Assembly: GCA_046563655.1 (NCBI GenBank)
Contig: CM102290.1
Coordinates: forward strand, 6,510,001 to 6,574,000
Source of the DNA: Yuukianura sp. NJ FZ-2021
Lineage: Eukaryota
Direction of reading: 5' to 3'
Length of the DNA stretch: 64,000 nt
A program made the translations under genes and the position numbers. Of the stretch, positions 1 to 64,000 are shown piece after piece. The notes under the pieces were generated by a model. The model did no database searches. It was not told where the DNA came from and worked only from the letters and a program-made list of their open reading frames with translations. Each line of letters starts with the position of its first letter. Position 1 is the stretch's first letter.

Positions 1-675
1 GACTGGGAAATTCTATTTACTTTGTGCAAAATGTATCTCAAGGTACTCAACTTCAAGAATTTCCAAAAATTCATTTTTCAAAAATATGTTACTTTTTTTG
101 AAATTTCAGATCAGCGATTTCTCGCACTGCCAACAAGCTTGTACGCAGTTGCAAACTTTGAATCCAGACTCTGATGCAGCGATTATGCTTGGAGAGTTAT
201 GCTACCGTCGTGGGGATTTCGTAAATTCGCAACTCCATTACCAAAACCATCTCAGTGGAAACTTTTTGCAAATTTTCGTTCAAAATTTTAAAAATTTTAT
301 AAAATGTTAAATAAATTTCGAAAATTTAGACAAACATCCAACCCTTCCAACCCATTGGGACTCTTTAGCTTGGTACATCGAAGGAGTAGGGCCGACGCTG
401 CAGCGTATCTCCAAAAGCAGCATCAGTCGCTGATTCACATGAACCTGGACTGGGGTCAAATTTTGGAAAATTTTGAAAAGTTTTCAAAATTTCAGTAAAA
501 AATCTTCAATTTTTGGAGGAATTTCTTATTCTAAACAGGAATTTTCGAATGGTACAACGGAAACGTGAATTCAGCTTTGCGAAATTTGAATTTGGCGCGG
601 CGTGATCCAGTATTTGGTCAGCGTACGATTTTACTCATGATTGAAATCTACTTAAACCCTACACGGAACAGTACT
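1..675 (+). pseudogene. TTC21B: TTC21B/IFT139-like TPR protein gene fragment (4 exon-like segments, frameshifted, cut off by an LTR insertion)
   Basis: Segments 1-42, 110-~254, ~330-453 and 540-675 lie between GT/AG sites and encode ...IMLGELCYRRGDF... and GFFEWYNGNVNSALRNLNLARRDPVFGQRTILLMIEIYLNP, which resemble the C-terminal TPR region of TTC21B. The third segment needs frameshifts. Confidence 0.75.
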
Positions 676-2277
676 TGTAGGAGATGCACTGGAAGCAACA
701 ACTTCAGATCAGAAGCAGCAGTAGCCAATGGGACGCTGGATGGAAGAGAAGATGCTCCCAGGGTAGTGTGAGGGAGCATCACCCCCCACCACCCAACTCA
801 GCAGATCCAGCGCCAGACGAGGAAGACGGAGCGGAGGAGCAGTTTACTCCTGGAGCGGACGGCGAGGAGAGAGGACACAGGACACAGGATCATCATTTGT
901 ATCATATTTTATATATATTATTATTATTATTATTGATTGACTGGTTTATCTTTCAATAAACCAGTATCCAGCATCTTATTCTGTGTGCCTCATTTCAGGT
1001 TCTTATTGGTTGAGAGGATCGTTTATTTCACATTGGCGACCAGTGACTACGGAACCTTCAACTTCTAACGGTCTGAGGTCTTCACTAAATCATCAGAACT
1101 ACGCATCAGAAGGTCAGAGGTCATTCCCTACACCGATCTACGCAGATCTACGCTACGCTGAAGATCCAATTGTACATCTCAGCATCTTACATCGCTTATA
1201 AGGAAGATATGTGAAATGTAGCTTAAGTCGAGGGACGATGTACACAACAATGTCCCTGCAGTGTGTCAAAGGTCAAATTAGACGTCACATAAGCTAAAGA
1301 CATGAAGTTGAGCTAGCGTAGAGAGAGCTATTGCATCAGAGCGCATGAAGGACGTTGAAAGTCATTTGAAGGTTACCATATGAGTCATTTATAACGTAAT
1401 ATGAGTGTATAGAGAAAAGATACGACAAATAACGTACCAGAGCAAAGTTAATTAACCGAATTAGCATATTGAGAGACAAATAAGTTCAAATTCAAGGTTA
1501 TAGCATAACTTACAGAGCTTAAGTCACAATACGAGTCAGTTTCAAAGTTACAAAGCCAAGTCAAACGTAATACAAAGTTATTCACACTGAACTAGCAGAG
1601 TCACAGAATATAAAGGTCAAATCAAGGTTACTTCGTGTTCGTAAGCAAATTTAAGTTTTAGTTCAGTTATTCAGATACATTTCGTGCTAAATCAAGGTTA
1701 ATCAAGGTTATTCGAAGTTAATAAGGCAGTCTAAAGATTTATTCAAGTTTCATAGACAAAATTCAAGTTAACTCAAGGTTACTCATGCACAGTCAGTTCA
1801 TAATGTCACAGTCCTACATAAAGTAAAAGAGTCAAAGTTATCAAGTCAGAGTTGAATCTAAAGGTCAATTGAGTTCGTCAGATCGACCTTCAGAGTTCAA
1901 ACTCACATTTCCTAATCAAAGTCAAGGTTAAAATTTTCTGAAAAATAGTCAAAATGAGTGATCACGAACAAGACACAGTTAATGATACTGAAAATGAAGA
2001 ACAGAACGTACCACCGCATAGACCGCCTAGATCACATGTCAGTACAAGAGAAGAACGTGCAAATAACAGAGACAGAATTAGAGAACAAGGTCAACGTCCG
2101 CCAAAATCTAATGTAACGCAGAGCGTTATGACTCAGCCTGATCCAGCTGCAAGTCGTGCTACAGTAGCAGCCAGAGCCAGTATCTCACCAGAACAAATAG
2201 GTCCGCAGAATATTCCGAAACGAGTAATTCGACAATTAGGTCTCGAACAAGAGGGTTTAGACACATGGTCAGATCTT

Positions 2278-3311
2278 AAACAAGGTAGGGCGATGCTCAA
2301 GGGTTGAGCATAGGTCTTCTGGAGGGAGTTGACAATTGATACGACATTTAGACCGGCCTACCGCAAAACTGTTGACGAACTGTGAAACCGTTTTCATGGA
2401 ACTGAAGCTCTAAAACGTCACTGGAAATTTTCAGTCCGAATTTCAGATCCTACTTTGTGCATGAGTTGCACCAAAATTGTCTTGGTAATTTTACCGTTTA
2501 ATCGAACCAAAATCATGTTAAGGTTTTGAGGCCGAAAATATCTGCACTGAATTGATGTTGTAAATTTGTTGTGCACAAAATGCACAAAATTGAACGTTTA
2601 GGAGAAGTGGTCGAATATCGTTCTTGATTGATGTTCGTAATTTGTTAAGGTAGATGCACATAATGTATTGGCGATGTTGTCATGGTAATGCCCAAGGTAG
2701 TTCTCAAACCTGCACAAACCTTCAATTGTGTGCATCATGCACAAAATTGAACGCTGAGGAGAATGGGTCGAATACCACTTCTTTCAAATCCAAATCGGTT
2801 CATGAAAATGCACAGTGTGTTAAATTAAGTGCATAACTTATTGAGTCGAAAATCGCTTGTTTATAATCAAAATTATAAAATTTTCTTGCAAAGGCAAATT
2901 TTAACCCTGCCAAGCACTGTTTCCATATTATGAGTTTAATCCAGATTTTCTGCCCCTAGTTAAGTCTTAATTTTACAACGTAATTAAACTAACTGTCAGA
3001 AAATGACAGGATCAAAACTTCGTTGTTTAAATATATTTTGAGTGTAATCGAAACCAAAATGTTCCCGGGAAACGACTGCACTTAGGGTGCATAAAGTGGC
3101 CGCCCATTTCCACGTTGTTAATATAACACTTTGAGTGCAATGTAGACTTAATGAAAACACTTGAGGCATACATAACCCCCCGGACAAAATGGAGCTTATG
3201 TTTTAGCGCAAAAGATACTAAAAAAGCGAACGGACAGACAGACAGACAGACAAAGTCGTATCAATAGTCTTCTTCAGCACGTCGTAGACGTGCGTCTCCA
3301 GAAGACTAAAA
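2278..3311 (-). mobile_element. Non-autonomous Helentron / DINE-1-like (HINE) element
   Basis: On the minus strand: 5' subterminal IR TAGTCTTCTGGAG with an internal partner GAAGAAGACTA, a (GTCT)n microsatellite, a 3' subTIR CTCCAGAAGACCTA and the stem-loop ATGCTCAA-CCC-TTGAGCAT. It sits in an A/T run with no clear TSD, and excision restores the gag frame. Confidence 0.75.
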
Positions 3312-4587
3312 GTGGTTAGATAAAATTCCAAAAAAGAAAAGTGTCAGAGACGACGTGAGTTCATTCGACTTCTCAGACGAAGAAACAGATTCAGATGATC
3401 ATGACGAGAAAAGTAGCGATGATGAAAGTGAAGTAGAGACTAGAAAGAACAATCGAATGCCAAAGGTCAACTACGTTATTACGGGTATTAACCCGAACAT
3501 ACCGATACCAGTCTACGACTACAGAAAGCGAACAGCTGTTTCTTATTTACATAATGTAGAGTCGTACTTTCAAAGTCAAAATTATACGAAAGGCAAATAC
3601 TGGTACTTGATCAGAACGATTATGACTAAGGAGGTCAAATCGTGGTTTGATAACGTCAGAGACGACATAAAAACTTGGTCAGAGTTTAAAAAAGCGTTTA
3701 TAGCCAAATACGATTCAGTTGCAGAGAAAGAATTCAGAGCAAGGTTGTTATTAACCAGAAAACAGAAAGTTACAGAGTCCGTAGAGTCATTCGTATGGGA
3801 AATGGTTACGTTAAGTCATCAGGTGAATCCTAAAGAAGAGACACATGTCATTGTACGCAGATGCAGAGACGCTCTGCATCTTACAATTCGGACATTGATT
3901 GGTTATAGAGCCACTTGGACGCCGGCGGACTTAATTAACGAAGCGGAACGAGTTATTTACGATTTGAAATCGGAAGCTAAACGAACGAAAACGTATATTC
4001 CAATTCCTCAGGTTAATACTATTCCAGTTGAGCAGAGTGAACTTAATTCAGCTCCAAAAACAGTGTCTAACACTACAGAGTCACCAAATCATAGATTTCC
4101 AGAGAACATACAATTCAAGGGAAACCGTAATCGAGGAAATTGCCATGGAAGTCAAGAAAAAGTTCAAAATTTTCGAAATTCTCAAAATTTTCAAAACAAT
4201 GAAGGTCAACCAAGTGAAACGCGGAGTTATATGACATACCAAGGTCAAAGTTCTAGAGGCAGAGGTAATTCCTATGTGACCAGACAAGGGAATAATGCCC
4301 CAGAGTACTTGGCAGGGGATCACAATTTTTATTCTCAAAACTATAGAAGTAAGGATTACGACGAACGAGACTTTCAAAGTCAGAACAGACATTTTACTCA
4401 ACAGAAGAAGGAGTTAACCTGTTTTGTATGCCACCATGTTGGTCATTTTGTTCGAGATTGTCCAAATGTAAACGCAGTCGCCATGACGTATAATCCTAGA
4501 GAAGAGAATTGTCAAGGTCAGAGACAAGAATTTTCGAATATCACAACTCAACCAAATAGTCAAAGAAACCAAAGTCAAGAAGAGTTT

Positions 4588-5573
4588 TGTAGCGACGATG
4601 TCCTTTTATTTTTCTGGTAAATTAAATATTTAATTCAGTGATCGTCTGCCCTCCCCTTATGGACGTGCCCGTAGTTTAAGCATTCTTCTAGTTATAGGTA
4701 TTCTTTTAGGTATAAGCAGTTTAGGTTAAGTTGGATTTCCCCCTGTTAACCCCTGCTCCCTATAGAATAAGTTAGGATATGGATTTTCCCCTTTGTCAGC
4801 CCTCCCCCTAGGTTATTCATTCAGTAGGATAAGTCTTTTCTTTCAGCAGCTAAGGGATAGGAAGGAGTAAGATGTTACCCTCGGACATCACGTTTGTGTG
4901 GTAAGATCTTCCTTCTTCTGACTCCTCCCCTCCTTTCTCTATAAATACCTGTGTATTTCAGTTCATTTAGTCAGTAAGCATTCAGTAATCAGTCAGTTCA
5001 GAATACACTCTCTTGGCTGGAAGTTCTCTTCGTTCTCAGTTTCATTCATTCGACAGTCGGATTAGACAGTCGACACTCGGCAGTCGACACTCGGCATTAG
5101 ACTTTCGGCAGTCGACACTCGGCACTGGACTCTCGGCTCTAGACGCTCGACTCTAGACACTCGGCTCTAGACGCTCGACTCTAGACACTCGGCAATAGAC
5201 TCTCGGCTCTAGACACTCGGCACTAGACGCTCGACTCTAGACACTCGGCACTAGATTCTCGGGTCTAGACACTCGGCACTAGACGTTCGACTCAAGACAC
5301 TCGGCACAAGACATTCGGCATTAGACATTCGGCATTAGACATTCGGCATTAGACATTCGGCATTAGACATTCGGCATTAGACATTCGGCATTAGACATTC
5401 GGCATTAGACATTCGACATTCGACAGTCGGCATTAGACGTTGGGAATTCGACAACTGATTTAGTGTGAACCCATCCTTCATCAATAGCCATTTGGGATAC
5501 CGTTCGTGGTAGTATTTGGCCGGCCTTACACACCGACAGATACATCTATACCGCAGTCCTTCTCATTCTAACA
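4588..5573 (+). mobile_element. Solo LTR with 4-bp TSD
   Basis: TGTAG...CTAACA flanked by GTTT (4584-4587 and 5574-5577); TATAAA at ~4940; excision restores the gag frame. Confidence 0.85.
5051..5440. repeat. Tandem array of ~14-bp units (GGCATTAGACATTC / GGCACTAGACACTC) inside the solo LTR
   Basis: Visible directly; the 3' copies are homogeneous and the 5' copies more diverged. Confidence 0.9.
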
Positions 5574-7763
5574 GTTTCGGTTGAGTTGTTCCGGCAGTTC
5601 AGTTACTCAGACTTATTCTATATTGTGCTCAAAAAATTTTGGAGCTATCGAAATTACAAGTTTTGTCCAAATACAATGCCAATTTTTTCAAGTAGTAATT
5701 ATAAGAGGAACGACGTGTTCGACGATGTTCCTCCCCAAAACAAAAACAGCCAGGAAAATCAATATTTAAATTACTAAGGGACAGAGTCCCACCAAATCTC
5801 AATTTACTCCATAATTATTGCAGAGATTTAGTGTTTAAAATTTAGTATTCAAGAATTTAAGAAATTAGTAAAGACAATGTGCGTAGATGTCACATTACAT
5901 AGTTTAGATTAGTCAAAAAGATTTATACCGCGACAGACAGTTCAGATTATGGGATTTCCTGAAATTAAAAGGAAAAAACGAAGTTGTACATTTAACAGTT
6001 TACAGAGCAACAGTAACAGCTCTTAAGACAGATCAAAATTTAGTAGATGATGAAATAGAAATAAGGGATGCTCCCAAGGTCAGGTCGACGTGCTCGACGA
6101 TGACCTGACACGTTGTCAAATTTCATTTGTATAGTTAGTGTACATCAAATCAGAGAAGAGTAAAAGAATGATAAAGAAATTATTGAATTCAGAAAGAAAT
6201 TATTAAAACCAAAATGGTTGAAAACAAGAAATTGAAAGAAACGAGCAATTGTCCTCGAACTAAAAGCAGAATTATGCTGTTAAAAATGACATAGTAGTCA
6301 GAATTGTTTATTCTACAAAAGCAGAGTTGCTAAGAAAAGAGATCTCCAAAAATAATTCCACTGATACGCCAGAACTCCAGAAAGTTAACGTATCTGTTAA
6401 GGAAAATACAGGCCTTACCCGGGAGCAACAGTCCAGCCCCGCGGAATATGAGCACATTGCGCTGCCATTAAATGAATCAGAAAAAAGTACGTACAGAAAA
6501 TGAGAAAGTCGACTTAGTTAGGAAAACAAATAGGTTATAAGATAGAATTAAAATTTTTAGTACTAGGTATTACAATGATGTGGGGATAATTGATTGTGAG
6601 TTCAATTTAAAGTGTCATAAACAAATATACCGCAAATTATGCCAAAAAACTTCTAAGGTTCATTAGCAAGCAAGGTTTAATAAATTTCAAATAGACAGAG
6701 ATGTATCCAATAAAACAATCGACAACAAAAAGATAAATTGTTTGACGAACTAAGTATTTGGCCAATACGGAACTCTAAAACAAATTATTGCGAATCAAGG
6801 GGCTTAATCTCTTTGAACTTTAGTGTCAAACTGTTGTTCAGCATCTCAAAATTACAAAAATACTTACAGAAGTTTATTGTATGGGTTCGAAACCATATGA
6901 GCAAGTTGCAAAAAGTATAATGACCCAGATTAGTTTACCAGTGTTCAACAAAAGCAGTTAGTATTGAGTCGACGCAGTGCTGTATTGTAATAAATTACGA
7001 ACACGGGGCAGAAAGTTACACAAACACGTTACCAATAGCGCAATAACCGAAAAAACAAGCGTTCTCAGATCAAAACCACAGTTAATTATACAGCGTTACC
7101 AGGTTTAAGAATATAGATTAAGTTATTACCCCGGGTTAGATTAAGTTAGACTAAAGTAGCATAAGTCAGAGTTAGTTAAATTATGTAAAATGTATAATAA
7201 TCCAGTTTACTTTAATTAATTTATGAAATAGATCAAATTTCAAAAGCAAACAGTTTAGAGATAAAAAAAATTGAAGTCTATCATAGAGAAATGCACAAAA
7301 TAAGTGGAGGTCAAAAGAGTGCCGACCAGTCTAAGTATCTTATGTTTTTAAAGCGACGAAGAGTAGTCAATTTCAAAGGAAACATTCTGTTTGGACAAAG
7401 TTCCCCATTTCAAAAAAAAAAAAATGCCAAGTAGAATTAAAAAAAAAAGGTGTTTTTCAAAAATTATGGTTCCCGGAACTAGAGTTAAACATTGGAACAA
7501 AACAGAGTATCATGCCGATTTAATTAAAGAGGTGCATTTAGTATAGGAAATATTTGGGGTGGAGGGAAAGAATGATTCCCGGGATGTTAGGCCTTGGAAT
7601 CCAGCAGGGGGAGGGCATTAATCCTGGAGGCGGTGGACCAAACTGTGGCAATAACACTATTTTTATGGACCAAACAATAACCAACCAACACTATTTTTAT
7701 GGACAATGAACCAAACTAAGACTCAAGTAAAGGCGCTTAGTAGTAGTTACCATTTTTACCAAC

Positions 7764-8465
7764 TCAGTAGTTATCATTTTTGAGGATTTTGTTTGCTTGG
7801 GCGATACGGCACGACATCGTCTTCACTCCCACGAGAGAGGGAACGTTCAAAGTAGTACAGTTTCTTCTGACGATACGAAAGTGTTCCATTGGGATGCCAA
7901 TTGACATTGACCTTTTCCCACTTTTCACTGAAAACAAAAGTACATCATGAGAAATGAGACGGCATGAAGCCATTCCGAATTTCAAAATTTAATTATACTA
8001 AAATTTTGATAAATTTTATATTATTATTAATGTTCATACATACCTATAAGTATATGGACCGAATTCTTGAAGTACAAGTTTGATTGTGCCATTGCTTTCT
8101 AAGAATTCGTTTGCATGTGAGACATTGAAAAAGTAAACGCGTAGAATTGGAGTGGCTGGAGGTTTACGCCACAATTCTAACGTTTCTGTTCCTTCTTGTA
8201 GTAGAAGTCTCTGAAATTCGGCAAATTCAAGATTCAAAATTTTAAAAAATTCTATTTTTTTCTCTAAATTTTTCTTCACAGCATCAAGTAGTTTCTCCTA
8301 TCGGATTGGCTTGCGTTGATAGTCGTAATATATTGACTGAAAGAATGAGATAACCAATGGTATATTTTTCAGTATTTGCCTGCATACCAAAAATAAATTA
8401 AAAATGCGCATATTTTTTCTAAATTTCGGCGAAACTATAATCATTCCAATTTGCAAACGTTTCAT
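7764..8465 (-). pseudogene. CD36 / scavenger receptor class B family gene, 5' fragment
   Basis: Exon ~8044-8211 encodes LELWRKPPATPILRVYFFNVSHANEFL...LQEFGPYTY. The next exon (from 7927) encodes EKWEKVNVNWHPNGTLSYRQKKLYYFE, a typical CD36 motif. Upstream exons are degenerate and no further exons are seen. Confidence 0.8.
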
Positions 8466-9201
8466 CCTGGACTATTGTCAGTATAAATAATGTAATGGGT
8501 TAAGAACAAAAAGTCCACTTACAGTTGTCTTTGTTACGGTGGATTAATGCAATGTTGTGCAGGAAAACAAGCCCCTTTCCCTTTCAGTACAAACCATATA
8601 TGTGCAAGTACATAGCGTAAGAAGGGGATTTCAAAATCGAAACATCCAAATCCGGTTTTTCTTAATGAGTCAAAATTGAAAATTGGCACAAACGAAATGG
8701 AAAAGATTGGGATTGCGCATGAGCATGGGCTAGAACAAGACGACCTTTACCACCTAGTACAACATGGGCCGCTTGACCATTGGCCAAAACGGCTCTTTGC
8801 CAGTAGTGCGCAAAGGATGCAGTAACTGCAATTAAATGGGGGAAACAACATTTTACAATAAAAAAGAGCAATTCCTTAGTCTAGATGTTTTTACAGGGTC
8901 GATGCATCTTGATTTCGTGTGTTGTGTTAAAAAGAGAAGGTGGTTTATCATGCTTGCCAAATTTGTTTTCAAAAAATTATCATGTAATCAAAATTTACAT
9001 TTTCATGTAACTTAATTGTTTTTTGAAAATATAACATACGGAGGCGATAACAAATGTCCACGAGGGATTGGAAGAACAGGAGAGTCAGGATTCCCACGAC
9101 GATGAGCGCAATGCCCGCCGCAATGGCCAACGCTGAAAAAAAAGTTCAAAATTTTATTATTTTTTAATTTGTCAGTCATCGCAAGATTTTCTTGTCATAA
9201 G

Positions 9202-9397
9202 CAGACATGAGAAAAATATTTAGTCACCATGCCTGTAATGTTAAGAATTTAAATATTTAGGGCTTTTTGTTACTAAATATTTATTTAATTTCCCATGCCC
9301 TCAATGTTAAATAAGTAAATATTTCGGAGTTTTTGACAAAAAATATTTAATATTTAAATATTTCGCCAGTTTTTACTAAATATTTTTCTCATGCCTG
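9202..9397. mobile_element. hAT-like MITE
   Basis: TIR CAG(A/G)CATGAGAAAAATATTTAGT; 8-bp TSD GTCATAAG (9194-9201, 9398-9405). Confidence 0.9.
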
Positions 9398-9459
9398 GTC
9401 ATAAGCTAGAGCGTCTTGCATTTTGGAAATTTCATGTACTGTAAGCATTTTTTTTTTAG

Positions 9460-10267
9460 ATTTGTAACAGCAATACATTTGTGAATTTTCTGAACGCGCT
9501 GGAAAGCTTATGTACTACTTTTTAAATAAAAACACACTTGAAATTTTGTCCGTTGGGCCAAATACAAAGTAAGAGGTGACTTTCGGATGGGACAGAGGGT
9601 TCAAAGAAATCCACGCAAAACGACGTAGGGAACCAAGGCCTTTTGGAGGCATGTTTCCTACTGACATGGTCCCTTAAGGGCTCCAGTAACAATGGAGGCC
9701 TTACAGGTGGAAAAATGTGTTCTAAGGTTCCACTGGGACGAAGTAGATGGCGACGGATCAGGAATTGGAAAGTTTCCCTACCAACGTCCAACAATTCATG
9801 TAACTTTACGGATCATATGAATTCTTGGTGGACGCCCCAGAGGTTTGCCTTGAAGAAAATATTGACATTACTAGAATTTAAAGTTAACAAAACTATGTCG
9901 TTTTTTCATTGTTAGATGTTTGGGTATATGGCGTTCTCATGTTTGAGTTCTGGTCAAAAGGAAAAATACCTTACAGTCCGCTCGAAACCAGCAAACAAGT
10001 ATTTCATTAACCTATAACTTCAATTTAAAAAAAAAGTCTCAAATTTTGAACTTTTCACAGGTTGCAGAGGCCTTGGTATTGGGGAAAACACCTTTGGACT
10101 ATGACTATGACACCCTTCAAGCTCCTCCGTACATTTTGGAAACAGTAGAATGTTGTTTTGCGTATGCGCCAAATGGACGTCCAAGATTTTTTGAAATTGT
10201 GGACGCTCTGAAACATGCTCAAGCGATTTGGTACGGCACGGATGACGAAGAGAACCAAGCTACATGA
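9460..10267 (+). pseudogene. Protein tyrosine kinase C-lobe fragment
   Basis: Exon 9916-9998 encodes DVWVYGVLMFEFWSKGKIPY and exon 10061-10267 encodes ...CCFAYAPNGRPRFFEIV... (subdomains IX-XI). The upstream part has stops, so the start coordinate is approximate. Confidence 0.7.
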
Positions 10268-10483
10268 TTTTAGTTTTACGAATTTTCCCTTTATTTTGAA
10301 CCAAAAATTACGCATGTTTGTATTTCTTCAGTACTTTTTTGTTGATTCAGTTTATATTTTAGCATTTGACAATTACGGTATTGTTTTAATTTTATGGTTT
10401 TCCATTAAATACAGTTTTATTGCTCTAAATGTTCGCTTTAATTACCCCGACATTCCTTAGCTTACGAGGTCAATACTCTATTG

Positions 10484-11210
10484 TCATTTTGCGAATTCTG
10501 GAGGGTGCTGATTCTGTTTTGTTGTTCCTGTATGATTTTCAACAGGGCTTCCTGTGCTTCTTGGGAACGGTCTTGTACCGGAAGCAGCAGTACTGGACAT
10601 TTGTGTCACAGGCGAAGCAGTACTGGAGAGAAATACTGTGTCCAGCACATTTCCAGCGACAAGTTGGACTCTATTGGGAAAAAAAAAGAAGGATCCTTCC
10701 AGCACTTTTTCCAGATTCCCAGTTGCGACTCCATTGAGAATAGTATTGAGTCCCTTAGAAACGTCAGGAATGCAGCCGCGAGTCCCGGTCGACCAGTGAG
10801 TCGTGCTGTCGTTGCTGGAATGGAATGTTCCGGTCGTTACCGGTTCCGAGTGAAGAGGGTGCTGGTGTCGGACGACGGTTGACCAAATTGTTAAGACCGA
10901 ATCGGCTTGATTTTTCTTGATTTTCGTTTCTGATGGTGTCAATGATTGCATCGCATTTTCCTAGGAGGTTTTGAAATTTTGTTTTTAGAATTTCCTACAA
11001 TAGAAAAAAGTTAGACAAAGTGTTACTTTACCGCTTTATCCTGACCGTCAATTGCGCTGTTTAGAATAGTCACACCTTGAACGTGAAACTAAAAATTTCA
11101 AAACAAAAATGTGTGTTTGCATTTTAGAGAAACCAAAATTCGACAATTCCTCACACCTTTATTAAAACGACGACTAGTATACACAAGGAAAATTGAAAAA
11201 ATTTCGCCAT
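10484..11210 (-). CDS. Small three-exon gene, possibly secreted Ser/Thr-rich protein (exon 1 frameshifted)
   Basis: ATG at 11210 with a hydrophobic signal-like stretch that needs a 1-nt indel; GT/AG-bounded exon ~11032-11088; long last exon ~10961-10484. No recognised homology. Confidence 0.4.
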
Positions 11211-12207
11211 CTTTGCAATCTTGCTATGTGAAACCTTTGACTTTTATTAACTTTGTTGAGCTTTGACTTTATGTAGAATTTGAACTAGATCTTGTCGTTT
11301 TTTAACCGATAATCCAACTGTAAGGACGATGGTGTCAATAAACTTTAAAAAATTCTTCTAATTAATGGAAAATAATTGGCATATGTGTCTGCCAATCTGT
11401 AAAAGCTTTCACCTCTTTACGAAATTATGCTGTGCAACTTTGAAAGTTTTACTTTTTTCTTTCTGTACAGTACTCTTTCTGTGTAATCCAAAATTCTGCT
11501 TAATTTAACAATGCTTTAATCAGAGAAGTTGTTAACAAATACGCAACATAAAAGTAAAAAAAAATGCTACAAAAATTCTAGCTATTGCAATGACTTATTC
11601 AAACTAAACTATTTGAGGTTAACTTTTACTAAAAACTTTAGTTTGATCTTTTACAACAAATTAAAATAAAAAAAAATAAATTCTGTTAACATATTTGCAT
11701 CATCAGTCTAAACTTTGTAAAATGTTCAAAACTAAATTATGAAAATCATGAGTTAGAACTTTGTTAGGATAAATATTTTTTAAGCAACTGAAACACGTTA
11801 ATGACAATTTTTCAAAAAAGCTAAGAATAGTAAACAAAGTTACTGAAGAAAATTATAAATAATAATATGTACATCCTGGTGTACTTTTAGAATGTTCTGC
11901 GAGTAGGACGAAAATTTCTGGTAATTGCACGACGCCGCAGTTGAGATCGTGTTTCAAAAGTTTAGGATCTCTGTTTTGTAGCGGGTAACTTTTGCTTGAA
12001 TATTTTGGAAACGAATCCGTACTGCGGAGAGTTTCCATCGCCCCGTCTTCAAATTGGGGCAGATGATCATATGACGTCCACCGATGACATTGATTGATTA
12101 AAACAAATGGTCACTCATTTCGTAGCTCTCGGGTCCTATTTTTTTAGTTTTCAAATTAGAATTTTGAAGATTTGAACAGTTTTTTGAAATTTTAGTAACC
12201 ATTGACA

Positions 12208-13590
12208 GGCGTGCGTTTGCTGGGCGACTGCAGTAACCAAACAAAATACACTAACCATGTTGCAAAAGGCGCAAAGGGCAGCATTGATCAACATAACAGG
12301 GGCAATGCGATCCACGCCAACTGCGAGCATGGAGTGCATTATAGACATACGCCCAATCGACCTTTACATCATGACATTGTGCATTAAAACAATGTTAAGG
12401 TTAATTGAGCATAAAGACTGGCTACCATGGAAATGCATGGGGCTTCTGAAAAGAAACACACATATAAAACAATGCGAGGAATGGAGAAATAATCTCCCAC
12501 TCCTCAAGCTACCAACTGAAACAAAATTCATAAATCAAATATCACCTAATTACAACATACTAATAAAAAAACGGAAACATTGGGAAGAGGAGGGGGAGCC
12601 GAGGCGTAGCGCTTCGGTCCTCCAGGTCTTCACTGATGGATCTAAAATAAACTCTTCCGGTGCTGCATATGTAGTACTGAATGGTAACAAAATACTTCAA
12701 AGTGAGATATACCCCCTTGGGCACTGCACAAGCGTCTTTCAAGCGGAGGCGTACGCTTTACTCGCGGCTGCTGATTGGGTTGAAAAGACCCTGTCCACAG
12801 ACAAACCAGAATATAAGAACATAACACTTGTTGAAGTTTACATCGACAACCAAGGAGTTGTCAAAAGCCTAATGGGCAAAAATGATGAGAGTACAACTCT
12901 TATTTATGAGTCCCACAGAACACTTAACAAAATCAACACAATATGCCCGGTAAATGTTAACTGGATACCAGCACATAATGGGTATGTAGGCAATGAAATA
13001 GTGGACAGTTTAGCGAAGGCGGCTGCTCACACAAAATGTATTGGACCAGAACCAATATTACCAATTCCATACAGCACAATAGTAACTGCAATCAATGACT
13101 ATTCCAGAACCTGTCATGAAAAAAGATGGCGAACACAACAAGGATATGAAGACTAGAAAAAAAGTCCTCACAAAAACATGTATCCAAAATGCTAAGCACT
13201 GATTAAAACTAAATAGAGAAGATCTTAAATCTCTTACAGAATTGATCACAGGACATGGACAATATGCCAAAAACCTCCATAGGATGGGAATCGCGGAGTC
13301 GCCCTTATGTCCACACTGTGGATATAAGGAAGAGACACGTGATCACCTACTGATGGAGTGTGAGGCACACATGAACCCAAGGCTAAAGGCATTTGGGGTA
13401 TACCTCTTGAGAAAAGAGGATCTTAAAAACACTTCTCTCTCTGAACTAACGGAATTCGTCCGACAATTAAATAGAGTGAAGGTTAGGGGCGGGAGAGTTA
13501 TTCCCTGAAATTAAATTGGTGTTATGGAGAGAGCGAAATAGGCCCGATAGTGCGCCTCATCGCCGTGATTCTTTCTGTGCCTAATGCACT
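12208..13590 (+). mobile_element. 5'-truncated LINE (LOA/R1/I group) with RNase H and C-terminal CCHC
   Basis: ITGAMRSTPT; RNase H motifs FTDGSK, VFQAEAYA, IDNQ and WIPAHNGYVGNEIVD; after a stop and frameshift, ITGHG...CPHCGYKEETRDHLLMEC. Confidence 0.85.
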
Positions 13591-14044
13591 TAAAGATCCC
13601 TCTGAAAAACATACATATAACCATTGACAGTAATTGTGAATGCAAATCGTGCCGTTGTTCCCCTCAGCGTCTCCAGCCACGTACGTAATATGATGTGTTC
13701 CTTTAGCAAGTAGATGACCTGGCGTATGACTCTGCTGAACGTAGTGCAGTTGGACATTGTCTGTGAATTTTGGGTCAGACCACCAAACTTCCTTGGAAGT
13801 TTCACTTGGGTCAAGTCGAAGGTCAAATGAGGTGGGACAACCCCTGGACTCGTGGAGCTTCTCGGTCTAAACATAGTAAAGGTAATTAAATGCTATGTCA
13901 TGAATAAAATTATCTACCATAATACAAATGAGCTTTGAAACAATTTCCCAGTGTTTTCCGCAAAAAAGCAATAAAATGTTGTTTTAGCGAAAATTTTTTT
14001 TTTGAAAATTTCAAGCCGGACCAAAAAATTTTCGGAACCAGGAA

Positions 14045-14805
14045 TAGGGAATTCAAGTCCGGACTTCGAACTCGAACGGGTTCGAACATAGTTCGAACTA
14101 AGTTCGGTTCGAGAAATTTTTCAGGGTGAAGTTCGAACTTTAGTTCAAAGTATTGATATAAACCGGAGGATGATAAAATGGGAAAATATGACAACGAATA
14201 AAAATATTTCCACGAAGCTCAAACTTTTGAAAGGTTTGCCACGTTAAAAACGTCTAAATAATGAAGCCTTTGATCGATGTCAGAGTCAGATTTTGAAAAA
14301 AAAAATAGAATTTGTTTCTCCGATTTAGTTCAAAATCGGTTTCTGGACTAATTCAAGTATACTGAACACGAATTTTGAAGAATGCTAGAATTTTGGAATA
14401 TTTTAGTCTTACTAAATCTTAGAGCAACAATTCTTTAATATTCTTGTTTAGCTTACTTGAATTAGTCTAAAAATCGAATTTGTCCTAAATCGGAGATAAA
14501 AGAACCAAAGATTTTTTTCAAAATCTCGAAAAAAAAAATGCATATACATTTCCTTCATACCCTTCATGAAAAATGTATTTTTTTTTATCACAGGTCCATA
14601 GTGTTCTCAAGAAAAATTTAAAAAAAAATCGGTACCTGCCCAAATTGACTACATTAATACCTTAATTCTTCATCACCAAAATGGCAATTCTGCAGTATAT
14701 TTGTATCCGAGTTCGGAGTTCGAACGCGTTGGAACTTTTTTCTCTTGGTTTCGAACCCGTTCGAAGTTCGAACTTTTTCAAAACTGTCCGAACTTGCATT
14801 CCCTA
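14045..14805. mobile_element. Probable hAT-like MITE (TAGGG termini)
   Basis: Imperfect TIR TAGGGAATTCAAGTCCGGAC / TAGGGAATGCAAGTTCGGAC with many subterminal GTTCGAAC motifs; no TSD recognisable. Confidence 0.55.
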
Positions 14806-16197
14806 ATTCTAAACTGTTAAAATTGAAATGTTAAGATATGTGTGATAAGTTGTTGAAAAATCTCAATCAAATAACTTAATTGCTTCATAAAACAAATGAA
14901 ACGTGGATTAAACTATAAAGTTGTAGTTATATTATTTATAATTAAACTAAAACTAATTATGATTAACACAAAACTAAATATTGTGGAATCGAAAACCAAA
15001 ACATTGTTGATAAATATCACATAAACTTTTGAGATAAAACAAAAAAGTGTAACTTCACACAGTTAGTACTTAAAACTATTTAAATTGAGTCTTAACTGAG
15101 ATGCTTGATGCTAATTATTTCATTTGTGCCAAAGTTTAACTTTTTAATTAACGTAGAGAATATGTTTTGATATTGGTTGGAAAAACTAAGGTTATGGTTG
15201 GGATACGTTTCACACACAAACGACATTCTCGTACTGTGGTTCACGACACGTGACCTTTGACGTTGACCTTTGTCGCTTTCTTGTTCAGTCACTGTGGTTG
15301 AGTAGAGTATTGGTTACCTCAGAGATGGACAGCAGAGGACTTCGGTCCGATTTGTCCCCGTAGGGTTCTTACATTTTGCAGCTTCCACAAAACTGTAACG
15401 TCGAGACAGTTTTCTCTCTTATTGGATTTTGTCCATGGTTTGAGAGAGGGGGAAATACTATAAAAATTCTCACGAGAAGGAAGATGACACACTTCAACCG
15501 TCTTCTTTCTCTATGAACAACTTTTGAACGATTTTTCTTTTTAAAAAGAATATGTCGAATGTTTAATTTTCAAAATTTTGGAGACTTTCAAACTTTAATA
15601 CTGTCGGAAGTTCAGTAGACTTTGCAAAGTGAATAATATTTGCAGAGGGCTAAAAGTACACGTTCAAATTGAAAATAGGAGTCTCTTTAATTTAAGAATA
15701 GGTAAACCAAACACAAAAGGAAATAGGAACAAGAGAGGCAGCCAATGTCAGGATTTCAATGGAAATGGATTTTTTTTTCAACAAATAAAGTTTCTCATCA
15801 GTTCTTTCTCTAAGAATAGAAAAATCTTGTTTACTAAAAAGTAGGGAAATCTCCAAATTGGGGAAAAAAGAAACGTAAAAAAAACTACAAAAGGAAAGTT
15901 TTTTTTTTTCATTTTCTTAAGAATATTTGATTTATAGCACAGTTTTAATTTGTTTAAAAAGTAAAAATTTCGCTGAAATCTGACTCCACATTCCGCTCTC
16001 CTATCAGGTCCCACGAATTATAGTATACTACAAACTGTTTTTCTTCACCGAATAGAGAGTACGTAATATCCTTCGTTTTTCGAACAAATTCTTTAAAAGT
16101 TTTTCAATATTTACGTCAATATTTCAGCAGTTTTGAGTGTCAATATTTCAATAAATATTCTTTCTGTATTCAACTTTTGAACTTGAAGTATTAAACG

Positions 16198-16596
16198 CAG
16201 TGTTGGTGGACGCTTAAACGTCCAGTGGCTTAATTGCCACTTCCAGTGGATATCTACTGGAAGAAACGCACCCTAAATGGACGAAACTAAAAGTGGATGG
16301 AAGAAATCACAAATTTTGCGCGAAATTCAAATCAATTCAAATTTAAATTTACGAAATGATATCACAAAGTTTTACTTTTGCCATTAAAATTAATATATTA
16401 TTTAAAACGTATTTAAAAACGATATATACATAGTTTTTTGTACTGTGTTTTCATGTTTTTTAGTTTTTTGTAGTCAATTAATTCAAATTCAGAGGGCAAA
16501 GCTCCGCCCCTTTGGATTCATCTATTTCGTCCATTTCTTCCACTGGATATCCAGCCGTGGATGAAATGTCGAAAAAGTGGATATCCACCAACACTG
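16198..16596. mobile_element. hAT-like MITE
   Basis: TIR CAGTGTTGGTGGA; 8-bp TSD ATTAAACG (16190-16197, 16597-16604). Confidence 0.9.
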
Positions 16597-18938
16597 ATTA
16601 AACGCTTAAAAAGTGTCATGTGCCGAAAGGGCAGGATGATAAAAACATTACGTTGCTAAATTCAGAAGTACGCTCCTGACACTTTACATTTTCCGAAACC
16701 TAGGCAAAAATTATTATACCAAGAATTGGTCATGACGACCTCCCTTGTTCTATCTAATCTTGCAGTAGACTCACTTTATCTTTAACCGCTTAACCAATTA
16801 CAAATCTTCAAGAGTCTCCTACAAGAGTCTTCTCTCAATGAAAAAATAAATAAGATCTCCTGTTAACACGCGCATGCGTAGCAAGACCAAGGCCACAGCA
16901 TCTCCTCTGTGGATCGCGCCGTCGAATAAATATTTTAATTTTGCTTTTTTGTTATGAGCGATGCTTACATATTTTTGTACCTATCATAAAAATATGATAA
17001 GAAATGAGAAGTTTATAAGAATAATAAGAATAAAGTTTTTATAAGAATAGTTACTATAGAAATAAGAAGTTTCGAAAATCAAAAGCGGTTCTCTAAAGGA
17101 AAAAGTTAGGGTTAAAGTAAACTAAAAAGTTGAAGGCTACTGTAGGATGTCTACAAAATAATTAGATGTAAATTACGACACGTGTGGGTACTGTCCACAC
17201 GTGCTGTGCAAATTTCATTTGTTTGCAAATTTATCTTTTGTCTTCGATTGTGAGGTTATTCCTCCCAACTCACCTATGTATTGTTGCAAACTCCAGAAGG
17301 TATAAATACCGCTGGAGCCTATGTAACGGGATCTCTTTTCTTTCAAAAACTGAAACAGGGCGAAGCTCTGTTCAAAATTCCAACTTATTGAAAAATAAAA
17401 AGTTCCTACTGTCCAAGAGTAGGAAAAACCAAAAATACTCGTAAGGTCGAAGGTCAACTTATTTATTTGACCAACAACACTTACACTACGATAGGCTATA
17501 CGTAAAGCCGAATACTTGAATCGAAGTGCTTGTCTTGATGAAAATTAAAGTGCGTGGAAGATTCCAGTTACTCATTACTAATGAGTAATGATGTAACCAA
17601 TGAGTCATTAGTTACATTTTATCACAATCGTGGTGGTGATATCATATCGTAGTTAGTACAGTCATTCCCACGAGCTCACCGTAAAAATTTTTGAATCAAG
17701 CCTGGAAATCTTTTAAAGTTGACTCAGGTCGAGTCGATGCCAAAATTGGAACTGTTGACATTTTTGCAGAACTGAAATATACCAAACCACGAGGCAGTTG
17801 AAAGAATTCGGGACTTCCGACTTTCTTTTTCGGTGAGAACTCCAAAAACCCATGTCAGCGCCGATCATGTACTGACCGTGTGGTTAGATTTTATGACACA
17901 AACATATTAAACAGGAAGATTAAAACTCTACTAACTTCAATTAACTTAATCATAAAGTAATCTAAACTACTTTTTTAAATGCTAAAAAGTTGAGATCATT
18001 TATTAGTTGTTATCACGATTCAGAAACTTAAGTTACATACTGGGTTTCAAATGGGTGGTAATTACTAGCAAGTCACATTTAATGGAAGTGGCACTAGTTC
18101 AAATCTTCCAAAAATTTCAAAAATTGCAAATTAAATGTAATCCACCCGTTAAATGTTTTTGAAATATTGCAAAAAACGTGCTTGGGCTTATTTCAAATTT
18201 AAAGTGCACAGAATAGCATTGGCTCTGCCCTGCTCCTGAGAATTGGCATCGAAAAGATGAACATAATTTTTTCCACATGCAATTAGTTGCGTGTGCGAAC
18301 AAGCCGAAATTTCGGAATTTGGCGCGGTTTCATCGTCAGCATCGGTGTTCTGCTCAGTTAACAGTGATGGTGATGCTTGCGAGTACATACACAATGATGG
18401 AACGTCTTTTGAAAACGGATGAAACGTGGAAATGTGATGAAGTTTCAAGGTTAACAAAACGATGAATCCAGTATTTGTTCCGACAAAGACAAATTCGTCT
18501 GTAGAGTGAAGAGCACTCAAATGCACAGTTTTGCACATCATGGGTTCTGGACCGTCGGAATTGTTCAGTAATTTTTGCATATCCGCTGACGCAGTGATTT
18601 CTCGTTTATCTCCATTCCAGCAATAAATTACACTTCCTGAAAGCAAACAAAAAATATAACATTAATCAATCAATCAATCAATTCAATTTATTTGATTTTG
18701 GCCTTTTGCCCTATCAAATTACAAATCCTGCAGCTCGTTTAAGTTAAATCAGTAAGATAATAAGTAAAGTACGTAAAATAATAAGAAAGCAGCTTAGCGT
18801 AGTAAACATGTCCAATAGTCATAAAGTATGAAAGTAGAATTATAATGGAAATGAGTGTAAATTGAATGAAAATTGGGGTAAAGTTTCATCTACGGGTGAG
18901 AAGTGTCCCAGGGTTCATGGTTCCATTGTTTTCCCAGA

Positions 18939-21900
18939 TCATCGCTCCAGGGTTGGCTCGAACATTGATAGAACAGTGTGGTTCATATTTTGCAGGTTTT
19001 TGACAAAGTTGATCTCGGTGGCGTGTGCACTGGCCCATCTAATTGGGCATTGGTATAGTGGAATGTGCAAATGGGTTCTATGTGCAATAGTTTGAGGACA
19101 GGTCCATATAGCATGGTAGAATGATAGTTGATCCCCACAGAAACTGCAGAACTTTTCCTTGAACTGGCCGAGATCAAGCCATTTTCGGTTGTGGTAAATC
19201 TGGTTCATGTTCAATCGGATATGGATAACTGTTCTGGTAAGGTAGGCTGGGAACCGTTTGGATAATAATTCCTTCGCCGGGAATTCTTCCGCAATGGTGG
19301 AGTAGTGTGGTATGGAACTGGACTGCAGTGCACTTCTTTTGTCTGTTTCACGGTAGAAATTCGCAAGGTTCTTGAATATTGTTTTGGTTTTTGCTCTGAT
19401 GTTATTTAAGTTTCCGCCGTCGTAGGCGCCCTCTTCCCCAATTTGAGTAAGGGCAGCTCTAAGCTGTAGACACCAACTGTATTTTTGGTCAGGATGGAGA
19501 AGCGAGACTTTCCTTAGTTGTAAATATGCGTTTTTTGTGAGGTCAGAGCAGGATTGCGAGTAGAATTTTGTGTACAGGCGCCAGGTCCTTTTGACTATTT
19601 CGAATTCTAAAGGAAGAGACTCTGTTTCCAGCCGTATGAAGTACCTGGGAGTGAGAAGTGGAAACGGTAAGTGGAAGACTCGTTTGTAGTAGTTTTGTTG
19701 AACCGTTTCTATTGAATTAGAGTGCAGTAAACCCCAGGTTTCGCAGTTGTATAGGATTGTGGATTTTACAAGTGAGTTTAGTAGCATCTTGACGGTCCAT
19801 AGATCAATGTAAGTAGGTTTCTTCAGTAGGTTAAAAACTGCTCTTAGTGCTGAGGTTCCTTTCTCCACTGCGCTCTTTGCAGCTTTCTGGAAGGTACCGT
19901 TAGATTGGAAGAACACACCAAGGTACTTGTATTCCGCCACAGTTTCTATCCTTGTTCCGTTCCAAAAGAACAGGTCGTCTTTTCGTATTCTCCCCGATCG
20001 ACGGAATGATATTACCTTGGTTTTTGTAAGGTTGACCTTGAGACCTCTGGATTTGAAAAAGTTGGAGGCGATTTTGATTTTCTCCTGCAGCAGCTCCTTT
20101 GATTGGGCTATGATTACAAGGTCGTCAGCGTATAAGAGAACATGGATAATACGTGATCCAAGAGTGTAGCCTTTGAGTAGTGAGTTGGTAAACCTGTTTA
20201 CTAGGTCTTCAATAAACAAATTGAAGAGCGTGGGACTGGCAGATTCACCTTGGAGCACCCCTTTCATTATTTTAATCGGGTCCGTGAGTCCTTCGCTGGT
20301 ATTAATTTGGGTAGTGGCATTGTCATAGAGGGACTTGAATACGTTTAGAAATTTATTTGAGACTCCCATGTTTCCCAGGACCTCCCAGAGTAGAAGGTGG
20401 TTAGGAGTGTCAAAAGCCTGTGACAGGTCAACGAAAGCGACATACAGCTCCTTTTTCTTCAACATCTGGCATTGAATGATAGCCATTAATGTAAATATGT
20501 GGTCAGTGCACGATCTCGATTTTCTGAAGCCAGCTTGAAAGTCTGAAATTTTGTTGTTGACGTTTATCCAGTTGTTGAGTCTTGTGTTCAGCACTTTAGT
20601 AAACCACTTTAGTATCGTATTCATCAGTGATATTGGACGGTAATTTTGCGGCTGGTCTTTTGGTCCTTTTTTGTGTAATGGAAGTATACGAGTATTACAC
20701 CAATGTGCTGGCAGTATCCCGTTCTGTAGGATGTTTTGGAAGAGAGTAACCAGGAATATTAGAATGTTTGGGGTTGCTGCTTTCCATAACTCATTTGGGA
20801 TTCTGTCAGGACCTGTTGCTTTGCGTGTCTTCAACGACTTCGTTGCCATCCTTATCTCAATTGCTGTTACGTCACGATCTAGTATTTCGTTTTCTACAAA
20901 TGGTGTACGTAGAAGTTGATGGTTCGGAACGTCACGGGCTTTAAAGAGGTCCTGGAAGTGTTGGAACCACGTATCCTTCGGGATTTTGTCTTGCGAGGTT
21001 GGTTGAGCTGTGAAGTATTTTACCGCCTTCCAGAAGTTTGTCGGGTCTTTGGATGAGTGGAGATGCGAGACAAAATTCGACAGAAACAGAGATTTCTTGT
21101 GAACTAATTATTGTTTGTATAGTTTCTGGGCTTCTATGTAGCGTTGTGCACATGCCGCTCTGTTCTCATCGTTGCACCTTCTTAGTTTGCGGAGGGCATT
21201 GTTTTTCCTCCATTTCAAGGAGTTCAGCTCCGCGTCAAACCACTTCGGTTTTGGGGTTGCTGGTTTTGGCTTCGATTTCTTGTGATTACCTGTTACCATC
21301 GCAGTTTCTAGGACTTTGTGTTGTAGTTGAAGACTAGCTTCATTTGCGTCATTGATGTCATAATTCAGAGATGTCTCAAGCAGTTTATAGAAGTCGTTTT
21401 TTGCCATTTTTTCTGTGGGGATTGTTATTCTCTCTTGGGTCCGGCCGTTGTGCTTCTGTCTTTGGTCCACCGTTTTTTGGAGTGAGAGTAGTAGAGGGAA
21501 GTGATCTGAATGATGCCAGTCTAGTATTTTCAAGTCATTAACTTTGCTTCGCCAGTTTTGAGATGTGAGCACAAGATCTACCACACTGCACCCTGCGTTT
21601 GCCGGGTTTACCATGGTTATTTCTCCTAGTTCATCTCCCGTTATTGCTCCATTACAAATTGTAAGGTTACACTCGGCAGCAACTGATAGCAGGTTTCTCC
21701 CGTTTCCGTTTATCAACTTGTCCTTGCTTTTTCTTTTGTACAATGGAGTGGTGTTTCTTTCCCCGGTTCTAGAATTTAAGTCTCCCATTAGCAGTACCGG
21801 TTTGTTCGTGAATTTCAGAGTTTCAAGTGTATCGGTCACTAGTTTTTGGTTGGATTTGTCCGGGGGAATGTAGGCGAATAGCAGGATAAATTGTGATTGA

Positions 21901-22193
21901 TGATTGCAGACTGTTAGTAGTATGGAGTGCTCCGTCGTCTCTAGCAAAGTGATCTCAGAGTCTATTGAGTTGTGCCAGCCAAATATGAACCCCCCGTAAG
22001 GGCGACCCCTGTCTTGTTTTTTGGCTAGAATTTGGTGAACTGTATATTCTTGCTGTAGTCTGAGGTTTTTATAATTTTCCCATTGCATTGATTCTGATAG
22101 GCAGAAAAGAGAAGGTTGGAGGGTCAAGAATTCGTTCCAGAAAGTCGGTCCTAGGTTATTTACACTTTTTGCATTCAAATAGAAGATTGTCAT
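18939..22193 (-). CDS. LINE ORF2: APE endonuclease + reverse transcriptase + C-terminal Cys/His motif (frameshift near 21110)
   Basis: MGDLNSR and WHHSDHFPL (APE); GPDRIPN, YRPISL, QGESASPTLF, YADD and YKYLG (RT); CSFC...H...C. Confidence 0.9.
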
Positions 22194-22237
22194 GTTGGTT
22201 AAAAATGTTTCGCTGCAGGATCCTGTACTTGTTTTGT

Positions 22238-23038
22238 TTAATAGGCTATTGATAGGGCGGCCGAGTCCTCATTTGCATTTGGGGCAGGAAATGAGTTACG
22301 AGTGGCCGAAGCAAAGGTTCTGGGAATAGTCGGATTTGATGTTCCTGGTGCTAGAGTTCGGGATTCAGAAACCCGTTGTCTTAATTCGCGATTTTTTTGT
22401 CTTTCAAGTCTGGTTTCCGCAGTAAGGTCTTCAGTAATGGAGTAAATGTCTTTGTTTTGTATGAACGTCTTCCGAAGCTGTAGAGCTCGCATGCGTTGGG
22501 CAAATGTAGAGATAAGCCCCGCCCAATTAAAATTGGGCGGGGCTTATCAGATGACGGGTTCAATTTTCCAATTCTGAATGCGTCTTCTACGTTGACCGGA
22601 ACATTGTAGTATTTAAAAAAGTCGTTGGTGATGTTCATCGTGTTTTCATTAGTAGTTTCCGAAAGTCCGTGGATCAGAATGTTGTTTCGTCTTAATTCGT
22701 CTGTAAGGCGGGAGTTTTTTCAGTTGATCAATTTGGTTTTGTTGTTGTTCCGTTTTGGTTTGTAGCTCATCAATTTGTTCCTGGTATTTCTCAAGTTTGG
22801 ATTCGATGGAATCGCATCTCGTGTCAATTTTTGTTTCAATTCTTGTTTCGAAGTTTGCAAACATTTTTGTCATTGCCTCCAATAAATCTTCGTTCGAGTG
22901 ATTAGATCGTTTTGAACTTGGCTCGATTCCAGCGTTTGGTTCCGAATCAGCAGGTCGTTTACTACCCTTGTTTTGTGGGAGGAAAGGTAGGGTGGTTTGC
23001 GACATGTTCTGTGATACGGGAGAACGTGAGATTGGCAT
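22238..23038 (-). CDS. LINE ORF1 (coiled coil + RRM-like), frameshifted
   Basis: Three overlapping ORF pieces: a coiled coil, then AFRIGK...PRPILI, then SITEDLT. Confidence 0.75.
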
Positions 23039-23051
23039 CAGCTTATTATTT

Positions 23052-23575
23052 TAGGTTACTCTACTGAGTTACCTCTTAGGTTACCCTACTGAGTTACCTT
23101 TGACCGTAGGTTACCCTACTGGGTTACCTTAGGTTACTCTACTGAGTTACCTTTGACCGTAGGTTACCCTACTGGGTTACCTTAGGTTACTCTACTGAGT
23201 TACCTTAGGCCGTAGGTTACCTTACTGGGTTACCTTAGGTTACTCTACTGAGTTACCTTGGGCCGTAGGTTACCCTACTGGGTTACCTTAGGTTACTCTA
23301 CTGAGTTACCTTAGGCCGTAGGTTACCCTACTGGGTTACCTTAGGTTACTCTACTGAGTTACCTTAGGCCGTAGGTTACCCTACTGGGTTACCTTAGGTT
23401 ACTCTACTGAGTTACCTTGGGCCGTAGGTTACCCTACTGGGTTACCTTAGGTTACACTACTGAGTTACCTTGGGCCGTAGGTTACCCTACTGGGTTACCT
23501 TAGGTTACTCTACTGAGTTACCTTAGAGCGCAGGTTACCCTACTGGGTTACCTAAATTTAGGTTACTCTCTTGGT
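23052..23575. repeat. ~53-bp tandem array (~9-10 copies) in the LINE 5' UTR
   Basis: Unit TTAGGTTACTCTACTGAGTTACC-TTAGGCCG-TAGGTTACCCTACTGGGTTACC, itself a dimer of ~22-23-bp subunits. Confidence 0.9.
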
Positions 23576-26500
23576 TACTATTTCGTAGTTTTTCTGCAGT
23601 AAAAAGGTAAACGGCGTAATCGGTCGAAGGGAAACTGGCGTAGGGATAACGTAGTTGAGTGAACTTGAATGACTTGGAGCTGAAGATCGGATGCTGCAAT
23701 TACTGGATGTGTTTAATTCTTATGTTTGTGCTTGTGTAATGAGACTTGCTGCTGATCGACGGTAGTGATTTGATGTGCACTGGAACTGGCAAAGTGTCGT
23801 CTCGTGTCACTGGGCAATTAAAAGTATTGAAACAAATGATGGGTGTCGTAAGCCTTAGGTAGCTTGTAATGCCCTTGGTTTGAAGTGTGTCCTAAGTCTC
23901 GTTCAGTGCTTGATTATGAAGTTATCGATGCCTTTGCCGTTTAGTAGTTGATTGTTATTGGTTACTGATAGTCTGTTAGCCACTGGTGATTCGTTTGTCA
24001 CGGGTCACAGGAGTATTGCGTTCCCTTGATTAATGTTAGTACTTGTCCACGAGAACGAATGGTCAGCTGATCGAAAAGTACTAAAAAATCCCACAATTAC
24101 CTCCCTGGTACTGCCAATAGTAGTATCAGCGTGTTCGGGAAGAGTTCCACTGTCGAACTCCAGTTGATTCCAGTGACACAAGGTTAGTTAATTGGTGATT
24201 AAATATGATTCAAAAAGTGCTATAAAGTATTCTCCTAAACTTATTAATCTCGATACTGATCATACCAAGGAAAGCTTCAGGAGATTCTTTTGAAATTTTG
24301 TTATGTTATTTCCTTGGTTGCATTAGTATTCCCTCCTTCCCTTTCCTAGGACTGAAAGTACGTGAATCCACTCAAGTAGTATATATAACATTAATAAAAC
24401 CGGCTGAAGTCATTCTCACAAAGTGCTGACCTGGGAAAAGATATGAAAACAGAAATTCTTTCTTCGGATATGTGTTGAGAAGTAAAACTTGAGCGTCACA
24501 ATCGCTGTTGCTTTCATCTCCTAGGTCATGTGATTATTGTTTCCTGTCCGACAACTTGGGCTCCAAGCAGAGAGAATATGCGCATGACACCATTGTTTTC
24601 ACAAGTCCAAACCTCGGCTCATTTGATCCGTCCCAGCTTCTCGGGACGAGAGAATACAGCGTCGATGCTTGTCCAAGTTCTGTCAAAAGGTCGCCAGTTT
24701 CTCCATTCACCACGAAAAGTCTAGAAAATTTGAGTCAGAATTATAATTTAGTAATCAAGTGTTGTACTTGACGAATACTAAGCAACACATGCATGCTGGG
24801 ACTTCGCCTTTCTAGAACAGTTTCTCTACGGGATCCGAAATTTTTTGGGTCCAGTGGAAAACTTTCAAAAAAATAAATATTTCCTTTTTTAGAGATTCAC
24901 ACGTTTCATAATGTGCAGATGAGTTTTCATAGTGGGGTTTAGGACGAAAAGTGGAAACTAGTAGCGGACTTACACCTTCTAATTAGTATATGATAGATAA
25001 TACGATAGATTTTAGTTTTGGTTTTACCTTCCACTTGAAAAAGCAACTGCAACCAACGCTCCAACCGCTTGAATCGAAATACATGAACCAAGACTTTGTC
25101 CAATGATCGACTTCAGCTCAAGTTCCCAACTGATTAGTTCTCCTTCCAACTGAGAATGAGAATGTTCGACGAAATGTTGCCCATCCAAACTTGATTCCTG
25201 ACACGCGCCATTGCAGTGACAGCTCCAGGAATGAAAGCAAACGCTTCGCAACTTGCAAAACCCTCATCCCGAACTTGGAATTGTTCCAGTGGAGCAACTA
25301 ACCCATAATTCGTCATCCAGTCCCAACGAAGTAACTACGTTTAGTAACAAGATAAATTCGGGAGAGGAAGCGATTCGTAGAATCTTAGCTGCTGTGGGTT
25401 TATCTTTTGGAAGATTTTACCAGCAGACTACCATTAGATCCAGCTTGTACATTGGGTAGCGTTCTGGCTTGACCATTGCTGGTCTCACGCCTTCCAGTAT
25501 ACATTCTTTGATATTCTCGCATCCATTGTAAGGTTGTTACAGACTCAAAATTTGAAAAATGACCATTCCAAGCGAAAACGTGTCGACCTAAAGTTAAAAA
25601 CAAGAAAAAAGTTCATAAAAAAACTGAAAAGTAAATATTTTTTGGAACTCACCAGTTCAGTGTACTCTTCTTCCGCGTTAAACCGAATGACTTCTGGTGC
25701 GATGAATCCTTCGGTTAATCCGAATCCTTTGTTTCCAGTCGGCAGAGCACTTCTACTGATTCCTATGATAGCAAAAAAGCAAGTTTTCAAAAAATCAACT
25801 AATTTTTGAAAAGCCGAAGACTGGAATACCGTAATCAGCAAGCTTCAGTTCAGTTTTGCATTCACTTCTCGAAAACGGAGCCAGAAAAGCCCACTCCAGA
25901 ACATTCTCAGCTTTTCAATCTCTGTACAAAATTTTGTGTCCATGAAGATACTCTAAAGCCTTTTGCAACTTGAATTATACTCTGCTGCACTGTTGGTGGC
26001 GAAACGTAATCTCCCGACCGAGCGTAATCTGCCAGTAATGTCAAGGGCTCCCTTAGGAGCTGATGTTTGTAGAAGACCAAGAAGTGGAACAATGTTGGGA
26101 TGACTGACCCAATAGAGCACTCGGATTTCACCCCGTGAAGCCAAATAGGCTCGACATGCTGACTGTGTTGGGGATCGGCACCATTTTGTTTTGGCGGCTT
26201 TGTGGGCCGACTGAGCTTCTTCATCTGCATCTCCGGGATCAATTGGATGAAAGGATTTGATGGCAACGTCCATAGTTCCCTTCAAAGCGCCGCCAAAAAC
26301 GAATCCAAAGGCACCACGTCCTAAAATTAAAAAAAAATTTAAATCACCACTTCAAAGAAAATCAGAATGATTTGGACACTTGACAATTCTGAATTTTGAA
26401 GTTTGGGCTTCCAGAATAATATTTCAATTGTTCAAGCATAGAAATTTCTAGTCATAAATCCTAGATTTCTTGTTTCAGAAAAAGTTTAATCCAGTAGATT

Positions 26501-27922
26501 GTCCGTGACTTGACTTCCAAATCTTAGGCTTCGGTTTCAAAGGCAAGCCCAGTTACGCAAACGCAGAATGCCAGGTCCAACTTCTGCATCAGCCACGGTT
26601 GTACTCACCGGACTGTGCCCTACTCCGGAATCACTGGACATGCTTTTGGACTTGCTGGAATTACTGGTGGATGGACCTTTTTCATTTGTGTGGAGGCTAA
26701 AACATGCCGGGCATGATTGTGGCGACGAGATACTTCCCTTCACTGGTATGGACAAACCGGGTACCAATTGAGGGGTACCAGTCTTCTAGTAAATTTTCAA
26801 CTGCTTCAACGCCCAGCGTCAATAACTTTGTCACACTTTCTATAGATGGATTCAAAACTAAAGCTGGTTCTTCTGTCACCGTCTCCAAAGCCAAGGAAAG
26901 ACACTTTTTACAATTTGAAAAAAATAAATAAAAGCCCGCACAAAGTCAACTTCTTTTTTTTTTATCAAAATTCTAACTCACGGGCAAATGGATTTCAAGA
27001 AATCCGGCTTCATTCAAATCCATAGCATCCCGACTTCCCAACACGTCTCATCTTGACGTGTAGCACAAGAGCTTTAATTTGTCGACTCAGCCAGATCTCC
27101 TCCGTCGTCCCTTCGAAGCATAAACGTACAGTCCAGTTTGCCAACAGAGCCACTCTTCAGGTTGGTCCAGTAATGTTAACAAGTTACGACGTAACTTCAG
27201 TCGGAGGGGGTAAGATGAAGTAGTCGTAGAATTTCAATCACTCGATCATCGGATACTGGAAAACACATCACAATACCTCCTCAGGGTCATGTTCAACTAA
27301 TTCATCAAAGGTTTTTTAGGTTTAGGTTAGGTTTAAAAAACCTAACAAAAAAAACCTAAAACCTTACAAATTCGACTCATCAATCGTAGCCAAAATCCTG
27401 ATGGAAAGTAAGACAGCATCTGGAAGGGAGTAATAGCACCCAATTCTTTTCGTTCTGGACGCCAAACGGGGGATACACTTTTGCTTCTTCGGAGCATGGC
27501 TCGGTTTGGTCCAGTTTTTGAATTTGGCGCCTCTCGCGACTTTGTTGCAGCGTCCAGGCTCTGGACTGCTGGAATGAATCCTATTTTTAAACATTTTCAT
27601 CCGTGTCAACTGCCCCTACTTTTCTCTCTCCTTTCCAAAACATCCTTTGGTTCTAGTTTTTTTCTTCTGCTAGTAACTAGAATTATTTTCTAAGAAAAAA
27701 AATCGGGGCTTGTTTATTTGTGTGCAGATTTTTTTTTGGCTCATTCTCCGTAACGCTAATTCCACTTCCCTGCCATTACTCGCTAACGCTTTTTTCCATC
27801 TGGCTGCTGCTGTTGCGTTTTGTAGCTGCAAAAAGCTTGCGGTCGATTAAAGTGATTGTTTGCCAAAAAAGTTCGAAACTTTGAATAATTAAATTAACGT
27901 TCATTTCCTATAACGTTACCAC

Positions 27923-30278
27923 TGTTGGCGGGTAAACCGACGGTTCATAATCTTAGGCTAATTTTACTTTACGTTTACATATATTTTCCATTTCTTAGAA
28001 TAAGGCTATTTTTACTTTAGTAACGGATTAGAAACACTCGTTTCTTCCCTTGTAAACTTCTAACTTACACACACTAATTTACATTGTGTTCTCATTCTGT
28101 GCTTTTCATTACTTAAGGATTAGGAATACTCATTCCTCCTTTTACAATTCAGTGTGCTTTTCTTAGGTTATAAATACTAGTGACATACAGTCACTCAGGG
28201 TCATTCCAATTTTGAGTTTCATTCAGTAACCGTCTTCGCTCTATTCTTACATACATTCAATAAACTAAATAACGTAAATTCTCGATGTCTTGATCTCTCT
28301 GTGGCTTCACCACAATTCACTTGCTCTCCCGCATTCATTGGAGGTCCCGGAGGTCAACGAACATTTTGGTGCCGAAAGACGGTTACTGCCGAAGCCTGGA
28401 CCCAGACTAACACCACTTCACATTCAACATGGCGGAAATCCTTTCTCTCGTCCTTAAGCGAAGAGCCCAGAAGCACAAACTGGCGAAAATCCTAAGGGAC
28501 GTAAGTAACGTCGACTCTCCACCTACACAGTTTGAACTCCACAAACTACTGGATCAAAATGAAAAGATCGAAGGTACTGTCCAATCCATACAAAATGAAA
28601 TCCTAACGTATATGTCTAATGAGGATGACTTAATGCCTCAACTTGAAGCTTCAGAACAGATTGATGACATGATTGTTAAGATCCATGGTCTTATCAATGG
28701 AGAGTTAGCGAAGCTGGATTCCAACACACAAAGTGGATCCACCCTGACCTCCGCTCCGTCAGTCGTTCATCCATCGTCAAAGGTCAAGCTACCAAAACTT
28801 GATCTTCCTACGTTCTCTGGCAGTTACGAAGACTGGCCATCCTTCCGAGATCAATTCGAGGCTTCCATCGTCAACAATGGTGGTTTGTCTGGTTGCGAAA
28901 AGCTGCAGTATCTAAAGTCATCTCTCAAGGACGATGCACTAAAGATAGTCTCGCCATTCGTAATCACCAAAGCTCGGAAAACGACGTAAAAACTTTTTTT
29001 AGCACTTTTAGCACTTTGCGGACTTTTAAAAAATTAAAAAAGTTTTTAAAACTTTTTGGACCATAAAAACTTTTTTAGAACTTTCTTCCTTAAATATGTC
29101 GAAATATGCCAATTTTTTAATCAAAAATGACCAAATTTTGCGTAATATTCCCTATAGTGAGGAGTCTTAACTCGAAAAACATGCCGTGAGTGCCCTTGCC
29201 TCCAAAAAAAACTTTTGTTTCTTGCATAAAACGATTGGAAATTGGTTAAGACGCCTTAAAAAGTGAAAAGGAAGCCTTTTTTTGAAAATGTTTTTGAAAA
29301 AAAGTTTTTTTTCCGGATTCGAAAGATTATGGGTCCGGTTTCAACTTTTCAAAAAAAAAAATTTTTTTTTAGCTAAAGCAACGTATCACAGTGTCAAAAT
29401 GGGTTTTAAGTAAGTTTCGGACTGGACAAAAGTGAATTTTTTTTGTTGATGAGAAGGGTGCCACCTTTCCTTGATTTTCGGGACTTTGGAATGTGAATAG
29501 CTTTGCATTTTGAGCTTGTCACATGAAATAGAGAGCAATTAGTGATATTTTTTAATTTTCGGGACTTTTCACAAATTTTTTTTAGAACTTTTTCGGGACT
29601 TTTTAGACCAATTTTTAAGGACTTTTTAAGTGCTTAAAACACCTTTTTTTGGAGCGTACTTTTCCGAGCTTTGGTAATCACTAATGCTAATTTTCAGGAT
29701 GCTTGGGATTTATGTATCGAGCGATACAACAACACGCGCGAGATCGCATTTTCATTGTTGCGAAAATTGTTTAATCTCTCTAAACTCTTTCAGGAAAATG
29801 CGACTTCACTGAGGAACCTGGTTGACACTTTCGACCAGTGCGTGAGACAGTTACGGAATCTTAACCGTAACGTTGACCAATGGGACGATGTTCTGGTCTT
29901 TACCATAATGGAAAAGTTGGACCCTGACACCAAGAGGGAATTCGCCATCCAACTGTCAGGAACGAACGTTCCTACCTACAAGGAGGTCAAGGACTTTCTT
30001 GAACAACATATTCGTGGTTTCCAGAGCATCTCATCAGCGTCAACAAAACAACCTCAGAAGTCCGTTGAACGTAAGAAGGTTCATGCAGTGAACACTGCAA
30101 AATGCGTTCTCTGCTCAGAGCCACACCCACTATTCAAATGTGCAAAGTTCAATGCCATGACCATTGCTCAACGGATGGACACTGCCAAGGCTCAGCATCG
30201 ATGCTTCAATTGTCTTGGTCTTGCTCATACTCCCAAGAACTGTCATTCCAAGTCTCGCTGTCGTGTGTGTCAAAAGCC
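27923..30278 (+). mobile_element. BEL/Pao LTR retrotransposon, 5' part only (LTR 27923-28363, PBS, gag)
   Basis: TGTTG...GAACA LTR with TATAAA and AATAAA; PBS TGGTGCCGAAA at 28367; gag 28429-28967 + 29682-30278 with KLPKLDLPTFSGSYEDW and Cys/His knuckles, ending abruptly in the third knuckle (CRVCQKP). Confidence 0.85.
28968..29673. mobile_element. MITE (hAT/P-like) inserted in BEL gag
   Basis: TIR CAAAGCTCGGAAAA; 8-bp TSD GTAATCAC; excision restores SPFVITNANFQDAW. Confidence 0.9.
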
Positions 30279-30950
30279 AGTAATAACCTTAGTTTAGCTA
30301 GTAGAACCGAGATGGGAGAATTCCGTCTCAGTTCTGCTGGCTGATTCGTGCTTTATGCTGGAACTGTGAAGTAGGTCAGTGGGAATGTAATGCATCCCCC
30401 ATTCCCCGTCCCCTCCCTGTGCATTGAACAAAACAATGTCAAGCTGAAGACTCTACACACACAAAATTTGAAAAGAGGATTGGAAAAGAGGAATTGAGTA
30501 GTTGCTCTTGAGATGATGCGACACCCCTAATTGCTACAACCCCCCTCCCCCCATTCCCAAATGAAATGATGGAAGTTTGTTTAAGAAAATCAAATTTACA
30601 AAACTGTAAATTTTTGAATTTAGACTACAAAACAAAAAAAAACACACAAAAATATTTTCTGATGTTTGTCGATTCATTGAATGCATAAAACAAATTTGTG
30701 AATGTTTTGGATCCAAATTTTGTTTGGTCTTGTTTGGAGGAGTGTGAGAAAAAGTTTCAGATTCTTCACATAAAATTGATGGGTTTCTCGTCACATCTCA
30801 AAAGAACAAAAGCAATAAAATTTGACTTGACACAACATGTCAGAGTTGACACTCTGTAATCCCCTGTTAACTCGATCAATTTCTTTTCAAAATAAGAGTT
30901 TGTGGATGTAATTTCGCTTAAGTTCTATCAATCGAATATCAGTAACAGAA

Positions 30951-31586
30951 ATGGATCACAGTCAGTTGAAACACTGTCATAATTTTGACAGTGTTGTTTT
31001 TAAAAATAAGTTGCCAGAATCCCATCCAGCTCTTTCTTTTTTAGAAAAAGAGGGTACTATTTTTGGTAGAAAAGGCGAAGTTTTGGAATTTTCTGAGTCC
31101 TCATCAGAGGATTCAGACGGCGATGACGAAGAGAATGGAGGGCTGTCGCGCCGCTACTGGCGCAAAAAAATTCGAGTGAGACCCCAAGTGGACTTAAGAA
31201 CGTACAGAATGAGAATAAGGCATGGAAAGTAAGTGGAAAACTTTTTTTCAAATAAAAATGTATGTTTGAAAAGTGAAGTTTTATAAAAAAAAAAAAAACT
31301 CTATTTTCAGGCCTTGTGTATTTAGTTTCAAAATCATGACGATGATGAAGAAGCAAGGTTGGATTCCAGGCCAACGGCTGGGAAAAAACGGGACTGGTCC
31401 ACTCTATCCAGAAAGTTGTTTAACAAGAAGTTCTGAATATGTTAATAGTGTTATTTTATGTAAGTTAATTAATTTTCATTTGTGATGTAGATGTATGCGG
31501 AGGAAAGCCAGGAGCTTTGGGGTCAACACTCGGACGGTCGCGGGTTAGGAGCGGAAAGTGTGAAAAGTTTTATGCTCGCAAAATAA
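30951..31586 (+). CDS. Small spliced G-patch domain protein
   Basis: Exon 30951-31228, then an exon from 31311 encoding KIMTMMKKQGWIPGQRLGKNGTGPLYP, then a last exon from 31491 with GRGLG. The last junction phase is uncertain. Confidence 0.65.
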
Positions 31587-34265
31587 TTTTTGTTGGTTAA
31601 ATAAAAAGTTTGCATTATCAATAAAATTTGATTAATTTGAGAATGAAAAGTGTTTTGGTTTTGGGAATTCGAGTATAGTCTTTGCAGTTTGGTTAGCTTG
31701 AAAGATTACGAGTTTGAAGGTAATTTCTTTAATTTTTGGTATTTTTATGAATTGAAGCGGTTGAGCCGCGGCAGCCTTTTTTACAAATTTCCTTTTAGAA
31801 AATTTAGATTAGGTTTTTTCATGATTTTGGAATTTTTTTTTGCTTGACTCAAAAATAGTTGTACGAAGTTGGAATGAAGTGTTTTTTTTTGCTTTGTGAA
31901 AGAGAGGAGTCGACGAAGCTTTGTGTTTCTTAGGATTTGGAGAAAAAGATGCTGGATCTCCAAATCTGTCAAATACTTTGACGGTATTTGATCCACGAAT
32001 TGTTCTAGTAATTAAATAAGTAACTCAATTGCCCAGTGGTGTAAATGATCCATTGAGCAATTGAGTTTGTGAGGAGGTTACTCCCTCTCCCGTCCGAAAT
32101 TCATTTCTTTTTAGTCTTGGTTTCTTATGAAACCAAGACTCCTCCCCAAGTCCAGTATTTTCCCCCACTAGCCCTTGCCATGCTCCTGCAAAGGAACATG
32201 ACAAGGCGTTTTTCCCACTCCGCCGTGTGTTTTTCCCCTCGCCGAATCCCCCAAACCACCTTCGAGAAGATTCTAGAAACTTCTGCCTGTTCACAGGCAG
32301 AAGCCCAATCCCACTTCCTCCTGGCAGTCCACTTCCAACCGCAGAGCAGTCCAGTCCTCGTCACTCGTCTCTCCGTCCTCCGCCATCTTCGTTTTCTGGC
32401 CCGTTGGCCACGCCGACATCACTGGATATCCTCTGGACATCACTGGACATCATTGAACATCCCTAGACATCACTGGACATCCCTAGACATCACTAAACAC
32501 TACAATTTGGTTCTTTTTTCATTTATTTATTTAAAATAAACGTTTCCGTGTCTTTCCCCCATTATCCGCCCACTCCACGTCTGATTTATTGTTCCGGGTC
32601 ACTCTCGTGACCCGTCCATTGACCCATCATCCCGGGTGCCTGCACGGCGGCCCGTTGAGGAGTCTACCTCCTCTCAAGTGGGGCCTCAGACGGGCTTTCC
32701 TTGACCCTTGACCCCAATTTGACCCCATTTAGCCTCACTCCCATATCCCTACCTAACATTAATTCCTTTTTTTAGATCATTTTTTTGTTCATTTTTGTCT
32801 AATCTTGTATCGATTTTTTTCAGCTCCCAATTGAGCCAAAGAAGCGAGAGCCACCGAATTGTCCTCTGAGCCACCGTATCTCTTCCGAGCCACCGACTTT
32901 CTTCTGAACAACCGCCCTCCGAGCGACTACTGAGCCACCGAAGAGCCACCAAGGTCAAATCAAAGGTCAGGTTGTTGTTTTGTTGCGTTGTAGCGCCCCA
33001 CCCCCCGGCGTTTATCCCCCTACTCCCTTAAAGTGACCCCATTTTTTGCGCTAAATCGCTTTCCCTACACCTCCCCCACGCAAAATTTTTTCAAAACTTA
33101 AAAACTTAGCGTTTTTTTTTTGTCCCCACCAGCCCCACCAAAGCCTAAAACAAGTCCCACCGTCCACATAAGGTTATTAACCTCCCATAAGTGACCTTCC
33201 CCTTCCCTGAACCTTACCTAAAATTGAAATTCGAAATCCCTAAACAAACCCTGTCCAAAATTTTCTAAAATTTCAAACACTTTGTAGATTTTTCAAAATT
33301 TTGTATCCCCCCCCCCCACTGAACAGTACCTAAATTGAATTTCCCTCACCCCGTAACAAAACTCTGCCCAAATTTTTCTCAAATCCAAAAACTTAGCGAA
33401 TTTTCGAATTTGTTTATCCCTCCCCCCATTGGAACATCACCCAATTTGCATTTCCCTCACTTCGTACCAAAACGCTGCCCGATTTTTCCCAAATTCAAAA
33501 CACTTAGCGGTTTTTCTCCCAAGTCCCCACTGGTTATCCCCCCAACTGCAACATCCAACTACACAGTCTGCCTCGATCGCAACCACTTGCGACTTGGACG
33601 CAACCAGGTGCGACTTTTCCCCAGATTCGTCGGATAAATTCCCAATTGCGATTTCGCATATCCCCACGTCGCAGTACCCTACCTAATCGTCGGAATTCTT
33701 CAGATTTCTCAGATTTTCAATTCCGAAAGCCCCTACCCACCCCAAATTTTCTCAAAGTCGGTGTGTTATGGTTCAACCTTCCCCTCTTTTGGTTGAATTC
33801 TTTCTTTGGTTTTGCGGTGTGTTGGTTTGGCTCTCGTTAGCCAAAGTGACTACGGCTATTTTGGTTTTCGCGTGTTGTTGGCTCATTCTTCATCGGATTT
33901 AAAAGGTTTTGGTGGAATTTGGTGCAAACCATAGCCCCATAGCCCATCTTCGTTTCTTTAATCAATTTTTCTTTTGTTTTTAGGTTTTCGGTATTATAAT
34001 TTAAAAATAGCATAGTCCCTTAATTAAGAAAACAATTATTTTTTGTCCAATTACTAATTCTCCCTATATTCCAGAAAAGTATCCCCGCTCCCCCGAATGA
34101 TTGAAACGACGGTGTGGCTAATCCTGGTCCTGGTACTCACTGTCATCTACGAAGTCCTACGAAACATTTTGGAACGATTCCTCCTCCGACAACTGAGACG
34201 GCTGTTCCACCAGTAGCAAGTTACTTCGAGTAACTGTTGTAAACCCCCCGCCCCTGACCCCACCC

Positions 34266-34640
34266 ATGTGGAACTTTCTCTACTGGTTGCGATTGTCCCT
34301 GATCTTAGTCCTTTCCCTGGTTGGCATCTATTTGGGTGCTCATCTCATTTTTGGCTGTTACTTCGTCCTAACCTCAGCAACTAAGAGTTGTTTTTACGGA
34401 ACCCTAGCCACTGTCATTGACTTTCTGGTTCTCCACCTGTTCCCCATTTACCGATTGCGACAATACCCAAACGAATACCAGATCTTCCTTAAAGTTTTAC
34501 CCTATACCGAAGCTTACTATTACATTGCCCTAATAGTACGGTTAAACCACTACCATTGGAGTTGGTTCGGTCCCTGGTTCAGAACCCTTCTCGTCATCTT
34601 TGCCCGCTACCAAGGACTACTTGTCATTGACGAGTATTAA
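34266..34640 (+). CDS. Hydrophobic, putative multi-TM ORF upstream of gag
   Basis: 124-aa ORF with long hydrophobic runs; possibly a frameshifted gag N-terminus. Confidence 0.45.
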   Translation: MWNFLYWLRLSLILVLSLVGIYLGAHLIFGCYFVLTSATKSCFYGTLATVIDFLVLHLFPIYRLRQYPNEYQIFLKVLPYTEAYYYIALIVRLNHYHWSWFGPWFRTLLVIFARYQGLLVIDEY

Positions 34641-34655
34641 CCCCCCTTCCGAAAA

Positions 34656-36017
34656 ATGGTTTGGTTCAGTACCCACTACGCCCCGGAGATCCAACCCCAA
34701 CCCCGCCAAAGACGAAACAGTCAGACAAACACTGTTTCCATACCAGTCCCTGTCCCAGTCCCCACAACCCAAGGTACGTCGATTCCAGTACCCACAAGCA
34801 TTCCCCGACCAATAACCCCCACACCCAATGTATCCCCCACAGCAGCAGGAAGTTTCCCCAATGCAGCCCAAATGGTGTCCACTCCCCAATCTCAGCCAAA
34901 TCAACAAGACCCCCGCCCTGACATCAAGGTCTTCAAGTACATTCGGAAATATGATGGCACCACAGATCCTGCAGAATTTCTAGCCCGCTACATGTACGAT
35001 TTAGCCGGTTCTGGCTTTGGTCCCCAAGGAGCCCTAATCCATTTCGACCGCGTCGTAACGGGAGTTGCTCAATCTTGGTTTGCCTCCGTATGGCCAAGTT
35101 TTCGAGCACGACTGGAAGCTACAAATGCCAATGCAGAAGAAATATGGAACGACTTTGAACTCCGGTTTGTTGCTCATTTTTCCCTCCGCGAACGTGCCGA
35201 AGAGCTTCGTAACATCAACAAAGCCCTACGCTACAAACTGGGTGACAACATCGACAAGTACGTTGCAGAAAAGCTGGAACTAATGTCCAAGATCAACCCC
35301 TACATGAGCAAAGAATCCAAAGTCAAACGTCTTGTCCGCGGTTTACCCCCAGACTTAGAACAGTCTTTCGTTCTCCAGTCCATCCCCACTACTGCTGATT
35401 TCCAAAAGCTTCTGCGCAGAGTCGCAGAAGTTCATACCCGCCCCAAAGAAGTGTCAGCCCAAGTCCTTACCCTCCATGCGCTGGAATCTGGAAATAACCC
35501 CTCACCCCAGCCCTATTACCCCCCAGTTGGTACACAACCAGCTCCCCAGTACCCAGTACAGCAGCCAGTCTCTCAGTACCAAACCCAGACCCTAATTCCC
35601 ACAGCACAAGCAGCCGGACAGACACAGCCACAACGTAGACGTGCAGAAGATGGACGTCCTATTTGCGATTTTTGTAGTCGCACAGGCCACATCCAGCGTT
35701 ACTGCCACAACTGGTGGAGAAGCCAAGGCAAGGATCCCCTCGCCAACGGATGTCACCCCCTCAAACCCCGTCCCACACAGCCGCAAGGTTATGGTCAGGT
35801 CCCACAGCAGCCTGTGTCTTACGCTCAGGCTGTTGCCCCCCAAACTTCCGTGGTTTTCAAACCAAACCCTGGACCCTCCCATGCCCCTCAAGCGGCTCCA
35901 ATCCCACAAAACCCAGATGACCATTGGGGTCCAAGGATTATCCAAGGCTTTTCAGCCATGACTGAACTCCTCAAGAAGATTGGGGATGCCATTGTTCCCA
36001 AGCCACCGGAAAACTAA
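34656..36017 (+). CDS. gag: Gypsy-type Gag
   Basis: KYDGTTDPAEFL, AQSWF, KVKRLVRGL and the CCHC knuckle CDFCSRTGHIQRYC. Confidence 0.85.
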   Translation: MVWFSTHYAPEIQPQPRQRRNSQTNTVSIPVPVPVPTTQGTSIPVPTSIPRPITPTPNVSPTAAGSFPNAAQMVSTPQSQPNQQDPRPDIKVFKYIRKYDGTTDPAEFLARYMYDLAGSGFGPQGALIHFDRVVTGVAQSWFASVWPSFRARLEATNANAEEIWNDFELRFVAHFSLRERAEELRNINKALRYKLGDNIDKYVAEKLELMSKINPYMSKESKVKRLVRGLPPDLEQSFVLQSIPTTADFQKLLRRVAEVHTRPKEVSAQVLTLHALESGNNPSPQPYYPPVGTQPAPQYPVQQPVSQYQTQTLIPTAQAAGQTQPQRRRAEDGRPICDFCSRTGHIQRYCHNWWRSQGKDPLANGCHPLKPRPTQPQGYGQVPQQPVSYAQAVAPQTSVVFKPNPGPSHAPQAAPIPQNPDDHWGPRIIQGFSAMTELLKKIGDAIVPKPPEN

Positions 36018-36689
36018 TAGCGCTGTCGTTGCAGGGACGACAGCCGCTTCCAGTCCACACCCCTACCATGACCTCACCACCAAACAATGCACAACTTAGA
36101 ACCAAAAGACGTAAAAACAAACAACCAACTTTCCCCATTTATAAGAACTTGTCGGCTTTTGGCAGAAAGCCCAGTTCTCAGAATCCAGTCATTTCCCAGG
36201 AGTTATACACCAAACTCCAACAGGCCCTAAATCAAAAAGTGTCCTGTCCCAAATGTTGTTCCCACAATGACCGTACTTTACCCTTAGTCGTTGGGGAGGC
36301 ACCTCAAACCTCTCCACACGATTTTCCCGCCGTTTCCAGACCCAAATCCCGTTGTGTGCCTTCCGATGTTTCCGTAAAGCCTGTCGTTTCCGTAGCCATT
36401 GGTACTTCAGACCTTTGTGTTTTCCCCCCATTGAACCCCCAGCCGTTATGCCCCCTTCTTGCCCCGAATTTTCGTTGACCTCCAGATTTGGGATCCACCC
36501 GAACAATGTGAGCCGAGTTGATGATTGGGTTGCTACAGCCAGTCCAGACGCAGACGCAGTTTCCCCAGTATTTCCGCCCCAAGCCCCAATGTCCCCAGAC
36601 CCAGACTCAGAACTACCCTGTGGTGTTTCCGCCGCGAATGTAATAGCCGCCCTCAATAGACGTTCCCTCTGTCCCCTTCCAATCCCTAG

Positions 36690-37945
36690 CGCTGGACTAC
36701 ATTGGCCCCTTCCCCCTAACGGCGAGAAGAAACACGTACATCTTGACCATTGTTGACCTCCACACCCGCTATGTCGAAGCCTGGCCAGTCCCCGCAGCAA
36801 CTTCTGCTCACGCCATCAAGGTCCTGACGAAACATGTCCTCTACCGACACGGAGTCCCCAAAATCCTTCTCTCCGATCGTGGTTCGGTTTTCCAGTCGGA
36901 AGAATTCGCTGAATTCTGTAACCACCACGCCATTGAACATCGCAGTACGACTTCCTATCATCCCCAGTCAAATGGCGTTTGTGAGCGTCACAACGGCACT
37001 GTCAAATCCGTCATCGCGAAATTCGTTTCTGACAATCACAAAGATTGGGACCTCCACGTTCCCCGTGCCGTCTTCTCCCTAAATTGTTCCGTCCACAAAA
37101 CTACGACTTTCTCTGCGTACTTCTTGGTTTACGGTCGTGAGCCTGTTCTTCCCGTTGACAAGCTCTTCCTCTTGCCCCCTGACGAATTACCCCAAGACGA
37201 TTACTTAGATCGTTTATTTGAGGCAAATAATGTCGCTCACGAGCTGTCTCGAGAACAACAAATAATTCGTGCGCAAGCCCAAACGCAAGTCCACTACCCC
37301 AAATACGTCGTCGGGATGAAAGTCCTTGTCCGAAACTTCCAGAAGAAAAAGTCCCACGTCAAAAAGTTCACCCGAAAATGGAATGGTCCCTACAAAATTT
37401 TAGAAGTCTACGCAAACTCCACCGTTCGTATCACTTCCCTTGTCCCCCATAAGCCCTACGAGACAGTTGTCAGTATCCAGCGTTTAAAACCCTATAAGGC
37501 GCGTGAGGAAAGCTCCTCTGCGTCAGCGGAAAGTAGTTCCTCCACTTACGAGTCGTGTGACAGCGATTTTGAGCCCCCTCCCGTCGTTTCCGAACCAGCC
37601 GTTGCCAGAAATTTCCAGCCCCAGAACCAAAAAGAATTGCCCCACAGACAAAACAATTTGCCCCAAAATGACCCCAGTCCTTCAAAACTGCCCCTACCCC
37701 AAAATTCTGACCCTCCCGATAATGTAATTCCAAGTACCGAATCGCGTTGTGACAAAGAAATCCCAATTCCATCGATTGCGCAAGCGCAGGACCCCCTGCC
37801 TCCTGTTGTTAGCGAAAATCCCAATGTTTGTGTCCCTGCCAACACGAACCCCCCGATTTCTAATCGCCCAAAACGCGCTGCTGGCCCCAAAGCTACTTTC
37901 CGTTTAGCGCGAAAATATGAGCGCAAAACGCACCTGACTGAGTAA
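36690..37945 (+). CDS. Retroviral-type integrase core + GPY-like domain, without the N-terminal HHCC
   Basis: DYIGP, IVDLHTRYVEA, LSDRGSVF, TSYHPQSNGVCER and KWNGPYKI. The start coordinate is approximate. Confidence 0.85.
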
Positions 37946-37979
37946 TTTTACTCATACTGTTCTTTTTATATATTTGCAG

Positions 37980-39141
37980 ATGGACGAGGAGATGGACCTT
38001 GGGCCTGAAGAAGGCATCGCTGAAGTTGATCTGGCCAAAGAGGAAGAAGAAGCGTTGCTACGAGCATCACCACCGCCTCCGGATTCGCCTTCCTCTTCGG
38101 ATTCTTCGTCATCTTCATCTCCAGCCACTGTCATCGCCTCTCCAGCTCCTCCAGCACCAGTCGTTGTCGTCTCTCCGCCTCCACCAACTCCGTCTACTTC
38201 AACTCCTGCTCAAAATGCTGCTCCGACGCCAATGGACGCTGCCGATGTTGATTGGGATTCTCCTGCCCCTCCGAAGACTCCCCCCAAGACCCCCCAACTA
38301 CTGCCCCCCCTCCTCTACCCAAGCACACGGTTCCCTTCGTAGCCTCCAAGAGATGGTTTCTACCCCACCCTCATCTTCTGTAACCCCAAAGCTCCGATCT
38401 GTTGTCGTTGTTCCCCCCAAATCCTGTTTGAACCCCAATTCCCGTCCCAGCGGCTCAAAAACCGTTCCCACTTCAATTCTTAAGAGAGGTGCGGCCACTA
38501 AAGTTCCCTCCCTTATGGATTTGAAATTCCCTGATGGCCCACCAAAACTCCCCAAAGCTGGATCTTCCAGTTCCCGCCCCACTACATACCCCCCACGTCC
38601 ACTTGACCCACCAATTCGCCCACAACCACTTTTCCCGCCAATTCCGTCTTCCTCTGCTTCCATTCCCCCAATTCCTACCCCAGCTCCTTCAGTTCCTACC
38701 CCAGCTACTTCAGTTCCCATTCCCACTTCCGCTACTTCCACTACAACCGTTTCTCCCATGTTGTCTGTCACTTCCCATGTAGTTTCCCCCAATTCCGGCA
38801 CTTCCATCACGATTTCCTCGCCCCATAACCTCTCTACACTTTTGCCTTCCAATATCCCGGGTTACGGACTCCTCTACACCCTAATCCCCACTGGTGTTAC
38901 CTCCGTCAACGTCACTTTCGGCAGTTCCCCCCAAAATTCTACTTCCCCCCAATTGGTTTCCCCCTCCGTTCCAGTACCACCACAAGTCCCAGCACCAGTT
39001 CCAGCACCAGCCCCAATTCCCCCTCCACCTCAAAATCCACCGCCGCTGCCCCCTCCACCTCCCCGCCATCAGCGTCGAGCTCAATTCTGGGCTTCGAGCT
39101 CCCAAAACCCGAACCGTCACCCCCAAAATCCCCCCAAGTAG
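37980..39141 (+). CDS. Pro/Ser-rich ORF at the env position, preceded by a splice acceptor; frameshifted at a C-run near 38305
   Basis: TTTTTATATATTTGCAG|ATG; an acidic N-terminus followed by a proline-rich low-complexity region. Confidence 0.45.
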
Positions 39142-42100
39142 AGCCTCTGTCCCGCTGCCAGTCGCCCGTGTGATGTCGCCGGGTCGGCTGACAGTCGTTG
39201 GGGACATGTGAGGAGGTTACTCCCTCTCCCGTCCGAAATTCATTTCTTTTTAGTCTTGGTTTCTTATGAAACCAAGACTCCTCCCCAAGTCCAGTATTTT
39301 CCCCCACTAGCCCTTGCCATGCTCCTGCAAAGGAACATGACAAGGCGTTTTTCCCACTCCGCCGTGTGTTTTTCCCCTCGCCGAATCCCCCAAACCACCT
39401 TCGAGAAGATTCTAGAAACTTCTGCCTGTTCACAGGCAGAAGCCCAATCCCACTTCCTCCTGGCAGTCCACTTCCAACCGCAGAGCAGTCCAGTCCTCGT
39501 CACTCGTCTCTCCGTCCTCCGCCATCTTCGTTTTCTGGCCCGTTGGCCACGCCGACATCACTGGATATCCTCTGGACATCACTGGACATCACTGAACATC
39601 CCTAGACATCACTGGACATCCCTAGACATCACTAAACACTACAATTTGGTTCTTTTTTCATTTATTTATTTAAAATAAACGTTTCCGTGTCTTTCCCCCA
39701 TTATCCGCCCACTCCACGTCTGATTTATTGTTCCGGGTCACTCTCGTGACCCGTCCATTGACCCATCATCCCGGGTGCCTGCACGGCGGCCCGTTGAGGA
39801 GTCTACCTCCTCTCAAGTTACTTTTATGCAAATTTTTTTGAAATGTATGCTGCGGGTTCAAATCCCGCACCTTGCAGAATTTTTTAATTTTTTTGTACTA
39901 TTATATAATATGAGAGTTTGGGGAGTTTTGAACCGAAAACTAATGTTAAAAATTTAATAAAAAATTTAAAACACTTTTGTAGTTGTGTTGGAAAACGCTG
40001 ACAGTTGTTTTGTTATTGCTTTTTTCAGCTTTTGAACACACAAATTTTTCAAAACATGATTCTTTTCAGGGGAAGTGAGGTGGGTTTAAATGAATCCGTA
40101 ATGGGGTGCGGCTGGAGTTTAGTATAAATTCTTTGAAATTTTGGGAACTTTTGATCAGATATGTGACGCTCATGTAGCTAGATTGAGGTAAATACGATTA
40201 AGTCATGGCAGGTAATTACTTTTGCTCATTTTGCTCCACATACTTTGATTCACTTGAGCTGTTTGAAAGTCACTGCCGGAGATATCACAACAGGAATACT
40301 GAACAAGCAAGTAAGACTTTGAAAATGTAAATTGTAGCTTTTTTTTATCTATGTCGAATTGTTTTTTGTTTTAAATTTCAGTGGAACAACCGGGTTCAAG
40401 CAGATCCATGAGGGGTGGACCAGTTCACAATACCAATTTTGAGAACAGTTTAGACAACAGTCAATTCAACGAAGCTTTAACCGATGTTGTTAATATTAAT
40501 AATAACGGTATACTTATTAAATCCTTTCTTTGCTAAAATGTAACTTTATGAATGATTTGGTTTCTCAGAGCTCCTGATGGAGCTTTCTGCGGATGATCTT
40601 GAGGTGATTGAGCAAGTACTGCGGGAAGATGACCTTAGCCTTGGTAAGTGAGCTAACCTAACCTAGATTTGGTTGAAATTTGTATTTTTTTTCGAGAACT
40701 GTCTCCGCCAAATGATTGGACAGAAAACGTAAATTTTAAGAACCGATTTTGTCCACTGTGTGTTGTTCGTTTCAAAGACGCGGGTGATTTGGATTTACAT
40801 CGGTTTGTCTATCATCCGGAACTTTTTGAGAGAAGTGAAATACCAGTTCAAGTAGGTGGACGATTAAATGCTGCTGAATTTGTTCTCCAGCGTGGAAGAA
40901 GAGGACGTGAAGGTATAGTTCGAGAGTATGTTGCTGACTTGACTAGAAGTATTTATGGTGACATTGAAGGAGTGTTTACGTGTCATGAAGTGATTCTATT
41001 AGAACTTTTGAGGAACATTTTTTTGGAGATTGGAGCGTATAGAATTTTGGGGACCGTCTACGCTGAAATGACAAGATTAGCCAGAGATGTCGCTGGTGTC
41101 AGTGAAAGTGAAGTTTTCCCATTTCACTCATTTATGCATAGTGTTTTAGATCCTAGTATGGTGTCAACAGTTATTCATCAATTACAGCGCAAAATGTCAC
41201 TATCGTTGGAAGCATCTCTATACAATGGTTCGGGGTGGAGAGCGAAACTGTTTACAAAATTTCAACTACGAATTTTGAAATTTCAAATGGACAGAGCTTC
41301 AAGTTACATTCCTACACCAAAGTCAATTCAAAACAAAAATTGTGTTGTGAATATAAGAAACACTGATGAGTACTGTTTCAAGTATTGTATTTTGGCAGCA
41401 TTGTTTCCTCTTTACCAGAATCCAAACATTAACTGGAAAAGATTCACAGATCCGAGAGAGTATCTTAAATACAAATGCAGTGTTGACTTTGACTGTATCA
41501 ACTTTCCAATGTCAATTTGTCAGATTTATAAATTCTTGCACTTTAACTCCAGTTTAGCAGTAAATGTTTAGGGTTATGAGGAATTGGATGAACTGGACTC
41601 TAACATTTCAAAAAAGAAGGTCACCGTTTTTCCATTGTATGTGTGTAAGGAAAGTAGAAAGTTTAACATTGACTTGCTCTTGTTGCTAGAGGGTTTGAAA
41701 GCTCACTTCACTTTATTAAAGAAAAGTGATTTAAATCCTTCGGAAGGTCTTTCTAGACTTTTGGGAAAGGAAGAACGGAATTATGCGAAATACATCTGCA
41801 GATTCTGTCTACTCTATTGGAAAACAAAGAAGAAGCTCGAGAATCATGAAAAATACTGTGCCGCTTTAGAACTACAAAGAGTTTCGTTACCAAATGAAAA
41901 GTATTTCAATTTCACAAGAATTAAGAGAACACTGCCTGTACCAGTTGTCAGTTATTTGGATTTTGAAGCAATTTTATTTCCACAAGCAGCAAGTGACCTA
42001 ACGTCAAAGGTTGGTGATGTGTACAATGAGCACATTGCTTGTGGGTGGTCACTCATATTGATTGGACCTCTCGGTGAAGCACTTGAAGGAATTAAAATTT

Positions 42101-42799
42101 TTCAAGGTCATGACGCGCAGCATACTGCTCTTGATGAGTTAATCAAAACGGCTTCAAAATATTTTCCACTCCTAAAAGTTGATTTTGGGCGGGATGCAAG
42201 ATGGTGTACTACAGACTTTTATAACATGCTTCATGCCTCAACACACTGTATACATTGTGGTATGGAGGTTCCTAACCGCGAAAAAGTGATTGATCATTGT
42301 CATTATACCGGAGCTATTCGTGGAATGAGTTGTAGCAAGTGTAACTTAAATTGTGAGACAGTTAATTTCATTCCAATCATATGTCACGGTTTTCGTCACT
42401 ACGACTCAAAATTTATTGTACAAGCTCTTAAAAGTACAAAACTGAAAAAAGTGGGAGTGATACCTCACTCGATTGAAAAGTTTACTTCAATGCAATTGAC
42501 AACTTTAGAAGGATATGTACTTAAGTTCATGGATTCTTTTCAGTTTATAAGTTCAAGTTCAGCCGATCAAGTCAAAGTTTTGGCAAAGGATAACTTTGAT
42601 AAGTTTCCCATAACAAAAGCCACATTTGATAAGAATTATAAAAATATTAATTTGTTGTTTCGAAAAGGAGTGTATCCTTATACATATTTTGACAATTTTG
42701 AAAAGTTTGATGAGACAAGTTTACCGCCGAAATGTCTTAGGGTGAGAGTGACTTAACAGGGAAAGGAATTAGTGATGAAGACTTTGAACATGCACAACG

Positions 42800-45700
42800 T
42801 GTTGAGAATTACTCAGCATATCCCAAAAGGGAATAAGAATAATTTTAATATCAAAATGAAATGGGTTTAGATTTAAGGAAATAGGTTTAACTTAGGAGTT
42901 AATTTGGCCTCGCATGAGAGGAGAAGAGAAGAGACTGAAATTAAGGTGAATTTAAATGTAATCAAAGGGTTAATGTTGATCCACTTGAGTGGAGAATAGA
43001 ATCAAAGGGAAAGGGTTAGCGTCTACTTTGTATGTGAAAATAGTACTACTGACTTGCGCACTAGAGCAGGGATAGTATGTGTATTTGTAAATTCAACGCT
43101 TTCCATAAGGTAGAATCTCTCCCTCCTTTTTACTACAGAAAAGATACACCACAAGAAGAGAGTCTTGTAGTAGCCTTTGCAGAGGCAGCAACTTACACAT
43201 AGATTCTCAACTGTCACTTGTCACTTTTCAGTTCTCATTTTAATCACTTTCAATTAGTAGTTTTTAAAGAGTAATGTTAGTCTCAAGTTTTTTAATCATT
43301 AATAAATGAATCAAATAGAAAACGTTCAGTGTTCAGAATCTGGCATTCCATCCAACAATCTTCATGGTGCCGAAAGACGGTTATAGTGAGTCATAATCAA
43401 TCCGACTGCTATTACACAAAGGATGACGAACCGATTTGGACATTGAACTGTAAGTGATTGGACTTGAGTGCCTATAGTACCGTCACCACGGCGTCAGGAA
43501 CGAGGTCACAAGTCAAGGCAGCAAGCATATCCAAGATGGCGGACAAGAGCGATAATACTGGGACACCTAAGGCTGCTTCAGGAATTGTAGCAGCAGGGAC
43601 CAGCATTAGCGTAGTTCCGTCAACGGAATCAGAAATCATGAAGAAACTGGTGAGGTCATTGAAAGGTTTTTCCATGGATCTCCAGTATTTCCAAATGGAA
43701 ATTGAAGAGTATGTAACTGCTCCAGCAACAGTCACGAGTACTGCTTTGGTCGTCGAACGTAAGAAACTGGATAATTTTGAATCTATGTTGAGTTCGATCA
43801 GACAGGAAATTTACATGAATTGTGAAGACGATGAGAAGCTTCGCGAACAGGCAAAGGAAATTAACATATGCGACAAATTCATAAAGAGGATTCGCACAAG
43901 GCTTATCTCTCTCGAGTCGAATGCTGGACTCTGCACCACAGGGGGACAGAGCCAAAGCACACAGATGAAGGTCAACATGCCCAAGTTGGAGTTGCCCACG
44001 TTCAATGGAAAATACGAGGAATGGTTAAGTTACAGGGACTTAATGCTAACCTACGTTGTTAATAATGCTTCGCTTTCAGGAAGCCAGAAATTAGGTTATC
44101 TACAACCAACCCTAAAGGGAGAGGCAGAGGAAACGTTGAAGTACTTTGACCTCAGCAATGGATCCTTCGAAGAGGCTTGGGAGACGCTGAAGGAGCGTTA
44201 CGAGAACCCTCGTCAGATAATTTTTGCATTTTTGCAGAAAATGTTCAATTTTAAACCAATTGCGCAGGAGACTCCTCAGTCTTTACGCAAATTATTGGAT
44301 GTGTTTAACATGTCCATTAGACAGTTGCAGGTTTTGAAAGAGCCTGTGTGTCACTGGGATTCTATACTTATCTTTTTGATTCTAGAAAAACTTTCGCCAG
44401 AGACAAAAAAGGAATGGACAAAGAATTTCAAGGGAACGAGCATGCCCGCATTTTCGGAGGTCAAGGACTTCCTCGAGGATCATTTAAGATCACTCAATGT
44501 CACTTCTGGTGATAAGTCGCGTACTGACAGTCAGAAGGCGATTGACAAGAACAAGGAAAGGAAGGTGCACACTGTGTCAGGCAGTCACCCGAAACCATGT
44601 CTTAAGTGTTCTGGAGAGCATGGATTATTCAAATGTCCAGAATTTGGAGCCATGCCGCAAGACCAAAGGGAAAAATACGTAAGGGCTAATAAACTTTGTC
44701 TGAATTGTTTAAGGCCTGCGCACACTGCAGAAAATTGTCGTGCTCCTTTCACTTGCGGAAAGTGTAAGAAGAAGCACAATACACTCCTTCATCGTGAGAA
44801 ACCACAACCAAGGTCAGAAGGTCAACCAAGGGCAGAAGGTCAACCAAGGTCAGAAGGTCAACAAGGCACTTCGACATCAGCCAACCATTGCGCCGGTGCG
44901 CGTGTGGTTTTAGCCACAGCCATTGTCAATGTGCAGAATTCCCTCGGAGATCTTCAGAGTTGTCGAGTCCTACTCGATCAAGGTTCGGAATCTAATTTTA
45001 TTTCAGAACGATGTGTCAAATTTTTAGGTTTGAATCGTCGTGGAACTGACGTCAGAATCACAGGGATTTCTGGAGCCATGGTGCAGAGGGCACTTGGAGA
45101 AACGTCATTCCAAATTGAGTCAATGGCAAAAAATTATAAGTTCACTGTTAATGCTTTGATTTTACCAAAGGTAACAGGTACCTTGCCATCATTTCAAATT
45201 AATCCAAGTGATTGGACATTCTTGGACGAATTGAAGTTAGCCGATCCGGAATTCTACAAACCAAATGACATTGACATTTTGATTGGAGGAGAATTCGTGG
45301 CTCGCCTCAAAACTGGTAAAAAGGTTCAAGGAGACCTTAATCATCCAGTAGCAGAAGAAACAGAACTCGGTTGGGTAATTTCCGGTCCAGTCAAACCAGG
45401 CCGTGTGGTGAGTGTGAACCACGCTTTAGTGGAAACTAATCAGATTTTGCAGAAATTTTGGGAATTGGAGAATGTCCCACACCACCAGCCACTGACAACA
45501 GAAGAGAAAGCCGCCGAGGCACATTTTGTAGCCACTCACTCCAGAAATGACGACGGAAGGTATGTTGTCAAGTTACCATTTAAACAGAATTGCCAAAATT
45601 TAGGTTCATCCCGAGAAATAGCCCTGAGACGGCTGTATGGAATTGAACGGAGACTAGAAAAACATCATGAACACAAGGTCGAGTACCGTAAGTTCATGAC

Positions 45701-48700
45701 TAATTACATTGAACTTGGTCACATGGTCCAGGTTCCCAAGTTGGGGGCAGGTGAGGTGATGGGAGTAACCAATTATCTTCCACATCACTTTGTACTAAAG
45801 GATACCAGCTCCACTACGAAATTGAGAGTCGTGTTTGATGGCTCTGCAGAAACGAGCAATGGAATCTCGTTAAACAAATGTCTAATGGTTGGTCCAACTG
45901 TACAAAAGGACACATTTGCTCAATTTCAGGTCAAAGGCCATTGCTCTAAAGGCGGACATAGTGAAAATGTACCGTCAGTTTCTGGTTCACCCATTGGACC
46001 AAGACAAACAACGGATTCTCTGGAGAGACAGTCCGAAAGATGAGATTCAAGAATACAAATTGACTACAGTCACCTATGGCACAAGTTCAGCCCCATTCCA
46101 TGCTGTCAGGTGCTTAAATCAACTTGCTGAGGATGAGGGACTTAAATACCCACGAGCAGCAGAGGTAATCAAAAATGATTTTTATGTTGATGATTTACTA
46201 ACAGCGGTGGATACTTCAACGGAGGCCAGTCAGTTGATTGCTGACTTGATCAGTATTCTGAGCCTTGGATGCTTGGAAATATCAAAATTCGATTCAAATT
46301 CGAAAGATGCACTTAAAGATGTTCCTGAGGACAGAAGAGGCAAAAATGACAATTTCAGTGACCTTGACGTGGACAGGGTCTTAGGAGTCTGCTGGGATTC
46401 AAATGTCGATGAATTCCACTTTCGTGGATTCTCGTCTCAGCCAATTGGAATCCTAACCAAACGAATCATTTTGTCTAATATTTCTCGTGTTTTTGATCCT
46501 CTAGGATTTTTAAGTCCTCTAACTGTGATCATTAAGATTTATTTTCAGGAATTATGGGAGCATGACCACAGGGGTCAGAAGCTCAAATGGGATGACGAGA
46601 TCCCAACTCAATTACAACAGCCGTGGAGAGAGTACATTGACGGGTTAAGTAAAATTAAATTGATTAAAATCCCCAGATTCTTAGGATTAGGTGGGGCCAG
46701 CCAAGTGGAAGTTCATGGATTTTCGGATTCATCTGAACATGCCTACTGTGCTGCAGTCTACATCAGATGTACTTTCCCAGACGGATCAATTTCTACGAAC
46801 TTAGCAGCAGCGAAAACGAAAGTGGCTCCTGCTAAGCAAGTCAGTCTCCCAAGATTGGAACTCTGTGGAGCACTTCTGCTGTCAAGGTTGATTCCCAAGG
46901 TAATGGAATCACTTAATCTAAAATGTTCTATTTCAGCTTGGTCAGACAGTGAAACTGTTCTGAAATGGGTTCGGAATTCATCTCGTCGCTTCGTCACATT
47001 CGTTGCGAACCGAGTTGCTGAAATACAGGAAGTACTACCAATGGAATCCTGGAACTTCGTACCAGGAATAGAAAACCCGGCTGATCTTGGCACTAGAGGA
47101 ATCTGTGCAGAGGATTTGGCCAATTCATCATTTTGGTGGAAGGGACCATTGTGGTTAAGTGACCCAATGATACCTAATTTTGAGCCAGGGGGCAAGGTGA
47201 GTGAGCCTCCTGACTTAGAATTACGAAAAGTAAAGGTTAATTTGTCAATTATTGAGCTGAATTTCATGTTGAGGTTTTCAATCCTCATGAGGCTTAATCG
47301 TGCAGTGGCATATGCCACAAGATTTATATTCAATTGTAGGAACAAGAAGTTGGGTCAAAGTCACACCGGAGACTTAACGGTAGCAGAAACTCACTCCGCA
47401 TTCATGGTTTGTGTCAGATCCGCCCAATGGGATGACTTTTGGGAAGAGATCACATTACTAGAGAAGGGGAAACCAATTGGTAAGAGTAGTTCCATAAGTT
47501 CACTAAATCTGTTTCTAGATCAAGAAGGTGTACTGAGAGTCGGAGGCAGACTCCAGAATTCGGAAGCTCCAGATGAGCAGAAACACCAAATAATCATCAG
47601 TGGACATCATTACTTAACACAATTAATCATCATGGACTACCACCGTAAGTTTCATCATGCCAATTACCAATTGCTCTGGTCCAATCTGTCGAGAAGATTT
47701 TGGATCATTCGTGCCCGAGTGGCCATTCGGAACATGATTCGGAGCTGCCTTCGTTGCAAGAGAATGAAGGCTAAGATCACAGAACAACTCATGGGTAGCC
47801 TGCCCAAGGCCAGAGTCACTCCTTCGTCACCATTTAATCACTGTGGAGTTGACTATGCTGGACCGACTAAGCTCCAAGAAAAATACGGACGTGGGAAACG
47901 ACAATTCAACGCCTATTTTTGCATCTTCGTTTGTTTCACAACCAAAGCAGTTCACCTTGAGCCGGTGACTGATCTTACTACAGAGGCTTTTATAGCCACT
48001 TTGAAAAGATTCATTTCCAGGAGGGGCCTGAGTACTAATATTTATTCTGATTGTGGGTCTAATTTTGTTGGTGCTGCAAATGAGTTAAAGGAGTGGCACT
48101 CAATTATCTCAAATTCTAAAGTATTTGATTTTTTGTCTTTTCAAGGTATTCAGTGGCATCTGAATCCACCCGATGCACCCCACATGGGAGGAATCTGGGA
48201 AGCAGGCGTGAAGTCTGCCAAATATCACATTAAGAGGGTCGTGGGAACTACAACATTGACCCTGGAGGAGTACTACACACTGCTGACCTCCGTGGAAGCT
48301 GTTCTCAATTCTCGTCCCATTTGTGCTAAGAGCCAGGATCCAGGCGACTACGAGGCACTAACTCCAGGCCATTTTCTAATTGGGAAGCCTCTCATGTCAG
48401 TTCCGGAACTGGATCTACGAGAAATCAAGGAGAACCGACTTTCCCGTTGGCAGAGAGTCCAGCAGATGACTCAACATTTTTGGAAGCGCTGGAGCGCAGA
48501 ATACATCAATTCACTCCAACAGAGGAACAAGTGGAAAACCAAAGATGACAATTTGAAAATCGGAGATCTCGTGCTGATAAAAGATGAAGATACTCCGCCT
48601 CTGAATTGGAAGTTAGCAAGGATTTCAGCTGTATTTCCTGGTGAAGATGGGCTTGTTCGTACTGTGGAAGTTACTTAGAAGTCAGCTGAGCTAAATCACA

Positions 48701-49784
48701 AGGGTGAAATCATCAAACAGAAAGAGCATGTCTTCAAACGTCCAGTTGTAAGAATCTGCAAATTATTAGACAAGGAAGATTTGTAAGTTTAGGATTTTAC
48801 TCAATTAGTACTTAGTTGTAAGAATTAGAATTCAATTTAAGATTTAGGTTTCAATTTTAATCAAATTTAACGTAAGTAGTTAGTTTGGTATTAGTATAAG
48901 GCAACTGAGAATTTTTTACATTGGCCGTTCGAGTAATTTTCACTTTAATTTTTATATGCAAATCAGAAGTGATCGTGATTGTATGTGACCTGTGTTTCCT
49001 AGTGAATTGGATGCTGACCAGGTCAAGCAAAGACTGGCCTGCCCGCTCCCAGGCGAGGGACTTTGTCCACCCCTCAGGTCACCGAGGTCAGTTGAAGGTT
49101 CACTTCCTTGCTCCTGTCCTTGTGTATGTGAAGAAACAATCACTTTTGATTTCATTTTTGCACTTATGCACTTTGTTTTGATTTTGGGATTTGAATCCGT
49201 GATTCAAATCGGAGGCCAGTGTTGAGAATTACTCAGCATATCCCAAAAGGGAATAAGAATAATTTTAATATCAAAATGAAATGGGTTTAGATTTAAGGAA
49301 ATAGGTTTAACTTAGGAGTTAATTTGGCCTCGCATGAGAGGAGAAGAGAAGAGACTGAAATTAAGGTGAATTTAAATGTAATCAAAGGGTTAATGTTGAT
49401 CCACTTGAGTGGAGAATAGAATCAAAGGGAAAGGGTTAGCGTCTACTTTGTATGTGAAAATAGTACTACTGACTTGCGCACTAGAGCAGGGATAGTATGT
49501 GTATTTGTAAATTCAACGCTTTCCATAAGGTAGAATCTCTCCCTCCTTTTTACTACAGAAAAGATACACCACAAGAAGAGAGTCTTGTAGTAGCCTTTGC
49601 AGAGGCAGCAACTTACACATAGATTCTCAACTGTCACTTGTCACTTTTCAGTTCTCATTTTAATCACTTTCAATTAGTAGTTTTTAAAGAGTAATGTTAG
49701 TCTCAAGTTTTTTAATCATTAATAAATGAATCAAATAGAAAACGTTCAGTGTTCAGAATCTGGCATTCCATCCAACAATCTTCA
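42800..49784 (+). mobile_element. Full-length BEL/Pao LTR retrotransposon
   Basis: 565-bp LTRs (42800-43364, 49220-49784), identical by eye; 5-bp TSD CAACG; PBS TGGTGCCGAAA at 43365. Confidence 0.95.
43536..48785 (+). CDS. BEL gag-pol polyprotein (frameshift ~45915, premature TAG at 48676)
   Basis: Triple Cys/His knuckles, protease LLDQGS, RT YVDD, RNase H HGFSDSS, integrase GVDYAGP/YSDCG/GGIWE. Confidence 0.92.
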
Positions 49785-51568
49785 CAACGTGTTTGGAAAG
49801 AATTTGGTTGTAAAACTTTGAGGGATTACTACAACCTATACGTATCTCTGGATGTCACACTTCTTGCTGACTGTTTTCAAAACTTTAGGCAAAGATTTTT
49901 AGCAGATTTCCGTTTAGACCCTGCTCACTATTACACTTTGCCTGGTATAGCATATGATGCTGCTATACTATGTGGCAGTGTTGGTTTTGAATATTTGCAA
50001 GATTTGGATCAATATACGTTTATTGAGAGAGGAATTAGGGGTGGTATTTGTAGCGTTGGCTTGCGCTATGCAAAAGCAAACAACAAATTCTTAGGTTCAT
50101 CCTATGACCCTACGCTACCAACAAGTTATTTATGTTTGTGGGATGCAAACGTGCTGTACGCCCACCAACTTCGAAATTTTGTACCATGGAAAGACTTCCG
50201 GTGGGATTTATGCTTGTGGCAAAGGACAGTGAAGCTGGACGATGTCATAAAGATGATTCGGGGTATGGACGACGAAGCGGAAGAAGGTTTAATTTTGGAA
50301 GTAGATTTGACGTATCCAAAGGAGCTGCATGATTTGCACAACGATTACCCACTTGCAGTTGAGCGGCGATCTATTCAGTTTTCAGATTTGTCATCCTACA
50401 CACATCATGTTATGTATAACGCAGGAGCGAAGTCTTCAACTCAAAAAAAGACAAAGTTGGTGGGAAGTTTAGAAGATAAAAAGAATTATGTTGTACACTA
50501 CAGATTACTGAAACTTTTTTTAGAACTTGGTTTGAAGTTGACAAAAGTACACTGTGCTATGAGGTTCAGACAAGCACCATTGTTCCGTGTATACTGTGAG
50601 TTGTGTATAAAAAGGCGCCAAGGGTCAACAAATGAAGTAGACAAGAAAGCCTACAAAGCTTTGGGAAACATTTTAGTTGGAAAAACCTTTCAAAATGTTA
50701 GAAAATATAAGCGAATTAATGTTGCCCTATCAAAAGAGAAGATTTTGGAGTATGGTAAAAAGCCTACAGTAGAAGATATTAGAATAATACATAATGACTG
50801 TGTTCTATTTCAAATGAAAAAGTTGTCTGTGTGTTTAAATAAGCCAATATTTGTAGGGCTTACTGTGTTAGACGATAGTAAAAAACAAATGTATGAAGTA
50901 TACTATAAGAAACTGAAACCACGTTATGGTAGTAATATGCGTCAAATATTTACAGATACTGATAGTTTTATGTTATATATTAAGACAGAAGATGTTTATG
51001 CAGATATTTATGCTAGTGTAAGGCAAGACGAAGGGCTATTTGATACGTCAAATTTTAAGAAAAGTGATAAGCTACTAGGACACTTGTACAGTGACAAGCA
51101 TGCTGGAGAAGGGGGATACTACAAAGATGAGAGTCCAGAGTGCATAATTTCTGAAGTTGTGGCTCTAAAACCAAAACTATATTCTTTGAAGCTGGTGACA
51201 CGTGACGGAGAGGAGAGAGAAATTAAAAAAGCAAAAGGTACTGTGACTGCAGTGCTGGAGTCTCAGTTAAGCTTCAAAGATTATAAAGATGTATTGGAGG
51301 AAGGTAGCTGTAGATTTGTATCAATGAATACTATTCGTAGTTTAAATCACAAACTGTACACAACAACAATGAAAAAGCAGAGCTTGTCTGCGGTAGATGA
51401 CAAGGCCTTTTATTTGACACCAATTGAATCCCTTAGATTTGGACATTATAAGATTAAAGAGTTTCAAGATAGTGTTGTGTAGAAGGAAAAAAAACCAGTT
51501 TAATAAAAATTTAATAAATCATGTTTTGAATATGTTTCACTTCATTTGCGTACAGAAGTTCGGATAGG

Positions 51569-52212
51569 ATGGAGTTCAGGCCTGAATTGATTCATCCGTT
51601 TGTGATGGTGTTGAGTGGACCTACACAAAGTGGAAAGAGTACACTGATTAGACAACTGATTGAAAGGAGAGATGAAGTAATTGAACCAAAAATTAGGCGT
51701 ATTATTTATTGCTACAGTGAGGATGAGCCTAGTTTTGCGGAGACATTGAGATTATATCACAAAGTTGAATTTAAGCAAGGGATGGAGAATTTGGATGTGG
51801 CAGAAGGAAATCAAGTGGAAACAATGGTGATTTTAGATGACTTCATGGAGGTTATTGCCAACTCGAAAGAAGTCTGTGCCATGACCACCAGAGGCTCTCA
51901 TCATCGCTCTCTTAGTTTAATTATAACAGTGCAAAATTTTTTTATAAGGGATGTAGAAACCTAACTTTAAATAGTAAATATGTAGTTTTGTTTCGAAATC
52001 CCATTGATACAACAATTATAAAATACTTGGCAAGGCAAATGAATGGCGGAAAGTCAAACGGGTTGTTGGAAGAAGCATATGAAGACGCAACAAAAAACAA
52101 GCCCAATAGTTATTTGTTTATTGATTTATCTCAAAATCAGGATGACAATTTTCGTTTTAGATCAAATGTGTTTCCAGACTCATCCTCTTGTATAGTATAT
52201 ATGAAGAGATAA
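51569..52212 (+). pseudogene. A32-like (FtsK/HerA) genome-packaging ATPase, frameshift ~51950
   Basis: Walker A GPTQSGKST, Walker B VILDD, RGSHH...QN, YLFIDL. Confidence 0.9.
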
Positions 52213-52228
52213 TAATAAAAGCTTACAG

Positions 52229-52786
52229 TTACAATCTTTTGAGTTTCAAAAGTCCTTCCATCAAACAGTCGTATAACTCAACGGGCAAAGCAACTCCGAC
52301 ACTTTGATCAAATTGATTCTTAATGTGCAAGTGTGTTGTTCCAGAAAATCCGTTTTCATTTCCAAATAAAAGTTGCCAACCGTCTTCCAAGTTAATTTGA
52401 GGTGGAGGAAATGGTTTAGGAAATTCTTTCCGGACTTCAACGACCATAGAAAGGGATGTAACCTTCTTTGCACGTTGATTAGGTGTAGATTGCCGTCTAA
52501 TTTTTTTTCCACCTCCAGTTCTGCGACAAGTTTGCTCAGATTCAGGTTCAGTTGTAGGTTGAGGAGTTGGGTGGATGACAGTGTTAATATATGTATCCAT
52601 TTCGGTAGCAAATGTAGAAGTAGTTGGAGAAGTAGCTGGTTTGTCCATAGTACGTTGCCTTCCAAGTTTATTTAAGTTACAATTGCAGGAAAAAGTTTTA
52701 CACACGGTTATCGTAGTTGTATTATTTCTTTTGAAGAAAAAATTGGATAATGTTTGCCAAATAGAACAAAAACTACAAGAGCTCAT
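52229..52786 (-). CDS. Hypothetical viral protein
   Basis: Open frame between the ATPase and integrase; more likely starts at the internal MDKPATSP. No recognised domain. Confidence 0.4.
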   Translation of the reverse strand: MSSCSFCSIWQTLSNFFFKRNNTTTITVCKTFSCNCNLNKLGRQRTMDKPATSPTTSTFATEMDTYINTVIHPTPQPTTEPESEQTCRRTGGGKKIRRQSTPNQRAKKVTSLSMVVEVRKEFPKPFPPPQINLEDGWQLLFGNENGFSGTTHLHIKNQFDQSVGVALPVELYDCLMEGLLKLKRL

Positions 52787-52799
52787 TCCTCGATAAAGT

Positions 52800-53786
52800 T
52801 CAAACTAGAAATGGTGAAACTTTTAAACGTTCTTCCCTGTAAAATATTCCAAAAATTGAAACCCCCTTTTTGTCTTGGATTTGAAAGGTGATTGGATTTG
52901 TATTATAAATATTTGAAATTGTAAAAATTTCATTTTTCCAAGACTGGGCGTAGCCTTTAGCAAAAGTGGATTTAACTTTACTGATAAGTACTTTATCACC
53001 AACGTGAAGCAGTTTTGACTTTGGAAATTTGAGTCTAGATGTATATTTTGAGTACAAATTTAAGAAAACTTGAGTTTTTGTTTCGTTGTTGACTTGATTT
53101 GGAGTCATTTTTATTGAGGAATGGTAGGAATTGTTATAAGCCTCAACAAGATTTTGCAAAACATGAGTGTATTTTGTACTATTTGAATGAGTCATGTACT
53201 TTGCAATTCTATTCATGAGAGTTCTGTTACACCGTTCAACTATTACAGCTTTAAGTTCAAAACGGGTATTAAACAAGTTTACTCCTACTTTTTTAAGCAT
53301 AGTTTTGACATTCTTATTAATAAACTCAGATCCCTGATCGCACTACAACTGCTTAGGAACGCCTCTTTTTTTAAATATTTTTTGTAAAGTTGTAGCTAAA
53401 AGTTTTCCAGTTTTATTTTTGAGTGGAATAGCGTCTGCAACTTTTGAAAAAGCATCAATGCAGGTAGCCAAATATCTATATCCTCCATTTGTGTCTTTGT
53501 ACTTGGAAAGGTCAACCAAATCAATACAATACTGATACTTCATTGACGGAACCAACACTTTTCGCCGGGGATAACGTTTTCTAGCTTGAACGTGTAAATA
53601 ATATGCCGGTAGAGATGACAGAGCGTTTCCCACAACCTTAGAAAGTGTGGATGCGGAGAGTTTATTTTCTTTAGATTTAAGTAGAGTTTTGAGAATTTGG
53701 TGTTGTCCAGTAAAAGCAAAACTATTTTTAGGGTTGACATACTGCTGCCTAATTTTTTTTTCAAGTTTGAGGTGACGTCGCGGCAT
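52800..53786 (-). pseudogene. Maverick retroviral-like integrase (in-frame TAG at 53343-53345)
   Basis: IDLVDL...YLATCIDAFSK, (stop)CDQGSEF, KAVIVERCNRTL, YNNSYHSSIKMTP and FAKGYAQSW. Confidence 0.92.
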
Positions 53787-53953
53787 GATGACAAGTAGTT
53801 GAGGGGGGAGTGGGGGGAACTTAAATTCAAATGTCAAAAGGGGGCGTTGAAAGGTGACTGAACAAATGTTTTGAATATGTAAATTCTTATAAAGGATTTA
53901 GTAATTTGGAAAAGTTTGTTTATTTGAAAAGTTGACATGCCGCTGGGAACATC

Positions 53954-54286
53954 ATGTCTCTTAGATTACGAAAAAATTGTGACTTTTTGAAATATTTGTC
54001 AACTTGTGCAAAAGAACAACGAATAGGATTAATAAAAAACGCAACAAAGCCTGAAATTGAGTCTATTTGTGAATGCATTTTAAATATTTATAAAAAAAAC
54101 TTTGGAGTGAGTAGTAAAACAATTTCAAAATTGAAACCGCATAAGAAGACAATTCTTTCAATTATAAAACGAAGAAAAACTTCATTATCAAGAAAAAAGA
54201 AGCTTTTAACACAACGCGGTGGAGCTATCCTTCCAATTCTCCTTGCATCAATAATTCCACCAGTACTTTCCAGAATTTTAAAATAA
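53954..54286 (+). CDS. Small basic putative virion core protein
   Basis: ICECILN motif, basic tract, and QRGG followed by a hydrophobic/amphipathic C-terminal helix, as in small Maverick/adintovirus ORFs. Confidence 0.7.
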   Translation: MSLRLRKNCDFLKYLSTCAKEQRIGLIKNATKPEIESICECILNIYKKNFGVSSKTISKLKPHKKTILSIIKRRKTSLSRKKKLLTQRGGAILPILLASIIPPVLSRILK

Positions 54287-54353
54287 AGCAGTGAGAAGGG
54301 AATAGGTAGGAGGAGGAGGAGGAGGAGGAGGAGGAATTGACAGAATAAACAGG

Positions 54354-55373
54354 TTGAAATTAGTTTCGGAAGCTGAATATAAAAAAAAGTTTGACCCTAC
54401 ATTTGAAGTAAGCAGCAGCAGCAGCAGCAGCAGCAGCGGCAACAGTGGAGTTGATTTGACAAAAAGTTTAGATTCAAAGTTGACTCCTACTACTACTACT
54501 AGTAAAGGGGAACAGCTGCAATTTGGTAAACAACAAATTTTGAGTGCAAAGGATATTCCTGATGACATCAAGGCTTTACTTTATCATGACTTTGCGAAAC
54601 GGTTACACGAGAGACGTAAAATTTTAGCCAACCAACCTATTCTTGTTAAAAATGTGGACAGAAAAAAAGAACGAGCGACGAGTGCAAATTTAAGCAGTAA
54701 TAATTCTGGAAACTCTTCTATGATTTTGGTTACTGAACCCTACATTTTAAAACAAATTCCAAAAGTGAAAGAAGGAAAAAAATTGTTTAAACATATGAAA
54801 CAATGTAACATTTTTTGGAATGATAAGTTTGAAATTGTTATTGACGAAAACCGAATTCCATTTTCAAATATTATAAATGTCATTTCATATTACTTGGAAA
54901 ATTCAAAACGAAGAGAACAGTTTCAACCACCTCCAGGTTGGTATGAAGTACATCAGCACCTTCAATCCGCATTAGTTTCCCCCCCACACGCCATAAGAAA
55001 ACTACTAAAGCAATTTAAATCCATACATTATGGTTCCCTAAACATGTCACCAACTAAATCTACTCCAGCGCTTAATTTAGAAAAAACATCTCCAGCTTCG
55101 TCTAGTGTCATTTCATTTGAACCGGGTTCAAATTATTCTACAGCTGATTTAAATAGTAGTACAGCAATAGAAACATTACCAAATGAGTCTCAGCTTTTAT
55201 TGGATGAAGACCAAGAAGTTGGAAGTGGAGGAGTGGAAAGAAGTGGTGTAGTAGATAGACAAGACGAAGAGGGTGTGGAATTTCCTTCAAAGAAACGTAC
55301 TACTCCTATGCTAGCGCGTTTGAGAAAAAGAAAAACTCCACCTTCACTCCAAAAAAAGTTAAAGGAAAAGTAG
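54354..55373 (+). CDS. Conserved Maverick/adintovirus protein of unknown function
   Basis: IPDDIKALLY, IFWNDKFEIVID..IPFSNI and PPGW motifs that I recall from group-2 Maverick ORFs; the start codon is unclear. Confidence 0.6.
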   Translation: MKLVSEAEYKKKFDPTFEVSSSSSSSSSGNSGVDLTKSLDSKLTPTTTTSKGEQLQFGKQQILSAKDIPDDIKALLYHDFAKRLHERRKILANQPILVKNVDRKKERATSANLSSNNSGNSSMILVTEPYILKQIPKVKEGKKLFKHMKQCNIFWNDKFEIVIDENRIPFSNIINVISYYLENSKRREQFQPPPGWYEVHQHLQSALVSPPHAIRKLLKQFKSIHYGSLNMSPTKSTPALNLEKTSPASSSVISFEPGSNYSTADLNSSTAIETLPNESQLLLDEDQEVGSGGVERSGVVDRQDEEGVEFPSKKRTTPMLARLRKRKTPPSLQKKLKEK

Positions 55374-55547
55374 TAAAAGGGAAACAAGTTGGAAAAGGTT
55401 TCAAGCATCGTCCTTCTCCTCCTCCCTTTTTAAATTGGGAAACATACTAAGAAGAAAAAAAGAGTGAGAAAGAAGGGGAGCCCCCCCCCCCTGGGGGACA
55501 GATCGTGCAACTTTTACTAAAAAAGGGGGGATCCCTTACCGTTTTCC

Positions 55548-55710
55548 TTGGGATTTTTTTACCAGCGTGTTCACAGTGGATTTAAATCCAGCGTTCCTCT
55601 GGATTTTTTTTCCAGCGTGTCCACAGTGGATTTAATCCAGCGTTTCTCTTGGATTCTTTTCCAGCGTGTCCACAGTGGATTAAATCCAGCGTTCCTCTTG
55701 GGATTTAAAT
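55548..55710. repeat. Three ~49-50-bp tandem repeats with a GGATTTAAATCC-type palindrome
   Basis: CCAGCGTGT(T/C)CACAGTGGATT... starts at 55562, 55612 and 55661. Confidence 0.85.
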
Positions 55711-55799
55711 TCCTGCCTTAACATTGAGTTTTTTTTAATCCCTGCGTTAACTTTGCCTTGTTTTTTTTTAAGTGTGTTGTCCATTTAAAAAAAAAAGTT

Positions 55800-56677
55800 A
55801 TGAGTTTAATTGGAAACGAAACTTCATTTTATGTTACTTTACAATCTAATGCTTCCATGGACATTTTCCCTAGAAATAAAATTTCCGATTTTAAAAATCG
55901 GCTTGGCTCTCCAATTTTTCTTCCACCAGGTCAATGGCAAGTAGCTTTAACAAGTATTAGTTACACATACGGTAGCCCATTCATAAAGAAAGGAGATGTT
56001 TTATTTGAAAAGAAGAAGAAGAGTGAAGCATCTTTGGAAGCACCTACTTCAAAAATTATATATTTACATAAAGAAAAATCTTTAGAAACAACACATGTGG
56101 AAATGAAGAAGGTTGTGGTACCAACAACTGTTCTCATACCACCCCACCTCCAATCTCATCTTACAAAGATATAACTACAGAATCTGAACTACTTCATGTA
56201 CTTCATAAACTAATTGAGGGAAGTAATTTTGACATTGATGGAAACACATTTTCCTATACTATTCCTCTTGATGAACAAGAAACATTGGAATTTTCTCGAA
56301 AATTATGTGATATTCTTGGCTTAAGTTCTAATCAACTTACCTACTCTCATCAAAATTCAAATGGAAAAAACATTTTTAGCGGGAAAGGAACAATGCCAAT
56401 GTTTTTGAATTCTGGAAATACTAAATTATTCATATATTGTCCTTTAATTCGTCCACAATTTGTTGGAGACGTGATGGTTCCATGCCTCCGTGTGATTGAT
56501 TATGATGGAATTACCGGGAAACAGAAAACACATGAAGTTATACATCAATTCATTTATGATATTGCTGTGTCAGAATTTGAAGTAATACACATATATATAC
56601 GCAATGAAGTTTCTGAACCAGTTGCATTTGAATTTGGTAACGTGACTGTTACACTACGATTTCGAGAAAAACGTTAG
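55800..56677 (+). pseudogene. Minor capsid (penton, PX) protein, frameshift ~56160
   Basis: N-terminal FYVTLQSNASMDIFPRNKISDFKNRL...WQVALTSI and C-terminal LFIYCPLI.PQFVGD...LRVI...VTLRFR. Confidence 0.85.
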
Positions 56678-56690
56678 GATTTTTTGAAAA

Positions 56691-57179
56691 ATGAAACATT
56701 CAGGATTTAACTGTCGAGTGGATGAGCCGAATCAATTCTTTAAATTAAATTATTATACTCCACAATTTGGATACGGTACAGTAGAACCAAGATTGTACTT
56801 TTCTGGAGTTAGGAGACAAAAGGGAGCTGGAATTGGGGGAGTATTTGGGATTTTAGCTAGACGTTTGTTACCATTTGTTAAACAATTTATACTTCCACAT
56901 GCTGCAAAAGCATTAAAAGGCATTGCTATTGATGCGATTGATGGAAACCAAAATGTGAAACAGTCTCTTAAAAGTCATGGTCTTCAGGCACTTAAGGCTG
57001 CAGGGAGGGACGTTCTTAGTCAGAGTGGATTTGGAAGACGAAGACGAAACAAGTCTAAGAAAAAGAAGAAGAGTAGGCGTACTTTGAAACGAGTAGGTCA
57101 TAAACCCACCAAAAGGAGAAATAAAATCAAAAGAAGAAGAAGAAAAAAAAATTCAAAAAAAATTAGGTATATTTTTTGA
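56691..57179 (+). CDS. Putative virion core / membrane-active precursor protein
   Basis: QFGYG, QKGAG and QSGFG motifs; amphipathic IGGVFGILARRLLPFVK; very Arg/Lys-rich tail. Confidence 0.75.
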   Translation: MKHSGFNCRVDEPNQFFKLNYYTPQFGYGTVEPRLYFSGVRRQKGAGIGGVFGILARRLLPFVKQFILPHAAKALKGIAIDAIDGNQNVKQSLKSHGLQALKAAGRDVLSQSGFGRRRRNKSKKKKKSRRTLKRVGHKPTKRRNKIKRRRRKKNSKKIRYIF

Positions 57180-57187
57180 AAAAAAAA

Positions 57188-58525
57188 ATGCCAAAAGTCA
57201 AAGCTTCAAAATTAAAAAGTTCATTCCATGCTGCTCCCTACACTGTCATCCGATCAGAAACACAACTTTTTGAAAAACCAGTCTATGATGTTTCACTTTC
57301 TTCAACTTCAATTTCTGAGTATCATTCAATTAATTCAATCACTGATTCTCAATCTCCACTTGAATTTTTTATTCAATCAAATCAAGTGGAATTTTTAGAC
57401 CTTGCCGAAACTAAACTATATATTAAGGCACGTATTGTTAAAACTGGCAATTCAACTTTAGATGAAGCGGATATTGTTATACCAACAAACAATTTTCTTC
57501 ATAGTTTGTTTTCACAATGTTCAATTTATCTAAATGAAGTCCAAATCACACCCGCAAATAATTCATATGCTTACAGAGCCTACATTGAAACCTTATTAGC
57601 ATATGGAAAAGAATTTAAAAAATCTCAAAGTCAATGTGCATTTTTCTACAAAGATAAAGATCCTAAAAATACGGATGTAAAATTAGAAGGCGGTTTGAAA
57701 ACTCGTTACGATTTGTCAAAATCTTCGAATGTAATTGAATGTTTGGGACGGCCATTCACAGATATCTGTATGCAAAATAAGTATTTAGTACCTGGAATTG
57801 ATGTTCGAGTTTCGTTTCTCCGCTCTACTCCAGAATTTTCACTCATGTCCACCGTAGCTAATGCAAAATATCAAGTGCAAATTTTGGAAAGTAAATTAAT
57901 AATACAAAAACAAAGCCTTCTTCCATCTCTACTCACTTCTACTCTAAAAACTTGGGAACAAGGAAGACCAGTCACTTATCCTCTGAAACGTGTTGAAGTC
58001 AAAACTTATACAATTTCTCCTGGAACTATAAATAGTGTGAATGAAAACTTGTTAACTGGAATTGTACCAGATAGAATAATTTTGGGACTCATTCCTTCTG
58101 AAAATTTTATTGGCACTTATGCTACAAATCCTTTTGCTTTTGATCATTTTGGACTAAATTATATTCATGTTAGTGTAACTGGAGATTCTGGTTCAAGCCT
58201 TCCAGTCCATTGTGATTTTGAAGAGAATCAATACGTACAATTGTACAGTAACCTTTTCTACGGACTTGGAATTTCAAATGATGACGTTGGAATTGATTTA
58301 AATTGGAGTGAATTTAAATCTAATCCAGTTTACAACTTGAGACATATAAAAGACGGATTTCCAGCTCCAAAATATAGAAATGTTAAAATTGATTTAAAGT
58401 TTAAGGAAGGTTTGAAAAAAGCTATTACTGTCGTTGTCTATTCTGAACTACAGTCAGTCTTGCATATCGATAGTTCCAAATCAGTTTACTTTAGAGACTA
58501 CAGCGGATTAACTATTGATTCATGA
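57188..58525 (+). CDS. Major capsid protein (PY, hexon-like)
   Basis: Open ~445 aa with PLEFFI...LDL..TKLYIK, NNFLHSLFSQ, YAYRAYIETLL and NPFAFDHF. Confidence 0.9.
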   Translation: MPKVKASKLKSSFHAAPYTVIRSETQLFEKPVYDVSLSSTSISEYHSINSITDSQSPLEFFIQSNQVEFLDLAETKLYIKARIVKTGNSTLDEADIVIPTNNFLHSLFSQCSIYLNEVQITPANNSYAYRAYIETLLAYGKEFKKSQSQCAFFYKDKDPKNTDVKLEGGLKTRYDLSKSSNVIECLGRPFTDICMQNKYLVPGIDVRVSFLRSTPEFSLMSTVANAKYQVQILESKLIIQKQSLLPSLLTSTLKTWEQGRPVTYPLKRVEVKTYTISPGTINSVNENLLTGIVPDRIILGLIPSENFIGTYATNPFAFDHFGLNYIHVSVTGDSGSSLPVHCDFEENQYVQLYSNLFYGLGISNDDVGIDLNWSEFKSNPVYNLRHIKDGFPAPKYRNVKIDLKFKEGLKKAITVVVYSELQSVLHIDSSKSVYFRDYSGLTIDS

Positions 58526-59037
58526 ATACTAATCAAATTTTTTCTTATCTTAACTCTTTTTTGTCAAATAAAAATTGTTCATTCGATGTAATACCATGTG
58601 ACCTTTTAGACACTTATTCAATTAGAAAGTATCCCTTACTCCTTTGTTGTAACACGGACGAATCAAATTCTCCTGGACAACATTGGATTTCAATTTTTAG
58701 AAAGTCAGCTCAAACTCCGCTAATATTTGTTGATTCTTATGGAATGGGAGCCAACTTTTACAACAAATCTTTTCAAAACTTTGCCTCTCGTCTCAATACC
58801 TACTTTATAGAAAATGCACAACGGCTCCAAAGTTTTAACAGTACAGTTTGTGGAGAATATTCAATTTACTTTCTATTTAAACTTTATTCTTCTTGCTGTT
58901 TAATGTCAATTTATTGTAACTTTAATCGTAATACTGTTTTTAAGACTCTAAAGTCAAATACTTTGTTAGAAAAAAACTTGCATGTAGAAAATTCAATTCA
59001 AATTTTAAAGCTATTCAATGTTGTCAACCTTTTTTGA
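58522..59037 (+). CDS. Adenain-like cysteine maturation protease
   Basis: NTD...PGQHW (His), FVDSYG (Asp), LQSFNSTVCG (Gln/Cys); the C-terminus is probably frameshifted. Confidence 0.92.
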   Translation: MNTNQIFSYLNSFLSNKNCSFDVIPCDLLDTYSIRKYPLLLCCNTDESNSPGQHWISIFRKSAQTPLIFVDSYGMGANFYNKSFQNFASRLNTYFIENAQRLQSFNSTVCGEYSIYFLFKLYSSCCLMSIYCNFNRNTVFKTLKSNTLLEKNLHVENSIQILKLFNVVNLF

Positions 59038-59157
59038 AATAAACAACAAAAATCCAAATCTCTTTTTTTTTCAATGCTTCAAATGCTCCCCCCCTAAACA
59101 AGAGGCTTTTATTTAGTTCTTTTTTTCAAAAAAAAAACCAAAAAAGATTAAAATGTT

Positions 59158-59609
59158 TTAGTCGTGTGGGATTCCAACTAGTTCAGCTCGAAAAGCTTCC
59201 AGTTCGTTCAAACAATTTTGAAGGCACTCAGCCAATTTTGTAACCTCTCCCCTATTTGATCGTAGATAAATGTTGTTGAGACGGCGCATTACATAGGGAA
59301 TGTTCCGAACTTCAAAATTAGTCGTCTTTCCAAGCCGCTTCATGTAGACCCAAGTAAATGGATTTCCACGGTACATGACATCACGACTCCACAAGTTTAA
59401 CTTCCTTTCCTCATCGTCCCACACCGTCAAATCCTCAACCTCTTCAGTCCCTCCTGTAGTAGCAGCAGCAGCAGCAGCGTTTTCCTTTCCTTCTCCTAAC
59501 ATAGAAACAAAATCAGCTATTAAAAAACATCACAAATACTTTGGAAAAGTTATTTTTTTTCCTTACCTCCTGAAGGCAATTCGGGCGAATTTGGTGGAGC
59601 CTGAGCCAT
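59158..59609 (-). CDS. Small two-exon hypothetical protein
   Basis: ATG at 59609 (MAQAPPNSPELPSG), a GTAAG...TTAG intron, then an exon encoding EGKENAAAA...GIPHD. Confidence 0.55.
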
Positions 59610-60011
59610 GGTTAACCGGTTGATGCAAAAGCAGAAAGTGTCGATAGCAGAATGATAAGCTTTATGAACAAAATTTCCTTCTTTTATACCAAAAATTTCC
59701 CACTTCAGCATCACTCCCAAACTCAAACCCCCTCCTCCAAAAGCAAATTTTCTTTTTTGCTGAGGAACATTTGTTCTAGAACCTGTTAGGTATACTTTTA
59801 TTCAATCAGTATTCATCCTCTGGGACATGCGGAAGTGGATTGAACCTTTGACGATAATCACTTTCAATACCTAACAATTCAGAAATAAAATTTTGTTTCA
59901 CCAAATTATTTTAAATTCAAATTCCAGTTGAAATCCGTTCAGGACTTCGACTCCCATCCGATCCTCCTCCATATCTTCAACATCGTGCCAAATTCTTAGC
60001 CTCCGTGCACA

Positions 60012-61313
60012 TCATAAAATACGCCTCCAACACTCCTTGTCAACCACGTAACTTTCCCGCGTACGTTGACTTACCCCACTAATTAATAATACCTTCAGTT
60101 GGTCAACTTCAGTTAAAATATGAATGAAGACTTCGTGATCGATTCCACAATTGAAATCAATTGGACTTCCAATTCGATCTAATTTTAAATAGTACAAGTG
60201 TTTAAGTCCTGAAAGGCTCTGCATTAAATCCCTTCGAGCAATACTACAACCTTTCAATTCTAAAAACTGAAGAGATTCAGGAAGTGTAGGCGTAAATGTT
60301 ATCCGGTTATACGGTTCAAACCCCCCTTCACCTAATCTAAACCTAGTAAGTACATGAGGCAAAACTTCTAAGGTTAACTCTCTCAAGTTTATCATTTGAG
60401 AGAGTTCCACAATTCTAAAGGGTCCCCTCGGCGTAATTGTAATATTACTTAGATCTAATACCTTCAAAGAAGTTAGGCTTCTTTCTACAATAGTACTTAC
60501 ACGATTTAAACTTAGTACATCTAATTCTATTCTAATAGTTTCAAAAGAATTTGGAATTCTGCAAAGGTTCCACCATATAGACACCATACTTGGATGAAAA
60601 TAGTACAGAGGGGCACATACTACGGGAATATTTTTCAAATTTGGAAAACTACAATTAATTGTACCATCAAAGGTACAAGGAGGACAGTAAAATGGAGGAG
60701 GTTCACACTCGACCTCAATTGTAACTAAAGTCGTACGATTATTAATAATAAACTCAAAAAAGTTACGAATACATTTTTCGGAAAACGGGTGGTTGATGGA
60801 AAATCGCTGTAGATTTGGAAAACAAATACTTTTACCCAGAAACTTAGCAACAGGGCCACCTACAAGTTGGTTATGTCTTGTGTCAATAAAGTTAGACTTA
60901 AATTCTAAACTAGTTAACTTATTTAAACCAAAGCACATTCGGTCCAAAATTCCCTGCTCCAACTCTTCAACAAACATTAGGAATAAAAATTTAACTGAAT
61001 TTACCATTGAACATTTTTCTAAAGCTTCTCTAATACAATCTTGGGACACTGGCCCTGAAAATAAAATACTTTTTACGAGATGTGGATACATCAATGGCGG
61101 TAAAAGTGGCTTCTCTGTTGAAGACAACTGCAGAAATTTGATTTTTCTGAATTTGAAAAAATCAAGCGTCGACGGGTCTGGGTGAAACATTGTCCACATT
61201 CCCACAGCGTCTATTGCGTCTTGCCACGTTTTTGAAACGGACCTCATTGTTTTAAGATGCTCATTTTCCAAAAACGACAGAATACCTTCACAAACCTTCA
61301 TCAACAAAAACAA
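60012..61313 (-). CDS. F-box / LRR-like protein, apparently intronless
   Basis: N-terminal CEGILSFLENEHLKTMRSVSKTWQDAI fits an F-box; repeated LxxLxL motifs follow. The start is unclear and the frame may continue past the TGA to ~59910. Confidence 0.75.
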   Translation of the reverse strand: MFLLMKVCEGILSFLENEHLKTMRSVSKTWQDAIDAVGMWTMFHPDPSTLDFFKFRKIKFLQLSSTEKPLLPPLMYPHLVKSILFSGPVSQDCIREALEKCSMVNSVKFLFLMFVEELEQGILDRMCFGLNKLTSLEFKSNFIDTRHNQLVGGPVAKFLGKSICFPNLQRFSINHPFSEKCIRNFFEFIINNRTTLVTIEVECEPPPFYCPPCTFDGTINCSFPNLKNIPVVCAPLYYFHPSMVSIWWNLCRIPNSFETIRIELDVLSLNRVSTIVERSLTSLKVLDLSNITITPRGPFRIVELSQMINLRELTLEVLPHVLTRFRLGEGGFEPYNRITFTPTLPESLQFLELKGCSIARRDLMQSLSGLKHLYYLKLDRIGSPIDFNCGIDHEVFIHILTEVDQLKVLLISGVSQRTRESYVVDKECWRRIL

Positions 61314-61611
61314 TCAAGAATAAAAGTATCCTCAACTGAAATATGATTATGCTCTTTTTTCAAAAGAAATGTACCTCCAAAGGCAAATCTCCCAAACTCA
61401 TTTTGTTGTTAAAAAGAAATTTTGTTAACACGAAGATGCAGTCAAAAAACAAAATGTGAAAACACACTGAGTTCAAATCACAAACAGGTAGCTCCTTTTA
61501 TTCTGCAAACAGACTCAGCTCAAATCCATTTTAATTCAAAGAAGGAAAACATCTAATAGCGACTAACATCATTCTAAATTAGGGGGGTGTATAACTGAAT
61601 TACCAAAAAAC

Positions 61612-63349
61612 TCAATTTTTGGATAAATCGATGACATCATCGTCTGTATCCTCAAAGCGATGACCTGTTGGTGGACTTCCCTCACCAATTTCACTTCCTC
61701 TGTACATAATCAACTCTCGACCCTCCGGAGTATCCTCTCCCGGATCACATACGGTGACCCCAACATTGGAGCCAGGTTCAACTGACTCCAAAGCACCGGA
61801 GACAACAGTAGACGAAGCCGCAGGCTTCTTGGCAAGTATATTTGCCAGCCCTAGACGCACAGGATTCCACCACAACTTAGGCTCTTGTGCTTCTCGCGGC
61901 CGCTTAGCAGCCGGCCCCCTTCCCGAAAAATCCACCTGAATCCTGTTGTCTCCATACGGCTGGCTCATTCCAGGACGGATGGTTAAATTTGGAAGAAGCA
62001 GTAGTTGAGTCAGTGAACTTGGTGGACCAACATTTGGAGCGTTGCCACATTGCATCGGAAGGGTCGGACGTACTAAAGATGTTCCAACCAATGGCGGTGG
62101 GACCACGGGCACAACTGAACCTTCCTGAACTGCCGGCGTCGCTCCTTGAAGAAGAGTAACAGGACCAAAAGCAACAGCGTCCTCAATACGATCTGGACCA
62201 CCTTCGCTTCTACCCGTCGGCACTACCCGAGACTATGGTACTTCTCAGATTACTAAAACAAAAAATTTACCAAAATTTAGTTAATAACAAATTAACTTAC
62301 AATTTAAAAATTTTAAAATTACCTAGATCGAATGAGTCGTTCAAAGGCCGACTTAATTGCATTGAGCTCATGCTCATGCTTTCGGCTTAATTCGATGATC
62401 CGATTCTCCCTGAAACAAATTCAATACTTAGTTAAATTGACCAACAAAACATAACAATCAAGTAAATATGAAGAATATCGTACTTGTAATTTTAACTGAC
62501 CTGCTTATGATGGCATTCTCAAGATCTTGTTTTAACTTTCTTTCGATTATCTCACTGACGCGCACCCGTCCCTCCAACTCCCCTCTCAGTCTAGTAATTT
62601 CAGCCAGTTGAGTTTCCCTAAAAAAAACTTTTAAAAAAAAATTATAATACATTTCAGAAATTTTTCTTGTGAAAAGTTGCAAAAATTGAATTTTAAAACT
62701 TACGCATCCAATTTCCCTTTCAATTCCTCAACTCGTCTGCACGTAACCTGCATGGCACTTGTGACGGCATTCATGGCTTGGCTAAAAAAAAGTTTTTTTT
62801 AGGAATAGGTTGATTTTAAAACGTTATGTATAAATGATTCAAAGATTTTACTTACCTCACAATCAAGTAATCACCCGCCCCATAATTCAGCATAACACGG
62901 AATCCTCTGACCTCGTGTGCCTTGGAGAGAATTGCTGTCGCACACTGCGGGCTTGGAACTGGAAATGGACACGGAGTGCTGAAAAAAACATTTGATTCAA
63001 TTAACTAACCGTACTAGAGTGATAAACTTATATAAAAAATGTTAACCTTCTGCGCTGTTCCATAATGTTGACAATAGTTCCCACCGCAATGATTCTTTTC
63101 ATCAAGCATCTCCTAAACAAAAATATCGAATTAGTTTACCTTAAAACTAGAAAGTTATTTTTTTCAAAACATATTTCCAGAAACTCACCAGTGAAAAGCA
63201 TGGTAACATTCGGTTACCCACACTGATGCGTGTGCGCCGGAAACTTCGACAAAAGCTGGATTATTGTCAACAATTGAAAATTTACACAAACTACACGTAG
63301 CAATTGGCATCGTAACTTGTCTGTGCCTAAGCTTTCGTGTAATAGACAT
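61612..63349 (-). CDS. Multi-exon RING-H2 + coiled-coil protein (putative E3 ligase), with at least one apparent frameshift
   Basis: ATG at 63349; CSLC...CYHAFH|WRC...CP...C across GT/AG junctions (63188/63113 etc.); coiled-coil exons 62330-62780; low-complexity last exon. Confidence 0.7.
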
Positions 63350-64000
63350 GTCCACACTGGAACTCAGCGTCTTTTAAACTTTCTAAAGAAGTTAAAAATT
63401 TGAAGATCATCAGCTTGAAAATCTAGGGGGTTTGTACAACCAAAGAAAAAGTTTCAGCCTAAATCCAAAAACTGATATCAATTTTCAATAAAAAGCTAAG
63501 TTTTCGTATGGAGATAATGGTGGGGAGTCCAGACTCATTAGGGCGGGGGAGCGTCATTTGTAGACTTTGTGTCTTAAACTCAATTTTTTTCAAGAAAAAT
63601 ATGTTACAAACGCTTTTTCAAAACCCAATGTGTTTTCTGTTTTTAGTGTTTTTAATATAGAGAAAATAACAGTTACTTAGATTTTTTAAAGAAAGAGCAA
63701 ATTTTCATTTTGGAATTCAATTCTTGAAGTACAAATGAATTCTGCAAAACTTTGAGCTAGGGGGCAGAGATTATTTGAATTAGTCGGTCGTTAATTAGTT
63801 TTGGGAGCATCAAAGCCTAGATCCATTCTTTTTCCGAATGTCAAATTTTTTCTGGAAAGGGAAGGGGGGGGGGGGCAAAAGATCATCGATGATTATTTAC
63901 AACTTTTGAAAAACTTTGTTAACATGTTTCTAAATGTTTCTAAACGTTGAGCGTTTCTTTTTGATTAAAAAATAATGCATTTTACTAATTCTCAAATCCG

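Follow-up and report, generated by a model that had tools for sequence, protein, structure and literature searches.

Gene content of the locus

Between positions 40205 and 59037 of the 64,000-nt window, by which we mean the whole stretch of DNA analyzed, lie genes for PolB, a packaging ATPase, an rve integrase, two small proteins, a penton, a basic protein, a major capsid protein (MCP) and a protease, each present once; all eight gene classes named in the first-pass annotation were found where it had placed them and in the virus-like order it described. The interval 41227–58941 is collinear, from PolB to the protease, with L001, an intact, TIR-bounded IMG/VR contig of 12.3 kb (12,321 bp, ~265-nt TIRs, intact ORFs), with 28–49% protein identity across the matched genes. 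The closest MCP (59% identical) and protease (47%) are encoded by L002, a 6.6-kb metagenome contig that does not include the left part of the element, and a further relative, L003, has an intact PolB.

PolB is encoded in two parts on the plus strand, a 5' part at 40205..42799 (with an ATG; its start is also given as 40657) and a 3' part at 49785..51482 that holds the polymerase domain with a TDTDS motif. In tblastn searches with L001 PolB, the 5' part aligned with residues 55–584 (28% identity over 576 columns, E 2e-40) and the 3' part with residues 604–1143 (34% identity over 562 columns, E 1e-83); homology extends to the intact PolB of L003 as well as that of L001. The Exo and Pol motifs, TDTDS included, are visible in the alignment, and the protein received an Atlas score of 0.97 to DNA_pol_B_2 clusters. 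PF03175 was absent at E ≤ 1 from the window PolB 3' part and L001, at E ≤ 0.1 from L003 and at E ≤ 0.01 from the window PolB 5' ORFs, and no polymerase was returned by PHROGs, by phmmer or a sequence profile against the PDB, or by tblastn against phage genomes, a failure that extends to the intact relatives. As these searches found no polymerase, PolB was identified from synteny, its motifs and its Atlas score. The 5' part contains three putative short GT-AG introns, with phases read from the sequence, and the exonuclease region holds an endonuclease VII-like finger (Pfam Endonuclease_7, 30.1 bits). The window PolB shares a short OTU-like Cys motif at its N-terminus with L001 and L003; Pfam OTU gave no match.

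The FtsK/HerA-type (A32/IVa2-type) packaging ATPase (51569..52212, plus strand) matched Pfam Pox_A32 at 22.8 bits and Adeno_IVa2 at 21.8 bits, both of which reach their cut-offs, and two of its frames match L001 ATPase residues 5–116 and 120–193. On the minus strand, a single frame of the rve integrase (52800..53786) aligned with L001 integrase residues 5–293 (35% identity over 307 columns, E 4e-53); its Pfam rve match (E 2.7e-6, 28.0 bits) did not reach the cut-off of 32.6, and the L001 integrase itself gave rve at 41.3 bits together with Chromo. Downstream of the integrase, a 191-aa ORF (52229..52804, minus strand) matched no Pfam family and showed no significant match to L001 p170 or the L001 PC4-like ORF. 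The plus strand then carries a 110-aa small protein (53954..54286) with a weakly pX-like C-terminus, which matches L001 p113 (35% over 80 columns, E 8e-5) and whose L003 counterpart (p105) has a sub-threshold Adeno_PX match (E 0.029), followed by an open 355-aa ORF (54306..55373) that is expanded by trinucleotide repeats and can be aligned through its N-terminal and middle parts with L001 p127 and L003 p181.

The penton gene (55800..56677, plus strand) changes frame between 56072 and 56174. Seven of 36 candidates were homologous at E ≤ 0.001, with 40–59% identity, and the family numbers 10,600 representatives at the same threshold. The fold was taken not from the broken window gene but from its closest intact homologue, which shares 49% and 58% identity with the two pieces of that gene; the model (pLDDT 94.5) was matched by Foldseek to the mavirus penton (1.4e-9), the Sputnik penton and the adenovirus penton base. 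An open gene for a 162-aa basic core-like protein (56691..57179, plus strand), with a Lys/Arg-rich tail read from its translation, matches L001 p129 (35% over 71 columns, E 1e-5) and also L003. The adjacent MCP gene (57188..58525, plus strand) is open and of full length; 163 of 5021 candidate proteins were related at E ≤ 0.001, the best of them 60% identical, and the named relatives are "F54H12.2-like" proteins from spiders, wasps and a limpet. Its model (pLDDT 86, pTM 0.84) found its best PDB matches in the MCPs of SGIV (6e-15) and Sputnik (3e-14), followed by those of PBCV-1 and mavirus, and the best match in a viral library was a Cotesia sesamiae Mombasa bracovirus protein (26% identical, E 3.5e-25). 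The fold check proposed in the first-pass annotation was therefore borne out for both proteins, directly for the double jelly-roll MCP and through the homologue model for the single jelly-roll penton family.

The last of these genes encodes an open adenain-like cysteine protease (58522..59037, plus strand) with His, Gln and Cys at invariant columns and Asp kept in three of the four aligned sequences. A profile of these four sequences matched ASFV S273R (7.5e-6) and adenain 1avp (4.8e-5), whereas phmmer against the PDB found nothing; relatives of the protease scored 20.4–22.0 bits with Peptidase_C5 (cut-off 21.3), and no Pfam family matched the window protease, MCP or penton themselves. The morphogenesis module, described earlier as complete, is so in gene content but not in gene integrity, since the genes for the penton and the ATPase are disrupted. 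The MCP, the basic protein and the 355-aa ORF are open, as had been claimed for the MCP and core ORFs, but the first methionine of the 355-aa ORF is residue 139, and a GGA repeat occupies the expected start position.

Nested retrotransposons and decay

Two LTR elements reported earlier as nested in the region proved to be real, each with a target-site duplication. Upstream of PolB, LTR element 1 (32068..39814, plus strand) is bounded by direct repeats that align over 612 nt with one mismatch, the last 4 nt of the alignment being the flanking 4-bp duplication AGTT. It matches Pfam Retrotrans_gag and rve, no RT family was found in it at E ≤ 1 (six further ORFs scanned), and its GC content is ~0.50 against ~0.36 in the surroundings. 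A BEL/Pao retrotransposon (42800..49784, plus strand) lies inside PolB, with Pfam matches to DUF1759, Peptidase_A17, DUF5641 and Integrase_H2C2 and a 5-bp duplication, CAACG. Its exact repeat measures 566 nt, and because this repeat begins with the final base of the left copy of the target site, the LTRs are 565 nt each and identical. The insertion in PolB is very young, and LTR element 1 is young.

The lesion counts given in the first-pass annotation agree with ours. PolB contains one in-frame TAG (41569–71) and one frameshift near 42740 in addition to the nested BEL/Pao element, the ATPase one frameshift near 51934–51946, the integrase one in-frame TAG (53343–45) and the penton one frameshift, together with ~30 codons that its homologues lack. 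Introns were considered as the source of the three frame changes and rejected on reading by eye, since the PolB and ATPase gaps are too short and the penton break offers no GT-AG pair of compatible phase. With PolB split, stopped and frameshifted, the ATPase and penton frameshifted and the integrase prematurely stopped, the present copy is no longer able to replicate, integrate or form virions. Two premature stops occur in 11.4 kb of reading frame, in which 5.5% of single-base changes create a stop, and this suggests that function was lost ~0.3% of neutral divergence ago, a figure with a wide error that derives from two events only. The lineage, these data suggest, was forming virions recently, and the host may still carry intact copies of it.

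Boundaries and the right arm

The first-pass annotation had assigned the element an extent of ~19 kb within 30279–64000, which we could not demonstrate as no TIRs were found in the window, and the older BEL/Pao gag fragment that delimits it on the left stops abruptly at ~30294, not 30279. A possible left arm without a recognizable gene spans 30295..32067; neither homology nor a TIR was found for it. From ~30295 to the PolB ATG, less the nested element, measures ~2156 nt versus 2117 nt in intact L001, and the case for a left end at ~30295 is only circumstantial. No TIRs linking the left flank with 58900–64000 were found above chance by repeat search, by self-BLASTN at word size 9 or between the flanks at word size 7, the flanks showed no nucleotide similarity to 81 fetched loci, and the Maverick's own target-site duplication, which is 6 bp in Mavericks/Polintons, was not found in the window. 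A single complete insertion is unproven because neither TIRs nor this duplication was found; the element may run on past base 64000, so missing TIRs do not exclude membership of the Mavericks.

To the right of the protease, synteny with L002, the closest relative, indicates that the element extends to at least 61313. A small ORF at 59158..59529 (minus strand) is 37% identical to an 82-aa ORF of L002 (E 7e-17) in the same place and orientation. Beyond it, an open ORF at 60012..61301 (minus strand) is predicted to encode an F-box/LRR protein with an N-terminal F-box followed by leucine-rich repeats, as in cellular FBXL-type F-box proteins (Pfam F-box 21.9 bits, cut-off 20.5; LRR_4 22.3 bits, below its cut-off of 27; Atlas score 0.96 to F-box clusters). 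It aligned with L002 2799–4280 on the minus strand (24% identity over 437 columns, E 7e-16), and no relatives were found at E ≤ 0.001 in a word-indexed protein search. Beyond the protease the element thus carries, on the opposite strand, at least two further lineage-conserved genes, one of them the F-box/LRR gene.

F-box proteins are used by some poxviruses, baculoviruses and plant viruses to engage the SCF ubiquitin ligase of their hosts. The F-box/LRR gene has been kept in the right arms of two elements whose MCPs are only 59% identical, and we tentatively consider it possible, short of an even chance, that this lineage of Mavericks encodes an F-box/LRR substrate adaptor of its own, by which the SCF ligase might be turned against a host factor. 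The terms "F-box" and "LRR" are both absent from the main text of the adintovirus paper (PMC8502044), the supplementary figures of which may show F-box-like or endonuclease VII-like genes; "F-box" does not occur, by term listing, in a nematode Maverick preprint, and of 11 papers containing at least three of the terms F-box, polinton, Maverick and leucine-rich repeat, none was by its title or abstract concerned with an element-borne gene.

Identity of the element and alternative readings

The region holds a genuine Maverick/Polinton-type DNA virus, integrated in an animal genome rich in repeats and now dead. Its Maverick identity follows mainly from the collinearity with intact L001, together with the MCP fold, the penton-family fold and the adenain-matching protease profile; integration is evident from the nested LTR elements with their target-site duplications and from the flanking retroelement debris. 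By analogy with the family, a working form of the element would be replicated by its own protein-primed PolB and inserted by the rve integrase, while an icosahedral capsid would be built from the double jelly-roll MCP and the single jelly-roll penton, filled with DNA by the A32/IVa2-type ATPase and matured by the adenain-like protease.

With the class Polintoviricetes, whose Maverick/Polinton capsid genes were defined by Krupovic, Bamford and Koonin 2014 (PMC4028283), the element shares a protein-primed PolB, rve integrase, A32-type ATPase, adenain-like protease, "F54H12.2-like" double jelly-roll MCP, single jelly-roll penton and integration in an animal genome; it differs in that TIRs and a target duplication were not detected in the window copy, in a PolB that misses PF03175 and in the F-box/LRR gene of its right arm. 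The adintoviruses, as described by Starrett et al. 2021 (PMC8502044), likewise combine Adenain, PolB, rve, an FtsK-type ATPase and hexon-like and penton-like proteins, and the pX-like tail on the small protein is a further, weak likeness. Their PolBs are divided there into Alpha (PF03175) and Beta (divergent) classes, and as PF03175 was not matched, our results suggest that the window PolB may belong to the Beta class. The PLA2X, GasderminX, cupiennin and Oncoid genes of adintoviruses were not recognized in the window, and none of the ORFs gave a Pfam match to PLA2 or gasdermin; a possible counterpart of the adintovirus OTU domain is indicated in the window PolB only by the short Cys motif, and the MCP shares ~10–12% identity with adintovirus and MELD entries in BFVD. 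L001 differs from the window copy in having a plus-strand integrase gene that separates the small ORFs from the penton, in a shorter PolB N-terminus, in lacking an F-box/LRR gene and in having another right-end ORF with a weak PC4 match. L002 has the same right arm, with the small ORF and then the F-box/LRR ORF on the other strand, and differs by four further small double-zinc-ribbon ORFs without counterpart in the window.

The inverted and displaced integrase, together with the failure to find TIRs, could mean that the region is a composite of at least two Maverick fragments, or a rearranged copy, and not one insertion. We regard this as highly improbable, however, as each core gene is present exactly once in an order that otherwise follows L001 and L002, and module order varies among relatives (L003), so this orientation of the integrase may be an original trait of the lineage. 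It is nearly as improbable that the two ORFs right of the protease are host genes flanking the insertion: F-box/LRR proteins are ordinary cellular genes, the word-indexed search gave no relative and the right terminus was not located, yet both ORFs recur directly after the MCP and protease of L002 with order and orientation kept, and a shared host flank is unlikely between elements so divergent in their MCPs.

The copy would be less decayed than it appears if some or all of the three frameshifts were assembly errors in short base runs, which are typical sites of such errors in long-read assemblies; the ATPase frame changes within a T run, and the PolB frameshift lies beside a short G run. This seems unlikely to us, since errors of this kind account neither for the two in-frame TAG codons nor for the 7-kb retrotransposon in PolB, and the penton break comes with its extra codons. 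We are highly confident that the locus holds a single integrated Maverick/Polinton (adintovirus-like) virus that decayed recently, within a transposon-rich part of what is most probably the genome of an invertebrate animal.

Endogenous Maverick copies are common in animal genomes, and this element is ordinary in kind, its one less ordinary trait being the virus-borne F-box gene of the right arm. The locus adds one more endogenous Maverick, useful as a well-resolved example in which the capsid protein and protease genes are open and the decay is bracketed in time by the two nested retrotransposons, whose LTRs are identical or nearly so. The conserved F-box/LRR gene and the endonuclease VII-like finger within PolB offer small leads on the accessory functions of animal Mavericks.

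Gene content and collinearity with a related genome

Stop-to-stop open reading frames combined with family scans reproduced the gene list of the first-pass annotation, which had named PolB, ATPase, integrase, two core-like proteins, penton, MCP and adenain. The strongest single test of these gene identities is the collinearity of positions 41227-58941 (tblastx and tblastn) with L001, a 12,321-bp IMG/VR contig retrieved with the MCP alignment. L001 carries terminal inverted repeats (TIRs) of ~265 nt (1-265 versus 12063-12321) and intact open reading frames, and is a complete, apparently intact 12.3-kb Maverick/adintovirus-like genome that would serve as a useful reference for the lineage. Matches to L001 were obtained for PolB (E 2e-40 and 1e-83), the ATPase (two pieces, 39% and 49% identical), the small-protein ORF p116 at 53954-54286 on the plus strand (E 8e-5), the integrase (E 4e-53), the penton (E 8e-13), the core-like basic protein at 56691-57179 on the plus strand (E 1e-5), the MCP (E 2e-71) and the protease (E 2e-10). 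The integrase accounts for the sole difference in gene order: the window has it on the minus strand, flanked by the ATPase and p116, and L001 has it on the plus strand, ahead of the penton. L003, a third relative with every gene intact and an MCP 44% identical, has a module order that differs from both; rearrangement among lineages is therefore normal. Directly downstream of the window integrase, a 191-aa ORF on the minus strand (52229-52804; 139 aa from the first methionine) has no family assignment and no clear homologue.

Structural and replication proteins

The MCP (57188-58525, 445 aa) aligns end to end with its closest homologue at 60% identity and 100% coverage. An AlphaFold2 model built from a 43-sequence alignment (pLDDT 86.0, pTM 0.84) was compared with the PDB by Foldseek, and at least 255 among the 500 matches counted had E ≤ 0.001, with the MCPs of Singapore grouper iridovirus (6.3e-15) and Sputnik (2.9e-14) best and PBCV-1 capsid chains and the mavirus MCP (7.6e-13) also among the top matches. 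The modelled MCP is a double jelly roll, the fold expected in the first-pass annotation. The best BFVD match was a Cotesia sesamiae Mombasa bracovirus protein (26% identity, 3.5e-25), followed by adomavirus LO7 and virophage and giant-virus MCPs. Because the window penton gene is broken, its closest intact homologue, P0121, was modelled instead (72-row alignment, pLDDT 94.5); it shares 49% and 58% identity with the two pieces of the window gene. In keeping with the single jelly roll anticipated for the penton, the P0121 model resembles the pentons of mavirus (1.4e-9) and Sputnik (5.5e-7) and many adenovirus penton bases. The penton family is very large: a profile searched against 1.84 billion proteins recovered 10,600 representatives at E ≤ 0.001.

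The protease is full length, with His, Gln and Cys at invariant columns in all four aligned sequences and Asp kept in three. The window sequence alone found no match in Pfam or the PDB; the four-sequence profile matches ASFV S273R (7.5e-6) and adenovirus adenain 1avp (4.8e-5), and among relatives of the protease the Peptidase_C5 scores (20.4-22.0 bits) straddle the cut-off of 21.3. The ATPase contains a Walker A motif, and its Pfam scores meet the cut-offs for Pox_A32 and Adeno_IVa2.

The identification of PolB is the least secure of all. Pfam PF03175 has no match in the PolB of the window, L001 or L003, and searches with PHROGs, a PDB profile and phage tblastn found no polymerase. Its identity rests on its position, on an Atlas score of 0.97 to clusters with DNA_pol_B_2 in 24-35% of members, and on exonuclease and polymerase motifs, including TDTDS, that are visible in alignment A4. 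The 5' end does look spliced by eye: the ATG at 40205, which is the start coordinate proposed in the first-pass annotation, is followed by three short putative GT-AG introns (40212-40381, 40508-40568 and 40644-40696; 170, 61 and 53 nt) whose phases lead exactly into the long ORF. Under the criterion in the main text of Starrett et al. 2021 (PMC8502044), where a PolB failing PF03175 belongs to the 'Beta' class, the window PolB would be 'Beta'. Between the Exo I and Exo II motifs lies an endonuclease VII-like zinc finger (42235-42350, residues 222-259 of the ORF at 41572-42756) that scores 30.1 bits in Pfam and matches four PHROGs endonuclease VII families. Its Cys/His pattern is retained in L001 (PolB residues 360-407) and L003, and the term endonuclease VII was not found in those parts of the polinton literature searched.

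Extent of the element and an F-box/LRR gene in the right arm

The closest MCP (59%) and protease (47%) are those of L002, a metagenome contig of 6,585 bp. Past its protease gene, L002 carries two ORFs on the opposite strand, of 82 aa and 477-493 aa, and each has a counterpart of like position and orientation in the window. The ORF at 59158-59529 on the minus strand is 37% identical to the former (E 7e-17), and that at 60012-61313 on the minus strand is 24% identical to the latter over 437 alignment columns (E 7e-16); the element therefore extends to 61313 or beyond. L002 continues with four further small ORFs (4409-5615, minus strand), none of which has a match in the window. They are adjacent paralogues of 74-151 aa that carry paired CxxC motifs and score weakly as double zinc ribbons, and a similar Cys-rich 106-aa ORF lies upstream of PolB in L001; in position and motif description these ORFs resemble the 'Oncoid' of Starrett et al. 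2021.

On the left, an old BEL/Pao gag fragment (28567-30294) is cut off at ~30294, with its remainder not found in the window. The distance from there to the PolB ATG, minus a nested LTR element, is ~2156 nt versus 2117 nt in L001, which is compatible with a possible left end near 30295. No inverted repeat joining the two flanks was found within the window; the termini have been lost, or else the element runs on past base 64000 to its right end. Beyond the second right-arm ORF, a 206-aa minus-strand ORF rich in Pro, Gly and Val (61612-62232) has no family match.

The second right-arm ORF encodes a candidate F-box/LRR protein, scoring 21.9 bits for Pfam F-box against a cut-off of 20.5, with sub-threshold LRR matches, and is placed by Atlas with F-box clusters (0.96). 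In its homologue from L002, an F-box-like start lies a short way ahead of the first ATG (14.3 bits, sub-threshold). A word-indexed protein search and tblastx against 81 loci returned no relative besides that of L002. Since two elements whose MCPs are 59% identical both retain the ORF, it is more likely a gene of the virus lineage than a host neighbour. The protein may link substrates to the SCF ubiquitin ligase of the host as an adaptor. Such a gene is not mentioned in the main text of the adintovirus paper (PMC8502044), nor was a mention found for the nematode Maverick preprint, and no F-box/LRR gene borne by Mavericks or polintons was found in the titles and abstracts of the literature searched.

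Decay, age and genomic setting

The first-pass annotation had assigned one or two lesions each to polB, ATPase, integrase and penton, and these could be located. PolB carries an in-frame TAG (41569-71), a frame change near 42740 and a nested 6,985-bp BEL/Pao element (42800-49784) with identical LTRs and a 5-bp duplication, across whose insertion site the reading frame resumes exactly. The ATPase has a frame change near 51934-51946 and the integrase an in-frame TAG (53343-45). In the penton gene the frame shifts somewhere between 56072 and 56174, and ~30 codons are present that its homologues lack. Introns were tested as the cause of the three frame changes and rejected, since by eye the gaps in PolB and the ATPase are too small for them and the penton site offers no phase-compatible GT-AG pair. 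The MCP, protease, basic protein, p116, small right-arm ORF and F-box ORF are still open. The earlier statement that the MCP and core ORFs are open holds for the MCP and basic protein; the 355-aa core-like p355 (54306-55373, plus strand) is open but lacks an ATG before residue 139, a GGA repeat occupying the start site of its relatives. Trinucleotide repeats (GGA, then AGC; 54306-54450) have expanded in p355 into poly-Gly and poly-Ser runs, which its homologues in L001 and L003 lack.

Single-base changes that make a stop are 5.5% of those possible in the 11,424 nt of reading frame, and the two premature stops seen therefore correspond to ~36 substitutions, or roughly 0.3% divergence since constraint was lost, an estimate that rests on two events and has a wide uncertainty. 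Both nested elements are young: the two BEL/Pao LTRs show no difference, and a 612-nt alignment of the repeats of the other element (32068-39814) contains one mismatch. Recent inactivation, as first proposed, is a reasonable reading of this copy.

The window is AT-rich (GC 0.32-0.43, except one GC-rich insert) and crowded with retroelement remains, including a gag-like ORF (3310-4620) that contains a zinc knuckle and precedes a 14-bp tandem array (5037-5470), an RNase H ORF (12206-13156) and a minus-strand non-LTR retrotransposon (18939-22268) with endonuclease (386 aa) and RT (722 aa) ORFs separated by one in-frame stop. A 53-bp tandem array (eight registered copies, 23022-23620) adjoins the latter. 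The nested element at 32068-39814 contains gag and an rve integrase; reverse transcriptase and RNase H were not detected in six further ORFs scanned at E ≤ 1. Its GC content of ~0.50 is far above its surroundings, and its plus strand is strongly enriched in C (GC skew -0.26 to -0.38). To our knowledge, BEL/Pao elements occur only in animals. The Atlas neighbours of PolB are mostly arthropod, and those MCP relatives that are named belong to spiders, parasitoid wasps and a limpet. On these grounds an invertebrate animal is the most probable host.

The element belongs to the Maverick/Polinton group of animals and would work as that group does. It is adintovirus-like by gene content, and differs from that group's pattern in that TIRs and a target duplication were not found for it within the window. 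Its value lies in its low decay, its dated nested insertions and the lead that it offers on an accessory gene.
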